Assembly: GCA_963805975.1 (NCBI GenBank)
Contig: CAWDVR010000003.1
Location: 887,255-951,254, forward strand
Direction of reading: 5' to 3'
DNA length: 64,000 nucleotides
Source of the DNA: an uncultured Acidobacteriota bacterium
Lineage (GTDB): Bacteria > Acidobacteriota > Thermoanaerobaculia > Multivoradales > SZUA-115
The position numbers and the translations under genes were made by a program. The notes beneath the pieces were generated by a model, which made no database searches, was not told the DNA's origin, and worked only from the letters and a program-made list of their open reading frames with translations. Of the stretch, positions 1-64,000 are shown piece by piece (within the stretch, counting starts at the first letter, position 1; the number at the start of each line of letters is the position of its first letter).

Positions 1-654
1 GTTCTGGCTGTAATAGGGGCCCGGCATCTCGCAGCGCTCCGCAGGATCGGCGCCGTCGCCGGCGTCGTAGTACCACTGTTGGACTTTCTGACCACCGACC
101 GTCTGCTCGAAGCCTGAAGGCGTGCCGCGGTAGTTGTAGTCACCCACGTGGAGGACGAGGTCCGGCCGCCGGCCGGCGGCGGCCTGAGCGAGCGCCGGGA
201 AGGGCCACGCCGGATCGTCGAGGCCGCATCCTTCCTGGTTCTTGGGCTTGCATCCTGTGTCCCCCAGCACCGCCACCCGCCGCACTTCTCGCCGCGCCAC
301 CGGCAAAGCCGGCCCGCCGTCGTCCACTGTGAAGCGCCGATCGAACGGCACGACCGCCTCGCAGACGTCGACCTCGAAGCCATGGGGGTTGAGGCGCTTG
401 CGCATCGCGACGGCGCCGCCACCGCCGACCAGCTCGGGACAGCTCTGCCCGGAGGCCACGACCACCCGCGCGAAGGCCACCGGCTCGCCGCCGGGCGACT
501 CGCCCAGCAGCACGTAGAAAGCCAGCGACGACGGCGCGCCCTCCCTACCGAGAGCTGGTGCCAGCCCGGACGTGGCGCAGCCGGTGGCGGCGCAGCCGAC
601 GAGGGCCAGCAGCATCAGCTCTGGCAGCCCGAAGCGATGGCGAAGCGCAGTCAC
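1..654 (-). CDS. Calcineurin-like metallophosphoesterase, exported or lipoprotein-like (3' end runs off the window)
   Basis: Not in the ORF track. Manual translation from GTG at 654 gives an open frame with hydrophobic LLALVGC and the motifs VAVLGDTGC and PDLVLHVGDYNYRG. A TGGAG RBS-like sequence lies upstream. Confidence 0.75.
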   Translation of the reverse strand, partial: MTALRHRFGLPELMLLALVGCAATGCATSGLAPALGREGAPSSLAFYVLLGESPGGEPVAFARVVVASGQSCPELVGGGGAVAMRKRLNPHGFEVDVCEAVVPFDRRFTVDDGGPALPVARREVRRVAVLGDTGCKPKNQEGCGLDDPAWPFPALAQAAAGRRPDLVLHVGDYNYRGTPSGFEQTVGGQKVQQWYYDAGDGADPAERCEMPGPYYSQN

Positions 655-741
655 GATTCTGCGCTCCAGTCTACCAGGCCGGCGCGTCGGCGCACCCGCG
701 GCGGCGGTAAAGGCGCCCAGTGCCTGGAGCCTCTCAGGAGA

Positions 742-803
742 GACAAGTTGGCTTGACATAAGGGAAAGTGCACTGTACTCTCCGTGTGTCAAGCAAGCTT
801 GGC
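742..803 (+). promoter_or_regulatory. Sigma70-type promoter with two palindromic operator-like sites
   Basis: TTGACA (753-758), 17 bp, TACTCT (776-781). Near-palindromes GACAAG-N4-CTTGAC (742-757) and GTCAAG-N4-CTTGGC (788-803) lie upstream of the operon encoding an XRE regulator. Confidence 0.6.
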
Positions 804-826
804 CTAATGACAAGGAGATAAGACCT

Positions 827-1252
827 ATGAAATCGACTGAAGACTCTCTTCCCGGCCTCTGCGCCAGCCCCCAGCGCGATCGACGCAACCAGCAGCGTGT
901 CGCGCTGTGGGCCTCCGTCTGGGCCTTCTCCTTCCTCGCCGTCACGCTGGCGATCAGGAAACAGTGGCTGCCCTTCGAGGTGACCCTCGCGGGGGTGATC
1001 GGCCACTCGCTCCTCGGCATCGCGACCGTTCTGGCGTATCAGCGATTCCTGCACGAAACCGACGAGCTGCGGCGCAAGATCGAGGTGGAGGCGCTCGCCC
1101 TGGCGTTCGGGGTCGGTATGGTCGGAGGCCTGACCTACTGGCTCCTTGCGGTGAGCGGCGCCGTGCCCGTATGGGGATTCGCCTTCGTCTTCGCCGTGAT
1201 GCTCCTCAGTTACTCCTTCGGAGTCATGGCCGGCCGCCGGAGGTACGCGTGA
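827..1252 (+). CDS. Small multi-TM membrane protein coupled to the XRE regulator
   Basis: AAGGAG RBS before ATG 827; about 4 hydrophobic segments; DELRRKIEVEA motif; stop overlaps the next GTG. Confidence 0.75.
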   Translation: MKSTEDSLPGLCASPQRDRRNQQRVALWASVWAFSFLAVTLAIRKQWLPFEVTLAGVIGHSLLGIATVLAYQRFLHETDELRRKIEVEALALAFGVGMVGGLTYWLLAVSGAVPVWGFAFVFAVMLLSYSFGVMAGRRRYA

Positions 1253-1449
1253 AGAACCGGTTGAAGGTGCTGCGAGCCGAGCGCGACTGGACGCAGGCCG
1301 ACCTAGCCCATCGACTGGAGGTCTCGCGTCAGACGGTCAACGCCATCGAGAAGGGCAAATACGACCCCAGCCTGCCCCTGGCCTTTCGCATCTCACGAGT
1401 CTTCGCGACGCCGATCGAGGAGATCTTCGATCCCGAGGAGGCAAGATGA
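1249..1449 (+). CDS. Cro/C1-type (XRE) HTH transcriptional regulator
   Basis: MKNRLKVLRAERDWTQADLAHRLEVSRQTVNAIEKGKYDPSLPLAFRIS is a classic HTH_3 sequence; GTGA overlap with the upstream gene. Confidence 0.92.
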   Translation: MKNRLKVLRAERDWTQADLAHRLEVSRQTVNAIEKGKYDPSLPLAFRISRVFATPIEEIFDPEEAR

Positions 1450-1464
1450 ACCGACATGGGCGGT

Positions 1465-1854
1465 TCAGGCGAACCCGTCCCTCTCCAGCAGCTCGCGCAC
1501 CTCGGGGTGGGCTGCCAGGTAGCTGTCGGCCATGGCTCGGTGCTCCGCGTTGAGAGAGAGGGCAAACAGGCAGGCCTGGCGCGGGTCCTCGACCTGCTCG
1601 GGTCCGAGGCGCTCGATCACGGCGGTCAAGAAGCCCATGCTGGCGAGGCGCGCCGCGTCGCCCTCGAACTGGTCGGCGAAGGGCCGAGAGGCTTCCACCA
1701 GCAGATCGCTCTTCCGCGCCCAGGGGAGCAGGCGGATGCGCTCGGTGAACTCGTCCACCGTCCGCTGCATGTCGGAATTGAGCTTCTCGTAGAGCACTGT
1801 GCGCTGGATTGTAGGCGATGCCGGAAGCCACGTAGGGAGTGACGTTTCCCACAC
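1465..1854 (-). CDS. Hypothetical protein
   Basis: 129-aa ORF with natural composition filling the gap between + strand genes. Confidence 0.55.
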   Translation of the reverse strand: MWETSLPTWLPASPTIQRTVLYEKLNSDMQRTVDEFTERIRLLPWARKSDLLVEASRPFADQFEGDAARLASMGFLTAVIERLGPEQVEDPRQACLFALSLNAEHRAMADSYLAAHPEVRELLERDGFA

Positions 1855-1878
1855 CTGAGCTTCGCCAAAAGATGGGTA

Positions 1879-1907
1879 TTGACTTCTTGGTAGGCGCTAA
1901 CTAGCAT
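1879..1907 (+). promoter_or_regulatory. Putative sigma70 promoter
   Basis: TTGACT, 17 bp, TAGCAT in an AT-rich intergenic stretch; AAGGAG RBS before ATG 1950. Confidence 0.45.
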
Positions 1908-1949
1908 TCTTCTATTCGTCGTTACTTTACGAATCGTAAAGGAGATGCT

Positions 1950-2336
1950 ATGGAGCTGAAGCGCGTCGCGTGTCTTCTGTCGATGCTGGCCCTGGTCCTG
2001 CTGGCGGCCCCGGTGTTCGCCGAGCCCGCCCTGGAGGTCCCGGCCGCTCCCGCCCTGCAGGGCTCCCCGCCCCAGGAAGCTGCCCAGGTTTCGCTCGAAG
2101 CGCTCCTTGGCCTCGATCCGAAGCCGCTCTACGCCGCCGCCGGCGCGGGTGGCCGCGGCCGGACGCAGGGCGGCCTCAGCTTCTCGCCGGGCCGCAGCAG
2201 CGAAACCTGTGAGTGGTACTGGATCCAGTGCAGCAACGGCGCCTCCGACTCCTGCTGTGCGGACCTCTGGAACTGCTGGGACTACTGCGAGAGCTTCTGC
2301 GGAGGCCCTTGCGTGTACGTCCCGAACGAGACCTGA
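1950..2336 (+). CDS. Secreted cysteine-rich peptide precursor (signal + pro-region + 8-Cys domain)
   Basis: Strong RBS; signal peptide ending VFA; C-terminal C-x6-C-x7-CC-x5-C-x3-C-x3-C-x3-C. Confidence 0.75.
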   Translation: MELKRVACLLSMLALVLLAAPVFAEPALEVPAAPALQGSPPQEAAQVSLEALLGLDPKPLYAAAGAGGRGRTQGGLSFSPGRSSETCEWYWIQCSNGASDSCCADLWNCWDYCESFCGGPCVYVPNET

Positions 2337-2356
2337 GTTTCCCGCACAAAGCTCCC

Positions 2357-2392
2357 TTCGTCCTCGGCCTTCTCCCAGAGGCCGAGGACGAA
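2357..2392 (+). terminator. Perfect 14-bp stem-loop (possible terminator or mRNA-processing hairpin; no U-tract)
   Basis: TTCGTCCTCGGCCT, 8-nt loop, AGGCCGAGGACGAA, directly after the Cys-rich gene. Confidence 0.4.
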
Positions 2393-2542
2393 CCCGCACC
2401 GCCACTGTAACGATTCCTCCCCGGCTCCCGACCAACCTTTCCAGCCAACGACGAGTGGGCGGCGTGCCGCCGGCGGCGGCCCCGCGCGTCGAGCGCTCGT
2501 TCCCCAGCTCCTTGGGCGAACGTCACTAAAAGGGAGCCGACC

Positions 2543-4516
2543 ATGCCGACTGCCCCCACGTATCCCGGTGTCTACATCGAGGAGGTCCCCAGCGGGGTGC
2601 GGACCCTGGTCGGTGTCGCCACCTCGATCGGCGCATTCGTCGACTCGTTCCGGCGCGGGCCGGTCGACGAGGCGCTGCGCATCACGAGCTACGCCGACTT
2701 CGAGCGCGACTTCGGCGGCCTCGAAGCCACCAGCGAGGCGAGCTACGCCATCCAGCAGTTCTACTTGAACGGCGGCACCGAGGCGCACGTGGTGCGGGTG
2801 GGGACGGCACCGCTCGCCGTCGCGGAAGAGCTGCTGCTGCCGGGCGACGCTGCCGAGATGCGCGTTTTCGCCGGGCGTCGCATGCGGGGCGCGGCCGTCG
2901 AGGACCCCGGCACCTGGGGCAACTTCCTGCGCCTGGAGGTGGACTACGACACCGCCACCCTCCCCAACGCCGGCCTGGACCCGAACGGCACCCTCACCCA
3001 GGACGAGCTCTTCAACCTCACGATCTCGGAGGTCGAGCTCCGCGACGGCCGCACCTTCGTGCGCCAGAGCGAGACCTTCCGCAATCTGACGCTGCGCCCC
3101 GGCGCGCGCACCAACCTGCTGGCGGTGGTCAACGAGGGCTCGAAGCTGGTGCAGATCGCGCAGACGGGAGCGGGGCCGATCCCCGATCCGCCGCCGCGGC
3201 CCGAGGCCACCGGCACGCTCTCCGACGCGCTGGTCCAGCCAGCGTTCCTCCCCGCGGACGGGACCACGCTGACCTTCGACCTCGATCCGGGCGGTGGCGG
3301 CGCCGTGCTGGCGAACCAGGTGGCCACCGTGGACTTTGGCGGTGTCGCGCCGACCACCTACGTGGGCCTGCGGCCGTTCCTCGAAGCGGCGATCCGCGCC
3401 GTCGACCCGAACGACCCGCTGCTCTCGGGCGCCGTGGTGCAGCTCGCCGGCAACCGCTTCCGGGTGCTGCTGGGCCGGAGCGGGCGCGACTTCCACGCCG
3501 ACGCCACGATCACCTTCCAGGCCGGCGCCAACGAGGACGGGCTCCTGCTCTCGGCCGCCGCCACCGTCGGCCCGCAGCAGATCCCGCTCGGCGGCGGCGA
3601 TGACAGCGGCGCGCTCACCGACGCGGCGCTGCGGGGCGTGCGGGCGGCGAAGACCGGGCTCTTCGCGCTGGAAGATGCGGACCTCTTCAACATCCTCTGC
3701 GTGCCGGCGGCGGCCGAGCTCGCCGCCAACGACATGCGTGCCTTCTACACCGCCGCCACCGCCTACTGCGAGGAGCGGCGCTCGTTCCTCATCGTCGACA
3801 TCCCGCCGACCACCGACGACCTCGACGGCATGGAGACCTGGCTCACCGAGAACGCCACTCTCCGCCACCGGAACGCCGCCGTCTACTTCCCGCGCCCGCG
3901 GATCGCCGATCCCCTGCAGCAGAACCGGCTGCGCAGCGTGGGCGCGAGCGGCACCCTGGCCGGCCTCTACGCCGCCACCGACGCCTCGCGCGGCGTGTGG
4001 AAGGCACCGGCCGGCACCGAGGCGCGGCTGCGCGGCGTGCAGGACCTGGACGACGTGCTCACCGACCGCGAGAACGGCGTGCTCAACCCGCTGGGCGTCA
4101 ACTGCCTGCGCAACTTCCCGGTATTCGGCAACATCGCCTGGGGTGCGCGCACCCTCGACGGCGCCGACCAGCAGGCCTCGGAGTGGAAGTACATCCCGGT
4201 GCGCCGGCTGGCGCTCTACCTCGAAGAGAGCCTCTACCGCGGCACCAAGTGGGTGGTGTTCGAGCCCAACGACGAGCCGCTGTGGTCGCAGATCCGCCTC
4301 AACCTCGGGGCTTTCATGCAGGGCCTCTTCCGCCAGGGCGCCTTCCAGGGACGGAGCGCCCGCGAGGCCTACTTCGTCAAGTGCGACACCGAGACCACCA
4401 CCCAGGCCGACATCAACCTCGGCATCGTCAACGTCGTGGTGGGCTTCGCGCCGCTCAAGCCGGCGGAGTTCGTGATCCTGAAGATCCAGCAGATGGCGGG
4501 ACAGATCCCCACTTAA
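2543..4516 (+). CDS. Contractile tail sheath protein (Afp2/3/4-like)
   Basis: YPGVYIEEV N-terminus; RGVWKAPAG, WGARTL, WKYIPVRR, WVVFEPNDEPLW, GFAPLKPAEFV. Confidence 0.96.
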   Translation: MPTAPTYPGVYIEEVPSGVRTLVGVATSIGAFVDSFRRGPVDEALRITSYADFERDFGGLEATSEASYAIQQFYLNGGTEAHVVRVGTAPLAVAEELLLPGDAAEMRVFAGRRMRGAAVEDPGTWGNFLRLEVDYDTATLPNAGLDPNGTLTQDELFNLTISEVELRDGRTFVRQSETFRNLTLRPGARTNLLAVVNEGSKLVQIAQTGAGPIPDPPPRPEATGTLSDALVQPAFLPADGTTLTFDLDPGGGGAVLANQVATVDFGGVAPTTYVGLRPFLEAAIRAVDPNDPLLSGAVVQLAGNRFRVLLGRSGRDFHADATITFQAGANEDGLLLSAAATVGPQQIPLGGGDDSGALTDAALRGVRAAKTGLFALEDADLFNILCVPAAAELAANDMRAFYTAATAYCEERRSFLIVDIPPTTDDLDGMETWLTENATLRHRNAAVYFPRPRIADPLQQNRLRSVGASGTLAGLYAATDASRGVWKAPAGTEARLRGVQDLDDVLTDRENGVLNPLGVNCLRNFPVFGNIAWGARTLDGADQQASEWKYIPVRRLALYLEESLYRGTKWVVFEPNDEPLWSQIRLNLGAFMQGLFRQGAFQGRSAREAYFVKCDTETTTQADINLGIVNVVVGFAPLKPAEFVILKIQQMAGQIPT

Positions 4517-4529
4517 GGAGGCGAGCGCC

Positions 4530-5045
4530 ATGGCGCAGTTCACGGTCAACGCGACCCGATTCGATCCGTACAAGAACTTCAAGTTCCGCGTCAAGTGGGA
4601 TGGCCGCTACGTCGCCGGGATCAGCAAGGTCGGTGCGCTCAAGCGCTCGACCGAGGTGGTGGAGCACCGTGAGGGTGGCGACCCCTCGACCAGCCGCAAG
4701 TCGCCCGGCCGCACCAAGTACGAGGCGATCACCCTCGAGCGCGGCGTGACCCACGACCTCGAGTTCGAGAACTGGGCGAACAAGGTGTGGAACTTCGAGG
4801 GCGGGGCGGGCCTCGAGTCCTCGCTCGCCGACTTCCGCAAGGACGTCATCATCGACGTCTTCAACGAGGCGGGGCAGAAGGCGATCTCCTACAAGGTCTA
4901 CCGCTGCTGGGTGTCGGAGTTCCAGGCCCTGCCGGACCTCGACGCCAACGCCAACGCTGTCGCCATCCAGACGCTCAAGCTCGAGAACGAGGGTTGGGAG
5001 CGCGACGCGGACACTCCGGAGCCGGCGGAGCCGACCTTCCCCTAG
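4530..5045 (+). CDS. Tail tube protein (T4 gp19-like, Afp1/5)
   Basis: RFDPYKNFKFRV, HREGG, KSPGRTKYEAITLERG; follows the sheath with an AAGGAGG RBS. Confidence 0.95.
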   Translation: MAQFTVNATRFDPYKNFKFRVKWDGRYVAGISKVGALKRSTEVVEHREGGDPSTSRKSPGRTKYEAITLERGVTHDLEFENWANKVWNFEGGAGLESSLADFRKDVIIDVFNEAGQKAISYKVYRCWVSEFQALPDLDANANAVAIQTLKLENEGWERDADTPEPAEPTFP

Positions 5046-5048
5046 GGC

Positions 5049-5903
5049 ATGAGCGTCGAGGTCGCCCTACCCGGTGGGTTCGAGCACGGCGGAAGCTGGC
5101 GCCGGCGGGTGGCGCTGCGGCCTCTCTCGGGCCGGGACCAGGCGTTCCTGGCCGACGAGCTCGCCGGTGCCCGGCCGGCGGCCCGCACCACCGCGCTCCT
5201 CGGGCGCTGCGTGACGCTCGATCCGGGCCTGCCGCCGGCGGGCGCAGAGCTGGTGCGCGCGCTCACCATCGGGGACCGCGAGGCGCTGCTCTTGCACCTG
5301 CGCCGGGCGATGCTCGGCGAGCGCCTGTCGGCGGTCGCCACCTGCGCGGCCTGCGGCGAGAAGCTGGACCTGGACCTCGAGGTCGGGAGCCTGCTGCTGC
5401 CGCCCTATCCGCACGAGGGCGCCCTCCACCTGGCCGAGATCGAAGCGCAGGGCCGACGCTACCGCACGACCTTCCGGCTGCCCACGGGCGCCGACCAGGA
5501 ATGGGCGGCGCCGTTCGCCGCCGACCGAGGCGAAGGCTGCGGCCCAGGGCTGCTCGAGCGCTGTGTGCGCTCCGTGGAAGACGAGGCCGGCATTCTTCTC
5601 CCGGGCCTGCCGCCCGCCGTGGCAGAGGCGTTGCCGGAGCTCATGGCCGAGCTCGACCCGCAGGCGGAGATCGAGATCGGCGCCGCCTGCCCGGCCTGCG
5701 GTGTGGGCTCGAGCACGCTCTTCGACGCCGGCCAGTACGTGTGCCAGGAGCTTCTGGAGCAGGGCGACCGCCTGTGGCGCGAGGTCCACCTGCTCGCCTG
5801 GCACTATCACTGGAGCGAGCGCGAGATCCTGCGGCTCTCGGCCACCCAGCGCCGGCGCTACCTTCGCCTGTTGTCCGAGGCACTGGCGGGAGAAGCCGCG
5901 TGA
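5049..5903 (+). CDS. Tail/baseplate assembly chaperone-like protein with C-terminal DUF6760-like motif
   Basis: LTIGDREALLLHLRR, two CxxC pairs, FRLPTGADQ, and EVHLLAWHYHWSEREIL; position directly after the tube gene. Confidence 0.75.
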   Translation: MSVEVALPGGFEHGGSWRRRVALRPLSGRDQAFLADELAGARPAARTTALLGRCVTLDPGLPPAGAELVRALTIGDREALLLHLRRAMLGERLSAVATCAACGEKLDLDLEVGSLLLPPYPHEGALHLAEIEAQGRRYRTTFRLPTGADQEWAAPFAADRGEGCGPGLLERCVRSVEDEAGILLPGLPPAVAEALPELMAELDPQAEIEIGAACPACGVGSSTLFDAGQYVCQELLEQGDRLWREVHLLAWHYHWSEREILRLSATQRRRYLRLLSEALAGEAA

Positions 5904-6054
5904 GCCGCTTCCTGGAGAACCTCGTGCTCCGCGCCGCGGGCCTGCCGGCAGAGATCCGGCCGCGGGCGCTGCCGGAGGCGGCCGAGGCGGGGGAGGGGTG
6001 GAAGGGTTTGCACGAAACGGCTCGGCCCGAAACGGCTGGCACCTCGGAGCCGGG

Positions 6055-6455
6055 CGCCCCTCACCCTAGCCCTCTCCCCGCAAGCGGGGCGAGGGGACCG
6101 GAAAAGGCAAGCTCTCCGCCTTCTGTGGCTGGGCGGGGACGGGGTGAGGGCGGCCTGGAAGCCGCGTGCTTCCTCCTCCGCCCCTCACCCTAGCCCTCTC
6201 CCCGCAAGCGGGGCGAGGGGACCGGAGAAAAGGCAAGCTCTCCGCCTTCTGTGGCCGGGCGGAGACGCCCTCTCCCGCTCGCGGGGGAGGGCCGAGGTGA
6301 GGGTGGCCTGGAACCGCGTGCTTCCTCCGTCGCCCCTCACCCTAGCCCTCTCCCCGCAAGCGGGGCGAGGGGACCGGGAAAAGGCAAGCTCTCCGCCTTC
6401 TGTGGCTGGTCGGGGGCGCACTCTCCCGCTCGCGGGAGAGGGACGGGGTGAGGGG
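6055..6455. repeat. Three tandem units of BoxC-like palindromic repeat (family A)
   Basis: Units start at 6055, 6179 and 6331 with CGCCCCTCACCCTAGCCCTCTCCCCGCAAGCGGGGCGAGGGGACCGG..AAAAGGCAAGCTCTCCGCCTTCTGTGG, each followed by an inverted ...GGTGAGGG arm. Confidence 0.9.
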
Positions 6456-6490
6456 ATAGCTCACGAAACCGCGAGCCCACCGACTCGTCC

Positions 6491-6599
6491 CCCAGGTCCT
6501 TCGCTTCGCTCAGCACGACAGGTTCGAGCGCTGGAGCCTCCGGGGGCGGATGCGAAGACCGCCCGCCCTCGTCATCCTGAGCGCAGCGAAGGACCTGGG
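6491..6599. repeat. Inverted pair of family B palindromes (GTCATCCTGAGCG...GAAGGA type)
   Basis: CCCAGGTCCTTCGCTTCGCTCAGCACGAC ... GTCATCCTGAGCGCAGCGAAGGACCTGGG. Confidence 0.8.
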
Positions 6600-6858
6600 C
6601 GGGGGAGCGCCAACGAGCACACGCCGGCCCGCCTGCTGCCCGCACCCGCCCCACTTGTGGAGCTTTCTTCGCCGAAGGCCGCGGCGCCCGCACCACCGCG
6701 CATCGAGGTCCACATCGGCCGGGTGGAGCTCCGCGCACCACAGCCCGTGATCGAACCCGAGCCCGAGCCTGCTTTCTATCGTCCACCGCGCGGCTTCGAA
6801 GGCCTGGCCCTGGCGCGGCGTCACCTGGACCGGCGCTGGTACTAGCGAGGCTTGCGCT

Positions 6859-8094
6859 ATGGCCAACTTCATCGCCCTCGCCGGAGTGAGCCTCACGCTG
6901 CGGAACCTGCTCGAGGACCGCATGGAGCAGCCGGTGGACGTCACCATCGCGCCGCCGGACGTGCAGGTCTCGGGCTTCACCGAGCGCCGCGTGAACCTCT
7001 ACCTCTACCAGTTGGCCGAGAACCCGCACTTGAAGAACCAGGAGCTTCCGGGCCAGGGCCATGCCGGCACCCTCGGCCGGCCGCCGCTGTCGCTCGACCT
7101 CAACTATCTGGTGACCGCCTACGGAGCGAGCGAGACCGGTCCGCATGCGGACCTCGATGCGCAGCAGATCCTGGGCGACGTGATGCGCGCTTTCCACGAG
7201 TTCCCGCTGATCACCCCCGGTCTCCACCGCGGGGACCTGCCGGCCAACCCGCAGATCCTCGACGTGTCCCTCTTGGGCGAGCTCGAGCGCATCAAGATCA
7301 CCCTCCATCCCACCAGCGTCGACGAGCTGTCGAAGATCTGGACGGCGCTGCCGCAGGCGAGCTTCCGCCGCTCCGTGGCCTACAACGTGTCCGTGGTGCA
7401 GATCGACAGCCGCCGGCGCCGCGCCAGCGTGCTGCCGGTGCAGGAGCGCCGGGTCTACGCCTTCCCGATCGCCATGCCGCGCATCACCGAGGTGCGGCGC
7501 GATCCGGCGTTCCACGACGTCGAGGGAGGGATCACGGAGGTTGGGGACACGATCCTCGTCCTGGGTGAGAATTTGGGCGCAACGGGCACGCGGGTGCGCA
7601 TCGGCGAGGTGCTGGTGGCGGTGGCCGCGCCGCAGGCGACCCGCCTGGAGCTGATCGTGCCGGCCGGCCTGCCCGCCGGTGTGGCGCCGTTGCAGGTGGT
7701 GCAGGATCTGCTGCTCGCCGGCGCGCCCGGTGACCCGCCGGTACCGCACCGGGGAAGCGAGTCGAACACCGTGCCGCTCCTGGTGCTGCCGCGGCTCACC
7801 CTGCTCAACCCGGCGGCAGGCAGTGCGGGAGACTTGATCACCGCGACGGTCTCGCCGCCGGCCCTCGCCCGCCAGAGGAAGAGCCTGCTGCTCGGCCCGT
7901 TCGAGATCCCGGCGCTGCCGGTCGAGCAGGACGAGCCGCCCTCCGCCACGGTCCAGTTCCGGTTGCCCGCGGCAGCAGCGGCTCTGCCGGCCGGCAACTA
8001 TCTCGCCCGCGTGCGCATCGATGGTGCCGAGAGCCGCCTCGACTTCGACACCAACACCATGCAGTTCACCGGCCCGAGCTTCACGGTGATTTGA
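6859..8094 (+). CDS. DUF4255 / Pvc16-Afp16-like tail cap protein with C-terminal Ig-like (IPT/TIG) extension
   Basis: MANFIALAGVSLTLRNLL, VNLYLYQLAEN, PPLSLDLNYLVTAY, LSKIWTAL, SVAYNVSVVQI; beta-rich tail with GENL. Confidence 0.88.
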   Translation: MANFIALAGVSLTLRNLLEDRMEQPVDVTIAPPDVQVSGFTERRVNLYLYQLAENPHLKNQELPGQGHAGTLGRPPLSLDLNYLVTAYGASETGPHADLDAQQILGDVMRAFHEFPLITPGLHRGDLPANPQILDVSLLGELERIKITLHPTSVDELSKIWTALPQASFRRSVAYNVSVVQIDSRRRRASVLPVQERRVYAFPIAMPRITEVRRDPAFHDVEGGITEVGDTILVLGENLGATGTRVRIGEVLVAVAAPQATRLELIVPAGLPAGVAPLQVVQDLLLAGAPGDPPVPHRGSESNTVPLLVLPRLTLLNPAAGSAGDLITATVSPPALARQRKSLLLGPFEIPALPVEQDEPPSATVQFRLPAAAAALPAGNYLARVRIDGAESRLDFDTNTMQFTGPSFTVI

Positions 8095-8096
8095 CG

Positions 8097-10312
<2,216 letters not shown>

Positions 10313-10316
<4 letters not shown>

Positions 10317-10513
10317 GCACGCCCTTCGAGGACAGCCTCGCCGCGGCGCTCCGGGCGCGGTTCGGCGCCGGCGAGGCGCTGCGGCGCTTCGCCGACCTGC
10401 ACCTGGACCAGCTCACGGTCGACCTGCCGGCGGGCACCGACGCGGTGGATCACGGCGCGCTGGCGGACGCCATCGCCACCGCTCTCGACGACCTGCTGCG
10501 GGGTGAAGCATGA
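10313..10513 (+). CDS. Small eCIS hypothetical protein (66 aa)
   Basis: GTG overlaps the ATPase stop and its TGA overlaps the next ATG; LHLDQLTVD motif. Confidence 0.65.
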
Positions 10514-12393
10514 GCGCGGTACAACGGCAGAGCGCGGCCAAGCAGGCGAGCGCGCAGCAGACCGCGCAGGAGCGCCCGCCGGTGCGCGAGGCGGAGCCGG
10601 AGGACGCGCTCGGCACCCTCCTCGGCTTGCAAGCGGGCTTCGGCAACCAGGCGGTGAAGCGCGCCGGGGACGCCTGCCCCAACCTCGCCGCCTGCCCCAC
10701 CGGCGGCGCGTGCCACGAGTGCGCTCAGAAGGCGGCGAGCGGGAATGGAGTGGAGCACGCCGGGGCGAGTGGTGGCCCGGCCCCTCGTGAGGCCGCCCCC
10801 GCCCAGATCCTTCGCTCCGCTCAGGATGACAGTGTCGAGACGGCTTCCAGCCCCGATGTCATCCCGAGCGCAGCGAGGGATCTGGAGGCTGGGGACACCG
10901 CTGCGGCCGAGACCCCGGGCTCCGCTCAGAGCACTGCCTTCCTAGTCGACGACCCCGCGAGCGCCACCGAGCCGGCCCAGATGTCCAAGGAGCTGTTCCT
11001 TTCCGAGCTGCGATCGCAGGTCTCCGTCGCGGCCGAGGAAGAGCTCGCCGGCACCGGCCGCACGGCCCGCGACTGCCCGTGGATCGAGCACTGGTTCGGC
11101 TACTTCGAGCACCGCAGCGCCGAGCGGGTGGAGAGCGCCCTGCGGCGGTACGCACCGGAGACCACGACGGCCCAAAGCGCCGGTGAGTACATGTCTCCGG
11201 TGGTCGAACGGGTGCGGCGGTCCGTGGCGCACTGGGCCGCGACCGGCGAGGTCACCGGGGTGCCCGCCGAGGGCCTGGCGGCGGGGGCCGCGGGCGCGAC
11301 GCTCGCGAGCGCCAGCCAGGGCCTCTCGGCCGGGCTGATGTTCAAGGCGCGCGAAGGCGGCGCCCGCACCCCGCAGGACCTGCACACCCTACAAGCCCGC
11401 CTCGGAGAGGGCGAGGCGCTCGACGCCCCCGTGCGCTCGCGCATGGAGTCGGCCTTCGGGGCGAGCTTCGGCGGCGTGCGCGTGCACCGCGACGCCAACG
11501 CCGCGGTGCTCTCTTCCGAGGTCAACGCCCGTGCCTTCGCGCTCGGCGACCACATCGCCTTCGGCGCCGGCGAGTACCGGCCCGGCAACGTGGTGGGAGA
11601 TGCGCTCATCGCCCACGAGCTGGCGCACGTGATGCAGCAGCAGGGAAGCGGCGCGGGCGGCGGGGGGAGCGCCGACTACGGCTCGCTGGAGAAGGATGCG
11701 GACCGTGGAGCCGCGGGCGCGGTGGCCTCGCTGTGGGCGGGGGCGCGCGAGGGCCTAGCGAACCTGGCGGCCAGGACCGGCCCTGCGCTGCGCTCGGGGT
11801 TGCGGTTGCAGCGGTGCAACAGCCCGGCTCCCCGTACCGACGGCTGTGTCACCGGAGATCTGACGGCGAAGACCTCCGGAGCCTTCCAGGGCGGGTGGGA
11901 TGCCAACAGCTATCTGACGGGAGGAGCTAACTGGGGGGCTGTGGCCAGTCCCGGAACGGCCGGCCGAGACGGGCGCGGATACAAAGTTCAGACCACGGCT
12001 CCCTACTCGGGTCAGGAGAATCTTGGCGTCGCTCAGACCATGACTCACACTGGAGCGAACCAAGCCTTTCTAGATGGCACCGCCGGCTACCTGGGTCTGC
12101 CTGCTGGAAGCGTCACGAATGGTACGACTTACAACGAACCAGTGCTGGATGCCGGTGACCCCTTTGCCGCCAGACCGTGGATCCTTCGCTACCAGGATGG
12201 AATCGTGTCCTTCTGTGATGTCCCCAGGGCTGGAGCAGGAGAGCAAGGCAGCATCGACTTCGTCACCAGCTTCCACTCGAGGGGTGCGCCGTGCTCGAAG
12301 CGCTGGTATTCCGTTACCTGGAGGTGGACGATCGACTTCACGCCCGGCAATGATGTGAATACAGTCACGCAGCAGTCCCAATCGTCCGGCTGA
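10510..12393 (+). CDS. DUF4157 (eCIS core) protein with variable C-terminal candidate effector domain
   Basis: LQAGFGNQAV leader, Cys cluster, RMESAFGASFGGVRVH..ARAFALGDHIAF..LIAHELAHVMQQ, then RSGLRLQRC and an A/T-richer 3' domain. Confidence 0.88.
   Translation: MSAVQRQSAAKQASAQQTAQERPPVREAEPEDALGTLLGLQAGFGNQAVKRAGDACPNLAACPTGGACHECAQKAASGNGVEHAGASGGPAPREAAPAQILRSAQDDSVETASSPDVIPSAARDLEAGDTAAAETPGSAQSTAFLVDDPASATEPAQMSKELFLSELRSQVSVAAEEELAGTGRTARDCPWIEHWFGYFEHRSAERVESALRRYAPETTTAQSAGEYMSPVVERVRRSVAHWAATGEVTGVPAEGLAAGAAGATLASASQGLSAGLMFKAREGGARTPQDLHTLQARLGEGEALDAPVRSRMESAFGASFGGVRVHRDANAAVLSSEVNARAFALGDHIAFGAGEYRPGNVVGDALIAHELAHVMQQQGSGAGGGGSADYGSLEKDADRGAAGAVASLWAGAREGLANLAARTGPALRSGLRLQRCNSPAPRTDGCVTGDLTAKTSGAFQGGWDANSYLTGGANWGAVASPGTAGRDGRGYKVQTTAPYSGQENLGVAQTMTHTGANQAFLDGTAGYLGLPAGSVTNGTTYNEPVLDAGDPFAARPWILRYQDGIVSFCDVPRAGAGEQGSIDFVTSFHSRGAPCSKRWYSVTWRWTIDFTPGNDVNTVTQQSQSSG
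10803..10885. repeat. Family B palindrome pair inserted in-frame in the DUF4157 gene
   Basis: CCAGATCCTTCGCTCCGCTCAGGATGAC ... GTCATCCCGAGCGCAGCGAGGGATCTGG; translated as QILRSAQDD...VIPSAARDL. Confidence 0.8.
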
Positions 12394-12410
12394 CAGGTGG
12401 GAGAGGATTC

Positions 12411-12758
12411 GTGGTGGAGACATCGAAGCGGCTCGAGGGTCTTTTGCATCGGCTTCGAGAGCTCAAGGTCGAAGGAGTGGGCCGTGGTGGGCCCTTCCTG
12501 GGAGTCGTTCACAACGAGGTTACGCGTGAGCTTCTGGCAGAAGGAATGGGAATCGTGCCCTTGCTTCTCGAACGGATCGGGAGCAGTGAGCTCGATGAGA
12601 CGATCTTCCTCGTCTTTCTCCTCCGTGAGCTGCGATCCATCAATGCTAAGGGTGCAATAGAAAAACTGCTGGATTCCCCTAGATTTCGTGGCAAGCCGCG
12701 AGACCTGACGCTCGAGATGCAGGTGCAGTTCTACCTGCGTGATGTGGACTCGTGGTGA
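12411..12758 (+). CDS. Small helical protein, candidate immunity/partner of the upstream effector
   Basis: 115-aa ORF with a GGAGAGG RBS, directly after the effector and sharing its atypical codon usage. Confidence 0.65.
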   Translation: MVETSKRLEGLLHRLRELKVEGVGRGGPFLGVVHNEVTRELLAEGMGIVPLLLERIGSSELDETIFLVFLLRELRSINAKGAIEKLLDSPRFRGKPRDLTLEMQVQFYLRDVDSW

Positions 12759-12799
12759 GTCGCTGGACAGCCGAGCGCCGCAGACTGGAGGCGATCAAA

Positions 12800-13999
12800 A
12801 TGGAGGCGAGAAGCACACCCTTTCGCGGATCGGCTGTGTGGCTGCAGGCAAGGGCCTCGAGTGGTCTAAAGCGCTTGGCTCGGCCTGGGCTCCGCTTCGG
12901 CTCGCGCTCCATCTCCTCCTTCCACCTCTGCGGCATCGTCGGCTGGGTCACCGGCATCGCGCTCGCCTGCTTCCTCACCGCGCACCAGGGCCTGCCGCTG
13001 TGGGTCACGGGGGTCTTGGCCGTGGGGTCGATCGTCACCTTCCTCGCCCTGGTGATGGCGATGAAGATCGCCACCGGCGAGGAGAACATCGTCTACTACC
13101 ACCACGAGATCGCGGTGGTGGCGGTGTCGGCGCTCACGCTGTGGCTCCTCGGCCAGCCGGTGCTGCCATACCTCGACGCGGTGCTCCTGGGGCTCGGGCT
13201 GTTCCTCGCCTGCGGGCGCGTCGGCTGCCTGATGGTGGGCTGCTGCCACGGGAGGCCGCATTCCTGGGGCGTCTGCTACGGCCACGAGCACGCCGCGGCC
13301 GGCTTCACGCCGCACCTGGTGGGCGTGCGGCTCTTCCCCATCCAGCTCGTCGAATCGGTCTACGTGCTGGCGACAGTCGCGGTGGGCACGGCGATGGTGC
13401 TCCGCGGCGCCGCGCCGGGCTCGGCGCTGGCTTTCTACTCGATCGCCTACGGCCTGGCCCGATTTTCCTTCGAGTTCTTCCGCGGCGACGCAGCGCGGCC
13501 CTACCTGCGTGGCTTCTCCGAGGCGCAGTGGACCACGCTGGGTCTCATGATCGGCACCGCCGCGGCCGAGCTGGCTGGCTTCCTACCGCTCGCCTGGTGG
13601 CACGTGGGCGCCGCCGCGGCGCTGGCCGTGGCGATGGTCTTCGTGGGCCTGGGCGAGAACCGGCAGCGAGCCCTGTTCCGGGCCCGGCACATGGAACAGC
13701 TCGCGGCCCTGGCCCAGGCGGCGAGCCAGGAAGCCGGGGCCGGTGGCGCGGTGGCGATCGGCCAGACCGAGCTCGGCATCCAGCTCTCGGCGAGCCGCGT
13801 GCACGAGGAGGCGGGAGAGCTCGAGGTGCTGGGGTTCTCCTCGCCCCGTGAGCCCCTGCCGGACCGCGCCACCTCCCGCCTCACGCGGCTGCTCGCCCGG
13901 CTGCGGCGCGTGGAGAGGCCGGAGCGGGTCCTGGCCTCGAGCGGTGGCGTGGTGCACCTCGTCCTGCCGGCGCCGGCCGCCGGAGCGGAGAGCCCGTGA
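12800..13999 (+). CDS. Divergent prolipoprotein diacylglyceryl transferase (Lgt)-family membrane protein
   Basis: Multiple TM helices; GRVGCLMVGCCHG, FPIQLVES and YGLARFSFEFFRGD match Lgt signature blocks; soluble C-terminal extension. GGAGG before ATG 12800 (alternative start GTG 12752). Confidence 0.8.
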   Translation: MEARSTPFRGSAVWLQARASSGLKRLARPGLRFGSRSISSFHLCGIVGWVTGIALACFLTAHQGLPLWVTGVLAVGSIVTFLALVMAMKIATGEENIVYYHHEIAVVAVSALTLWLLGQPVLPYLDAVLLGLGLFLACGRVGCLMVGCCHGRPHSWGVCYGHEHAAAGFTPHLVGVRLFPIQLVESVYVLATVAVGTAMVLRGAAPGSALAFYSIAYGLARFSFEFFRGDAARPYLRGFSEAQWTTLGLMIGTAAAELAGFLPLAWWHVGAAAALAVAMVFVGLGENRQRALFRARHMEQLAALAQAASQEAGAGGAVAIGQTELGIQLSASRVHEEAGELEVLGFSSPREPLPDRATSRLTRLLARLRRVERPERVLASSGGVVHLVLPAPAAGAESP

Positions 14000-14808
14000 A
14001 ATCGCGTGCGCTCGACCCCTCGCTCGAGCCCGCCTCGAAGCGCCCCGAGCCTGCGGTGCCGAGCCGCGCTCCGGTGGAGCCGGAAGGTGCCGAGAAGGCA
14101 CTGTTCGACGCGGGAGCCATGGGCAACCAGGCATTTCAGCAGCGCAATCGGCCGGGGGCCTCGGCTCGCGAGGGTGTGGTGGACATGTCGCCCGCCGCCG
14201 GCGGGGCCCCGGCGGCCTCGCCCTCTGCGGCGACCTCGCCGGGACCGCCTGTCGTCGACGGGATCACAATCGTTGACAGCCCCGCGGGTGCCGTCACCGG
14301 GTTCCCTACCATCCTCGGCCGCGCCAGCCACGACGTGCCGGGCCCGTTCAACGATCAGGCAACCGGCGAGTGCCGGAACTCCCATCAGGTCCACTTCCAC
14401 CTCGCAAGCGGCAGCTCCGGCAACCTGACGCCGCGGCGCGAGGTGAAGCGATCAGTGTTCCAGGCTGGGGCCGAGCACAGGAAACCGACCGATCTGCCGG
14501 GACAGCCCGGTGGGTTCGGTGGCACGAGGACAGGCCCGGACGGGCCAGGACCGCACGTCCTGCAACCTTCGGCCGACCTGATCGCCATCGCCGATGCCCC
14601 CGGAACACTGGCTCTCACGCCCGCCCAATATCCGTTCGTCTATTCAGCGGCCTTCACGCTCACGGTGGCCAGCGGCGGGCTCGACATCGCCCGCACCAGG
14701 TACTACGTCTTCATCGAGAAGAACAGCGCCACCAGTATCCCCAACGAAGAGAACACGGTCTTCCCGATCGAGAAGAAAGATCTCATCAACAATAGGGACC
14801 TCCCATGA
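13996..14808 (+). CDS. Candidate eCIS cargo: GNQA leader plus unknown beta-rich domain (no DUF4157)
   Basis: GTGA coupling to the Lgt-like gene; first 50 aa colinear with those of the next gene. Confidence 0.75.
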   Translation: MKSRALDPSLEPASKRPEPAVPSRAPVEPEGAEKALFDAGAMGNQAFQQRNRPGASAREGVVDMSPAAGGAPAASPSAATSPGPPVVDGITIVDSPAGAVTGFPTILGRASHDVPGPFNDQATGECRNSHQVHFHLASGSSGNLTPRREVKRSVFQAGAEHRKPTDLPGQPGGFGGTRTGPDGPGPHVLQPSADLIAIADAPGTLALTPAQYPFVYSAAFTLTVASGGLDIARTRYYVFIEKNSATSIPNEENTVFPIEKKDLINNRDLP

Positions 14809-14833
14809 CGCTCGCCCAAATCCGTTTCCACTC

Positions 14834-16063
14834 ATGAAATCCCAATCGTCGGACACCTCGCGCGAGCCCGCCGCGAAACGCTCCGAGCCTGCCGTGCCGA
14901 GCCGCGTCCCGGCGCAAGCCGGGGGCCCGGACAAGGCGCTGAACGAGGCCGGCGCGATGGGCAACCAGGCGTTCCAGCGGCGCGGGCGAGCCTCCAAGGA
15001 AGCCGGGGGATCAGCCTCAGCCGCCGCCGAGCCGGCGCCGGCACCGCTGACGCGGGACGATCCGGAGGCGATCCTCGCCCGGCTGGGCGAGGGCAAGCCG
15101 CTCGACTCCGAGGCCCGCCGCCGGATGGAGGCGGTCTTCGGTGAGGACTTCTCCGGCGTGCGCCTGCACGACGACGCCACCGCCGCGCTCCTGGCCTCGG
15201 ACTTCGACGCCCGCGCCTTCACCGTCGGCGAGCACGTGGCCCTGGGCGGTGGTGGGCTCGAGCCCGGTACCGCGGTGGGCGATGCCGTGCTGGCCCACGA
15301 GCTGGCGCACGTGCTGCAGCAGCGCGGGGGGGCCCCCGGCGCGGAGAAGGAGGACGCGGCTGGCAGCAGTTTCCTCGAACGTGACGCCGATCAGGCCGCG
15401 GCGTCGGCCACGGCCTCCCTCTGGACGGGCGCCCAGGGTGCCGGCACCGGCATCACCCCGGTGGACAAGCCGAGCGGACGGTCCGGGCTGCGCCTGTCAC
15501 GCTGCGATGGTGGCAAACCGAAGCCGGCCCCGCCGGCCAAGAAGTCGGTGACCGTGAAGCGCTCCAAGCTGCATGGCAGCACCTACGACATCGACTCGGG
15601 GTTCGACTACGCCAACACCAAGGTCTACAACCAGGTGAACGTGGAGGTGAAGAAGGGGAAGGAGGAGAACCTCGACGAGGCGAAGACGACACCCATCCTC
15701 GGCGACGACCTGATCCTCGAAGAGTTCAGCGACCCCAAGGCGCCGACCGAAGAGGAGAAGAAGCTGTTCAAGGTCAACCAGGCCACGGACGAGATCACCG
15801 CCTACTTCGTCAAGGGCCTCTCCGCCGGCAGCACCGGCGAGCAGTTCCGACCGGCCCACGGCCACAGCTTCGTCGGACTGGTGGTGAGCAACGACGGCAA
15901 CGACCCGACCTTCGCTCACGAGCTCGGCCACATCCTGCTCGACGACGGCGGGCACGACGTGCCGGACGACACCTACCTGATGTTCGGCTCCAAGACCGCC
16001 GGCAAGCACAAGCTCACCGAGGATCAGAAGACCAAGATCCTGGCGAGCAAGTTCGTGAAGTGA
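14834..16063 (+). CDS. DUF4157 protein with C-terminal zinc metallopeptidase (metzincin-like) domain
   Basis: Start ATG 14834 chosen by homology to the 13996 leader; VLAHELAHVLQQ; RSGLRLSRC; C-terminal TFAHELGHILLDDGGH...YLM. Confidence 0.85.
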   Translation: MKSQSSDTSREPAAKRSEPAVPSRVPAQAGGPDKALNEAGAMGNQAFQRRGRASKEAGGSASAAAEPAPAPLTRDDPEAILARLGEGKPLDSEARRRMEAVFGEDFSGVRLHDDATAALLASDFDARAFTVGEHVALGGGGLEPGTAVGDAVLAHELAHVLQQRGGAPGAEKEDAAGSSFLERDADQAAASATASLWTGAQGAGTGITPVDKPSGRSGLRLSRCDGGKPKPAPPAKKSVTVKRSKLHGSTYDIDSGFDYANTKVYNQVNVEVKKGKEENLDEAKTTPILGDDLILEEFSDPKAPTEEEKKLFKVNQATDEITAYFVKGLSAGSTGEQFRPAHGHSFVGLVVSNDGNDPTFAHELGHILLDDGGHDVPDDTYLMFGSKTAGKHKLTEDQKTKILASKFVK

Positions 16064-16076
16064 GGGCGAGAAGAGA

Positions 16077-16974
16077 ATGGTGACCCCGGCCCCCGGCTCG
16101 CTGCAACTCGCCCTGTCCGTGGATCGCGAGTCCTTCTCCATCGGCCAGGCGGTGCGGCCGCGGCTGGTGATCCGCAACACGCACGGGCGAGCGCGTGAGC
16201 TTCCCGTCGTTCATCTTCTCGGAGGAGAAGCTGGCGTTCGCGGCGCCTGGTGGGCCCCACCTGCTAGCACCGGATGGCCGCGACCTGCTGGCTCCGTACC
16301 GGCTCACCGCCGCGGTGGCACCGGGGCTCGGTATCGAGGTCGAGCCCGGGAGGGACGAGCACCGCATCCTGCCCCTCTCACGGTTCGCCGACCTGCGACG
16401 GCCCGGCCGGTACCGCTTCTGGCTCGAGCTCCAAGACCATGCGGGGCGGCTCCACGAGAGCAACAGGGTCCCCTTCGAGATCACCGAGGTCGAGTCGGTG
16501 GCGCCAGCCGGGCCGATCGTTCTGAGCCTTCACCTCCCGTCCCCTGCTCCGGCCCCGTACCCCGTCGAGGCCGAGGTGCGCTTCGAGAACCTGTCGCCGG
16601 AACCCGTCGTGATCCTGCGCCCGCAGGAGGACTCGTTCGACGGCTGGGTCAACCCGGCCTATCTCTTCACCGTGACGGACGGGCAGGGCCGGCTGCTGCC
16701 CCCGGCCCCCAGAACCGGCTCGATGGCCGAGCCGGTCTATGACGAGGACGCGTTTCTCCATCTTCCCCCCGGCGGGTCCGCGCTTCTCGATCTCCGCCTG
16801 CCTCTGCTTCCCGACCTTTCCGCCGCCGGGCCGGTTCGGGTTCGGCTGGACTACATCGTCCGCCAGCACGCCGTGGGCAAACTCGGCGTGCTCCTGGAGC
16901 GGCGGGTGATCTGGCCCCGCAACACCTTCGTCGGCAGGCTGGAATCCAACGAGGCTTCCCTTGCGCTCGGCTGA
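16077..16974 (+). pseudogene. Protein with two tandem Ig-like beta-sandwich repeats, one +1 frameshift near 16180-16190; candidate partner of the peptidase effector
   Basis: LQLALSVDRESFSIGQAVRPRLVIRNT continues naturally into GERVSFPSF in the next frame. The two halves end in GRLHESN and GRLESN. Confidence 0.6.
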
Positions 16975-17860
16975 GCGGCCTCCCGGGCCCGGAGTGTTGT
17001 CACCGGAACAATCCACCACCGCCCACGTCCGCGCCAGCCGGGCCCTGATCGCCCGCGCGGCAGCGCTGGCGCCGGCCGGCTTCGCCGCCGTGCTGGGAAG
17101 CGGCGCGGCGACCGAGATCCCCATCGCCGAGCTGGCCGACCATTTCGACGCGGTGGAGCTCGTCGACTGCGACGGCGCCGCGCTCGCCAGGGCCCGGCAG
17201 CGATACGGGCGCTCGGGCCAGCTCCGACGCTCGCTCTGGTTCACCGAGGCCGATCTGACCGGCACGATCCGCGCAGCGCGGTCAGCCAGCCAGGAGATCG
17301 TGGCCCGGGCCACCGGCCCCGGCGCCTGTCTGGAGGAGCTCGTCGACCTCCTGGACCGGACCCGGCCGAGCTTTTTCCGGCCAGGCAACGGGCAGGGCTG
17401 TGCGCTGGTGGTCTGCTCCGGAGTCCTCAGCCAGCTCCAGTCCGGTGTCCGCCGGGCCGTCCGCGAGCCGTTCGTAGAGCGCTTCGCCGACGCCGGTGCG
17501 ACGGAGGCTCAGTGCCAGCCGTGGAAGCGGGCCTGGTGGCGGCTCGCGCGCCGCCTAGAGAGCTCGTTTCTCGACCACGTGGCGGCCCTGCTCCAGCCGG
17601 GGGGCGTGCTGTACCTCGCAGACACCGTTCACGCCTGCTGGCTGGAGGAGGTCGAGCCCGGCACGCTCGGCAGTACCGGTGCATGGCTCGCGTTGCGCTC
17701 GCCGCGCCTCGCGGACTATGTCCACGAAGACTGCGAGGTTCTCGTGGAGCGTGGCTGGCCCTGGTACCGACTCGGGCGCGACGGTGCCTACCTGGGCCGG
17801 CTCTACGGCGTCCAGGCCCTGATCTGCCGCCCTGCCCGCCGATCTCCGGCCTCCGGGTAA
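16961..17860 (+). CDS. Class I SAM-dependent methyltransferase-like protein
   Basis: AVLGSGAATEIP...FDAVELVDCD, EADLTG, LVVCSGVLSQL, LLQPGGVLYL; start uncertain. Confidence 0.65.
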   Translation: MRSAERPPGPGVLSPEQSTTAHVRASRALIARAAALAPAGFAAVLGSGAATEIPIAELADHFDAVELVDCDGAALARARQRYGRSGQLRRSLWFTEADLTGTIRAARSASQEIVARATGPGACLEELVDLLDRTRPSFFRPGNGQGCALVVCSGVLSQLQSGVRRAVREPFVERFADAGATEAQCQPWKRAWWRLARRLESSFLDHVAALLQPGGVLYLADTVHACWLEEVEPGTLGSTGAWLALRSPRLADYVHEDCEVLVERGWPWYRLGRDGAYLGRLYGVQALICRPARRSPASG

Positions 17861-17954
17861 CGAATCCTCTCCGCTCCCGCCTACCTCCCTCGTAGGCCCG
17901 AGTGTCGGTCCCGCGCCGGGCGCTTCCGCCCTGCGCCGCCGGGAAGGGTGCGCG

Positions 17955-18617
17955 ATGCCCTCGGAGTTTCCCAGGAGCCCCAAGCTGCTCAAAGGCGCGC
18001 TGGTGGTCTTCGAGACCGTGGCGCCGGTGCCCACCAATCTCATCGTCTTCCAGTACAACCCGGAGAGCGTGGCGCGGAGCTTCCAGTCCGCGGGCGGCAC
18101 GCGGAGCCGGTCGGGCGGCGCGGACACGGCCCCGGCCCTGCCACCGCTCGAGACCTTCAGCCTCAAGGTGGAGCTCGACGCCGCCGACCAGCTCGAGAAG
18201 CCGGGGAGCAACCCGCTGGCGGTGGCGGTGGGCCTTCATCCCACGCTCGCCGCGCTCGAGCTGCTGCTCTACCCGGCGTCCAGCATGCTGATTCTGAACA
18301 AGGTGCTGTCGCTCGCCGGCTCGGCGCTCTTGACCCCGGCGCGGGCGCCGCTGGTGCTCCTGGTGTGGGGGCCGCTCCGGGTGGTGCCGGTGCGGCTGGC
18401 CTCGATCTCGATCGCCGAGCAGGCGTTCGACACGCTGCTCAACCCGATCCGCGCCGAGGTGACGCTGTCGTTGCGCTCGCTCACCGCGCCCGAGCTGGCG
18501 CAGGCCGGGCCGCCGTTCGACACCCTGGCGATCGTCAACCAGGTGGCGAAGGAAGTGCTGGCGCGGAGCAACCTCTTCAACTCCGCGGCACAGATCGGCG
18601 GACAGATCTCGTTCTAG
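17955..18617 (+). CDS. CIS tube/tube-initiator protein (Afp7 N-terminal-like)
   Basis: PKLLKGAL, IVFQYNPESVARS, LLVWGPLRVVPVRL, EQAFDTLLNPIRAEVTL. Confidence 0.85.
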   Translation: MPSEFPRSPKLLKGALVVFETVAPVPTNLIVFQYNPESVARSFQSAGGTRSRSGGADTAPALPPLETFSLKVELDAADQLEKPGSNPLAVAVGLHPTLAALELLLYPASSMLILNKVLSLAGSALLTPARAPLVLLVWGPLRVVPVRLASISIAEQAFDTLLNPIRAEVTLSLRSLTAPELAQAGPPFDTLAIVNQVAKEVLARSNLFNSAAQIGGQISF

Positions 18618-18643
18618 CGGGCCGTCCACGGCAGGAGGAAGCG

Positions 18644-18919
18644 ATGTTCGACAAGGGAAGCCGATACGAGACCGTGCCGGAGGCGATCCATCGCGATGCT
18701 TCCGGCCGCGAGATCCCCTACAAGCGGCTGCGCAAGCTGCCGTCGCCGGCCTCGGCCACCACGCGCACGGTCGAGCGTGGCGACCGGCTGGACCGCGTCG
18801 CCTACGGGCTCTACCGCGACCCCGAGCAGTTCTGGCGGCTGGCGGACGCCAACGCCGCCACCCGCCCCGAGGAGCTGACCGAGGAGCTGGGCCGGGTGCT
18901 CGCCGTGCCCCTCCTCTAA
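18644..18919 (+). CDS. LysM-like baseplate protein
   Basis: AGGAGG RBS; MFDKGSRY...TVERGDRLDRVAYGLYRDPEQFWRLADAN. Confidence 0.85.
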   Translation: MFDKGSRYETVPEAIHRDASGREIPYKRLRKLPSPASATTRTVERGDRLDRVAYGLYRDPEQFWRLADANAATRPEELTEELGRVLAVPLL

Positions 18920-18928
18920 AGAGCGCTC

Positions 18929-20044
18929 ATGACGCCGATCGCGTTCACGCTGCTCTTCGGCCCCGTGCCCGCGCCACCGGACGTGGTGGAGGCGGTGGAG
19001 GAGATCGAGGTCGAGAGCTCGCTCGAAGAGGCGAGCGTCTTCCGCCTGCGCCTCGCCACCAGCCAGACGGCGATCGGCGACTGGACGCTGCTCGAGCGCG
19101 ACTACTTCCGCCCGCTGCTGCCGCTGTCGATCCGCGTCGGCGGCGGCCTGGGCCTGCCGGAGGCGCTGATCAACGGCTACGTCTCCGGGCTGGAGGCGAG
19201 CTGGGGCGAGGAGCCGGGAACCTCGGTGCTCGAGGTAACGGGAATGGACGCCACCCTCCTAATGAACATGCAGGAGAAGGTGATGCCATGGCCCAACCTA
19301 CCCGACTCCGCGATTGCCGCCGCCGTCTTCGGGCAGTACGCCCTGGTGCCGCGGGTCTCGCCCACCTCGCCGGCGCTGATCGAGCCCGAGGGCACCACCA
19401 CGCAGCGCGGCACGGACATCCGCTTTCTGAAGCAGCTCGCGCGGCGCCAGGGATTCGAGTGCTACGTGCAGCCGGAGCCGGCGACCGGTCTCGACCAGGG
19501 CTTCTTCCAGCGCCGCCCGCCGCCGCTGGGGCTGCCGCAGGCGGTGCTGAACGTGGCCGCGGGGCCAGAGACCAACGTCACGGGCTTCTCGGTGCACTAC
19601 GAGATGACCCGGCCCACGACCGCCGTGGCGGCCGGGCTGGACGTGGCCACCAAGGCGATCGTGCCGATGCCGGTGCCGGTTGCGACCGAGCTGCCGCCGG
19701 CGGGCCTCGAACCGGCGCTCACCCGCGTGCTGCCACCGGGGATCGTGCGCCCGGCGGGCCTGGGTCTCGCGACGGCGGCCGAGCTGCAGCCGGCGGTGGC
19801 GGCGATCGTCAACGAGTCGAGCTGGGCGGTGGTGGCGCAAGGCAGCACGGGGCCGGAGGTGGGCATCCTGCGGCCCGGTGGCTACGTCAACGTGCGCGGC
19901 GCCGGCCGGCTGTTCAGTGGCTCGTACTACCTCACGCGGGTGGCCCACTCGATCCGCCGCGACGGCTCGCACACGCAGCAGTTCTCGGCGCGCCGCAACG
20001 CCGTGGGGCTTACCGGCACCGAGATCTTCCTGGATCTGCCCTGA
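18929..20044 (+). CDS. Baseplate hub protein (late-control D / gp27-like, Afp8 N-half)
   Basis: [55 protein letters not shown]. Confidence 0.85.
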
Positions 20045-20063
20045 TCCCCTGGGAGTGAGCTCG

Positions 20064-20777
20064 ATGCCGCCACAGAGCACCCCCGCCTTCGAGCCGCCGG
20101 CCGACACCACGCAGCGCTTCTACGGCAAGTACCGCGGCCTGGTGGCGATCAACGTCGACCCGCTCTCCCGCGGGCGCTTGAAGGCCATGGTGCCGGAGGT
20201 GCTGGGCGAGGTGCCGTCCTCCTGGGCCCTCCCCGCCTCGCCCTACGCCGGCATGGGCGCCGGCTTCTTCGCCGTGCCGCAGGTGGGCGCCGGGGTGTGG
20301 ATCGAGTTCGAGGCCGGCGACCCCTCGCGACCGATCTGGAGCGGCGCCTGGTGGGCGAGCGGCGAGCTGCCGATGACCGAGAAGGGCGTGCCGGTGCAGC
20401 CCACGGTGAAGATCCTGAGGAGCGACTTCGGCCTGCTGGTGGCGCTCGACGACCTGGCGCAGACCATCACGCTGGCGGACGGCATGGGCCTCAATCTGAT
20501 GACCATCAAGGTGCTCGAGGGCACGGTCGAGGTGAAGAGCGCGGTGCGCGTGGTGCTCGAGGCGCCGCTCATCCAGCACGGGCAGGGCGCCGCGCACCCG
20601 GCGGTGTTCGGCGACCAGCTCCTCACCTATCTGACGCAGATCGTCACCATGTTCAACACCCACGTCCATCCGGGCGAGCTGGCGGCCGGCTTCCTGCCGG
20701 TGACGCCGGCGCCGCCGGTGGCGCCGATGCCGCCGCCCACCCCGGCGCTGCTCTCGATCAAGGTGCTGGTGGAGTAG
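20064..20777 (+). CDS. Baseplate spike protein (gpV/gp5 OB-fold)
   Basis: [45 protein letters not shown]; C-terminal NTHVHP. Confidence 0.9.
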
Positions 20778-20781
20778 GGCG

Positions 20782-21057
20782 ATGGCGAACGAGCTCAAGG
20801 CGGGCGGTCTCGACGATTTCGGCTCCAGCATGGCGCAGGCCATGGAGCAGGCCCTGAACACCATCCTGGTGGCCGAGGGCAAGCCGCCGCTCGACACTTC
20901 CGACACCGCCGAGGTGCGCGACCGGCGCACGCTCTTCGTGGCCATCGCCCAGGGCGTGGTCAATCACCTGGTGGCCAACCACGACGCCTTCGACGTCACC
21001 GAGAACGACGGCACGACGGCCCTCGGGAACCATCGCGTGGTGATCCGGAAGGAATAG
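20782..21057 (+). CDS. Hypothetical protein between spike and gp25
   Basis: 91-aa in-operon ORF with typical codon usage; no PAAR motif. Confidence 0.7.
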   Translation: MANELKAGGLDDFGSSMAQAMEQALNTILVAEGKPPLDTSDTAEVRDRRTLFVAIAQGVVNHLVANHDAFDVTENDGTTALGNHRVVIRKE

Positions 21058-21066
21058 GACGGCGCG

Positions 21067-21444
21067 ATGAACGACCCGCTCGCTCGCCCCTACCTCGACG
21101 TGCCGTTCCACTTCGACGGCCGGGGCCGGACCGCCACCACGGACCGGGACGACCACATCCGCGACATGATCTTCTCCGTCCTCTTCACCGATCCCGGCGA
21201 GCGGGTCAACCGGCCGGACTTCGGCTGCGGCATCCGCTCGCTGCTCTTCATGCCGGCCTCGGACGCGCTGGCCGCCGCCACCCAGGTGCTGGTCAAGGGC
21301 TCGCTCCAGAAGTGGCTCGAAAACGAGATCCAGGTCGAGAAGGTCGAGGTCAAGGCCGAGGACTCGAAGCTCCTGGTGACCGTCGCCTACGTCCACCGCG
21401 CGAGCGGCCAGGGCCGGGTCGAGGTGTTCAGTGCGTCCCTCTAG
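21067..21444 (+). CDS. GPW/gp25 baseplate protein (Afp9)
   Basis: DHIRDMIFSVLFTDPGERVNRPDFGCG. Confidence 0.93.
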   Translation: MNDPLARPYLDVPFHFDGRGRTATTDRDDHIRDMIFSVLFTDPGERVNRPDFGCGIRSLLFMPASDALAAATQVLVKGSLQKWLENEIQVEKVEVKAEDSKLLVTVAYVHRASGQGRVEVFSASL

Positions 21445-21468
21445 CGGGTTTGCCGGGCGGGGAACGGC

Positions 21469-24045
21469 GTGAGCGCCCTCGAGCTCCCGGTCTGCCGGGA
21501 CGACGAGCAGCGGCGGGCGGACGTCCTCGCCCATCCCACGGCCAACGGCATCGACTTCGTGGAGGTCGCCGCCGCCGACCACCGCCAGCTCACGGTGACG
21601 TTCCTGAAGCCGCTGCCGCCGGCCAACGCGCTCGATCCCGCGGACCCGGACGACGCCTACGGCATCACCGCGGACCTCGCCCGCATCACCATCGAGGGCG
21701 GCGCCCGCATCGTGGGCATCACGGTGGTGGCGGCCGAGCGCCAGGCGGACGGCCGCCTCGCCCTCACGACCAGCGCCCCCGGCGACTACTCGCGCTACCG
21801 GCTCACCATCTCGGTGCCGGCCCTCGACCCGGTGCTCGACACCGTCGAGCTCAACTTCATGGCCACCTGCCCGGTGGACTTCGACTGCCGGCAGCCCGCC
21901 TACTGCCCCCCGGGCGAGGTGGAGGGGCCGCAGCTCGACTACCTGGCCAAGGACTACGGCAGCTTCCGCCGCATGCTGCTCGAGCTGGCCTCGGGCCTCA
22001 ACCCCAAGTTCAGCGAGCGCAACCCTGCGGACCTCGGCGTGGCGCTGGTGGAGCTCCTGGCCGCGACCGGCGACCAGCTCTCCTACTTCCAGGACGCGGT
22101 GGCCAACGAGGCCTACCTCGAGACGGCGCGGCAGCGCCTCTCGGTGCGGCGGCACGCGCGGCTGGTCGACTACCGCATGCACGACGGCCGCAACGCCTGG
22201 ACCTGGGTCCACCTGGCGGTCAACGTGCCCCACAACCTCGGCAACCCGGCCCTGCCGCAGCCGCCGGTCGCCTTCGTCACGCAGCTCTCGGCGCCGCTCG
22301 CCGGCACCATGCAGGCGCCGGGCACGGTGATCGACCCCGCTCTGATCACCGCCGAGCGGCTGGAGAGGGACCCCGCGCTCGCCGGCGCGGTGGTCTTCGA
22401 GCTGGCGCACCCGGTGGCGCTCGACCCGCGCCACAACGCCATCCGCCTCCACGCCTGGGGCAACGAGGAGTGCTGCCTGCCCGCGGGCACGCGCGTGGCC
22501 TACCTCTACTCGGTGCCGGACGGCACCCACGCCGTGCGGCCGGCGCTCGCCAAGGGCGACTTCCTGCTGCTCGAAGAGGTGAAGGGCCCGGCGACCGGCC
22601 TCGCCGCGGACGCCGACCCGGCGCGGCGGCAGGTGGTGCGGCTGGACGAGGACCCGCAGCCCACCGAGGACCCCGTGTATCAGGACGCGCTGGCGGGCGA
22701 CGCCTTGCAGCGCCGGGGCGCCCTCGACCCACCGCTGCCGCTGCTGCGTGTGCGCTGGCGGCGGGAGGACGCGCTCACGGCGCCCTTCTGTATCTCCACC
22801 CGCCGGCCGGACGGCGAGCGCCACCGCAACGTATCGCTCGCCCGCGGCAACATGGTGCTGGCCGACCACGGCCTGACGGTGGCGGGGGAGGAGCACCTCT
22901 TCGACCCGCCTGTGGCGGCCGATCAGCCGTTCCGCCTGCCGCTCGCGCGCCGGCCGCTCACTTTCGAGCTGCGGCCGGCCGGCGAGAGCTTCGGCGCCGC
23001 TCTCTCCCGCACCGACCTCGCCGGCGAGCCGCGGCAGGCGCAGCCGGCGGTGGCGGTGGTGGCCGAGTTCCCCACCGGCCCGGAGGACTGGACCGCGGTC
23101 CCGGACCTGCTCGACAGCCCGCCCCTCGCCCGCCACTTCGTGGCCGAGACCGGCAACGACGGCGGCGCCGTGCTGCGCTTCGGCGACGGCGAGCACGGCC
23201 GCGAGCCGGCCGGTGCCACGCGCCTCGTGGCGAGCTACCGGGTGGGCAACGGCGCGGCGGGCAACGTGGGCCGCGAAGCCTTCGCCCACCTCGTGCTGGC
23301 GGGCGGCGCGCCGTGGCTCGACCAGGTGCGGAACCCGCTCGCCGCCGCCGGCGGCACTCCACCGGAGACTCTGGAGGAAGTGCGGCGCCGGGCGCCCCAG
23401 GCCTTCCGCGCCGAGCAGTTCCGGGCGGTCACCGAGGCGGACTACGCCGCCGCCGCCAAGAAGATGCCGGAGGTGGCCGGCGCCGTGGCCACCTTCCGCT
23501 GGACGGGGAGCTGGTACACGGTGTTCGTCGGCGTCGACCCGCGCGACCCGGCGGACCTGCTGCGCCAGGGCCGCGGCCTCGCCCGCCTTTCGCCGCGGCT
23601 CGAAGAGCGCGTGCGCGCCTTCCTCACCCGCTATCGCCTGGCGGGCTACGACCTCGAGATCCGGCCGCCGCGCTTCGTGCCGCTGGCCGTCGCCATCGAC
23701 CTCTGCGTCTCGCGAGACCACTTCCGGGGCGACGTGGCGCGGGCGGTGGCCGAGGCGCTGTCGAGCCGCCGGCTGCCCGACGGCCGCCTGGGCTTCTTCC
23801 ACCCGGATCACTTCACCTTCGGCCAGCCGGTCTACCTGTCGCGCCTCTATGCCGCGGTGGAGGCGGTCGAGGGTGTCGAGTCGGCGGAGGTGCGCACCTT
23901 CCGCCGCGCCGGCGCACGCGACAACGGCGAGCTGGAAAAAGGCGTGCTGCCGATCGGGCCCTGGGAGATCGCCCAGCTCGACAACGATCCCAACTTCATG
24001 GAGAACGGCGTGCTCGAGCTCAAGCCCCGGGGAGGGAAGGCATGA
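21469..24045 (+). CDS. Baseplate J-like assembly protein 1 (Afp11-like)
   Basis: LDYLAKDYGSFRR, YFQDAVANEAYLETAR, LRFGDG..G, YRVGNG, RAVTEADY. Confidence 0.92.
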   Translation: MSALELPVCRDDEQRRADVLAHPTANGIDFVEVAAADHRQLTVTFLKPLPPANALDPADPDDAYGITADLARITIEGGARIVGITVVAAERQADGRLALTTSAPGDYSRYRLTISVPALDPVLDTVELNFMATCPVDFDCRQPAYCPPGEVEGPQLDYLAKDYGSFRRMLLELASGLNPKFSERNPADLGVALVELLAATGDQLSYFQDAVANEAYLETARQRLSVRRHARLVDYRMHDGRNAWTWVHLAVNVPHNLGNPALPQPPVAFVTQLSAPLAGTMQAPGTVIDPALITAERLERDPALAGAVVFELAHPVALDPRHNAIRLHAWGNEECCLPAGTRVAYLYSVPDGTHAVRPALAKGDFLLLEEVKGPATGLAADADPARRQVVRLDEDPQPTEDPVYQDALAGDALQRRGALDPPLPLLRVRWRREDALTAPFCISTRRPDGERHRNVSLARGNMVLADHGLTVAGEEHLFDPPVAADQPFRLPLARRPLTFELRPAGESFGAALSRTDLAGEPRQAQPAVAVVAEFPTGPEDWTAVPDLLDSPPLARHFVAETGNDGGAVLRFGDGEHGREPAGATRLVASYRVGNGAAGNVGREAFAHLVLAGGAPWLDQVRNPLAAAGGTPPETLEEVRRRAPQAFRAEQFRAVTEADYAAAAKKMPEVAGAVATFRWTGSWYTVFVGVDPRDPADLLRQGRGLARLSPRLEERVRAFLTRYRLAGYDLEIRPPRFVPLAVAIDLCVSRDHFRGDVARAVAEALSSRRLPDGRLGFFHPDHFTFGQPVYLSRLYAAVEAVEGVESAEVRTFRRAGARDNGELEKGVLPIGPWEIAQLDNDPNFMENGVLELKPRGGKA

Positions 24046-26699
24046 GCGCCGGCTGCGGTTGCGCGGTCTCCGGCAGCTCCTGCGGCTGCTGCGAGGGCGC
24101 GGCGCGCCCGACCCCTCGGCGCATCGCGAACCGGCCCTCGCTCAGGGCGGTGGCCTACCGGATCGGCACCTACGCGGACTTCCGGCAGTCGATGCTCGCC
24201 GGCATCGCCCGCCGGCCCGAGCTTCTGGGGCTGAACACCCGGGCGAGCGACGACTACGGCATCAACCTGCTCGAGCTGTGGGCGGCGGTCGGCGACGTCC
24301 TCACCTTCTACCAGGAGCGCTACGCCAACGAGGCCTTCCTCGGCACCGCCACCTTCCGCGAGTCGGTGGCGAAGCTGACCGCGCTCTTGGGCTACGAGCC
24401 GCGGCCGGGCATGGCGGCCCGCACCTGGCTGGCCTTCACCCTCGACGCCGGCAAGAGCCTGACCGTGCCGGCGGGCCAGAAGGTGCAGAGCGTGCCGGGG
24501 GAAGGCCAGCTTCCGCAGACCTACGAGACGCTCGCTCCGGTGGCGGCCGACGCACGCTTCAACCGGCTGCGGGTCTACCCCTGGCCGCTGCCCTGGAACC
24601 ACCTCCACGTGGGCCGCACCTCGGCGGTGCTCGACCGCCTGGAGGGCCCGGCCCTGGCGGGCGGTCTCGCGCCCGGAGACACGTTGGTGCTCTTCAACGG
24701 CGGGCAGGCGGACGCTCTCGAAGAGAAGAAGATCGCCTCGATCGAGCGCCAGGACGACCGCGTGCTGCTCACCTGGACGGAGCCCGTGGAGCGGACCACC
24801 TGGCTGGGCTCGACGCGCGTCTTCGAGCGCAAGCGCAGCTTCCGTCTCTTCGGCCACGACGCGCCGCCGCACTTCATGGTGCCCACCGAGAACCCGCCCG
24901 GCCGCTTCACCTGGTCGATGCTCCACATCACGGACTACGGGCTCATCTCGAGCAACGTCCTGTACCTCGATGGCCGCTACGAGGGCCTGGCGCCGGGCAG
25001 AAAGCTGCTGGTGGCCGACACCCGGCCGACCGGCCGGAAGTTCCTGGTGACGGTCCAGTCCGTGGCCCAGGCGAGCGCCGCCTTCGGCTCGGTCGCGGCC
25101 ACGGTGACCACGCTCACGGTCGCCGTCGATCCCGGCCAGGGGACCAACACCCTGCCCGCCATCCCGGACCGGCGCGCGGCCGTGATCGTCGAGCTCGAAG
25201 GGCCGCCGGTGCGCTTCTGGAACGGCGCCTACTCGCCGAAGCTCCAGGGTGACGAGGTCTACCTGCCGGGCGTGGTGGTCGAAACCGCGCAGGGCCTGGC
25301 CCTGGAGGTGGGGCGCACGGCGCTGGCCAACGGCTTCGCGCCGGGCGTGGTGATCGCGCCGGCCGACCTGGTGAAGCGCCGGACCGTGCTGATCGAGAGC
25401 GCCACGGCCGAGCCCCTGCTGGCCACGGTGAAGCCCACGCCGCGCATCGAGCCCGCGGACGCCCCGCCCGGCAGCTTCGCGCACCTGGTGGTGCCGCTGG
25501 AGCTCGACGGCGCGCTCAACACGCACGCCACGGCCTCGGCGGTGCTCTCGGGCAACGTGGCCGAGGCGAGCCACGGCGAGACCGTGTCCACTGAGCCGCT
25601 GGGGAGCGGCAGCGCCACCGCCGCCTTCCAGCGCTTTGTGCTGCAGAAGAGCCCGCTGACTCGCCTGCCCGCCGCCACCGCCGAGGGCGCGGCGCCCAGC
25701 CTCGAGGTGTGGGTGAACGGCGTGCGCTGGAACCGGGCGACGCAGCTCTTCGGCCAGCCGGCCGGGGCCGCGGTCTACGAGCTGCGCCAGGCGGAGGACG
25801 GCGCCGCGATCGTGCAGTTCGGCGACGGCGAGACCGGGGCACGGCTGCCCACCGGCCGCGGCAACGTCACCGCCACCTACCGCCAGGGCTCGGGCCTCGC
25901 CGGGCGGGTGGCGGCGCGCTCGCTCACCACGCTCCTCGCCAAGCCCGTGGGCCTGGCGGCGGCGGTCAACCCGCTGGCGGCCGAGGGCGGCGCCGACCCG
26001 GAGACCGCGGCCTCCGCCCGCCTGAGCGCGCCGGCCTCGGTGCGCACCTTCGGCCGGGCGGTGTCGCTCGAGGACTTCGAGTCCCTGGTCAAGGCCTCGG
26101 GGGAGGTGGCCAAGGCCGCCGCCACCTGGGTTTGGGACGGCCTGGAGCGGGCCATCCACCTCACCGTGGCGGGCCAGGCCGGCGGCAGCTTCTCCGAGCA
26201 GGCGCAGCGGGACCTGGTGGCGAACCTCGGTGCGGTGCGCGACCCCAACCACCGGCTGCGGATCGACAACTACCATCCGGTGTCGGTCGAGCTCGAGGCC
26301 GGCCTCGGGATCGAGCCCGACCACGATCCGGACACGGTCCTCGAGGCGGCCCGGGCGGCGGCGCTCGCGGCCCTCTCCTTCGACGCGCTGGAGCTCGGCC
26401 GGTCGCTCCACCTGTCCGACCTCTACCGCGTGCTGCAGGAGGTGCCGGGGGTGCGCTTCGTGGACGTGGGCAAGTTCCTCTTCAAGCGGCCCACGGGCAT
26501 GCTGGGCTGGCTCTTCCCCTTCTTCCTCAAGGCGCGCGGCGTGACCTTCCTGGCGCCCCTCGTCCCGGCGCCGGTGCAGGGCCACCTGCGGATCTTCGCG
26601 GCGCGGCCATGGGTGGGGCAGCCGGGCCGCGTGCGCCCGGCCGAGCTGGCGGTGCTCGAGTCGCCGGACGACCTCGTGCTCACGGTGCGGGAGGGCTAG
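24042..26699 (+). CDS. Baseplate J-like assembly protein 2
   Basis: ATGA overlap at 24042; DVLTFYQERYANEAFLGTA, VQFGDGETGARLPTG, RAVSLEDFE. Confidence 0.9.
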   Translation: MSAGCGCAVSGSSCGCCEGAARPTPRRIANRPSLRAVAYRIGTYADFRQSMLAGIARRPELLGLNTRASDDYGINLLELWAAVGDVLTFYQERYANEAFLGTATFRESVAKLTALLGYEPRPGMAARTWLAFTLDAGKSLTVPAGQKVQSVPGEGQLPQTYETLAPVAADARFNRLRVYPWPLPWNHLHVGRTSAVLDRLEGPALAGGLAPGDTLVLFNGGQADALEEKKIASIERQDDRVLLTWTEPVERTTWLGSTRVFERKRSFRLFGHDAPPHFMVPTENPPGRFTWSMLHITDYGLISSNVLYLDGRYEGLAPGRKLLVADTRPTGRKFLVTVQSVAQASAAFGSVAATVTTLTVAVDPGQGTNTLPAIPDRRAAVIVELEGPPVRFWNGAYSPKLQGDEVYLPGVVVETAQGLALEVGRTALANGFAPGVVIAPADLVKRRTVLIESATAEPLLATVKPTPRIEPADAPPGSFAHLVVPLELDGALNTHATASAVLSGNVAEASHGETVSTEPLGSGSATAAFQRFVLQKSPLTRLPAATAEGAAPSLEVWVNGVRWNRATQLFGQPAGAAVYELRQAEDGAAIVQFGDGETGARLPTGRGNVTATYRQGSGLAGRVAARSLTTLLAKPVGLAAAVNPLAAEGGADPETAASARLSAPASVRTFGRAVSLEDFESLVKASGEVAKAAATWVWDGLERAIHLTVAGQAGGSFSEQAQRDLVANLGAVRDPNHRLRIDNYHPVSVELEAGLGIEPDHDPDTVLEAARAAALAALSFDALELGRSLHLSDLYRVLQEVPGVRFVDVGKFLFKRPTGMLGWLFPFFLKARGVTFLAPLVPAPVQGHLRIFAARPWVGQPGRVRPAELAVLESPDDLVLTVREG

Positions 26700-26704
26700 G
26701 AAAA

Positions 26705-28993
26705 ATGGCCGACAATTCCTCGAGCTCTTCTGGGGGCCGCCTCTACGAGCTGCTGCCCGCGGTCTACCGCCAGCAGGACGCCGAGCAGGGCTATCCGCTC
26801 CGCGGTCTGCTCGCCCTGGTCACCGAGCAGGCGGACCTCCTGGACGCCGACATCGCGCGGCTCTGGGACGACCTCTTCATCGAGACCTGCCAGCCCTGGG
26901 TGATCCCCTACATCGGCGAGCTGGTGGGCAACCGCCTGCTCTCGGACGGCGGCCGGGCCGCGATGGTGGACCGCGCCCGCGAGGCCTTCCCGGACCTCCT
27001 CGGGCCGGACCTGCTGCCGCCGCCCGTGGTGCGCACCCGCACCGACGTGGCCAAGACCATCTACTACCGCCGGCGGAAGGGCACGCCGCCGATGCTCGAG
27101 GAGCTGGCCCGCGACGTGACCGGCTGGCCGGCGCACGCGGTGGAGCTCTTCGAGCTCCTGGGCTGGCACCAGCACCTGGAGCATTACCGGCCGCAGAGCG
27201 CCTGGGTGGACGTGCGGCGGGTGGACCGCATGGAGCGGGTGGAGGGCGCCTTCGACGAGGCCAGCCACACCGTGGACGTGCGGCCGATCTCGACCTCCGA
27301 GGGCTGGCACAACCTGCGCAACGTGGGCTTCTTCCTCTACCGGCTGGGCGCCTACGAGCTCCGCCGCGTGCCGGCCCGCCGCGGTGCCCAGCCCTGGCAG
27401 TTCCACTCGAGCCCCCTGGGCAACCCGGCGCCGCTCTTCTCCCGCTGGCGGCGCGAGGGCGACGAGGCCGGCCTGGCGACCGAGCTCCACGTGCCGGCGC
27501 CGATCCGCCGCGGCCTCTTCTACGAGGACCTGCAGCGCTACAAGAACCTGCCGCCCACCCGGCCGGCCTCGACCGACCTCTACGGCTTCGACCCGGACCG
27601 CAGCCTGGCGATCGAGCGCAACGGCGTCCCCGTGGCGCCCAGCCAGGACCCGACCGCACCGCTCGGCTCCTATGAGCCGGAGGTCGTCTGCCGGCGGCTC
27701 GATCCGTGGCCGGCAGTGCAGCCCAGCGGCCGGGTGATCGCCGTCGACGTGGCCAGCAGCCGCCTGGCGGTGGGGGACGGCTGGGCGGACGCCACGGACT
27801 CGCTCGACGTCTCCTACCACTACGGCTTCCCGGCCGAGATCGGCGGCGGCCCCTACGAGCGGGCGCGCTGGCGGATCGCGCCCGAGGTGGAAGCGCACCG
27901 CATCTTCGTCCAGGAGGGCGTGATCGGCCCCACGACCTTCCCGGACGTGGTGCAGGCCCTGGCCCATTGGGCCGGGCCGCTCGCCCACGAGCGCACGATC
28001 ATCACCCTGCTCGACAGCCGTACCTACGAGCTGCCGGCCTCCATCACACTCTCGAACGAGGCCTTCCTCGCCCTCGAAGCGGCGAACGGGGAGCGGCCCC
28101 TGCTGCAGACTCAAGGCCCGGGCCTCGAGGTCCGGGTCAGCCCGCCCGCCAACCCGGCCGACCCCGACCGCCAGGGCAGCTTGACGTTGGGCGGCGTGGC
28201 GGTCGAGGGCCATGTGCGGGTGACGGGCGACCTCGGCTTCCTGCGTTTGATTCACTCGACCCTGGTGCCGGGCCGCCGCCTGGCCGACGACGGCAGTCCG
28301 TCCGTGCTCGCGCCCAGCCTGCTGATCGCGGCCGGGCCGGCCGGCGCACCGCTCAACACCCAGCTCGAGGTGCAGATCGCGGCCAGCATCCTGGGCGCGA
28401 TCGAGGCGCCCGCGCACTGCCGCGTCTTCGCCATCGACTCGATCCTCGACGCCCTGGGCGACGGCCGGCGCGCGGTCGCTGCCGCTGCCGGGCGGCCTGG
28501 CCCGGCCCTCGATCTCGAGCGCTCGACGGTGCTCGGCGCGCTCCACGTGCGCGAGCTCGCGATGAGCGAGTCGATCGCCACCGGGCACGTCGAGACCGTG
28601 CGCACCCAGGAGGGCTGCGTGCGCTTCAGCTTCGTACGCGCCGGCTCGCGCACGCCGCGCCGCTTCCGCTGCCAGCCGGACCTGGCCGTGGCCAAGGCGC
28701 TGGAGGAGGCGCTCGCCAGGAACCCGCTTCTTTCGCCCGCCCTCCAGGCCCAGATCCGGGCCGCGCAGGTGGCGCGGGTGGTGCCGGGCTTCACCAGCCG
28801 GAGCTACGGCCGGCCGGCCTACGCCCAGCTCGCCCTCGCCGCGCCGGTCGAGATCAGGAAGGGCGCCGAGGACGGCGCCGAGATGGGCGTCTATTCGCAC
28901 TTGAAACAGCCGCAGCGCGAGAGCAACCTGCGCCTGCGGCTCGACGAGTACCTGCCGTTCGGGCTCGAGGCGGGCCTGATCTACGTCACCTAG
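26705..28993 (+). CDS. Baseplate wedge / tail protein I-like (Afp12-like)
   Basis: RLYELLPAVYR, DLFIETCQPWVIPYIGELVG, YRRRKGT, RLDEYLPFGLEAGLIYVT. Confidence 0.85.
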   Translation: MADNSSSSSGGRLYELLPAVYRQQDAEQGYPLRGLLALVTEQADLLDADIARLWDDLFIETCQPWVIPYIGELVGNRLLSDGGRAAMVDRAREAFPDLLGPDLLPPPVVRTRTDVAKTIYYRRRKGTPPMLEELARDVTGWPAHAVELFELLGWHQHLEHYRPQSAWVDVRRVDRMERVEGAFDEASHTVDVRPISTSEGWHNLRNVGFFLYRLGAYELRRVPARRGAQPWQFHSSPLGNPAPLFSRWRREGDEAGLATELHVPAPIRRGLFYEDLQRYKNLPPTRPASTDLYGFDPDRSLAIERNGVPVAPSQDPTAPLGSYEPEVVCRRLDPWPAVQPSGRVIAVDVASSRLAVGDGWADATDSLDVSYHYGFPAEIGGGPYERARWRIAPEVEAHRIFVQEGVIGPTTFPDVVQALAHWAGPLAHERTIITLLDSRTYELPASITLSNEAFLALEAANGERPLLQTQGPGLEVRVSPPANPADPDRQGSLTLGGVAVEGHVRVTGDLGFLRLIHSTLVPGRRLADDGSPSVLAPSLLIAAGPAGAPLNTQLEVQIAASILGAIEAPAHCRVFAIDSILDALGDGRRAVAAAAGRPGPALDLERSTVLGALHVRELAMSESIATGHVETVRTQEGCVRFSFVRAGSRTPRRFRCQPDLAVAKALEEALARNPLLSPALQAQIRAAQVARVVPGFTSRSYGRPAYAQLALAAPVEIRKGAEDGAEMGVYSHLKQPQRESNLRLRLDEYLPFGLEAGLIYVT

Positions 28994-29002
28994 GGGGACA
29001 TC

Positions 29003-32000
29003 ATGCCCGGCGACCACACTCGCTTCTCCTTCGACCCGTTCGACGACCACATCGGCGTGCGCATGCAGCAGGGCCGCGTCATGCTCGACGCGGACTTCAA
29101 CGAGCTGGTCGAGATCCTCGACCGCCGCACCCGCGCCGGCACGCTCGACACCCTGGGCCGCGCGGTGGTGCCCGCCGAGACCCCGGACGGCTTCGAGATC
29201 GCGATCGGCGGCGCCTCGGTGACCATCGGCCCCGGCCGCCTGTACGTGGACGGCCAGCTCGCCGAGAACCACGGCCTCGTGCCGCGCGTCTGGGAGCGGC
29301 ACCTCGCCGAGGAGCGGGGCACCCTGCCCGTGCCCTACGAGGAGCAGCCCTACTTCCCCAACGTGGCCGTCGAGGCGCCCTTCCCGGCGGCCGGCGGCCC
29401 CCACCTGGTGTACCTCGATGTCTGGCAGCGCGAGCTCACCCATCTCGAGGACCCGGAGCTTCTCGAGAAGGCCCTGGGCGTCGACACCGCCACCCGCCTC
29501 CAGACCGTGTGGCAGGTGAAGGTGCTGGCGGACGTGGACGGCAACTGCGCCACTCCCGACGGCCAGATCCCGGCCTGGGTGGCCGCCACCGCGCCCTCGG
29601 CAGGCCGGCTCACCACCGCGGCGGTCGGCGTGCCGACCTCGAACGACCCCTGCGTCGTCAACCCCGCGGGCGGCTACCGCGGCACCGAGAACCGGCTCTA
29701 CCGCGTGGAGGTCCACACGCCCGGACTGCTGGGCGACGCGACCTTCAAGTGGTCCCGCGACAACGGCTCGGTGGGCGCGGCAGTCACCGCGATCAGCGCC
29801 GGGCGCGACCGCCTGACCGTGTCGCGCACCCGCCGGGATGCCGTGCTGCGCTTCTCGGCCAACGACTGGGTGGAGGTGACGGACGACTGGACCGAGCTCG
29901 CCGGCCGCCCCGGGGTGATGGCCAAGGTGCTCTCCGTGGACGACGTGGCCGAGACCCTGACGCTCACCGCGCCGCTGCCGGCCGGGGCCTTCGACGAGGC
30001 GGCGCCGGCCGGCCGCCGCACTCGGGTGCGGCGCTGGGACCAGAAGGGCGTGGTGCTCGACTCGGCCAACAACATCGTGGCCAACGTCGATGTCGGAGGT
30101 GGCACCATCCCGGTCGACGCCGCGGCCGCGATGGTGCTCGAAGACGGCATCGAGGTGAGCTTCGGCGTGGACCCCGCGGGCGGCTCGTTCCGGGTGGGGG
30201 ACTTCTGGGTGTTCGCCGCCCGCACCGTGGACGCCTCGGTCGAGATCCTCACCCAGGCCCCGCCGCGGGGCATCCACCACCACTACGCGCGGCTCGCCAT
30301 GGTGACCTTTCCGGGCAGCGTCGAGGACTGCCGAGTCCCCTGGCCGAGCTTCGGCCGGAGCTGCTGCACGCGCGTGGTGCGGCCGGGAGAGAGCATCCAG
30401 GCGGCGATCGACTCGCTGCCCGCCGCCGGCGGCTGCGTGTGCCTGAAGGTGGGGGTCCACGAGATCCGGGACACGATCCGCATCGCGAGGTCGAACATCC
30501 ACTTCCACGGCGAGAGCTCGGGCGCGGTGGTGCGAAGCCGCGAGTTCATCACCTTGCTGCGGATCGGTGATGCCGAGGGCCGGCCGGTGACCGACGTGAA
30601 GGTCGAGAGCCTGGGCTTCGAGCTCGCGGTGCCGGGCGACAACGTCGTGGCACTGATCGACGTGGTGCGCGCGGCGGACGTCACCATCACCGACTGCCGC
30701 GCCGCCTGTCTCGAGTCCCGTGCCGTCTCCGGCATCCGCCTGGTGCGAGCGGACCGCACCGTGCTCGACCGGCTGGAGGTCTCCGGTGTGCGCCTGGGGG
30801 TGTGGGCCACGGAGCGCTCGCGGTCGGTCGAGGTGCTGGACTGCCGGCTGACCAACCTCGTCGTCCGCCAGGACCCGCCGGGCGACTGCGGCATTCTCCT
30901 CGAGGAGATCGTCGACACGGGCGCGCTCCAGGGCTCGCGCGTCGAAGGCAACCGCATCTCGGGCTTCCTGCTCGGCATCGTGGTCAACAACAACTCGCTC
31001 TTCGGCATACCGACCTCGCTGGCCGAGGGCGCGCTGGTCCTGCGCAACGAGATCTTCCGCTCCCGGCTCGACGCGGAGGAAGGAGGCCCCAGGCTCTGGG
31101 GCATCGACGTCGCCGCGGCGCGCTGCCTGGTCGAGGGCAACGTGCTGCTCTACGACGGCACGGCGTACGGCGGCATCCGCATGGCCGGAGACCAGGGCCG
31201 GGTGGAGGGCAACCTGCTCGTGGCCCCGGTCCGCGACCTGGCCGGTTCCCTGCCGCTCGCCATCCTCGTGGGTACCGAGGAGCCCGGGGAGGTCGGCTTC
31301 GGCGACGGCGCCGTGGTCTCCGGCAACCGGGTCCTCGGTGCGCAGGACGGCATCCTGCTCCGCGAGGTGGTGGAGGTCGAGGTGATCGGCAACCAGATCG
31401 GCGGCGAGAACACCGGCCTCCGCGTCGCGCTCGGTCTGTTGAAGGCGCGGGCGGCGACGATCGCCGGCAACCGAATCCGTGGGGCTGCCTTCGCGCTCCT
31501 CGCCACGGGCGGGGTGGGCAACCGCCTGCTGGACAACCGGATCACGGACTGCCAGATCGCGATCTGGACGGTCTCCGAGACCGACCTCGAAGTGCGCGGC
31601 AATCACGTGGAGAACGTCGCCTGGGCAGGGTTCATGGGCTTCTCCGCCCTGGGCGTCACGCGGCTCGTGGACAACCGCTTCCTCCACTGTGCCTACGGCG
31701 CCCCGTCCAACGCCTCGGCCGCGGTGCTGGCGACCTCGCTGGCCTTCCTGCCGCAGAGCGAGGTGATCGTCGACTCGTGCGAGATCCGCGATGCCGGCGT
31801 GTCCCCCGGCGGCGCTCCCATCGCCCAGGCGGTCTCGGGCATCTGGGTCTGGGCCCTCTCCGCAACCGTGCGCGGCAACCGGCTCCATTTCACCGACGTG
31901 GCCAAGGTCGCCGCCAACCTCGAGCACCGGGCGATCTTCCTCGCCGGCGGGCCCGGCCTGCTCGAGAGCCGGACGACCTTCGGCTCGGCGCACGTGGTCG

Positions 32001-32350
32001 ACAACCGGGTGACCGGTGCCGCGCTCACCTTCCTGATCCAGGTGCTGCGCCTGCCGCTCGCCAACAACATCGCCCTGGTCTTCGATCGCGTCACCTTCAG
32101 CCAGAACGCGTGCGAGCACATCGGCTCGGCCGGGGCCACTGGCACCACGCAGGCCACGGTCTCTCTTGCCGGCATGCGGATGATCGTCTCCGGCAACCAC
32201 GTGCGGGCCTTCCCGCAGCAGTTCAACTCGTTCCACCTCAACAACGCGACCTCGACGTTCCTCGGCAACGCGCACGACGGCAAGGTCATCGGCATCGGCC
32301 TCGTCAAGCCTCTCAACCCCAACGGCAACGATTTCAACGTCCTCGGCTGA
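29003..32350 (+). CDS. DUF6519 protein with right-handed beta-helix C-terminus (tail fibre/spike-like)
   Basis: MQQGRVMLDADFNE, GGYRGTENRLYRVEVH, FKWSRDNGS, HHHYARLA; then SIQAAIDSLPAAGG and many VxGNxI beta-helix rungs. Confidence 0.88.
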   Translation: MPGDHTRFSFDPFDDHIGVRMQQGRVMLDADFNELVEILDRRTRAGTLDTLGRAVVPAETPDGFEIAIGGASVTIGPGRLYVDGQLAENHGLVPRVWERHLAEERGTLPVPYEEQPYFPNVAVEAPFPAAGGPHLVYLDVWQRELTHLEDPELLEKALGVDTATRLQTVWQVKVLADVDGNCATPDGQIPAWVAATAPSAGRLTTAAVGVPTSNDPCVVNPAGGYRGTENRLYRVEVHTPGLLGDATFKWSRDNGSVGAAVTAISAGRDRLTVSRTRRDAVLRFSANDWVEVTDDWTELAGRPGVMAKVLSVDDVAETLTLTAPLPAGAFDEAAPAGRRTRVRRWDQKGVVLDSANNIVANVDVGGGTIPVDAAAAMVLEDGIEVSFGVDPAGGSFRVGDFWVFAARTVDASVEILTQAPPRGIHHHYARLAMVTFPGSVEDCRVPWPSFGRSCCTRVVRPGESIQAAIDSLPAAGGCVCLKVGVHEIRDTIRIARSNIHFHGESSGAVVRSREFITLLRIGDAEGRPVTDVKVESLGFELAVPGDNVVALIDVVRAADVTITDCRAACLESRAVSGIRLVRADRTVLDRLEVSGVRLGVWATERSRSVEVLDCRLTNLVVRQDPPGDCGILLEEIVDTGALQGSRVEGNRISGFLLGIVVNNNSLFGIPTSLAEGALVLRNEIFRSRLDAEEGGPRLWGIDVAAARCLVEGNVLLYDGTAYGGIRMAGDQGRVEGNLLVAPVRDLAGSLPLAILVGTEEPGEVGFGDGAVVSGNRVLGAQDGILLREVVEVEVIGNQIGGENTGLRVALGLLKARAATIAGNRIRGAAFALLATGGVGNRLLDNRITDCQIAIWTVSETDLEVRGNHVENVAWAGFMGFSALGVTRLVDNRFLHCAYGAPSNASAAVLATSLAFLPQSEVIVDSCEIRDAGVSPGGAPIAQAVSGIWVWALSATVRGNRLHFTDVAKVAANLEHRAIFLAGGPGLLESRTTFGSAHVVDNRVTGAALTFLIQVLRLPLANNIALVFDRVTFSQNACEHIGSAGATGTTQATVSLAGMRMIVSGNHVRAFPQQFNSFHLNNATSTFLGNAHDGKVIGIGLVKPLNPNGNDFNVLG

Positions 32351-32373
32351 GCGCCCGAGACCCGGAGACACCC

Positions 32374-32730
32374 ATGGCCATCGACACCATCCGAGAGCTG
32401 CTGAAGAATCACCAGGAGCTGCTGGAGCGCAACCGGCCGCGGCTCGACGCGGTGCGCGAGGGCGGCAGGCTGCCACCGGAAGAGGTGCGCAAGCAGAAGG
32501 ACGAGGAGATCGCCGCGCTCCGCGAGCGGCTGACCGAGACCGCAGCGGCCCGCCGCAAGGCGCTCGAACGCTATGACAGCGAGATCCAGCGCCTCAAAGA
32601 CGACCTCGCCCGCCTGGAAGAGGGTGGCAAGAAGGTCGACGAGGTGCTCAGCGGCAAGCCAAGGCCCATCGCCAAGCCCAAGGCCAAAGCCAGTGGTGCG
32701 AAGAAGGAGCGGGTGGGTAGGAAGAAGTAG
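32374..32730 (+). CDS. Coiled-coil protein with Lys-rich tail, last gene of the eCIS run
   Basis: GGAG RBS before ATG 32374; heptad-like E/K/R/L pattern. Confidence 0.7.
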   Translation: MAIDTIRELLKNHQELLERNRPRLDAVREGGRLPPEEVRKQKDEEIAALRERLTETAAARRKALERYDSEIQRLKDDLARLEEGGKKVDEVLSGKPRPIAKPKAKASGAKKERVGRKK

Positions 32731-32746
32731 GACGATTTTGCAGCGA

Positions 32747-32830
32747 AGGGCGCCACCCCCCGACTCCGCCGAACAGAGCCGCCTCTCTCCGGCCCCCTCT
32801 CCCGCTCGCGGGAGAGGGCTGGGGTGAGGG
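32747..32830. repeat. 84-bp direct repeat, left copy (contains family A palindrome)
   Basis: Near-identical to 33320-33403; a partial extra arm lies at about 32863-32882. Confidence 0.85.
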
Positions 32831-32906
32831 CGCGTTACGAAGGCCGCTGACGCGACAAGCAAGGAGAGGGCTGGGGTGAGGGCGCTGCGCATGCGAGGAT
32901 CATCCA

Positions 32907-33284
32907 GTGAAGGCGCGCAGCGGTTCCGTGACTCGAGCCCGAGAGCTGCGGCGGGTCGCCACTGAGGCGGAGAAGGCACTGTGGGAGGAGCTGCGAGATC
33001 GCAAGCTCGGCGGGTTCAAGTTTCGCCGTCAGGTCCCCGTCGGAGCCTTCGTGCTCGACCTCTACTGCGCCCAGTCACGCCTCGCCGTAGAGGTGGACGG
33101 CGGCGGTCACGCCGAGGCCCAGCAGGCGGCCTACGACGACGAGCGCACACAGCTCCTGGCTCGACGAGGCATCCGGCTGCTGCGATTCTGGAACGACGAC
33201 GTGATGAGGCACCGCGAGGCGGTATTGGAGAGGATTCTGCGCGAGTTGGAGGGAGGCAGCAGCCGCGACGGCGAGGAATCTTGA
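32907..33284 (+). CDS. DUF559 / YcjD-like (Vsr-like) endonuclease domain protein
   Basis: ARELRR..TEAEKALW..LR, FKFRRQVPVGAFVLDLYC, VEVDGGGH, LRFWN. Confidence 0.9.
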   Translation: MKARSGSVTRARELRRVATEAEKALWEELRDRKLGGFKFRRQVPVGAFVLDLYCAQSRLAVEVDGGGHAEAQQAAYDDERTQLLARRGIRLLRFWNDDVMRHREAVLERILRELEGGSSRDGEES

Positions 33285-33287
33285 GCG

Positions 33288-33403
33288 CCCTCACCCCGAC
33301 CCTCTCCCGCGAGCGGGAGAGGGCGCCACCGCCCGACCCCGCCGAACAGAGCTGCCTCTCTCCGGCCCCCTCTCCCGCTCGCGGGAGAGGGCTGGGGTGA
33401 GGG
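33288..33403. repeat. Inverted pair of family A palindromes including the right 84-bp direct-repeat copy
   Basis: CCCTCACCCCGACCCTCTCCCGCGAGCGGGAGAGGG ... CCCTCTCCCGCTCGCGGGAGAGGGCTGGGGTGAGGG. Confidence 0.85.
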
Positions 33404-33421
33404 GGCGCTACGCAGGCCGCC

Positions 33422-35566
33422 TCAGCTCGCAACCTTGCGAGCGAGAACCCGCGAGCGCAAGCCCCTCACCAGGCGGGCCATGCCGCGCCGGAACCACCGC
33501 CCCTCGAGCGCGTCCCGCATGTTGGCGCAGTCGGCGTGCATCTGTCGCAGATAGGGGTACGGTTCGGTGGGCAAAGTCCCTTCGACCAGCGGGAAATGGT
33601 TGCCGGTCAAGATGCTCTGCGTGCGGCCGTCCATGTAGCAGACGGTGAAGGCGCGGCGCGGCGCGGGGGTCGGGTTCACGCCCGAGCGATGGATCAGCCA
33701 GTTGTGGAGCAGCACGGCATGGCCTTCCTCGACCTCGAGGTGGCGGACGCGCTCGGCGGGGCAGTGGCGTTCCACGTCCTCCGGCTGCACCGTGCTGCCG
33801 TAGGTGGAGAGCAGCCCCAGGCGGTGCGACCCCGGGATCACCTGGAGGCAGCCGTTGGCCTGGGTCGCGGGGTCGAGCGCAACCCAGACGGTGACCAGCG
33901 GGTCGCGGTCGAGGGCCCAGACGGCGCCGCCGTCCTGGTGCCAGGGAAGCACGGTGCCCTGGCCCGCCGGCTTGTTCATGACCATGGCGCGAAAGATCGA
34001 GATCGGGGCATGCGCGCCGTACGCGTGTGCGCAGATCTCCCGGCAGAGAGGGTGCCGGACCAGGCGTGAGTAGTGCTCGTCGGTCTCGAGCCCCTGGATC
34101 TTGCGGTAGAGCATCGTGGGGCGCTCGAAGCTGCGGACGGCTTGCGGCAGCTCTTCGTAGACCCCTCCGGTGTCGAGCTGCATCTGCACGGCCGGGTTCT
34201 CGACGGCGCCCATCGCCAGGTCGTCGGCCCGCTGGCGGAGCTGCTCCAGCTCTGCCGGCTCCAGCAGCTTCCCGAGGTTCAGAAAGCCGTCACGCAAATA
34301 TTGGTGCCACTGCTCTTCAGTCACCACCTTGCTCACCTCCGGCATGCGCTCTTCTTCGTAACGGGCGGCCTGGCCGGCGGGGTCGGCCGATCCCTCGCTG
34401 CCAGCCTGCCCCACGAGGGATGGTAGATCAGGCTCCTCGCCAGATTCGTCGTCAGGCTCATCGTGCCAGCCGAGCAGCGCTTGCAGGCGCCGCCATCTTT
34501 GCGCGTCCTCGACCACCAGCCGCTCGCGGGCCCGGATCATCGTGGCCCTCACCTCGTCGCGCCGGCTCCAGAGATCGCGGCAACCCGCCAACAGGCCCCC
34601 GCTCGAGGCGGCCGGCAGGGAGAGGCACCAGGGCTCCATCCCGACCTGCGCGAGGGCGCCCTGGAGCTTGATCCGCGTGTAGTCGTCGCGATAGAGCCCC
34701 AGGCACGGAACGGAGCCGGCGGTGCCGAACACCAGCGGGTGATAGCGCGACGACACTACCAGGGCCGCCCGCTGGGTCACCCACGCGGTCGCCGCCGGGG
34801 GCATCACGGGCAGGGACCCACAGTCCACACCCTCGGCGAAGAGCAGCCTGCGCAGCGCCATTCCGGCCTCACCGTCCTCGCTTCCCAGGCCGCCGAGCGG
34901 CCCGACATGGGACACGAACACGGGATGCAACCCGCTCTCGGAGGCGACCCTCGCGAGCTGCGAGGCCAGCCTGCCGAGCTCGGCATGGGAGCCTGGCACG
35001 CCGAACGACGGATCGAGGGTGATGGCGAGAAACGGCTCTTCCAGCTCGGCGTAGTCGGGGGCCTCCTCCTCGGTCGGCGGGCGCCCCGCGAGCAGGAACG
35101 CATCGTCGGCCTGATAGCAGAGCCGCTCCGGCGGCACGCCGAGCTCCAGCGCCAGCCTCTCCGACGGACGCTCGCGGACTCCCAGGAGCTCGACCTCGGC
35201 CAGCGCTGCGGCCAGCGCGGAACGCTCGACGGCTGAGAGCTCGGGCCCGAGGGTCTGGCCGCCGGTGACGATCGGGAGCTGCCGGCGCCGGGCCTCGCGC
35301 ATCCACAGGAGCCGCTGGCGAACGAGGTCGGGCCATGAGGAGGAGAGGTTGCCGCCTCCCGAGATGAACAACCCGCTGGCCCCGGCAAGCACCGCCCCAC
35401 AGAGCTCTTCCTCGCCGGCGGCCGGACGGCGCCCGATCACCGTCATCTGGCCGCCCGGGTGGTGCCGGCGGAGGGTCTCGAGGTTGGCCTCGAGCATGGC
35501 CTCGTCCCCGACGTGGAACGGCCTGGCGCCGACGTCCGCCACGATCACCAAGGAGGCTTGCGGCAT
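33422..35566 (-). CDS. Fusion: polysaccharide pyruvyl transferase-like domain + PhyH-family Fe(II)/2OG dioxygenase
   Basis: HVGDEAM, ISGGGNL, GQTLGP, GVRE..S, SSRYH; then PWHQD, VWVALD..T..NGCL, IHRSG.N...R. Confidence 0.8.
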   Translation of the reverse strand: MPQASLVIVADVGARPFHVGDEAMLEANLETLRRHHPGGQMTVIGRRPAAGEEELCGAVLAGASGLFISGGGNLSSSWPDLVRQRLLWMREARRRQLPIVTGGQTLGPELSAVERSALAAALAEVELLGVRERPSERLALELGVPPERLCYQADDAFLLAGRPPTEEEAPDYAELEEPFLAITLDPSFGVPGSHAELGRLASQLARVASESGLHPVFVSHVGPLGGLGSEDGEAGMALRRLLFAEGVDCGSLPVMPPAATAWVTQRAALVVSSRYHPLVFGTAGSVPCLGLYRDDYTRIKLQGALAQVGMEPWCLSLPAASSGGLLAGCRDLWSRRDEVRATMIRARERLVVEDAQRWRRLQALLGWHDEPDDESGEEPDLPSLVGQAGSEGSADPAGQAARYEEERMPEVSKVVTEEQWHQYLRDGFLNLGKLLEPAELEQLRQRADDLAMGAVENPAVQMQLDTGGVYEELPQAVRSFERPTMLYRKIQGLETDEHYSRLVRHPLCREICAHAYGAHAPISIFRAMVMNKPAGQGTVLPWHQDGGAVWALDRDPLVTVWVALDPATQANGCLQVIPGSHRLGLLSTYGSTVQPEDVERHCPAERVRHLEVEEGHAVLLHNWLIHRSGVNPTPAPRRAFTVCYMDGRTQSILTGNHFPLVEGTLPTEPYPYLRQMHADCANMRDALEGRWFRRGMARLVRGLRSRVLARKVAS

Positions 35567-35630
35567 GGAGGCGGAAGTTTATACGCCGAGGCGCGAGAAC
35601 CTCGCCGGGGCTCCTGCGTACCTGAGCACC

Positions 35631-36137
35631 ATGAGAAAGTCTGGCAGTCTCGGGCGCCCGTTCATCGTTTCTCTGCTAAGCCGCTTCGCCTGGTGGGCCT
35701 TCTGCGCCGGCCTGGCGATCGGCGCACCCGGCGGGCGTCTCCATGCCGCGGAGGCCCCCCGGCCGGCGCCGCCGAGTGTCGAGCTGCCGCGCGAGCTGGC
35801 CCGTGTGCTGACGGACTACGAAGCTGCCTGGCAGAGCCGCGACGCGGCGGCCTTGGCCCAGCTCTTTGCCGAGGATGGGTTCGTGCTCTCGAGTGGTGCT
35901 CCGCCGGTGCGCGGCCGGTCCGCCATCCAAGAGCACTACGCCGGCGCCGGCGGCGCATTGGCCCTGCGAGCCCTGGCGTTTGCGACCTCGGGCGACCTGG
36001 GCTACATCGTCGGCGGCTACGGGCGCCGAGCCGGCGAGCCGGACATCGGCAAGTTCACCCTCACTTTGAAGAAGGGCGCCGACGGCCGCTGGCTCATCTT
36101 TTCGGACATGGACAACGGCAACCAGCGGGACCGCTGA
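35631..36137 (+). CDS. Exported NTF2-like (DUF4440/SnoaL) protein
   Basis: Signal-like N-terminus; AAWQSRDAAALAQLFAEDG, GKFTLTLKKGADGRWLI. Confidence 0.8.
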   Translation: MRKSGSLGRPFIVSLLSRFAWWAFCAGLAIGAPGGRLHAAEAPRPAPPSVELPRELARVLTDYEAAWQSRDAAALAQLFAEDGFVLSSGAPPVRGRSAIQEHYAGAGGALALRALAFATSGDLGYIVGGYGRRAGEPDIGKFTLTLKKGADGRWLIFSDMDNGNQRDR

Positions 36138-36247
36138 AGCTGCTTTGCCGCTCCATAGAGGCTCGAGCATCACCTGCTCGCGGGCTCTATCGAGGAGGCC
36201 TGCAGCCCTGGACTGGTATGCCGGATTGCATTATGCTGTTCGGCATA

Positions 36248-37726
36248 ATGTTGTTCGTCAATCGTCAGGAAGAGCTGCTCCGACTGGACCGCTTCGCGGC
36301 GCGCGAGGAAGGTGGGCTGGCCGTTCTCTACGGCCGGCGGCGGGTGGGGAAGACCCGCCTCCTGCTCGAGTGGGCGAGCCGGCACGACGGGCTCTACACC
36401 GTTGCCGATCAGTCGGCACCCGAGCTTCAGCGGCGTTACTTCGCCGAGGCCGTCTCGGGCCGGCTTCCGGGTTTCGCGGAGGTCGAGTATCGAGACTGGC
36501 GGAGCTTGTTCTCCCGCCTGGCGCGGGAGGCGCAGCTTGCAGACTGGCGTGGGCCGCTGATCTTCGACGAGCTACCCTACCTCGCTCTCGCCTCGCCTGA
36601 GCTGCCGAGCGTCCTCCAACGCTGGATCGACCACGAGGCGCGGGCAGCACGGTTGAAGGTGGCAGTCGCCGGGTCCAGCCAGCGCATGATGCAGGGCCTG
36701 GTGCTCGACCGGCAGGCCCCTCTCTTCGGCCGTGCGCAGGAGATCTTCGAGGTCCAACCGCTGGCACCGCGGGTCCTGCCGCAGGCGTTTCCTGGCAGTT
36801 GGGGAGCACACTGGGCCGAGCTGTACGCCGCCTGGGGTGGCATTCCCCGCTACTGGGAGCTGGCGCGGGAGATTCCCGGCGACGTCGCCGCGCAGATCGA
36901 GCAGTTGGTGCTCGATCCGCTCGGACCCCTGCACCGCGAGCCCGACCGGTTGCTGCTCGAAGAGATCCCTTCGGCTCTCGAGGCCCGGCCATTGCTCGAT
37001 GCGATCGGCGCGGGGGTCCACCGCGTCTCGGAGATCGCGGGCCGCCTCGGTCGTCCGGCGACGTCGATGGCCCGGCCTCTGGAGCGGCTTCTCGGTCTCG
37101 GCCTGGTGCGCCGAGAGGTGCCGTATGGTGAGAGCGAGAAGGTCACCAAGCGGGCGCTCTACAAGATCGAGGACCCCTTCTTCCGCCTCTGGTTCCGTGT
37201 CGTGGCTCCCCACCGCGCGCAGCTCGCGAGCGGCACCGGCGAAACCCGGCGGCAGATCCTGGAGCGATTCTGGGAGGGTCTCCGATCCGAAGCTTGGGAA
37301 GAGCTTTGCCGCAAGAGCCTGCCGGTGTTGACCGCGGGCAGCGCCATCGCCGGCCTCGGTCCGTGGGGCACGGCCTCTCGCTGGTGGCAGGGTGGTCTTC
37401 CGGAGTGGGACGTGGTGAGCGAGTCCCTCGACGGCAAACGGCTCCTCTTGGGCGAGGTCAAGTGGAGTGCCGAGCCTTTCGATCGGAAGAAGCTGGAGGC
37501 GGTCGGTCGTGAGCTGGCGGCCAAGCCCGAGCCACCACTGCCGCCCCGATTTCTCCGGCACTCCACGGTCCGGGCGCTCTTCGTGCCCGAGGTCGCGCCA
37601 CGCTCCCAGGCCCTGCTCGCGCGGCATGGCGGTCCGATCGTCGTGACGGCGGACGATCTGCTCGGCTCTGCCAAGCAGGGCACCGCGGTCAGCACCCGCA
37701 GTCGAGCCGCGCGGCGGCGATCGTAG
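36248..37726 (+). CDS. Archaeal-type ATPase with winged helix and DUF234 / PD-(D/E)xK C-terminus
   Basis: FVNRQEEL, YGRRRVGKT, IFDELPY, GGIPRY, DPFFRLWFR, EWDVV...GEVKW. Confidence 0.88.
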   Translation: MLFVNRQEELLRLDRFAAREEGGLAVLYGRRRVGKTRLLLEWASRHDGLYTVADQSAPELQRRYFAEAVSGRLPGFAEVEYRDWRSLFSRLAREAQLADWRGPLIFDELPYLALASPELPSVLQRWIDHEARAARLKVAVAGSSQRMMQGLVLDRQAPLFGRAQEIFEVQPLAPRVLPQAFPGSWGAHWAELYAAWGGIPRYWELAREIPGDVAAQIEQLVLDPLGPLHREPDRLLLEEIPSALEARPLLDAIGAGVHRVSEIAGRLGRPATSMARPLERLLGLGLVRREVPYGESEKVTKRALYKIEDPFFRLWFRVVAPHRAQLASGTGETRRQILERFWEGLRSEAWEELCRKSLPVLTAGSAIAGLGPWGTASRWWQGGLPEWDVVSESLDGKRLLLGEVKWSAEPFDRKKLEAVGRELAAKPEPPLPPRFLRHSTVRALFVPEVAPRSQALLARHGGPIVVTADDLLGSAKQGTAVSTRSRAARRRS

Positions 37727-39728
37727 TAGTGCCCACCTCCCACAGCTCGTACCCTCGGCATCGGCTCAGGAGCCGCAGCGCCCCCGAGGTGCCAGCCGAC
37801 TCGGGCTGTGCGCCGCCGATGCTGCCGGCCGGGGCCAGCAGCAGCTCGGCATCCATGGCCCGGAGCTCGGCGGCGAGAGCTGCGGGATCGCCGAGCAGCG
37901 GTGCGACGCGCGCGAAGCGGTAGGGTCCGTTCCAGTCTCCCAGGAGCCTGCCCGGCGAGTAGTGCTGGAGCTGCTCGGTGCCGATGCCGTAGACCGTGAT
38001 GCCGGGCCCCAGGGTGCGGCCGGCGCAGGCCAGGAGCGCGTGGCCGGGGAGCCAGCGGTCGAGGTAGCGCTGGCGCGCCGCCTCGCTCGCCGGCGGCAGG
38101 CCCCGCTTCGCCACCCGTAGCGCACCGAAGGCCCAGGCGGGTGCGAGCAGCACCGCGATCAGCAGAACCAGCACCGAGCGCAGTCGCCTCGGGGTCCACC
38201 GTGCAGCCCAGCCGGAAGCCGTCACCGCCACCCGCGCCAGGGCCGGCGCGGCGAGCACGGCCATCAACGCCGCGGCCGGAGCCAGGTAGCGCGCGTCGCG
38301 CACGTGAGCGAGCCAGAGCGTGAGATAGATGCAGGCCGGCGCCGCCAGCCGGCGGGTTTCGCGGCGGGCGAGCCCGAGCGCCGCGGCCACGGGCAGCAGC
38401 AGCGCCGCGAAGGGAGACAGCGGGGGCACGCTCCGCGGGCGCAGCGAGTCCTCGAGCAGCAGGAGCGGCGAGCGCAGGAGGTCCCAGGCCAGCGTCGTCA
38501 GACCACGGAGCGCCGGGCCCCACCCCGGCCAGGTGGGCTCGGCCAAGCTCCAGCCCTGCGGCCCATGCAGGCCGTCGACGAGCCCGGCCGGCGCGCTCCA
38601 GGGACTGTTGCCGAACACGGCGCCGAGGAAAGGAAAGACCGGGTTGCCGGTGGCCAGGGCGTTGCGCAGATACCAGGGGCAGGCCGTCAGGAGAGCGGCT
38701 GCGGCCAGCGCTGCCGCCGCGGCCGGCCGCCGCTCGCGCCAGGCCGACCAGGCACCCAGGAGCACGACCATGCCGAGGAAGAACAGGCCGTGGTACTTGA
38801 CCGCCGCCGCCGCTCCCGCCAGGCCGCCGGCAAGGGCCAGCCAGCCGGCCAGAGAGGCCTCATGCCTGCCGCCGCGATTCGTTCTCGCGAGGTCCAGCGC
38901 CCAGAACGCGCCGGCGACGAAGAGGGCGAGGGCAAGGTCCACGTAGGCCGTGCTTCCCAGCCACACGAGGAGCGGGCAGCCCAGGAGCAGGGCCGTCGCC
39001 AGCGCGGCCGACTGCGCGCCGGCGTGCCGGCGCGCCCAGAGCGTCACCACAGCGGCCAGCAGCAGGAGCTGGGCGGTGGAGAGCAGATGGACACTGGTCT
39101 CGCCTCCTCCCAGGGCCAGGAGCACCGCCATCAGGATCTCCTGGAACAGGGGGAAGACAGGGAACCGCAGGTGGGGCTCGAAGATGGGGCCGCCGTGCGC
39201 TACCAGGCTCTCGGCGAGCGGCAGGTGGTACATGGTGTCGTCGAAGGCGGCCGGCGGATAGGCCGCGAGCAGCAGGACCACCGGCAGCGCACCGAGCCAG
39301 GGCAGCGCGCCGGTCAGGAATGGATTCCCGCTTGCGCAGGAAGGACGACTGGATCCTGGGTGGAACGGTAGAAAGCCCTCGCCGGCTCCCGGCTGGTCAT
39401 TTCCGCGAAAGCGGGAATCCAAAGGCTCGTGGACCGGAACCTCTGCCTCGAGCCTCGGGCGGCGTAGCACGGGATACCAGGCGGCCTGCGCGAGCACCAG
39501 GACAGCCAGGACGCGCGGCCGGTCGAACCCTCCCGCCAGCGCCAGCAGCCCGAGGAGGGTTCCGAGAGCCGCCAGGCCGGCGATCAGCGCCAGCACCCGG
39601 CGCTCGCTGCTGCCCAGGCCGGGCAGCTTTCCGACCAGGGCCAGCCCGGGCCCGAGGCAAGAGGCGACCAGCAGCAGGACCCGCAACCCATCGAGGGCGA
39701 AAGAGGCGAGGAGCGAGAGGAGGGGCAC
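37689..39728 (-). CDS. GT-C fold (ArnT/PMT-like) integral membrane glycosyltransferase
   Basis: Many TM helices; FDDTMYHLP, AYVD, VKYHG, PWYLRN...GNPVFPF. Confidence 0.8.
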   Translation of the reverse strand: MPLLSLLASFALDGLRVLLLVASCLGPGLALVGKLPGLGSSERRVLALIAGLAALGTLLGLLALAGGFDRPRVLAVLVLAQAAWYPVLRRPRLEAEVPVHEPLDSRFRGNDQPGAGEGFLPFHPGSSRPSCASGNPFLTGALPWLGALPVVLLLAAYPPAAFDDTMYHLPLAESLVAHGGPIFEPHLRFPVFPLFQEILMAVLLALGGGETSVHLLSTAQLLLLAAVVTLWARRHAGAQSAALATALLLGCPLLVWLGSTAYVDLALALFVAGAFWALDLARTNRGGRHEASLAGWLALAGGLAGAAAAVKYHGLFFLGMVVLLGAWSAWRERRPAAAAALAAAALLTACPWYLRNALATGNPVFPFLGAVFGNSPWSAPAGLVDGLHGPQGWSLAEPTWPGWGPALRGLTTLAWDLLRSPLLLLEDSLRPRSVPPLSPFAALLLPVAAALGLARRETRRLAAPACIYLTLWLAHVRDARYLAPAAALMAVLAAPALARVAVTASGWAARWTPRRLRSVLVLLIAVLLAPAWAFGALRVAKRGLPPASEAARQRYLDRWLPGHALLACAGRTLGPGITVYGIGTEQLQHYSPGRLLGDWNGPYRFARVAPLLGDPAALAAELRAMDAELLLAPAGSIGGAQPESAGTSGALRLLSRCRGYELWEVGTTTIAAARLDCGC
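39321..39421. repeat. Family C palindrome pair (GTCATT.CCGCGAAAGCGGGAATCCA type) in-frame within the glycosyltransferase
   Basis: TGGATTCCCGCTTGCGCAGGAAGGAC ... GTCATTTCCGCGAAAGCGGGAATCCA; translated as LDSRFRGND...RPSCASGNP. Confidence 0.75.
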
Positions 39729-39911
39729 TCCGGAAGCCTACCAGGCGGTCTTTTCTTGAGCCCTTGCTTGGCAGGTTTCGGTGGCGCCCTCCGAACCCTG
39801 AGCGCGATCCTGCCGAGATGCCAGTTTCGCGGCCGGCACGAGCTGGTGGTGCACTCGAAAGGCCGCGCAAATAGTGGTTCCACTGGACGCGCTCGAAGCT
39901 ATGATCCCCGC

Positions 39912-45443
<5,532 letters not shown>

Positions 45444-45477
45444 GCTCCGCGGCGAGACGACGAAGAGAAGGCCAAGC

Positions 45478-47079
45478 ATGAGCGCGCACGAGAGCGTCAA
45501 CATCCTGCTGGTCGACGACCAGCCCGCCAAGCTGCTCTCCTACGAGGCGGTGCTCGCCGAGCTGGGCGAGAACCTGATCAAGGCGAGCTCGGCGCGCGAG
45601 GCCCTGGACCATCTGCTGCGCACCGACATCGCCCTGGTGCTGGTGGACGTCTGCATGCCCGAGCTCGACGGCTTCGAGCTGGCGGCGCTGATCCGCGAGC
45701 ACCCGCGCTTCCAGAAGACGGCGATCATCTTCATCTCCGCCATCCTGCTCACCGATCTCGATCGCTTGAAGGGCTACCAGTACGGTGCCGTGGACTACGT
45801 GCCGGTGCCGGTGGTGCCCGAGATCCTGCGCGCCAAGGTCAGCATCTTCGCCGAGCTCTACCGCAAGACGCGGCAGCTCGAGCAGATGAACCACCAGCTC
45901 GAGGAGCGGGTGGCGGAGCGCACCGCCGAGCTCCAGGCTTCGATGACCCGGCTGTCGGCTTCCGAGGAGGCGCTGAAGGACGCCGACCGAAGGAAGGACG
46001 AGTTCCTGGCCATGCTCGCCCACGAGCTGCGCAACCCGCTGGCGCCGGTGCGCAACGCGGTGGAGATCATGCGCACTAGGGCGCCAGGCGATCCCGAGCT
46101 GCGCTGGTGCCGCGACGTCATCGAGCGTCAGGTCGATCAGTTGACGCGGCTGGTGGACGATCTGCTCGATGTCTCCCGCATCACGCGCGGCAGCATCCGG
46201 CTGCAGCTCGCGCCCGTCGACCTGGCGACCGTGGTCACCGGGGCCGTCGAGACCAGCCGGCCGCTGATCGACGCCCGCCGCCACCAGCTGAGTGTCGAGC
46301 TGCCGGCCGACCCGGTGCGCATCGAAGGCGACCTGGCGCGGCTGACGCAGGTGGTCGCCAATCTGCTCAACAACGCCGCCAAGTACCAGGAGGAGGGCGG
46401 CCAGATCCGTCTGCAGGTGGAGAGCGACGGCCAGGAGGCGGTGATCCGGGTCCGCGACCACGGCATGGGCATCCCGCCGGAGATGCTCGCCAAGGTGTTC
46501 GACCTCTTTTCTCAGCTCGAGGGCACGGTGGACCGTGCCCAGGGGGGCCTGGGCATCGGCCTGTCGTTGGTCAAGAACCTGGTCGAGATGCACCGCGGCC
46601 GGGTGGAGGCCCTGAGCGAGGGCCGGGGCCTGGGCACCGAGGTGGTGGTGCGCCTGCCCTGCCTGGCGAGCGGGATCGGCGCCGGCGCGGGCGCCGAGGC
46701 GGGCGTGGCCGCGGAAGCCCCCCGTCCGTGCCTGTCGATCCTGGTGGTGGACGACAACCAGGACGGCGCGGAGAGCATGGCACGCCTGCTGCGGCGGGCC
46801 GGGCACGGGGTGCAGGTGGCGTACGACGGCCGCGAGGCCCTGGAGATGGCCACTGCCGGCCGGCCGGCCGTGGTGCTGCTCGACATCGGACTGCCGGAGA
46901 TGGACGGCTACCAGGTCTGCCAGCGCCTGCGCCAGGAAGGGCTGTCCGGGGCGCTGATCGTCGCCATGTCCGGCTACGGCCAGGACGAGGACCGCCGGCG
47001 CTCGCAGCAGGCCGGTTTCGACCACCACCTGGTGAAGCCGGTGAGCCCCACCGAGCTGCTGGCGCTGCTGCACCGCTAG
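45478..47079 (+). CDS. Hybrid REC-histidine kinase-REC protein
   Basis: ILLVDD, FLAMLAHELRNPLAP, NLLNNAAKY, GGLGIGL, LLDIGLPEMDGY. Confidence 0.93.
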   Translation: MSAHESVNILLVDDQPAKLLSYEAVLAELGENLIKASSAREALDHLLRTDIALVLVDVCMPELDGFELAALIREHPRFQKTAIIFISAILLTDLDRLKGYQYGAVDYVPVPVVPEILRAKVSIFAELYRKTRQLEQMNHQLEERVAERTAELQASMTRLSASEEALKDADRRKDEFLAMLAHELRNPLAPVRNAVEIMRTRAPGDPELRWCRDVIERQVDQLTRLVDDLLDVSRITRGSIRLQLAPVDLATVVTGAVETSRPLIDARRHQLSVELPADPVRIEGDLARLTQVVANLLNNAAKYQEEGGQIRLQVESDGQEAVIRVRDHGMGIPPEMLAKVFDLFSQLEGTVDRAQGGLGIGLSLVKNLVEMHRGRVEALSEGRGLGTEVVVRLPCLASGIGAGAGAEAGVAAEAPRPCLSILVVDDNQDGAESMARLLRRAGHGVQVAYDGREALEMATAGRPAVVLLDIGLPEMDGYQVCQRLRQEGLSGALIVAMSGYGQDEDRRRSQQAGFDHHLVKPVSPTELLALLHR

Positions 47080-47158
47080 GCCGTCGCTAGGCCGCCGGGA
47101 CCGCCTCAGGGCAGGACGTGCTTGAACCCGAGGCCAAGGTCAGAGAAGATCCGCCGTC

Positions 47159-47749
47159 ATGAGCCCACCTCGCCCGTCCCGTGTCCCCCGTGATGACCGT
47201 GCCGCGTTTTTCCGCGGCTTCCTCGAGCGCCCGCAAGACGTCGCTTCCGTGGTCCCCAGCTCCCGCTTCCTCGAACGCCGGGTGGTGGAGGTGGCGGAGA
47301 TCGCTTCCTCCCGGCGGGTGGTGGAGCTGGGGCCGGGCACCGGCGGCACCACCCGCTCGCTCCTCGCGGCTCTGCCGGCGGACGCCAAGCTGCTGGCGAT
47401 CGAGCTGCACCGCGAGTTCGCCCGGCTGCTCGAAGCGGAGGGCGATGAGCGCCTCACTGTGCACTGCGGCTCGGCGCTCGACCTGGTGGCGATCCTCGCC
47501 GAGCACGGCTTCGGCGCCCCGGACGTGGTGGTCTCCGGCATCCCGTTCTCGACCATGAGCCCGGAAGCCGGCCGGGGGATCATCGAGGCCGTGCGCGCCG
47601 CGCTCGCACCCGGCGGCAAGTTCGTGGCCTACCAGGTGCGCGACCGCGTGCAGCAGCTCGCGACCCCGGTCTTCGGCCCGGCGCAGGTCACCCTCGAGCT
47701 GCGCAACGTGCCGCCGATGCGGGTGTACTGCTGGCGGAAGGCGCCCTAG
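47159..47749 (+). CDS. Phospholipid N-methyltransferase-like class I SAM methyltransferase
   Basis: VASVVPSSRFL, VVELGPGTGG, VVSGIPFS, RNVPP. Confidence 0.85.
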   Translation: MSPPRPSRVPRDDRAAFFRGFLERPQDVASVVPSSRFLERRVVEVAEIASSRRVVELGPGTGGTTRSLLAALPADAKLLAIELHREFARLLEAEGDERLTVHCGSALDLVAILAEHGFGAPDVVVSGIPFSTMSPEAGRGIIEAVRAALAPGGKFVAYQVRDRVQQLATPVFGPAQVTLELRNVPPMRVYCWRKAP

Positions 47750-48501
47750 CCCAGCCCGCCGAACACCAGCGTCAGCGCGAAGCCGAGGATCGGCCGGAAC
47801 ACCGGGTCGAAGAGCTTCCAGGCGAGGAGCAGGCCGGCCCAGGCGATCATCGGCTGCTCCCAGAGGAAAGTGCGGTAGCGCCGCGCCAGATCCTCGCTCA
47901 TCACGAGCTGGATCACCCCGCTGCCGTCGAGCGGCGGCACCGGAATGAGGTTGAACACGAAGAGCAGCAGGTTGAGCACGAAGGCGATCGAGAGCGCCGT
48001 GGCCACGCCCTCGAACGCGCCCGGCTGTGCCGCCCCCACCAACTGCGAGAAGCTCGAGAGCTCCGGCACGAAGGCACCGGTCGAGAGGCCCACGCGCAGG
48101 CCGATGCCGGCGAGCACGGTGAGGATCAGGTTGGCGATCGGGCCGGCCGCCGCCATCAGCGCCGCCTTCCGCGGGTAGCGGAGCGCCCAGCCGGGATCGT
48201 AAGGCGCGCTCGCCCAGCCCAGCATCTGGCGGCTGATCGCGAAGGTCAAGAGCGGCATCAGCACCATGCCGAAAGGCTCGCGGCGGATGTGCGGCCAGGG
48301 GTTCAGGCTCACTTGGCCGGCGTGGTAGGCGGTCGAGTCGCCGAGCCGGTGAGCGGCAAAGGCGTGGGCCGCCTCGTGGCAGGTGATCGAGAACACGAAC
48401 ACCAGGTACCAGACGATACCTAACGCCAGGGTTTGTGAGGTCAGGTCCAGGGGAGGGTCCTCGGGAAGGGGCTGCGTGAGGCGAGATCTTATCCCGGCCA
48501 C
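47746..48501 (-). CDS. Site-2 protease (peptidase M50)
   Basis: HEAAH, AAGPIAN, FNLIPVPPLDG; start uncertain. Confidence 0.9.
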   Translation of the reverse strand: MAGIRSRLTQPLPEDPPLDLTSQTLALGIVWYLVFVFSITCHEAAHAFAAHRLGDSTAYHAGQVSLNPWPHIRREPFGMVLMPLLTFAISRQMLGWASAPYDPGWALRYPRKAALMAAAGPIANLILTVLAGIGLRVGLSTGAFVPELSSFSQLVGAAQPGAFEGVATALSIAFVLNLLLFVFNLIPVPPLDGSGVIQLVMSEDLARRYRTFLWEQPMIAWAGLLLAWKLFDPVFRPILGFALTLVFGGLG

Positions 48502-48641
48502 CGGTCGGAGCGGCGGGCCTCGGAGCGCGGCGAGCTTCCGCGGTCTAGCAAGCGTTTGCGGCCACCGGCGGCCGGTGCGATGATGAGCTGCCGCGGCGGA
48601 AACGCGCGCGTTGACCGGCAGCCACCCAGACCAAAAGGAAG

Positions 48642-49211
48642 ATGAACATGACCCGCAAGACCACGCTCGTCCTCACGGCGCTTGCTCTGCTCATACCGGG
48701 TGCGGCCGTTCGCGCACGGGTCACCGCAGCGACCAGCCAGAACGCTGCCGCAGAAGTACAACGTCTCCAAGGAACCTGGGAGGGAGCCCTCGTGGGCCAG
48801 GAGTCGGCCGGCAAGATCACCATCACGTTCACCGGCAGCTCTCTCCACTTTCAGGGACTGAGAACGGACGAATGGTATGACGCCACCTTTACCCTGCGGG
48901 AAGGAACCAGCCCGCAGCAACTACGCGCCACGATCACCGACTGTGAGCGGACGAAAGACATCGGTACGGTGATCGGCGCCATCTTCAAGATCGAGGACGG
49001 GACTCTGTCCTTGGCCGGGATCGAGGACGACGCCCAGGAGCTGCTGCAGACTTTTGGCGACGGAAAGTCACTGTTCAAGATCGAGGGCGGGGATCCCAAC
49101 GTATGCGGCCCGGACGGGTCGGAAGCCTTTGAAGGCAATACGATGTTTCACTACAAGTTCCGGAAGGTTCAGCCGCAAACGAAGAAGGCCGCAGCACCCA
49201 AACCCCAATAG
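48642..49211 (+). CDS. Exported TIGR03067-like domain protein
   Basis: Signal peptide; EVQRLQGTWE; AIFKIEDGTLSLA. Confidence 0.65.
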   Translation: MNMTRKTTLVLTALALLIPGAAVRARVTAATSQNAAAEVQRLQGTWEGALVGQESAGKITITFTGSSLHFQGLRTDEWYDATFTLREGTSPQQLRATITDCERTKDIGTVIGAIFKIEDGTLSLAGIEDDAQELLQTFGDGKSLFKIEGGDPNVCGPDGSEAFEGNTMFHYKFRKVQPQTKKAAAPKPQ

Positions 49212-49268
49212 TCCCGGCTGCCATCCCTCCTCCGAGACCCCGGCACCGAACGCAGCGGAGGCAAAACC

Positions 49269-49622
49269 ATGAGCCCCAACAAGTCAACCGTGCAGAAGTA
49301 CATGGACGCCTTCGCCAAGTCCGACCACGAGGAAGTCCTGTCATGCCTGACAGAGGACGTGGAGTGGTTGCTGCCAGGAGCATTCCACCTGACAGGAAAG
49401 CCCGCCTTCGACCGGGAGATCGAAAACGAAGCTTTCGTCGGCAGCCCGACGATCGGGGTCACCCGCATGACGGAAGAGAACGACGTGGTGGTGGCGGAAG
49501 GCACGGTCCGCTGTGCCAGGAGGGATGGCGGCCTCCTGAACGCGGTCTTCTGTGACGTCTTCGAGATGCAGGACGCGAAGGTCCGGCGCCTGATCTCGTA
49601 CTTGATGGAAGTGAAGGAGTAA
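49269..49622 (+). CDS. SnoaL-like / NTF2 family protein
   Basis: GGAGG RBS; YMDAF..D...LTEDVEW; VVAEG; FCDVFEM. Confidence 0.85.
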   Translation: MSPNKSTVQKYMDAFAKSDHEEVLSCLTEDVEWLLPGAFHLTGKPAFDREIENEAFVGSPTIGVTRMTEENDVVVAEGTVRCARRDGGLLNAVFCDVFEMQDAKVRRLISYLMEVKE

Positions 49623-49672
49623 GGGGCGCCGGGGCGGTCCTCGCCCCCGCGCACCGGGTTCGGGCCGCAGCG

Positions 49673-51763
<2,091 letters not shown>

Positions 51764-51855
51764 CGATCTGACCCCACTTTCTGGCGGTAAAAATCAGGCG
51801 GCCGAATATAGCACAGGGCCCCGTCGGGACCGGCCCCCTAACACGCGCTTTCCCT

Positions 51856-51885
51856 TTGACTTGCGCCTACCGTAGGGTCTAGAGT
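51856..51885 (+). promoter_or_regulatory. Putative sigma70 promoter for the kinase gene
   Basis: TTGACT, 18 bp, TAGAGT in the divergent intergenic region. Confidence 0.35.
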
Positions 51886-51911
51886 TGGCAGCCCCGGAAC
51901 CGGATTAGTCG

Positions 51912-53990
51912 ATGACCGACTCGCACCCGCCCCACCTCGGCCGGTACCAGATCCTGGAAGAGATCGGCAAGGGCTCGATGGGCGTGGTGTACCTCGCCAG
52001 GGACCCGGTGATCGGCCGGCTGCTGGCGCTCAAGACCTTCCGCCTGACCGAGGAGCGGGACCACGAGCTCGCCGAGTCGCGGGAGCGGTTCATCCGCGAG
52101 GCGCAGAGCGCGGGCATTCTCTCCCACCCCAACATCGTCACCATCCACGACGTGGCCGAGGCCAGCGCCGACGGCGCCACCTTCATCGCCATGGAGTACG
52201 TGCGCGGCACCGACCTGAAGGAACTCCTGCGCCGCGACGAGAGCTTCGATCTCTCGGAGGTGTCGGACGTCGTGTGGCAGGTGGCGGAGGCGCTCGAGTA
52301 CGCGCATTCGAAGGGCGTCGTGCACCGGGACATCAAGCCGGCGAACATCCTGATCACCGGCGACGGGCGGGTGAAGCTCACCGACTTCGGCATCGCCCGC
52401 CTCAACACCTCGAACCTCACTCACGCCGGCCAGCTCCTGGGCACCCCCAACTACATGGCGCCGGAGCAGATCCAGGGCCGGGAGGTCGATCACCGCGCCG
52501 ACATCTTCTCGCTGGGCGTGGTGCTCTACGAGATGCTCACCCGCCAGAAGCCGTTCCGCGGTGACAACCTGACCATGGTCACCCACCGCATCGTCCACGA
52601 GGCCTTCACGCCGCTCGAGAACCATACCCAGGATCTGCCGCCGGCGCTCTCCGACGTGCTCGCCAAGGCGCTCGCCAAGCTGCCGGCCGAGCGCTACCAG
52701 CGCGTGGGAGAGATGGCGCGGGACCTCAAGAAGATCGCCGACGACGAGGCCTCGCAGGCGGCGCTCAACGACACCCAGGAGCTGCCGCCCCTGGTCGATC
52801 TCGACGCCACCGCGCCCCCCGGCGCCGATCCCCCGCACCCGGCGCTCCCCAGCCAGGAGCCTCCCGAGCCGGTGCCGGCGGGTCAGGAGCCCTCCCGTCC
52901 GGAACCGGGCGCGAGACACGCCGCCGCCGGGCCCTCGCTCGCGGCCGCGCTGCCGGCGGCGCCCATCCCCGTGCCCCCGCTGCCCGTGCCTCCCGTCCCC
53001 ACGCCGCCGCCGGTGCCGCCGCAGATCCCCGAGCCGTCCGTACCCGTGGCGCCGCGTGCCGCGGCGCCGCCCGGCCCGCGGCGTTCCCTGCCGCGCGTGG
53101 CGGCGGTCGCCGCCCTCAGCCTCGCCGCGGCCGTGGCCCTGGTCGCCCTCGGCCTAGCGCTCCTGAGGCCCCAGGACTCGTCGGTCGCCGATGCCTCCAC
53201 GGACCGCGAGATCCTGCGCCAGGCGACCCACCTCGAGCTTCTATGGTCCGGCCGCGATCTCCTCGCCGAAGGCAAGCCGCGCGAGGCGCTCCTCGCCTTG
53301 CACGAGGCCGAGCAGCAGGCCCCGGACGTGGCCCAGGTCCGCGAGCTGCGCCAGGAGGCGGAGCGGCAGGTGGCGGAGCTGGCGGCGCGCGAGAGCCTCG
53401 CCGAGCAGGTGGCGGGGTTCCTCGGGGCGGGCGAGGAGGCCTTCACCCGCCGGCGTTTCGAGCAGGCGGCCGACAGCGCCCGCCAGGCCCTCGCTCTCGA
53501 GCCGGGGCAAGCGGCGGCGAAGGATCTCCTGGCGCGGGCCGAGGCCAGGCTCAATCGCGCGAAGACGGCCGCCCCCCCCACCGTGGTCCTGGCGCCGCCG
53601 GTGGTGGAGCCGGTCCCCACCGCGCCGCCGCCCGAGGCGGCCCCGGTGGAGACCGCCCCGGCGCCGCCGGTGGCGACCGACGCCACCCTGCGCGTGGCCT
53701 TCCACAGCGACGCGCCGCAGGGCGTGCTGACGGTCTACGACGGCCAGCAGCAGCTCCTCCGCGAGCCCTACCGCTTCACCGAGAAGGCCGGCTTCCTGCG
53801 CACGCGGGGTGTGGCGGGCAGCCTGGTGCGGACCCTCAAGCTGCAGCCGGGCGAGCACCAGATCCGCGTCTACGTGGCCCTCGACCGCACCAAGACCCAG
53901 ACCGTGGACGGCAACTTCCCGCCCGGCATCACCCGCACACTGGAGATCGACGTCGGGGCCGGCGGGGAGCTGTCGGTGCGGTTGAACTGA
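51912..53990 (+). CDS. Hanks-type Ser/Thr protein kinase with Pro-rich linker, TM and TPR-like extracellular region
   Basis: [34 protein letters not shown]. Confidence 0.93.
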
Positions 53991-54019
53991 TTCCTCGAGC
54001 CAGAAGCCCGGGCTGAACC

Positions 54020-55408
54020 TCAGTCTGCGGCCACCGATCCACTCACCACCTCCACCTCTCCCAGCGGCTCCAACTGCGGCAGGAGCTCGGCGGCCGGTCC
54101 CACGGCGACCACTTCCAGGGCCGCGGCGTCGAGCCGTTCCCGAGCCACGCGCAGGAGATCCTCGGGCGTCACGGCGGCCAGGGTCTCGGCGTAGCGGTCG
54201 AAGTAGTCGTCGGCCAGGCGGTAGATCGCCAGCTCGGCGAGCCGGCCGGCCAGGCCTTCGATGGTCTGCACGGTGAAGGGGAAGGTGCCGACGAGGTACT
54301 GGCGGGTCTCGGCGAGCTCGGCGGCGGAGACCGGCTCGCTACGCAGGCGCTCGACCTCGTGTCGGATCTCGGCCACCGCTCGGCCGGCCACCGCGTTGGC
54401 CACGGCAGTCGAGATGACGAACGGCGCCGGCCCGAGGCGGGTTTGGAGATGGCTCGAGACGCCGTAGGTGAAGCCCTTGCCCTCGCGCAGGTTGGTATTG
54501 AGGCGGCTGGTGAAGCTGCCGCCGAGCGCCGTCGAGAGGAGCGCCCAAGGGCGGAAGTCGGGATCGGGGCGCGGCACGCCGACCAGGCCCAGGCGCAGCT
54601 CGGTCTGCGCGGCGTGCGGCCGGTCCACCAGGACGATCCGCCGCCCCGGCCCGCGGAGAGACTCGGGGCGCGGCTCGAGGCTCCGCGCCAGCGGTGTGCC
54701 GGAGCCGGACCGGGCGAGCGGCGCGAACGCCTCGGCGGCCAGCGCGGCGAGCCGGTCGGGGTCGAAGTCCCCGGTGACGATCAGGGTGGCGCGCCCCAGG
54801 TCGAAGTGCTCGCCGTAGAAGGCTTCGAGGTCGCCGCGGCCGAGCGCCGCCACCGACTCCTCGTCACCGAGCACGGAGGAGCCGTAGGGCGAGTCGCCGT
54901 AGAGGCGCCCCATCAGCGTCAGGTCGGCGATCACCCCGGGCTGGTCGCGCCGCCGCAGCAGCTCGGTCAGGCGCTGGTGCCGCACCCGTTCGATCTCCTC
55001 CGGCGGGAAGGTGGCCTCGCCGGCGAGCTCCGCCAGGAGCTCGACGCCCTGGCGCGCGTGCTGCGCCGGCAGCACCACGCCGGCAGTGGCGGCGTCCCAG
55101 CGCGCGTCGGCCCCCAGCGCCGCGCCCAGCCGCTCGAGCTCGGCGGAGAGCTCGGGGCCGCTGCGCCGCCGCGAGCCCTCGTCGATCAACGCCGCGGTGA
55201 AGCTCGCGAGGCCCGACCGGTCGGGCGGCTCGCGCTGCGCACCGGCGTCGAGCACCAGCTCGGCGCAGAGGAGTGGCGTGCGAGGAACGGCGGCGGCGAG
55301 GAGCGTCAGGCCGCCCGGCAGGCTCCGGCGCTCGAAGGCGGGGAAGCGGAACGGCCGCGGCGGGCCGGGAGCCGGCGGCCGGGTGCGGTCGAGAGGCGGG
55401 GTGCTCAC
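54020..55408 (-). CDS. M16 peptidase, non-catalytic subunit
   Basis: SRLNTNLREGKGFTYG; no HxxEH; coupled to the next gene. Confidence 0.88.
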   Translation of the reverse strand: MSTPPLDRTRPPAPGPPRPFRFPAFERRSLPGGLTLLAAAVPRTPLLCAELVLDAGAQREPPDRSGLASFTAALIDEGSRRRSGPELSAELERLGAALGADARWDAATAGVVLPAQHARQGVELLAELAGEATFPPEEIERVRHQRLTELLRRRDQPGVIADLTLMGRLYGDSPYGSSVLGDEESVAALGRGDLEAFYGEHFDLGRATLIVTGDFDPDRLAALAAEAFAPLARSGSGTPLARSLEPRPESLRGPGRRIVLVDRPHAAQTELRLGLVGVPRPDPDFRPWALLSTALGGSFTSRLNTNLREGKGFTYGVSSHLQTRLGPAPFVISTAVANAVAGRAVAEIRHEVERLRSEPVSAAELAETRQYLVGTFPFTVQTIEGLAGRLAELAIYRLADDYFDRYAETLAAVTPEDLLRVARERLDAAALEVVAVGPAAELLPQLEPLGEVEVVSGSVAAD

Positions 55409-56667
55409 GCCGCGCTCTTCCGCGGCACGACCGAGACCACCGCCCGCCGGCGCGGATCGAGCCAGCGCCGGGCGAAGCCCTGGAGATCCTCGGCGGTGAC
55501 CGCCTGCACGCGCTCGATCTCGGTCGCGAGGAGGGCAGGATCGTCGAAGTAGAGGGCGAGCTGCGACAGCCGGTCGGCGCGCTGGTCGAGCTGCTGGAGC
55601 TGGCTCGCGTGGAAGACCTGCGTGCGGTTCTTGGCGCGCTCGAGGTCGGCCGGGGCGACGGGGCTCTCCCGCGCTTCCTCGAGCAGCTCGAAGAGCCGCT
55701 CTTCGAGCGCCTCGAGGGCGACCCCCGGCCGTGCCGAGGCCACCACGAGGAAACAGCCGGGAAGCTCGTGCTCATAGACGTAGGCCGAGACGCTCTGCGC
55801 CATCTGCCGCTCGCGGACGAGATCCTTGTAGAGCGGGCTGGACTTGCCGTCGGCGAGAGCGGTCGAGAAGAGGTCGGCGGCGAGCCAGTCCGGGTCGCCC
55901 AGGGCCGGCGCGGGGTAGGCGACGAGGAGGCGCGGGAGCTGGACGTCGTCCTCCACCGTCTCCCGGGCCTCGGCGGTGCGCTCCGGGCCGGCCTCGAGGA
56001 TCGGCCGCGGCGGCCGCGGCCCGGCCGGGATGGGGCCGAAGTAACGCTCCACGGCTTCGAGCGCCGGGCCGGCCTCGAAGTCGCCGGCCAGCGTGAGCAC
56101 GGCGTTGTTGGGGCGGTAGTAGGTCGCGAAGAAGCCCCGTAGCTCGTCGAGCGTGGCGGCGGCCACGTCCTCGCGGTAGCCGATCACCGGCCACCGGTAA
56201 GGGTGGCCCGCGGGGTAGAGCAGCTCGAAGATGCGCTCCGAGGCGCGGCCGTAGGGCTGGTTGTCCACCCGTTGCAGGCGCTCGTTGAGCACCACCTGGC
56301 GCTGGGTGTCGAGCTTGGCGTCGGTGAGCGCCGGCAGCAGGAAGCCCATGCGGTCGGCCTCGAGCCAGAGGGCGAGGTCGAGGTGCTCGGCGGGCACGGT
56401 CTCGTAGTAGTTGGTGCGGTCCTTCGAGGTCGAGCCGTTGCACACCCCGCCCACCAGTTGCAGGTGGTGGAAGTGCCGGCTGGGCCCCACGTTCTCGCTG
56501 CCTTCGAAGAGCATGTGCTCGAAGAGGTGGGCGAGGCCGGTCCTGCCGGGGCGCTCGTTCTTCGAGCCCACGTGGTACCAGAGGTTGACCGCCACCAGCG
56601 GCAGCGACGGGTCCGGGTGCAGCACCACGGAGAGGCCGTTGTCGAGAGTGTGGCGGTGGAGGAGCAT
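55405..56667 (-). CDS. M16 zinc peptidase (pitrilysin family), catalytic subunit
   Basis: WYHVGSKNE, GLAHLFEHMLF, NGSTSKDRTNYY. Confidence 0.93.
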   Translation of the reverse strand: MLLHRHTLDNGLSVVLHPDPSLPLVAVNLWYHVGSKNERPGRTGLAHLFEHMLFEGSENVGPSRHFHHLQLVGGVCNGSTSKDRTNYYETVPAEHLDLALWLEADRMGFLLPALTDAKLDTQRQVVLNERLQRVDNQPYGRASERIFELLYPAGHPYRWPVIGYREDVAAATLDELRGFFATYYRPNNAVLTLAGDFEAGPALEAVERYFGPIPAGPRPPRPILEAGPERTAEARETVEDDVQLPRLLVAYPAPALGDPDWLAADLFSTALADGKSSPLYKDLVRERQMAQSVSAYVYEHELPGCFLVVASARPGVALEALEERLFELLEEARESPVAPADLERAKNRTQVFHASQLQQLDQRADRLSQLALYFDDPALLATEIERVQAVTAEDLQGFARRWLDPRRRAVVSVVPRKSAA

Positions 56668-56855
56668 GACGGGCTGACGAGTCTAGCAGCGGGTGGCGGC
56701 CGTCGAGGGGCCCCCGCGAGCCCCCCTCGCCGTGCAGGGAGGAGCGCAGCGGGCTTTGTTACGAAGAAGCACTGACGGCCGACAGGACCCGCTGCGACCG
56801 AGCGCGTCAATCGGCCCTTGCCTTTACGCCGCGTTTCCGTCTAGGCTACAGACCC

Positions 56856-57500
56856 ATGGCACGGAAAGCGGAATACCTGACCGAGCGGCAGAAGGAGATC
56901 CTCGAGTACATCGAGGAGTTTCAGGCCCAGCAGGGCATCGCGCCCACCCATCGCGAGATCTGCGAGCGCTTCGGCTACTCCTCCTACGGCACGGTCTACA
57001 AGCACCTGCGCCTCTTGGCCGAGAAGGGCTACCTGTGGCGGGACTGGAACCAGAAGCGGGGCCTCCAGCTCCTGAAGTCGCCGCCCAAGCGCAAGCTGCG
57101 CCCGGAGACCGGCAGTCTCCTCGAGCTGCCCTTCTACGGCCGCATCGCCGCCGGCCGGCCGATCGAGGCGCTCTCCGGCAACGAGCGGCTGGCGGTGCCG
57201 GAGCAGTTGATCGGCAACAAGCTGGGGCCGCACTTCGTGCTGCAGGTGGTGGGCGACTCGATGATCGAGGAAGGCATCCACGACGGCGACTACGTGGTGG
57301 TCGCGAGCCGCGAGAAGGCCGAGGCCGGCGAGATGGTGGTGGCGCTGGTGGGCAGCGAGGCGACGCTCAAGCGCTTCTACCCGGAGGGCCGGCGGATGGT
57401 GCGCCTGCAACCCTCGAACCCCAGCATGAAGCCCATCCGGGTGGCGGCCGGGGACGTGCAGGTGCAGGGCATCGTCGTCGGTCTGATGCGGCGGTACTGA
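56856..57500 (+). CDS. lexA: LexA SOS repressor
   Basis: LTERQKEILEYI, PTHREI, GRIAAG.P cleavage site, GDSM, ATLKRF. Confidence 0.95.
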   Translation: MARKAEYLTERQKEILEYIEEFQAQQGIAPTHREICERFGYSSYGTVYKHLRLLAEKGYLWRDWNQKRGLQLLKSPPKRKLRPETGSLLELPFYGRIAAGRPIEALSGNERLAVPEQLIGNKLGPHFVLQVVGDSMIEEGIHDGDYVVVASREKAEAGEMVVALVGSEATLKRFYPEGRRMVRLQPSNPSMKPIRVAAGDVQVQGIVVGLMRRY

Positions 57501-57688
57501 CGCGGCGGCCGCGTCCCGCGCCATCGTTCGGCCGGTACGAGCCCGGCCGCTACGTCCGGAGGTTCTGAGTGTAGCGGCCGGACCCGTGCCGGCCGTCTTA
57601 GCCGTCTGACAGACGCGGCATCCTTCCCTGAGTACAATAGGCCGCTCTTCTCATTCCGAGCGGACAACTTTATCCTTCGAAAATTCGC

Positions 57689-59083
57689 ATGGACCTCGAT
57701 GGACTTCTGAAGCTGATGACCGAGAAGGGGGCCTCGGACCTCCATCTCAAGCCGACCCGGCCGCCGTTGATGCGCATCAACGGCAAGCTCTTCCCGCTCG
57801 ATACCGAGCCGCTGGCGCCGGACCAGATCGACTCGATGCTGACCACGGTGCTCAAGCCGCACCAGTTGAAGCGGCTCGAGGACCGGATGTCGGTCGACTT
57901 CGGGTACGGGGTACGGGGCCTGGCGCGGTTCCGCGGCAACGTCTACGTGCAGCGCGGCACCCTCGCCGCCTCCTTCCGCCGCATCCCATACCAGATCGCG
58001 ACCCTCGACGACCTGGACCTGCCGCCGGTGCTGCTCGACTTCTGCGACCTGCCGATGGGCATGGTGCTGCTGACCGGCCCCACCGGCAGCGGCAAGTCGA
58101 CCACGCTCGCCGCGCTGATCAAGCACATTGCGGCCCTGCGGCCGGTGCACGTCATCACCATCGAGGACCCGATGGAGTTCCTGTTCACCGACGACGTGGC
58201 CTCGATCTCGCAGCGCGAGGTGGGGACCGACACCGGCAGCTTCACCGAGGCGTTGCGCAACGCCATGCGGCAGGACCCGGACGTCATCATGGTGGGCGAG
58301 ATGCGCGAGCCGGAGACCATCGCCACCGTGATCACCGCGGCCGAGACCGGCCACCTGGTGTTCTCGACGTTGCACACCAACAGCGCCGGCCAGTCCGTGG
58401 ACCGCATCCTCGACAGCTTCGCCTCCGAGCAGCAGGGCCAGGTACGGACGCAGCTCGCACAGGTGCTGAAGGGCGTGGTGTGCATGAAGCTGGTCGAGCG
58501 CCAGGACGGCGCCGGGCGGGTGGCCGCGCTCGAGATCATGAAGAGCTCGCCCAAGATCTCCAAGATGATCGAGAAGGGCGAGACCTCGGGCCTGCTCGAA
58601 GAGATCGAGTCGTCGGTCGGCTACTACCGGATGCAGTCCATGAACCAGTCGCTCCTGGCGCTCCTGGTGCACGGGATGATCACCTACGCCGAGGCCATGC
58701 GGCAGTCGCCGGACCCCGAGGACCTCTCGCTCAAGCTGCGCAAGATGTTTCCCAAGATCGAAGAGCAAGGAGCCAACATGAGCGCCTCCCACGCGGATTT
58801 CTCGTACATCATCGAGATGCAGGAGTTCCGGCGGCTGTACGAGGAGCAGGAGGAGAAGACCAAGCTCAAGCTGGCGGAGAAGGACGAGGAGATCTCGGAC
58901 ATCCAGCGCAGCCTCGAGGACCGCGACAAGGAGATCGGCAAGCAGCAGGGGCGCATGCGCCAGATGACCGAGGACCACGAGAAGCTCAAGGGCGACTACA
59001 CCCGGCTGCGGCAGGAAGCGCAGGAGAAGATCGACAAGCTGATGGACCGCATCAAGGAGCTGAACCAGAAGCTGATGAAGTAG
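57689..59083 (+). CDS. pilT: PilT/PilU-family ATPase with C-terminal coiled-coil extension
   Basis: ASDLHL, TGPTGSGKSTT, TIEDP.E, RQDPDVIMVGEMR, GHLVFSTLHT. Confidence 0.88.
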   Translation: MDLDGLLKLMTEKGASDLHLKPTRPPLMRINGKLFPLDTEPLAPDQIDSMLTTVLKPHQLKRLEDRMSVDFGYGVRGLARFRGNVYVQRGTLAASFRRIPYQIATLDDLDLPPVLLDFCDLPMGMVLLTGPTGSGKSTTLAALIKHIAALRPVHVITIEDPMEFLFTDDVASISQREVGTDTGSFTEALRNAMRQDPDVIMVGEMREPETIATVITAAETGHLVFSTLHTNSAGQSVDRILDSFASEQQGQVRTQLAQVLKGVVCMKLVERQDGAGRVAALEIMKSSPKISKMIEKGETSGLLEEIESSVGYYRMQSMNQSLLALLVHGMITYAEAMRQSPDPEDLSLKLRKMFPKIEEQGANMSASHADFSYIIEMQEFRRLYEEQEEKTKLKLAEKDEEISDIQRSLEDRDKEIGKQQGRMRQMTEDHEKLKGDYTRLRQEAQEKIDKLMDRIKELNQKLMK

Positions 59084-59201
59084 CCCACCCCCGCGGCCCA
59101 GTGCCTCGGGGTATCTCTCGTTGCGGTGCTCGAGCTCCCTTCGGGCGGCCTGCGCTCCTCACGAGAGACACCCCTCGGCGGCCGCGCCCTCCCACCTCCA
59201 G

Positions 59202-59242
59202 TCCCCTCTCCCCGCTTGCGGGGAGAGGGTTAGGGTGAGGGG
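59202..59242. repeat. Family A palindrome that supplies the stop codon of the CCA-adding enzyme gene
   Basis: TCCCCTCTCCCCGCTTGCGGGGAGAGGGTTAGGGTGAGGGG; the - strand TAA is at 59230-59232. Confidence 0.85.
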
Positions 59243-60492
59243 CCCTCTCGCAGCAGCCTCACCGCCTCTTCCCGCGTCCGCACCTCGCCGTCCACTTGCG
59301 CCTGCCGTACACGCGCCAGGGCCTGCCCGATCGCCGGGCCGGCGACGCCCATGAGCTCCCGCACCTCGTCGCCGGTGAGGAGGCGCGGCGGGTCGACCAA
59401 GCTCTCTCCTTCGGCTCGTGCCAGCTCCAGGAGCGGGCCGAGCCGCTCGTCGAAGCGCTCGCGCTGCCCTGCGAGCCGGGCCCGCGCCGCGAGCATCGCC
59501 ACCGCCGACGGCCAGAGATCTCCCAGACGGTGGAGGAACCTCCGGCGCTCGAGCGGGCTTTCCGGCAGAGCCTCGACCTCGATCAGGCGGCGCGCTTCGC
59601 GGCCGATGCCGGGCATCAGGTAGCCCGTCGCCTCCAGATGCTCGAGGGCCTGCGACGAGCCCTCCGGTAGCGCGACGAGTGTCAGGGCCCAGCGTGCCGC
59701 GAGCGCGTCGAGCGGCGTGAAGAGCTCGGGCGCCAGGGCCTCCAGCCGGCTGCGCTCGCGTTCGAAAGCCGCGAGCAGCCTGGGTGCCGGGCTCGCATGT
59801 ACCGCTTCGCCGCCCCGGCCGAGCCACAGGCCGGGATAGACGCCGGTGTGGGCGAGGAGCGCCAGGCCTCGCGCCGCTCGCTCGCCCGCGAGGATTCGGC
59901 CCAGCTCGTAGCGGATGCGTTCGCTCGCCACCTCGACCAGCCGGGGAGAAACGGCGCGGGCGAGGCGCACGGTCTCCGCCACCGCCTGGAAGCGCGGCAG
60001 CTCCACCGCGAAGCGGGCGAGGCGCAGCACACGGAGCGGGTCGCCGGCGAAGCTCTCGGCCGTGGCGGCACGGAGGCGCCGGCGCTCGAGATCGGCGAGG
60101 CCCCCGAACGGATCGTGAAGCTCGCCGCTCGCGAGATCGAGCGCCAGCGCGTTGATCGTCAGGTCGCGCCGCGCGAGGTCGTCCTCGAGGCTCGCGCCGC
60201 CGCGGTCCCAGAGGTCGACCACGAGGTCGGGCCGGACCAGGCGGAGCGCCGCGAAGCGCTCGCCGCCCAGCCGCACGAGCCTCGCACCCAGGCGCTCGGC
60301 GAGGCGGTGGGCCATGGCCTCGCCGCCGTCGGAGACCACGACGTCGAGATCGTAGGTGGGGCGGCCCAAGAGCGCATCCCGCACCGCGCCGCCCACCAGG
60401 TGGAGGGTGCCTCCGGCGGCAACCTCGACCAGGGAGGCGACGGCCGGCAGACGGCGGAGATCCTCGAGAGCAGCGCGGTGGGCAGGGAACAT
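59230..60492 (-). CDS. tRNA nucleotidyltransferase (CCA-adding) / poly(A) polymerase family
   Basis: LVGGAVRDALLG..DLD, DLARRDLTINA, DPLRVLR, ERIRYEL. Confidence 0.9.
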   Translation of the reverse strand: MFPAHRAALEDLRRLPAVASLVEVAAGGTLHLVGGAVRDALLGRPTYDLDVVVSDGGEAMAHRLAERLGARLVRLGGERFAALRLVRPDLVVDLWDRGGASLEDDLARRDLTINALALDLASGELHDPFGGLADLERRRLRAATAESFAGDPLRVLRLARFAVELPRFQAVAETVRLARAVSPRLVEVASERIRYELGRILAGERAARGLALLAHTGVYPGLWLGRGGEAVHASPAPRLLAAFERERSRLEALAPELFTPLDALAARWALTLVALPEGSSQALEHLEATGYLMPGIGREARRLIEVEALPESPLERRRFLHRLGDLWPSAVAMLAARARLAGQRERFDERLGPLLELARAEGESLVDPPRLLTGDEVRELMGVAGPAIGQALARVRQAQVDGEVRTREEAVRLLREGPSP

Positions 60493-60562
60493 GACTCGGC
60501 TGGGAGGGTAGGGAAGCGGGTCCGGGCTGTCAACGCGGCGGGTGAGCGCCCCTCACCCTAGC

Positions 60563-61584
60563 TGTGAGTGCTCAGGAGGTTGTTCACCCGGGCAGCTGTG
60601 GGAAGCTGGGTTTGTCGAAGACCTGGCATCCCACGGAGGCTCCCCGGGTGAACATCCATAGAAGAGCAAAAACGACCCCCGAAAGTCGAGCCCTGCTGAT
60701 TGAGCGGGTGGAGGCCGAGGGCTGGAGCCGCCGTCAGGCGGCAGAAGCCCTCGGCCTGTCGGTGCGTACGGTAGCCAAGTGGCTCCAGCGCTACCGTCTC
60801 GAGGGCGAAGCCGGCCTCCTGGATCGCTCCTCGCGCCCCTGCCGCTCGCCTCATCGTCTGCCGGCCTTGCAAGAGCAGAAGGTCTTGGATCTACGCCGGA
60901 AGCACCGTCTGTGCGCTCTGGCCCTGGCCCGATCTCTGGGTCTGTCGCGAGCTACCGTAGGCCGTATCCTTCGGCGGCACGGCCTGTCGCGGCTCCGCGA
61001 CCTGGAACCCCCAGTCCCTGTGGTGCGCTATGAGCGGGAGGCTCCTGGCGACCTGCTGCACCTCGACATCAAGAAACTCGGCAAGATCGGCGGAATCGGC
61101 CATCGCATCACCGGCCAACGCAACAAGCGCGCTCGGGGAGTGGGCTGGGAGTTTGCCCACGTCGCCATCGACGATTTCAGCCGACTCGCCTACGTCGAGA
61201 TCCTGCCCGATGAACGGGCCGAAACCACAGCCTCTTTCCTACAGCGCTCTGTAGCCTGGTTTGACCAGCTCGGCGTACCGATCCGACGTCTGCTCACCGA
61301 CAACGGCTCGGCCTACCGCTCTCACCTCTTCGCCCGAAACTGCCAACAAGCAGGACTACGCCACAGCCGCACCCGGCCCTATCGACCTCGAACCAACGGC
61401 AAGGCCGAACGCTTCATCCAAACCGCCTTGCGAGAATGGGCCTACGGCCGCCCCTACCCGAGCTCCTTGGACCGAGCCCAGATGCTGCCCAGATGGCTCC
61501 ACTTCTACAATCAACATCGACCCCATTCCGCCTTGGGCGGACTACCACCCCTCTCCAGGGTGAATAACCTCTTGAGCACCAACA
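60563..61584 (+). mobile_element. IS481-family insertion sequence, 1022 bp, intact
   Basis: TGT...ACA ends; 27-bp terminal inverted repeats matching at 23/27; 6-bp target duplication CCTAGC at 60557-60562 and 61585-61590. Confidence 0.95.
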
Positions 61585-61589
61585 CCTAG
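60648..61589 (+). CDS. IS481-family DDE transposase
   Basis: MNIHRRAKTTP, LHLDIKKLG, AIDDFSRLAY, LTDNGSAY, TNGKAERF; the TAG stop lies in the duplicated target. Confidence 0.95.
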   Translation: MNIHRRAKTTPESRALLIERVEAEGWSRRQAAEALGLSVRTVAKWLQRYRLEGEAGLLDRSSRPCRSPHRLPALQEQKVLDLRRKHRLCALALARSLGLSRATVGRILRRHGLSRLRDLEPPVPVVRYEREAPGDLLHLDIKKLGKIGGIGHRITGQRNKRARGVGWEFAHVAIDDFSRLAYVEILPDERAETTASFLQRSVAWFDQLGVPIRRLLTDNGSAYRSHLFARNCQQAGLRHSRTRPYRPRTNGKAERFIQTALREWAYGRPYPSSLDRAQMLPRWLHFYNQHRPHSALGGLPPLSRVNNLLSTNT

Positions 61590-61770
61590 CCCTCTCCCCG
61601 CGAGCGGGGAGAGGGGACCGGAACTGTAGGGGCGGCCGGCGGTCGCCCCTCTGGTGGGGAGCCCGGGTCAACACCCTTGCGGCCAGCGCCCGCCAGAGTT
61701 AAGATTTCGCTTTAGACGACCGGATCTAACCATCGAAGAAGTAAGGGAGATCGGGCGAGGGCACCGGGGC

Positions 61771-63723
61771 ATGCTGCGGCGGATCTTCTGGAGCGTGGTG
61801 CTCATGGCCGGGTTCGTCGTGCCGGCGCCGGCGGCCGAGGTGCGGCCCGTGCGGGTCAGCCTGGGCGACGGCCTGTCCGCCCTGCTGACCCGCGAGCGCC
61901 AGATCTTCGTCGAGACCACGCCGCAACGGGGCGAGGGCCTGCTGGCTTTCGCGCGGCGCCTGGCGAGCGGTGACGCCGGCGCTGCGGCCGTCTCCGAGGC
62001 CAACAGCGGCGCGAAAGCCCTGCTCTCCGGCGTCCGCTACCGCGTGCCCTACCGGGTTCTGAAGCCGTCCCTCCAGGTGGCGGCGATCCGCGCCCTGTTC
62101 GGCGACGACGCCGCCGAGCCCGAGGGCTGGCGCCACCAGGTCCACAGGCTGGGCAACCTGCCGATCGAGAGCCTGACGGAGCTGGCCGAGTGGTTCACCG
62201 GCCGGAGCGACGGTGTCTTCGAGCTGCGCGACCACAACCAGCTCGCAGATGCCGAGCTGGCACCGGGCGACGCCGTGCTGATCCCCGCCCGGCTCCTGCG
62301 GCCCCATTTCCGCGCCCTGCTGCCCGCGCCCACTCCCAAGGCTGCCGCGTCGATCGTCGCCAGCAAGCCCCTGGTCGCTCTGGCGTCGCCGGCCGAGCCG
62401 GCCACGGTCTCGGCCGCGTTCGCGCCACCGCCCGGTCCGGCGACCTCGGCCCTGCCGCCGCCCGCGGCGGCGGCGACCGGCGAGCCCATGCCCGCCGCCA
62501 TCGAGGGACCCCTGGCGCCGGCGTCGGCGCTGCCCGCCGCCTCCCGCCTGGTGCCGCGCGACTATCGACTGGAGTATGGCCGCGACGCCCAGGGCGACTA
62601 CGCCATCTACCGGCTGCGGCCGGGCGAGGCCCTGTACTCGAGCGTCGTCGTGCGCTTCACCGGCCGCGTGCTGGCGGCGGACGTCAACGAGCTGGCGGGC
62701 GAGATCGCGGTGCGCAGCCGCATCGGCGACGTGACCGACATCCCGATCGGCTACCGGGTGAAGATTCCCTACGAGCTGCTGTTGCCCGAGTTCCTGCCCC
62801 CCGGCCATCCGCGGCGGCGGGAGTACGAGGAGAGCCTGCTCGCCGCCGCGCGCTTCGACAACCCGGTGCAGGCCTTCGGGCTGGCCGGGGTGACGGTGAT
62901 CCTCGATTCCGGCCACGGCGGCCGGGACGTGGGCGCGAGCTTCGGCGGCGTGTGGGAGAGCCTCTACGTGCACGACATCCTGCTGCGCGTGCGCCAGCTC
63001 CTCGAGACCCACACCCAGGCGAAGGTAGTGGCCACCGTGGCGGACGGCAAGCGCGCGCGGCCGGACGAGGCCGACGTGCTGCCCTTCTCGCGCAACCACC
63101 GGGTGCTGACCTCGCCGCCCTACGCGATCGAGGACGCCGCGGTGGGCACCAACCTGCGCTGGTACCTCGCCAACAGCCTCTTCCGCCGCGAAGTGGACAA
63201 GGGCGTCAACCCGGAGAAGGTGGTCTTCCTCTCGCTCCACGCGGACTCCCTCCACCCCTCGCTGCGCGGCGCCATGGTCTACATCCCGGACGCGCAGATG
63301 CGGGGCGGCACCTTCGGCAAGAGCGGCACGCTCTACGCCGCGCGCACCGAGTACCGGGAGCAGCCGCAGGTGAGCTTTTCGTGGCAGAGCCGGGTGCAGA
63401 GCGAAGGCTTGTCGCGCGACCTCGCCCGCCACCTGATCGCCGGCTTCGAGCACCGCAAGCTCCCGGTGCACCCGGACAAGCCGGTGCGCGAGCTCATCAT
63501 CCGGCGGCGCAGCATGTACGTGCCGGCGGTGCTGCGCTACAACGCGGTGCCGGCCAAGGTGCTGCTCGAGGTCTGCAACCTGGCCAACGGGGCGGACCGC
63601 GCCGCGGTGCAGACCGCGGCCCACCGGCAGAAGATGGCGGAGGCGATCGTCGAAGGCCTGCTGTCGTACTACGGCTACCAGGACCGCGATCTGTCGCTGC
63701 GCGTGGCGGCGGTGGGCAGGTAG
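61771..63723 (+). CDS. N-acetylmuramoyl-L-alanine amidase (Amidase_3) with long N-terminal region
   Basis: Signal peptide; ILDSGHGGRDVGA...E, FLSLHADS, VLLEV. Confidence 0.88.
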   Translation: MLRRIFWSVVLMAGFVVPAPAAEVRPVRVSLGDGLSALLTRERQIFVETTPQRGEGLLAFARRLASGDAGAAAVSEANSGAKALLSGVRYRVPYRVLKPSLQVAAIRALFGDDAAEPEGWRHQVHRLGNLPIESLTELAEWFTGRSDGVFELRDHNQLADAELAPGDAVLIPARLLRPHFRALLPAPTPKAAASIVASKPLVALASPAEPATVSAAFAPPPGPATSALPPPAAAATGEPMPAAIEGPLAPASALPAASRLVPRDYRLEYGRDAQGDYAIYRLRPGEALYSSVVVRFTGRVLAADVNELAGEIAVRSRIGDVTDIPIGYRVKIPYELLLPEFLPPGHPRRREYEESLLAAARFDNPVQAFGLAGVTVILDSGHGGRDVGASFGGVWESLYVHDILLRVRQLLETHTQAKVVATVADGKRARPDEADVLPFSRNHRVLTSPPYAIEDAAVGTNLRWYLANSLFRREVDKGVNPEKVVFLSLHADSLHPSLRGAMVYIPDAQMRGGTFGKSGTLYAARTEYREQPQVSFSWQSRVQSEGLSRDLARHLIAGFEHRKLPVHPDKPVRELIIRRRSMYVPAVLRYNAVPAKVLLEVCNLANGADRAAVQTAAHRQKMAEAIVEGLLSYYGYQDRDLSLRVAAVGR

Positions 63724-63742
63724 GGGCGCACGGCGTGCGCCC

Positions 63743-64000
63743 CTACTCCCGATAGGGCTCGATCGCGGTGACCCTGTACGCCGTGGGACCGATGTTCACC
63801 TCGGCCCCCACCCTGGCGCCGAGCAGGCTCTTCCCCAGGTCCGACTCGTAGGAGATGACGCCGTTCTCCGGGCTGCTCTCCCAGGGCCCGAGGATCGAGA
63901 TCCGCCGGCTGCCGCCTGCCGCGTCGGCGAGCACGATCGTGGTGCCGACGCGCGCCTCGGAGCCGTCGACCGCCGCGAGGTCGATGGGCCGCGCCCGGGT
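63743..64000 (-). CDS. GreA/GreB-family protein, C-terminal part (5' end outside the window)
   Basis: ...ARVGTTIVL...ILGPWESSPENGVISYESDLGKSLLG; the frame is open to the window edge. Confidence 0.8.
   Translation of the reverse strand, partial: TRARPIDLAAVDGSEARVGTTIVLADAAGGSRRISILGPWESSPENGVISYESDLGKSLLGARVGAEVNIGPTAYRVTAIEPYRE

Follow-up and report, generated by a model that had tools for sequence, protein, structure and literature searches.

Organization of the locus

The window, i.e., the whole 64,000-nucleotide stretch of DNA that was analysed, carries a block of cargo genes between two groups of eCIS genes, with the following features, all on the forward (+) strand.

2543..10316, +: upstream eCIS genes (sheath, tube, baseplate protein, Pvc16, AAA ATPase)
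10510..12393, +: cargo 1 of 627 aa; after a disordered leader come the helical N-domain, DUF4157, the Cys junction and a C-terminal domain of 192 aa
10939..11268, +: N-domain of cargo 1, about 110 aa, four-helix; a marker of Cys-type cargos
11419..11649, +: DUF4157/eCIS_core zincin core of cargo 1 (HELAH)
11683..11817, +: junction 1, in cargo 1 (third zincin helix, basic amphipathic segment, RSGLRLQR-C)
12411..12758, +: gene for a 115-aa protein that follows cargo 1; by position, a putative immunity protein of the cytoplasm
12800..13999, +: Lgt paralogue (399 aa), predicted to span the membrane with eight helices and in inverted orientation
13661..13969, +: soluble alpha/beta C-terminal domain of the Lgt paralogue (residues about 288-390), clade-specific
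13996..14808, +: cargo-like ORF overlapping the stop of the Lgt paralogue
14834..16063, +: cargo 2, 409 aa (leader, DUF4157 at 15098-15331, junction, C-terminal HExxH metallopeptidase-like domain)
15374..15505, +: junction 2, in cargo 2 (RSGLRLSR-C)
16077..16974, +: putative immunity gene accompanying the cargo-2 domain family
17955..32350, +: downstream eCIS genes (second tube, hub, spike, baseplate J-like proteins, DUF6519 protein)

The preliminary description had placed an Lgt-family gene amid the DUF4157 cargo block, and this is borne out: the paralogue starts with ATG, has GGAGG 8 nt upstream and scores above the cut-off of Pfam LGT (PF01790; 62.6 bits, cut-off 24.9, E=4.7e-17), while a Pfam search recognizes DUF4157/eCIS_core in both cargos (10510-12393 and 14834-16063). 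Translational coupling to the next cargo gene had also been claimed; the overlap exists (GTGA, 13996-13999), but the partner is the ORF at 13996-14808 and not cargo 2. This ORF has a leader resembling that of cargo 2 and a C-terminal domain resembling one Cys-type cargo of another locus (L009), and both DUF4157 and the Cys junction are absent from it. Cargo 2 is devoid of the helical N-domain, no family assignment was obtained for the 192-aa C-terminal domain of cargo 1, and a family search with the 115-aa gene returned no match. Compared with its orthologue in locus L003, the putative immunity gene at 16077..16974 is split between two reading frames. An apparent enzyme-cargo fusion in L003 was rejected as a merely overlapping open frame; one fusion found in the database (P0121) occurs on a single contig with a frameshift-like linker and is given little weight.

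A distinct clade of Lgt enzymes

The paralogue belongs to a distinct Lgt clade that is spread over many phyla, and it scores below the cut-off of the NCBIfam equivalog TIGR00544 (25 bits, cut-off 118.9), as does the housekeeping Lgt of its own genome (94.7 bits). It is not the sole lgt of that genome, a point on which the preliminary description had made its proposal depend: a separate canonical lgt lies at G000:C1:488448, and one distinct from the clade copy is likewise present in five of five other genomes tested.

The catalytic network is kept in the paralogue (R140/E185/Y217/R221/E225/R228), and the equivalents of E. coli R143, G154, E202, Y235, R239, E243 and R246, whose roles in phosphatidylglycerol binding and catalysis are described in the accessible parts of PMC4728403 and PMC13251419, are invariant in 61/61 aligned clade proteins. 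All six R/E/Y/R/E/R residues occur in 122 of the 131 locus-derived enzymes, four of the remainder being incomplete sequences. The HGGL acceptor motif of E. coli (H103; Y/W/F permitted) is replaced by Y100-H-H-E with loss of the Gly-Gly; Tyr, as in many ordinary Lgts, thereby stands in place of H103, which has been proposed as the catalytic base of the E. coli enzyme. The peptide-acceptor site is remodelled and the lipid-donor residues are retained. The two new His are expendable, being absent from five loci that have Cys cargos; the idea that the His disappear together with the substrate Cys was discarded, since these five His-less enzymes adjoin Cys cargos and the three Bacteroidota "exceptions" hold Cys cargos on other contigs.

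In the AlphaFold model (pLDDT 92), an eighth helix and the soluble C-terminal domain are additions of the clade, the latter lying on the active-site face. A Foldseek search with this model gave E. coli Lgt (5azb) as the sole match at E<=0.001 (E=5e-5, TM 0.41/0.56), a PDB sequence search using the clade profile gave no match, and for the soluble domain a family search found no match and an Atlas search no usable one.

Predicted membrane orientation

Clade enzymes carry on average 16.2 Lys+Arg on the active-site face vs 1.9 on the opposite face (61/61 clade proteins), and the comparison Lgt set carries 3.9 vs 13.0, with 32 of its 33 members reversed relative to the clade; the sole exception is itself a clade copy, so that 32/32 ordinary Lgts are consistent. 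The reversed bias recurs in 81/81 locus-derived clade members. Because positive charges lie on the active-site face, the active site is predicted to face the cytoplasm, and this predicted inverted topology would account for the access of the enzyme to a cytoplasmic cargo devoid of a signal peptide. The reversed Lys/Arg bias of this Lgt clade, and hence the predicted inverted enzyme, is new here.

The cysteine junction

The RSGLRL(Q/S)R-C motif that had been noticed in both DUF4157 proteins is present with TGC codons at 11815-11817 (RSGLRLQR-C-NSPAP; Cys436 of cargo 1) and 15503-15505 (RSGLRLSR-C-DGGKPKPAPP; Cys224 of cargo 2). The motif is not a chance occurrence: of the 7 genomic matches to a loose six-frame pattern, the two cargo junctions are the only ones reading SGLRLxRC. 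The genome encodes four further DUF4157 proteins, all without the junction. Across clade genomes the pattern is P-x-L-(R/K)-S-G-L-x-L-(Q/S)-R-C, with Arg at position -1 in 139/153 family junctions and S, G or A, as in true lipoboxes, in 13/153. The variable segment on the toxin side begins with the Cys, which is followed by a polar tether (Ser/Gly/Lys/Pro), with Gly at +2 in 39/153 junctions and Arg-Cys-Gly as the commonest form; the Cys and its upstream motif are fixed, whereas the downstream domains fall into 74 clusters. Ordinary DUF4157 cargos generically show a plain (V/I/L)QR here, without Cys.

The cargos had been described as having neither signal peptide nor lipobox. The first part stands: no transmembrane-grade stretch precedes the Cys (best 12-residue hydropathy 1.26 on average), and the segment is basic (net charge +4.8) with a helical moment exceeding shuffles in 123/152. 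The second part was too strong, inasmuch as L(-3)-(Q/S)(-2)-R(-1)-C is lipobox-shaped, although the cargos lack the canonical combination of [LVI][ASTVI][GAS]C with an N-terminal signal peptide, and both Arg at -1 and Gln at -2 fall outside the canonical lipobox as given in the accessible text of PMC4728403.

Co-occurrence of enzyme and junction

Enzyme and junction were found in the identical 4 of 401 genomes of the same phylum (DUF4157 in 57), 3 of 191 genomes of another class (DUF4157 in 47) and 4 of 61 relatives (DUF4157 in 33); these counts are not independent because each of the two, enzyme clade and Cys-type DUF4157, forms a single lineage (split support 1.0 and 0.88), and most of the positives were also in the training loci. 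The junction occurs in none of the DUF4157-positive, enzyme-negative genomes of the three samples (0/53, 0/44 and 0/29), and DUF4157 lies near none of 28 ordinary Lgt loci. Of the 69 clade loci flanked by 3 kb or more of sequence on each side, 64 have a Cys junction; three of the five exceptions hold Cys cargos elsewhere in the same genome, so the link survives lost adjacency. For instance, some Bacteroidota loci place the enzyme among structural genes with no cargo nearby, the Cys cargos being on other contigs. At L120 the enzyme accompanies a junction without Cys, and in G599 it lies at a contig end with no junction found in the genome.

The enrichment of Cys junctions beside the clade enzyme, as anticipated in the preliminary description, is therefore upheld, and the proposed enzyme-substrate pairing is supported by strict co-occurrence, by conservation of the Cys in an independent set (described below), by the retained catalytic residues and by the separate housekeeping lgt; none of the sequence-level findings that were to count against it (no co-occurrence, a non-conserved Cys, a sole lgt) was encountered. 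The clade is not confined to structural eCIS operons: a structural eCIS gene lies within about 10 kb at 40/61 long clade loci, and none is nearby at 21/61.

Domains of the cargo proteins

The two proteins have the features of DUF4157 eCIS cargos, namely a PF13699 core, HExxH with a downstream Glu, a variable C-terminal domain and an eCIS operon context. The zinc ligands (H226, E227, H230, E251) are invariant in 108 sequences, and structure matches assign the core to the zincin fold, the best being VgrG2b (6h56; Z 8.5, rmsd 4.5, 139 aligned); Foldseek with the cargo model gave no match at E<=0.001. In that monomer model, which is weak evidence, the junction has pLDDT under 50 and is not ordered on the zincin.

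The helical N-domain of 110 residues marks the Cys-type cargos: a search with the N-domain only (query without the junction) gave 146 scorable copies, of which 137 match the Cys pattern and eight of the other nine show it in their listed sequences, and this is an independent protein set, only 9 copies having been among the earlier loci. The N-domain carries two partly conserved Cys and matches no Pfam family; a DUF885 match (Atlas) was not accepted, its recognition score being under threshold. Residues 1-104 gave structure matches with Z 4.4-4.7, among them chains that we take to be LYRM acyl-carrier-binding proteins, an assignment without sequence support. The passenger domains (27 Pfam-assigned among 130 scanned) include two deaminases and one EndoU, with no obvious need of a membrane anchor, and putative immunity genes matched to the cargo domain come after many cargos.

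Proposed mechanism and alternatives

The favoured reading, held with moderate confidence, is that a dedicated inverted Lgt paralogue diacylglycerylates the junction Cys of a DUF4157 cargo subfamily before loading; the lipid transfer to this Cys, taken by itself, is about as probable. The enzyme would sit upside-down in the membrane with its active site to the cytoplasm and move diacylglycerol from phosphatidylglycerol to the Cys prior to cargo loading. The basic amphipathic segment may replace the signal peptide by docking on the inner membrane face, where it would present the internal lipobox to the enzyme, and the N-domain together with the extra C-terminal domain of the enzyme may serve in recognition or lipid shielding. 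AAA-driven loading and injection would follow. After injection, the chain would be cut immediately ahead of the Cys, perhaps by the DUF4157 zincin, and the toxin domain would be left anchored through an N-terminal lipid in the manner of a mature lipoprotein, with neither Sec nor Lsp involved. Self-cleavage after the Arg is the weakest step and on balance doubtful, because other residues can stand in for the Arg and ordinary cargos also show the plain (V/I/L)QR. Counted against the model are the non-canonical residues at -1 and -2, the Tyr in place of H103, the dispensable new His, the passenger domains with no obvious use for an anchor, the findings at L120 and in G599, and the passage of a diacylated chain out of the membrane and into the tube, for which the model gives no account. 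A bolder version is speculative: a second, cytoplasmic lipoprotein pathway in which a flipped Lgt reads an internal basic lipobox and S-diacylglycerylates the effectors, the N-domain hides the lipid during loading, and the zincin replaces Lsp (perhaps freed from a cysteine switch by lipidation), so that target membranes would be injected with toxins already in lipoprotein form.

Lipidation could instead act within the producer, parking the cargo or assembling particle on the inner membrane or, as intracellular CISs do, directing the toxin against the membrane of the producer itself, so that no lipid-anchored effector reaches a target. This account draws on the same enzyme and motif, spares the tube a threaded diacylglycerol, suits the 21 long loci without a nearby structural gene and has a counterpart in the intracellular Streptomyces CIS, whose cargo goes to membranes (bioRxiv 10.1101/2025.11.06.686954, accessible part). 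It is nevertheless unlikely: the Cys opens the toxin-side segment ahead of a lipoprotein-like tether, such that a cut at the usual junction keeps the lipid on the toxin, and the domain-matched putative immunity genes are expected for anti-neighbour weapons.

Two further accounts do not require cargo lipidation, and each is improbable to a similar degree. The Cys may be a cysteine switch or structural ligand on the DUF4157 zinc (or pair with the N-domain Cys) that keeps the peptidase latent, the Lgt-like protein being a dock or trigger; Arg-Cys-Gly recalls the propeptide switch of matrix metalloproteinases, and the invariant zinc ligands and the N-domain Cys would fit, yet the invariant phosphatidylglycerol-binding network and the success of ordinary cargos without Cys are left unexplained, and the disordered junction of the monomer model speaks against it, weakly either way. 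Alternatively, enzyme and cargo subfamily may be one inherited cassette, the enzyme acting on a structural CIS protein or in lipid metabolism; their single lineages, usual adjacency and the Bacteroidota arrangement agree with this, but those same genomes retain Cys-junction cargos, the motif stays fixed beside 74 clusters of downstream domains, and the junction is missing from every DUF4157-positive, enzyme-negative genome searched.

Relation to known systems

Bacterial S-diacylglycerylation is known as an outer-face, signal-peptide-dependent reaction. If the favoured lipidation of cargo before loading is true, proteins of the cytoplasm would be modified by a new route, through an Lgt that is inverted by nature, and the enzyme would exemplify cleanly how a conserved membrane protein can switch job by switching orientation; the long-unexplained DUF4157 domain also gains a precise candidate processing site. 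HlyC-type acyltransferases follow the same logic, being operon-encoded enzymes that lipidate an RTX toxin in the producer cytoplasm before export, but they are unrelated and soluble, with an acyl-ACP donor, a lysine acceptor and type I secretion. In host-lipidated T3SS/T4SS effectors such as autoprocessed AvrPphB, processing exposes the lipid-anchored end, although host enzymes act there.

With E. coli Lgt (PDB 5azb; accessible parts of PMC4728403 and PMC13251419) the paralogue shares the fold, the GR signature, the R143/E202/Y235/R239/E243/R246 network and a Cys acceptor with Leu at -3. It differs in its predicted orientation (inner-face, whereas the active site of the canonical Sec/Tat-Lgt-Lsp pathway is outer-face), the eighth helix, the soluble domain, a shortened arm-2 region, YHHE in place of HGGL and its non-housekeeping role, and its putative substrate is internal, without a signal peptide and usually with Arg at -1. 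The junction offers a soluble peptide substrate for studying acceptor binding by Lgt, which is listed as unresolved in structural work (PMC13251419, in part).

As far as the consulted portions of PMC3482391, Geller 2021 (PMC8213781), Danov 2024 (PMC11297309) and PMC8894135 extend, DUF4157/PVC-metallopeptidase cargos likewise have a disordered leader, an HExxH...E core, a variable C-terminal domain and a position beside the AAA gene; unlike them, the present subfamily has the extra N-domain (in cargo 1), a fixed SGLxLxRC junction and a tied modifying enzyme. In those same portions no mention of Lgt or lipidation was found, the Geller supplement giving pfam01790 2 counts in eCIS, not enriched; the earlier statement that no such system had been described agrees with the literature searched, which covered few subscription papers and yielded no description of Lgt-lipidated injection-system cargos. 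Autoproteolytic release by DUF4157 was already proposed by Zhang 2012 (PMC3482391); toxicity of an ordinary cargo was independent of the metalloprotease motif, tube loading and ejection were shown only for AlgoCIS Cgo1/2 (both PMC8894135), and an ordinary cargo did not require DUF4157 to be loaded (bioRxiv 10.64898/2026.05.27.728243), each according to the portions consulted.

The closest structure, the C-terminal metallopeptidase of P. aeruginosa T6SS VgrG2b (6h56), is an active family member that depletes lipoproteins from membranes (PMC6899460, in part), which hints by analogy that such zincins may cut near acylated cysteines; as a toxin of the periplasm it attacks the lipoproteins of others, whereas DUF4157 here is an N-terminal carrier beside its own Cys. 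The Skillet-1 lipocone (bioRxiv 10.1101/2025.01.14.632903, in part) is a predicted neighbour enzyme that would lipidate GS lipobox-like, likewise non-canonical sequences, but on exported proteins, with a serine acceptor and an unrelated enzyme. Named records of the present Lgt clade include cultured hosts, namely Calothrix, Roseateles, Mitsuaria, Variovorax and Kibdelosporangium.

Locus organization

A complete eCIS operon lies within the window, and its genes are arranged around a central cargo block. The closest named relatives belong to Thermoanaerobaculia, pointing to a probable acidobacterial host.

Sheath, tube, Pvc16 and AAA ATPase genes: upstream of the cargo block
10510–12393: DUF4157 cargo 1, between the upstream and downstream eCIS genes; its C-terminal domain has no family assignment
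12800–13999: Lgt-like gene, within the cargo block
13996–14808: cargo-like ORF without DUF4157, within the cargo block
14834–16063: DUF4157 cargo 2, between the upstream and downstream eCIS genes; its C-terminus is an HExxH domain
Two small genes, each following a cargo, within the cargo block
Second tube, hub, spike and baseplate genes: downstream of the cargo block

When the sequence was re-read, the coordinates, the Cys codons and both junction motifs were as given in the preliminary description. Its proposal that the Lgt gene is coupled to the next cargo gene stands as to the coupling, which occurs at the Lgt stop codon, but not as to the partner, which is ORF 13996–14808, lacking both DUF4157 and the junction. 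The leader of this ORF matches that of cargo 2 at 55% over 73 aa and, as a duplicated leader, at 80% nucleotide identity over 133 nt; its C-terminal domain is common to a Cys-type cargo of the related locus L009, and its counterpart is missing from the orthologous locus L003. If expressed, the ORF would be a natural unlipidated control.

Partnership of the enzyme and the Cys junction

The 120 best homologues of the enzyme share 42–100% identity across most of its length. In a FastTree tree, 43 clade sequences form one group (support 1.0) on a long stem of 1.16 substitutions per site, placed among Cys-Cys-type Lgts. Loci were examined for 80 of 121 genome hits and 80 of 486 metagenome hits, with 28 ordinary-Lgt loci among the latter 80 serving as controls. 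By record titles, the range takes in Acidobacteriota, Chloroflexota, cyanobacteria, Planctomycetota, Desulfobacterota, Pseudomonadota, Actinomycetota, Gemmatimonadota, and Bacteroidota. Where the enzyme is flanked by 3 kb or more on each side (69 clade loci), a Cys junction is present at 64; for three of the other five, Cys-junction cargos lie on different contigs, the enzyme is truncated at L126, and the junction at L120 is present with its Cys replaced. Two further genomes have short flanks, one with junctions elsewhere and one (G599) with none, and DUF4157 or eCIS genes occur at 0 of the 28 control loci, many of which are short.

Whole-genome searches, in which 17–115 first-look candidates were scored per genome, returned identical sets of enzyme and junction positives: 4 of 401 genomes of the same phylum (DUF4157 in 57), 3 of 191 of another class (DUF4157 in 47), and 4 of 61 relatives (DUF4157 in 33), the samples overlapping slightly and the positives being mostly training loci. 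Positives outside the training loci are G452, G578, and probably G623, all three with the Cys. No junction was found in the 53 own-phylum genomes that are DUF4157-positive and enzyme-negative, with the unpublished genome G023 counted in; of 30 own-phylum DUF4157 loci read directly, three have a Cys junction, all from enzyme-positive genomes. Each partner is one lineage, so these counts reflect a stable partnership rather than many independent origins. The clade is eCIS-linked without being restricted to structural operons: a structural gene is found at 40 of 61 loci of at least 15 kb, and two or more at 30. The system is real and widespread at low frequency, in about 1% of genomes in the own-phylum and another-class samples, and no description of it was found in the literature searches made.

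The separate housekeeping lgt that had been called for is present, since the genome encodes a second, canonical lgt (E = 1e-46) as well as Lsp; a canonical lgt distinct from the clade copy was likewise found in all five diverse carrier genomes tested. The four other DUF4157 proteins of the genome (G000:C1:445406, C2:474417, C5:409051, and C6:159001) have no Cys junction; these orphans share an 'RVRNPFG.G.AVVQDP' extension and are a second cargo class.

At L120 (8148–11155), the catalytic network is intact and the acceptor motif altered, and the junction of the adjoining cargo has Gln for Cys, possibly reflecting decay or a change of specificity. At two Bacteroidota loci (L068, 9594–12105; L074, 5897–7168), the enzyme lies among structural genes, flanked at L068 by PAAR-like and gp25-like genes; its acceptor motif has diverged, and separate contigs carry the Cys cargos. 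In a single database protein, P0121, the Lgt paralogue is fused to a Cys-junction cargo that bears a transglutaminase-like domain, which may be a frameshift artefact.

Junction sequence and the N-domain

Six positions hardly vary among the 153 junctions: Pro(−11), Leu(−9), Ser(−7), Gly(−6), Leu(−5), and Leu(−3). Position −2 is Gln or Ser, and position −1 is usually Arg (139 junctions), the other 14 having Ser, Gly, Ala, or Lys. Of the 154 sequences that match the junction profile strongly, 151 contain the Cys, although the profile itself was made from Cys-selected segments. A non-circular test used only the N-domain, the helical domain at 10939–11268 in cargo 1, as the query: the 150 best proteins hold 161 copies, 15 of them truncated, and the Cys pattern follows in 137 (a few perhaps at another Cys), while eight of the nine remaining copies show a Cys junction by eye. 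The 29-residue stretch ahead of the Cys is basic (+4.8), moderately amphipathic, and free of any hydrophobic run resembling a signal sequence. Because ordinary cargos carry a plain (V/I/L)QR at the equivalent place, the special part is the Cys with its upstream motif, not the QR.

The N-domain, modelled as four helices of about 110 residues (pLDDT about 95), is found ahead of 126 of the 138 Cys-type DUF4157 domains and of 1 of the 86 others; at the 50% cluster level, 1639 proteins match it, and no Pfam family does. As it is present in cargo 1 and not in cargo 2, it is not strictly required; a role in recognition or lipid shielding is a guess. Its weak structural neighbours include chains (Z 4.4–4.7) that we take to be acyl-carrier-binding LYRM proteins. 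Many cargos have tandem DUF4157 domains, an ordinary QR-type followed by the N-domain and a Cys-type (L009, 6708–9917; L024, L041, L045, and L082), and some proteins contain two complete N-domain/DUF4157/Cys modules.

Enzyme anatomy and orientation

The enzyme model (pLDDT 92) has E. coli Lgt as its sole structural match at E ≤ 0.001. In the parts of PMC4728403 and PMC13251419 consulted, the residues of E. coli Lgt that bind and activate phosphatidylglycerol are defined, and the HGGL motif and arm-2 region are tied to peptide binding and specificity. The clade equivalents of the former are invariant, whereas the latter are remodelled to E-x-x-I/V-Y-Y-H-H-E, the pattern to be expected if the enzyme is active but has changed its acceptor.

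The compartment is the decisive problem: the E. coli Lgt active site is placed on the periplasmic side (PMC4728403, in part), whereas the cytoplasm is where eCIS cargo is synthesized. Lys and Arg were counted per membrane face in 61 clade proteins, a half-sample of the 120 homologues, giving 16.2 on the active-site face versus 1.9 on the opposite face (6.7 versus 1.6 for internal loops alone), as against 3.9 versus 13.0 in the comparison set. The bias has the same direction in 61/61 clade proteins and 81/81 locus-derived members, and the opposite direction in 32 of 33 comparison proteins; the one that differs is itself a clade copy. An added eighth helix is predicted to bring the basic N-terminus, the active site, and the soluble C-terminal domain onto one face. 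Under the positive-inside rule, a basic face is cytoplasmic, and the active-site face of the enzyme is thus predicted to be so. We consider it fairly probable that a cytoplasm-facing Lgt lipidates eCIS cargos at an internal lipobox.

Cleavage and delivery

The DUF4157 core is a zincin with invariant ligands, and its best structural match is the effector domain of VgrG2b (Z 8.5). Autoproteolytic release by such a domain was proposed in 2012 (PMC3482391, in part), yet no demonstration was found in the portions of the literature examined. For AlgoCIS Cgo1, the consulted parts of the sources describe the metalloprotease motif as dispensable for toxicity (PMC8894135) and the DUF4157 domain as dispensable for loading (bioRxiv 10.64898/2026.05.27.728243); the junction, moreover, is unordered in the monomer model. 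Taken together, these points leave a cut at the junction by DUF4157 plausible only, and the full chain, from lipidation through cleavage to delivery as anchored toxins, appears rather doubtful.

The C-terminal domains of the cargos fall into 74 clusters. A Pfam scan of 130 of about 147 distinct domains, cut at 400 residues, matched 27: nine transglutaminase-like, ten zinc-peptidase-like (one scoring with the ATLF family), two deaminases, one EndoU, three peptidoglycan-related, and two others. The small genes 3' of the cargos vary with the C-terminal domain, and by eye most of them have no signal peptide, a pattern as in polymorphic toxin-immunity pairs. A 299-aa gene (16961–17860), methyltransferase-like by eye and with no Pfam match, recurs beside cargo-2-family cargos in several loci. 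The gene following cargo 2 (16077–16974) is in two frames, with a shift near 16177–16205 relative to an intact orthologue in L003, which is a real lesion or an assembly error; at L003 and L107 too, it is found together with the C-terminal domain family of cargo 2, as an immunity gene would be.
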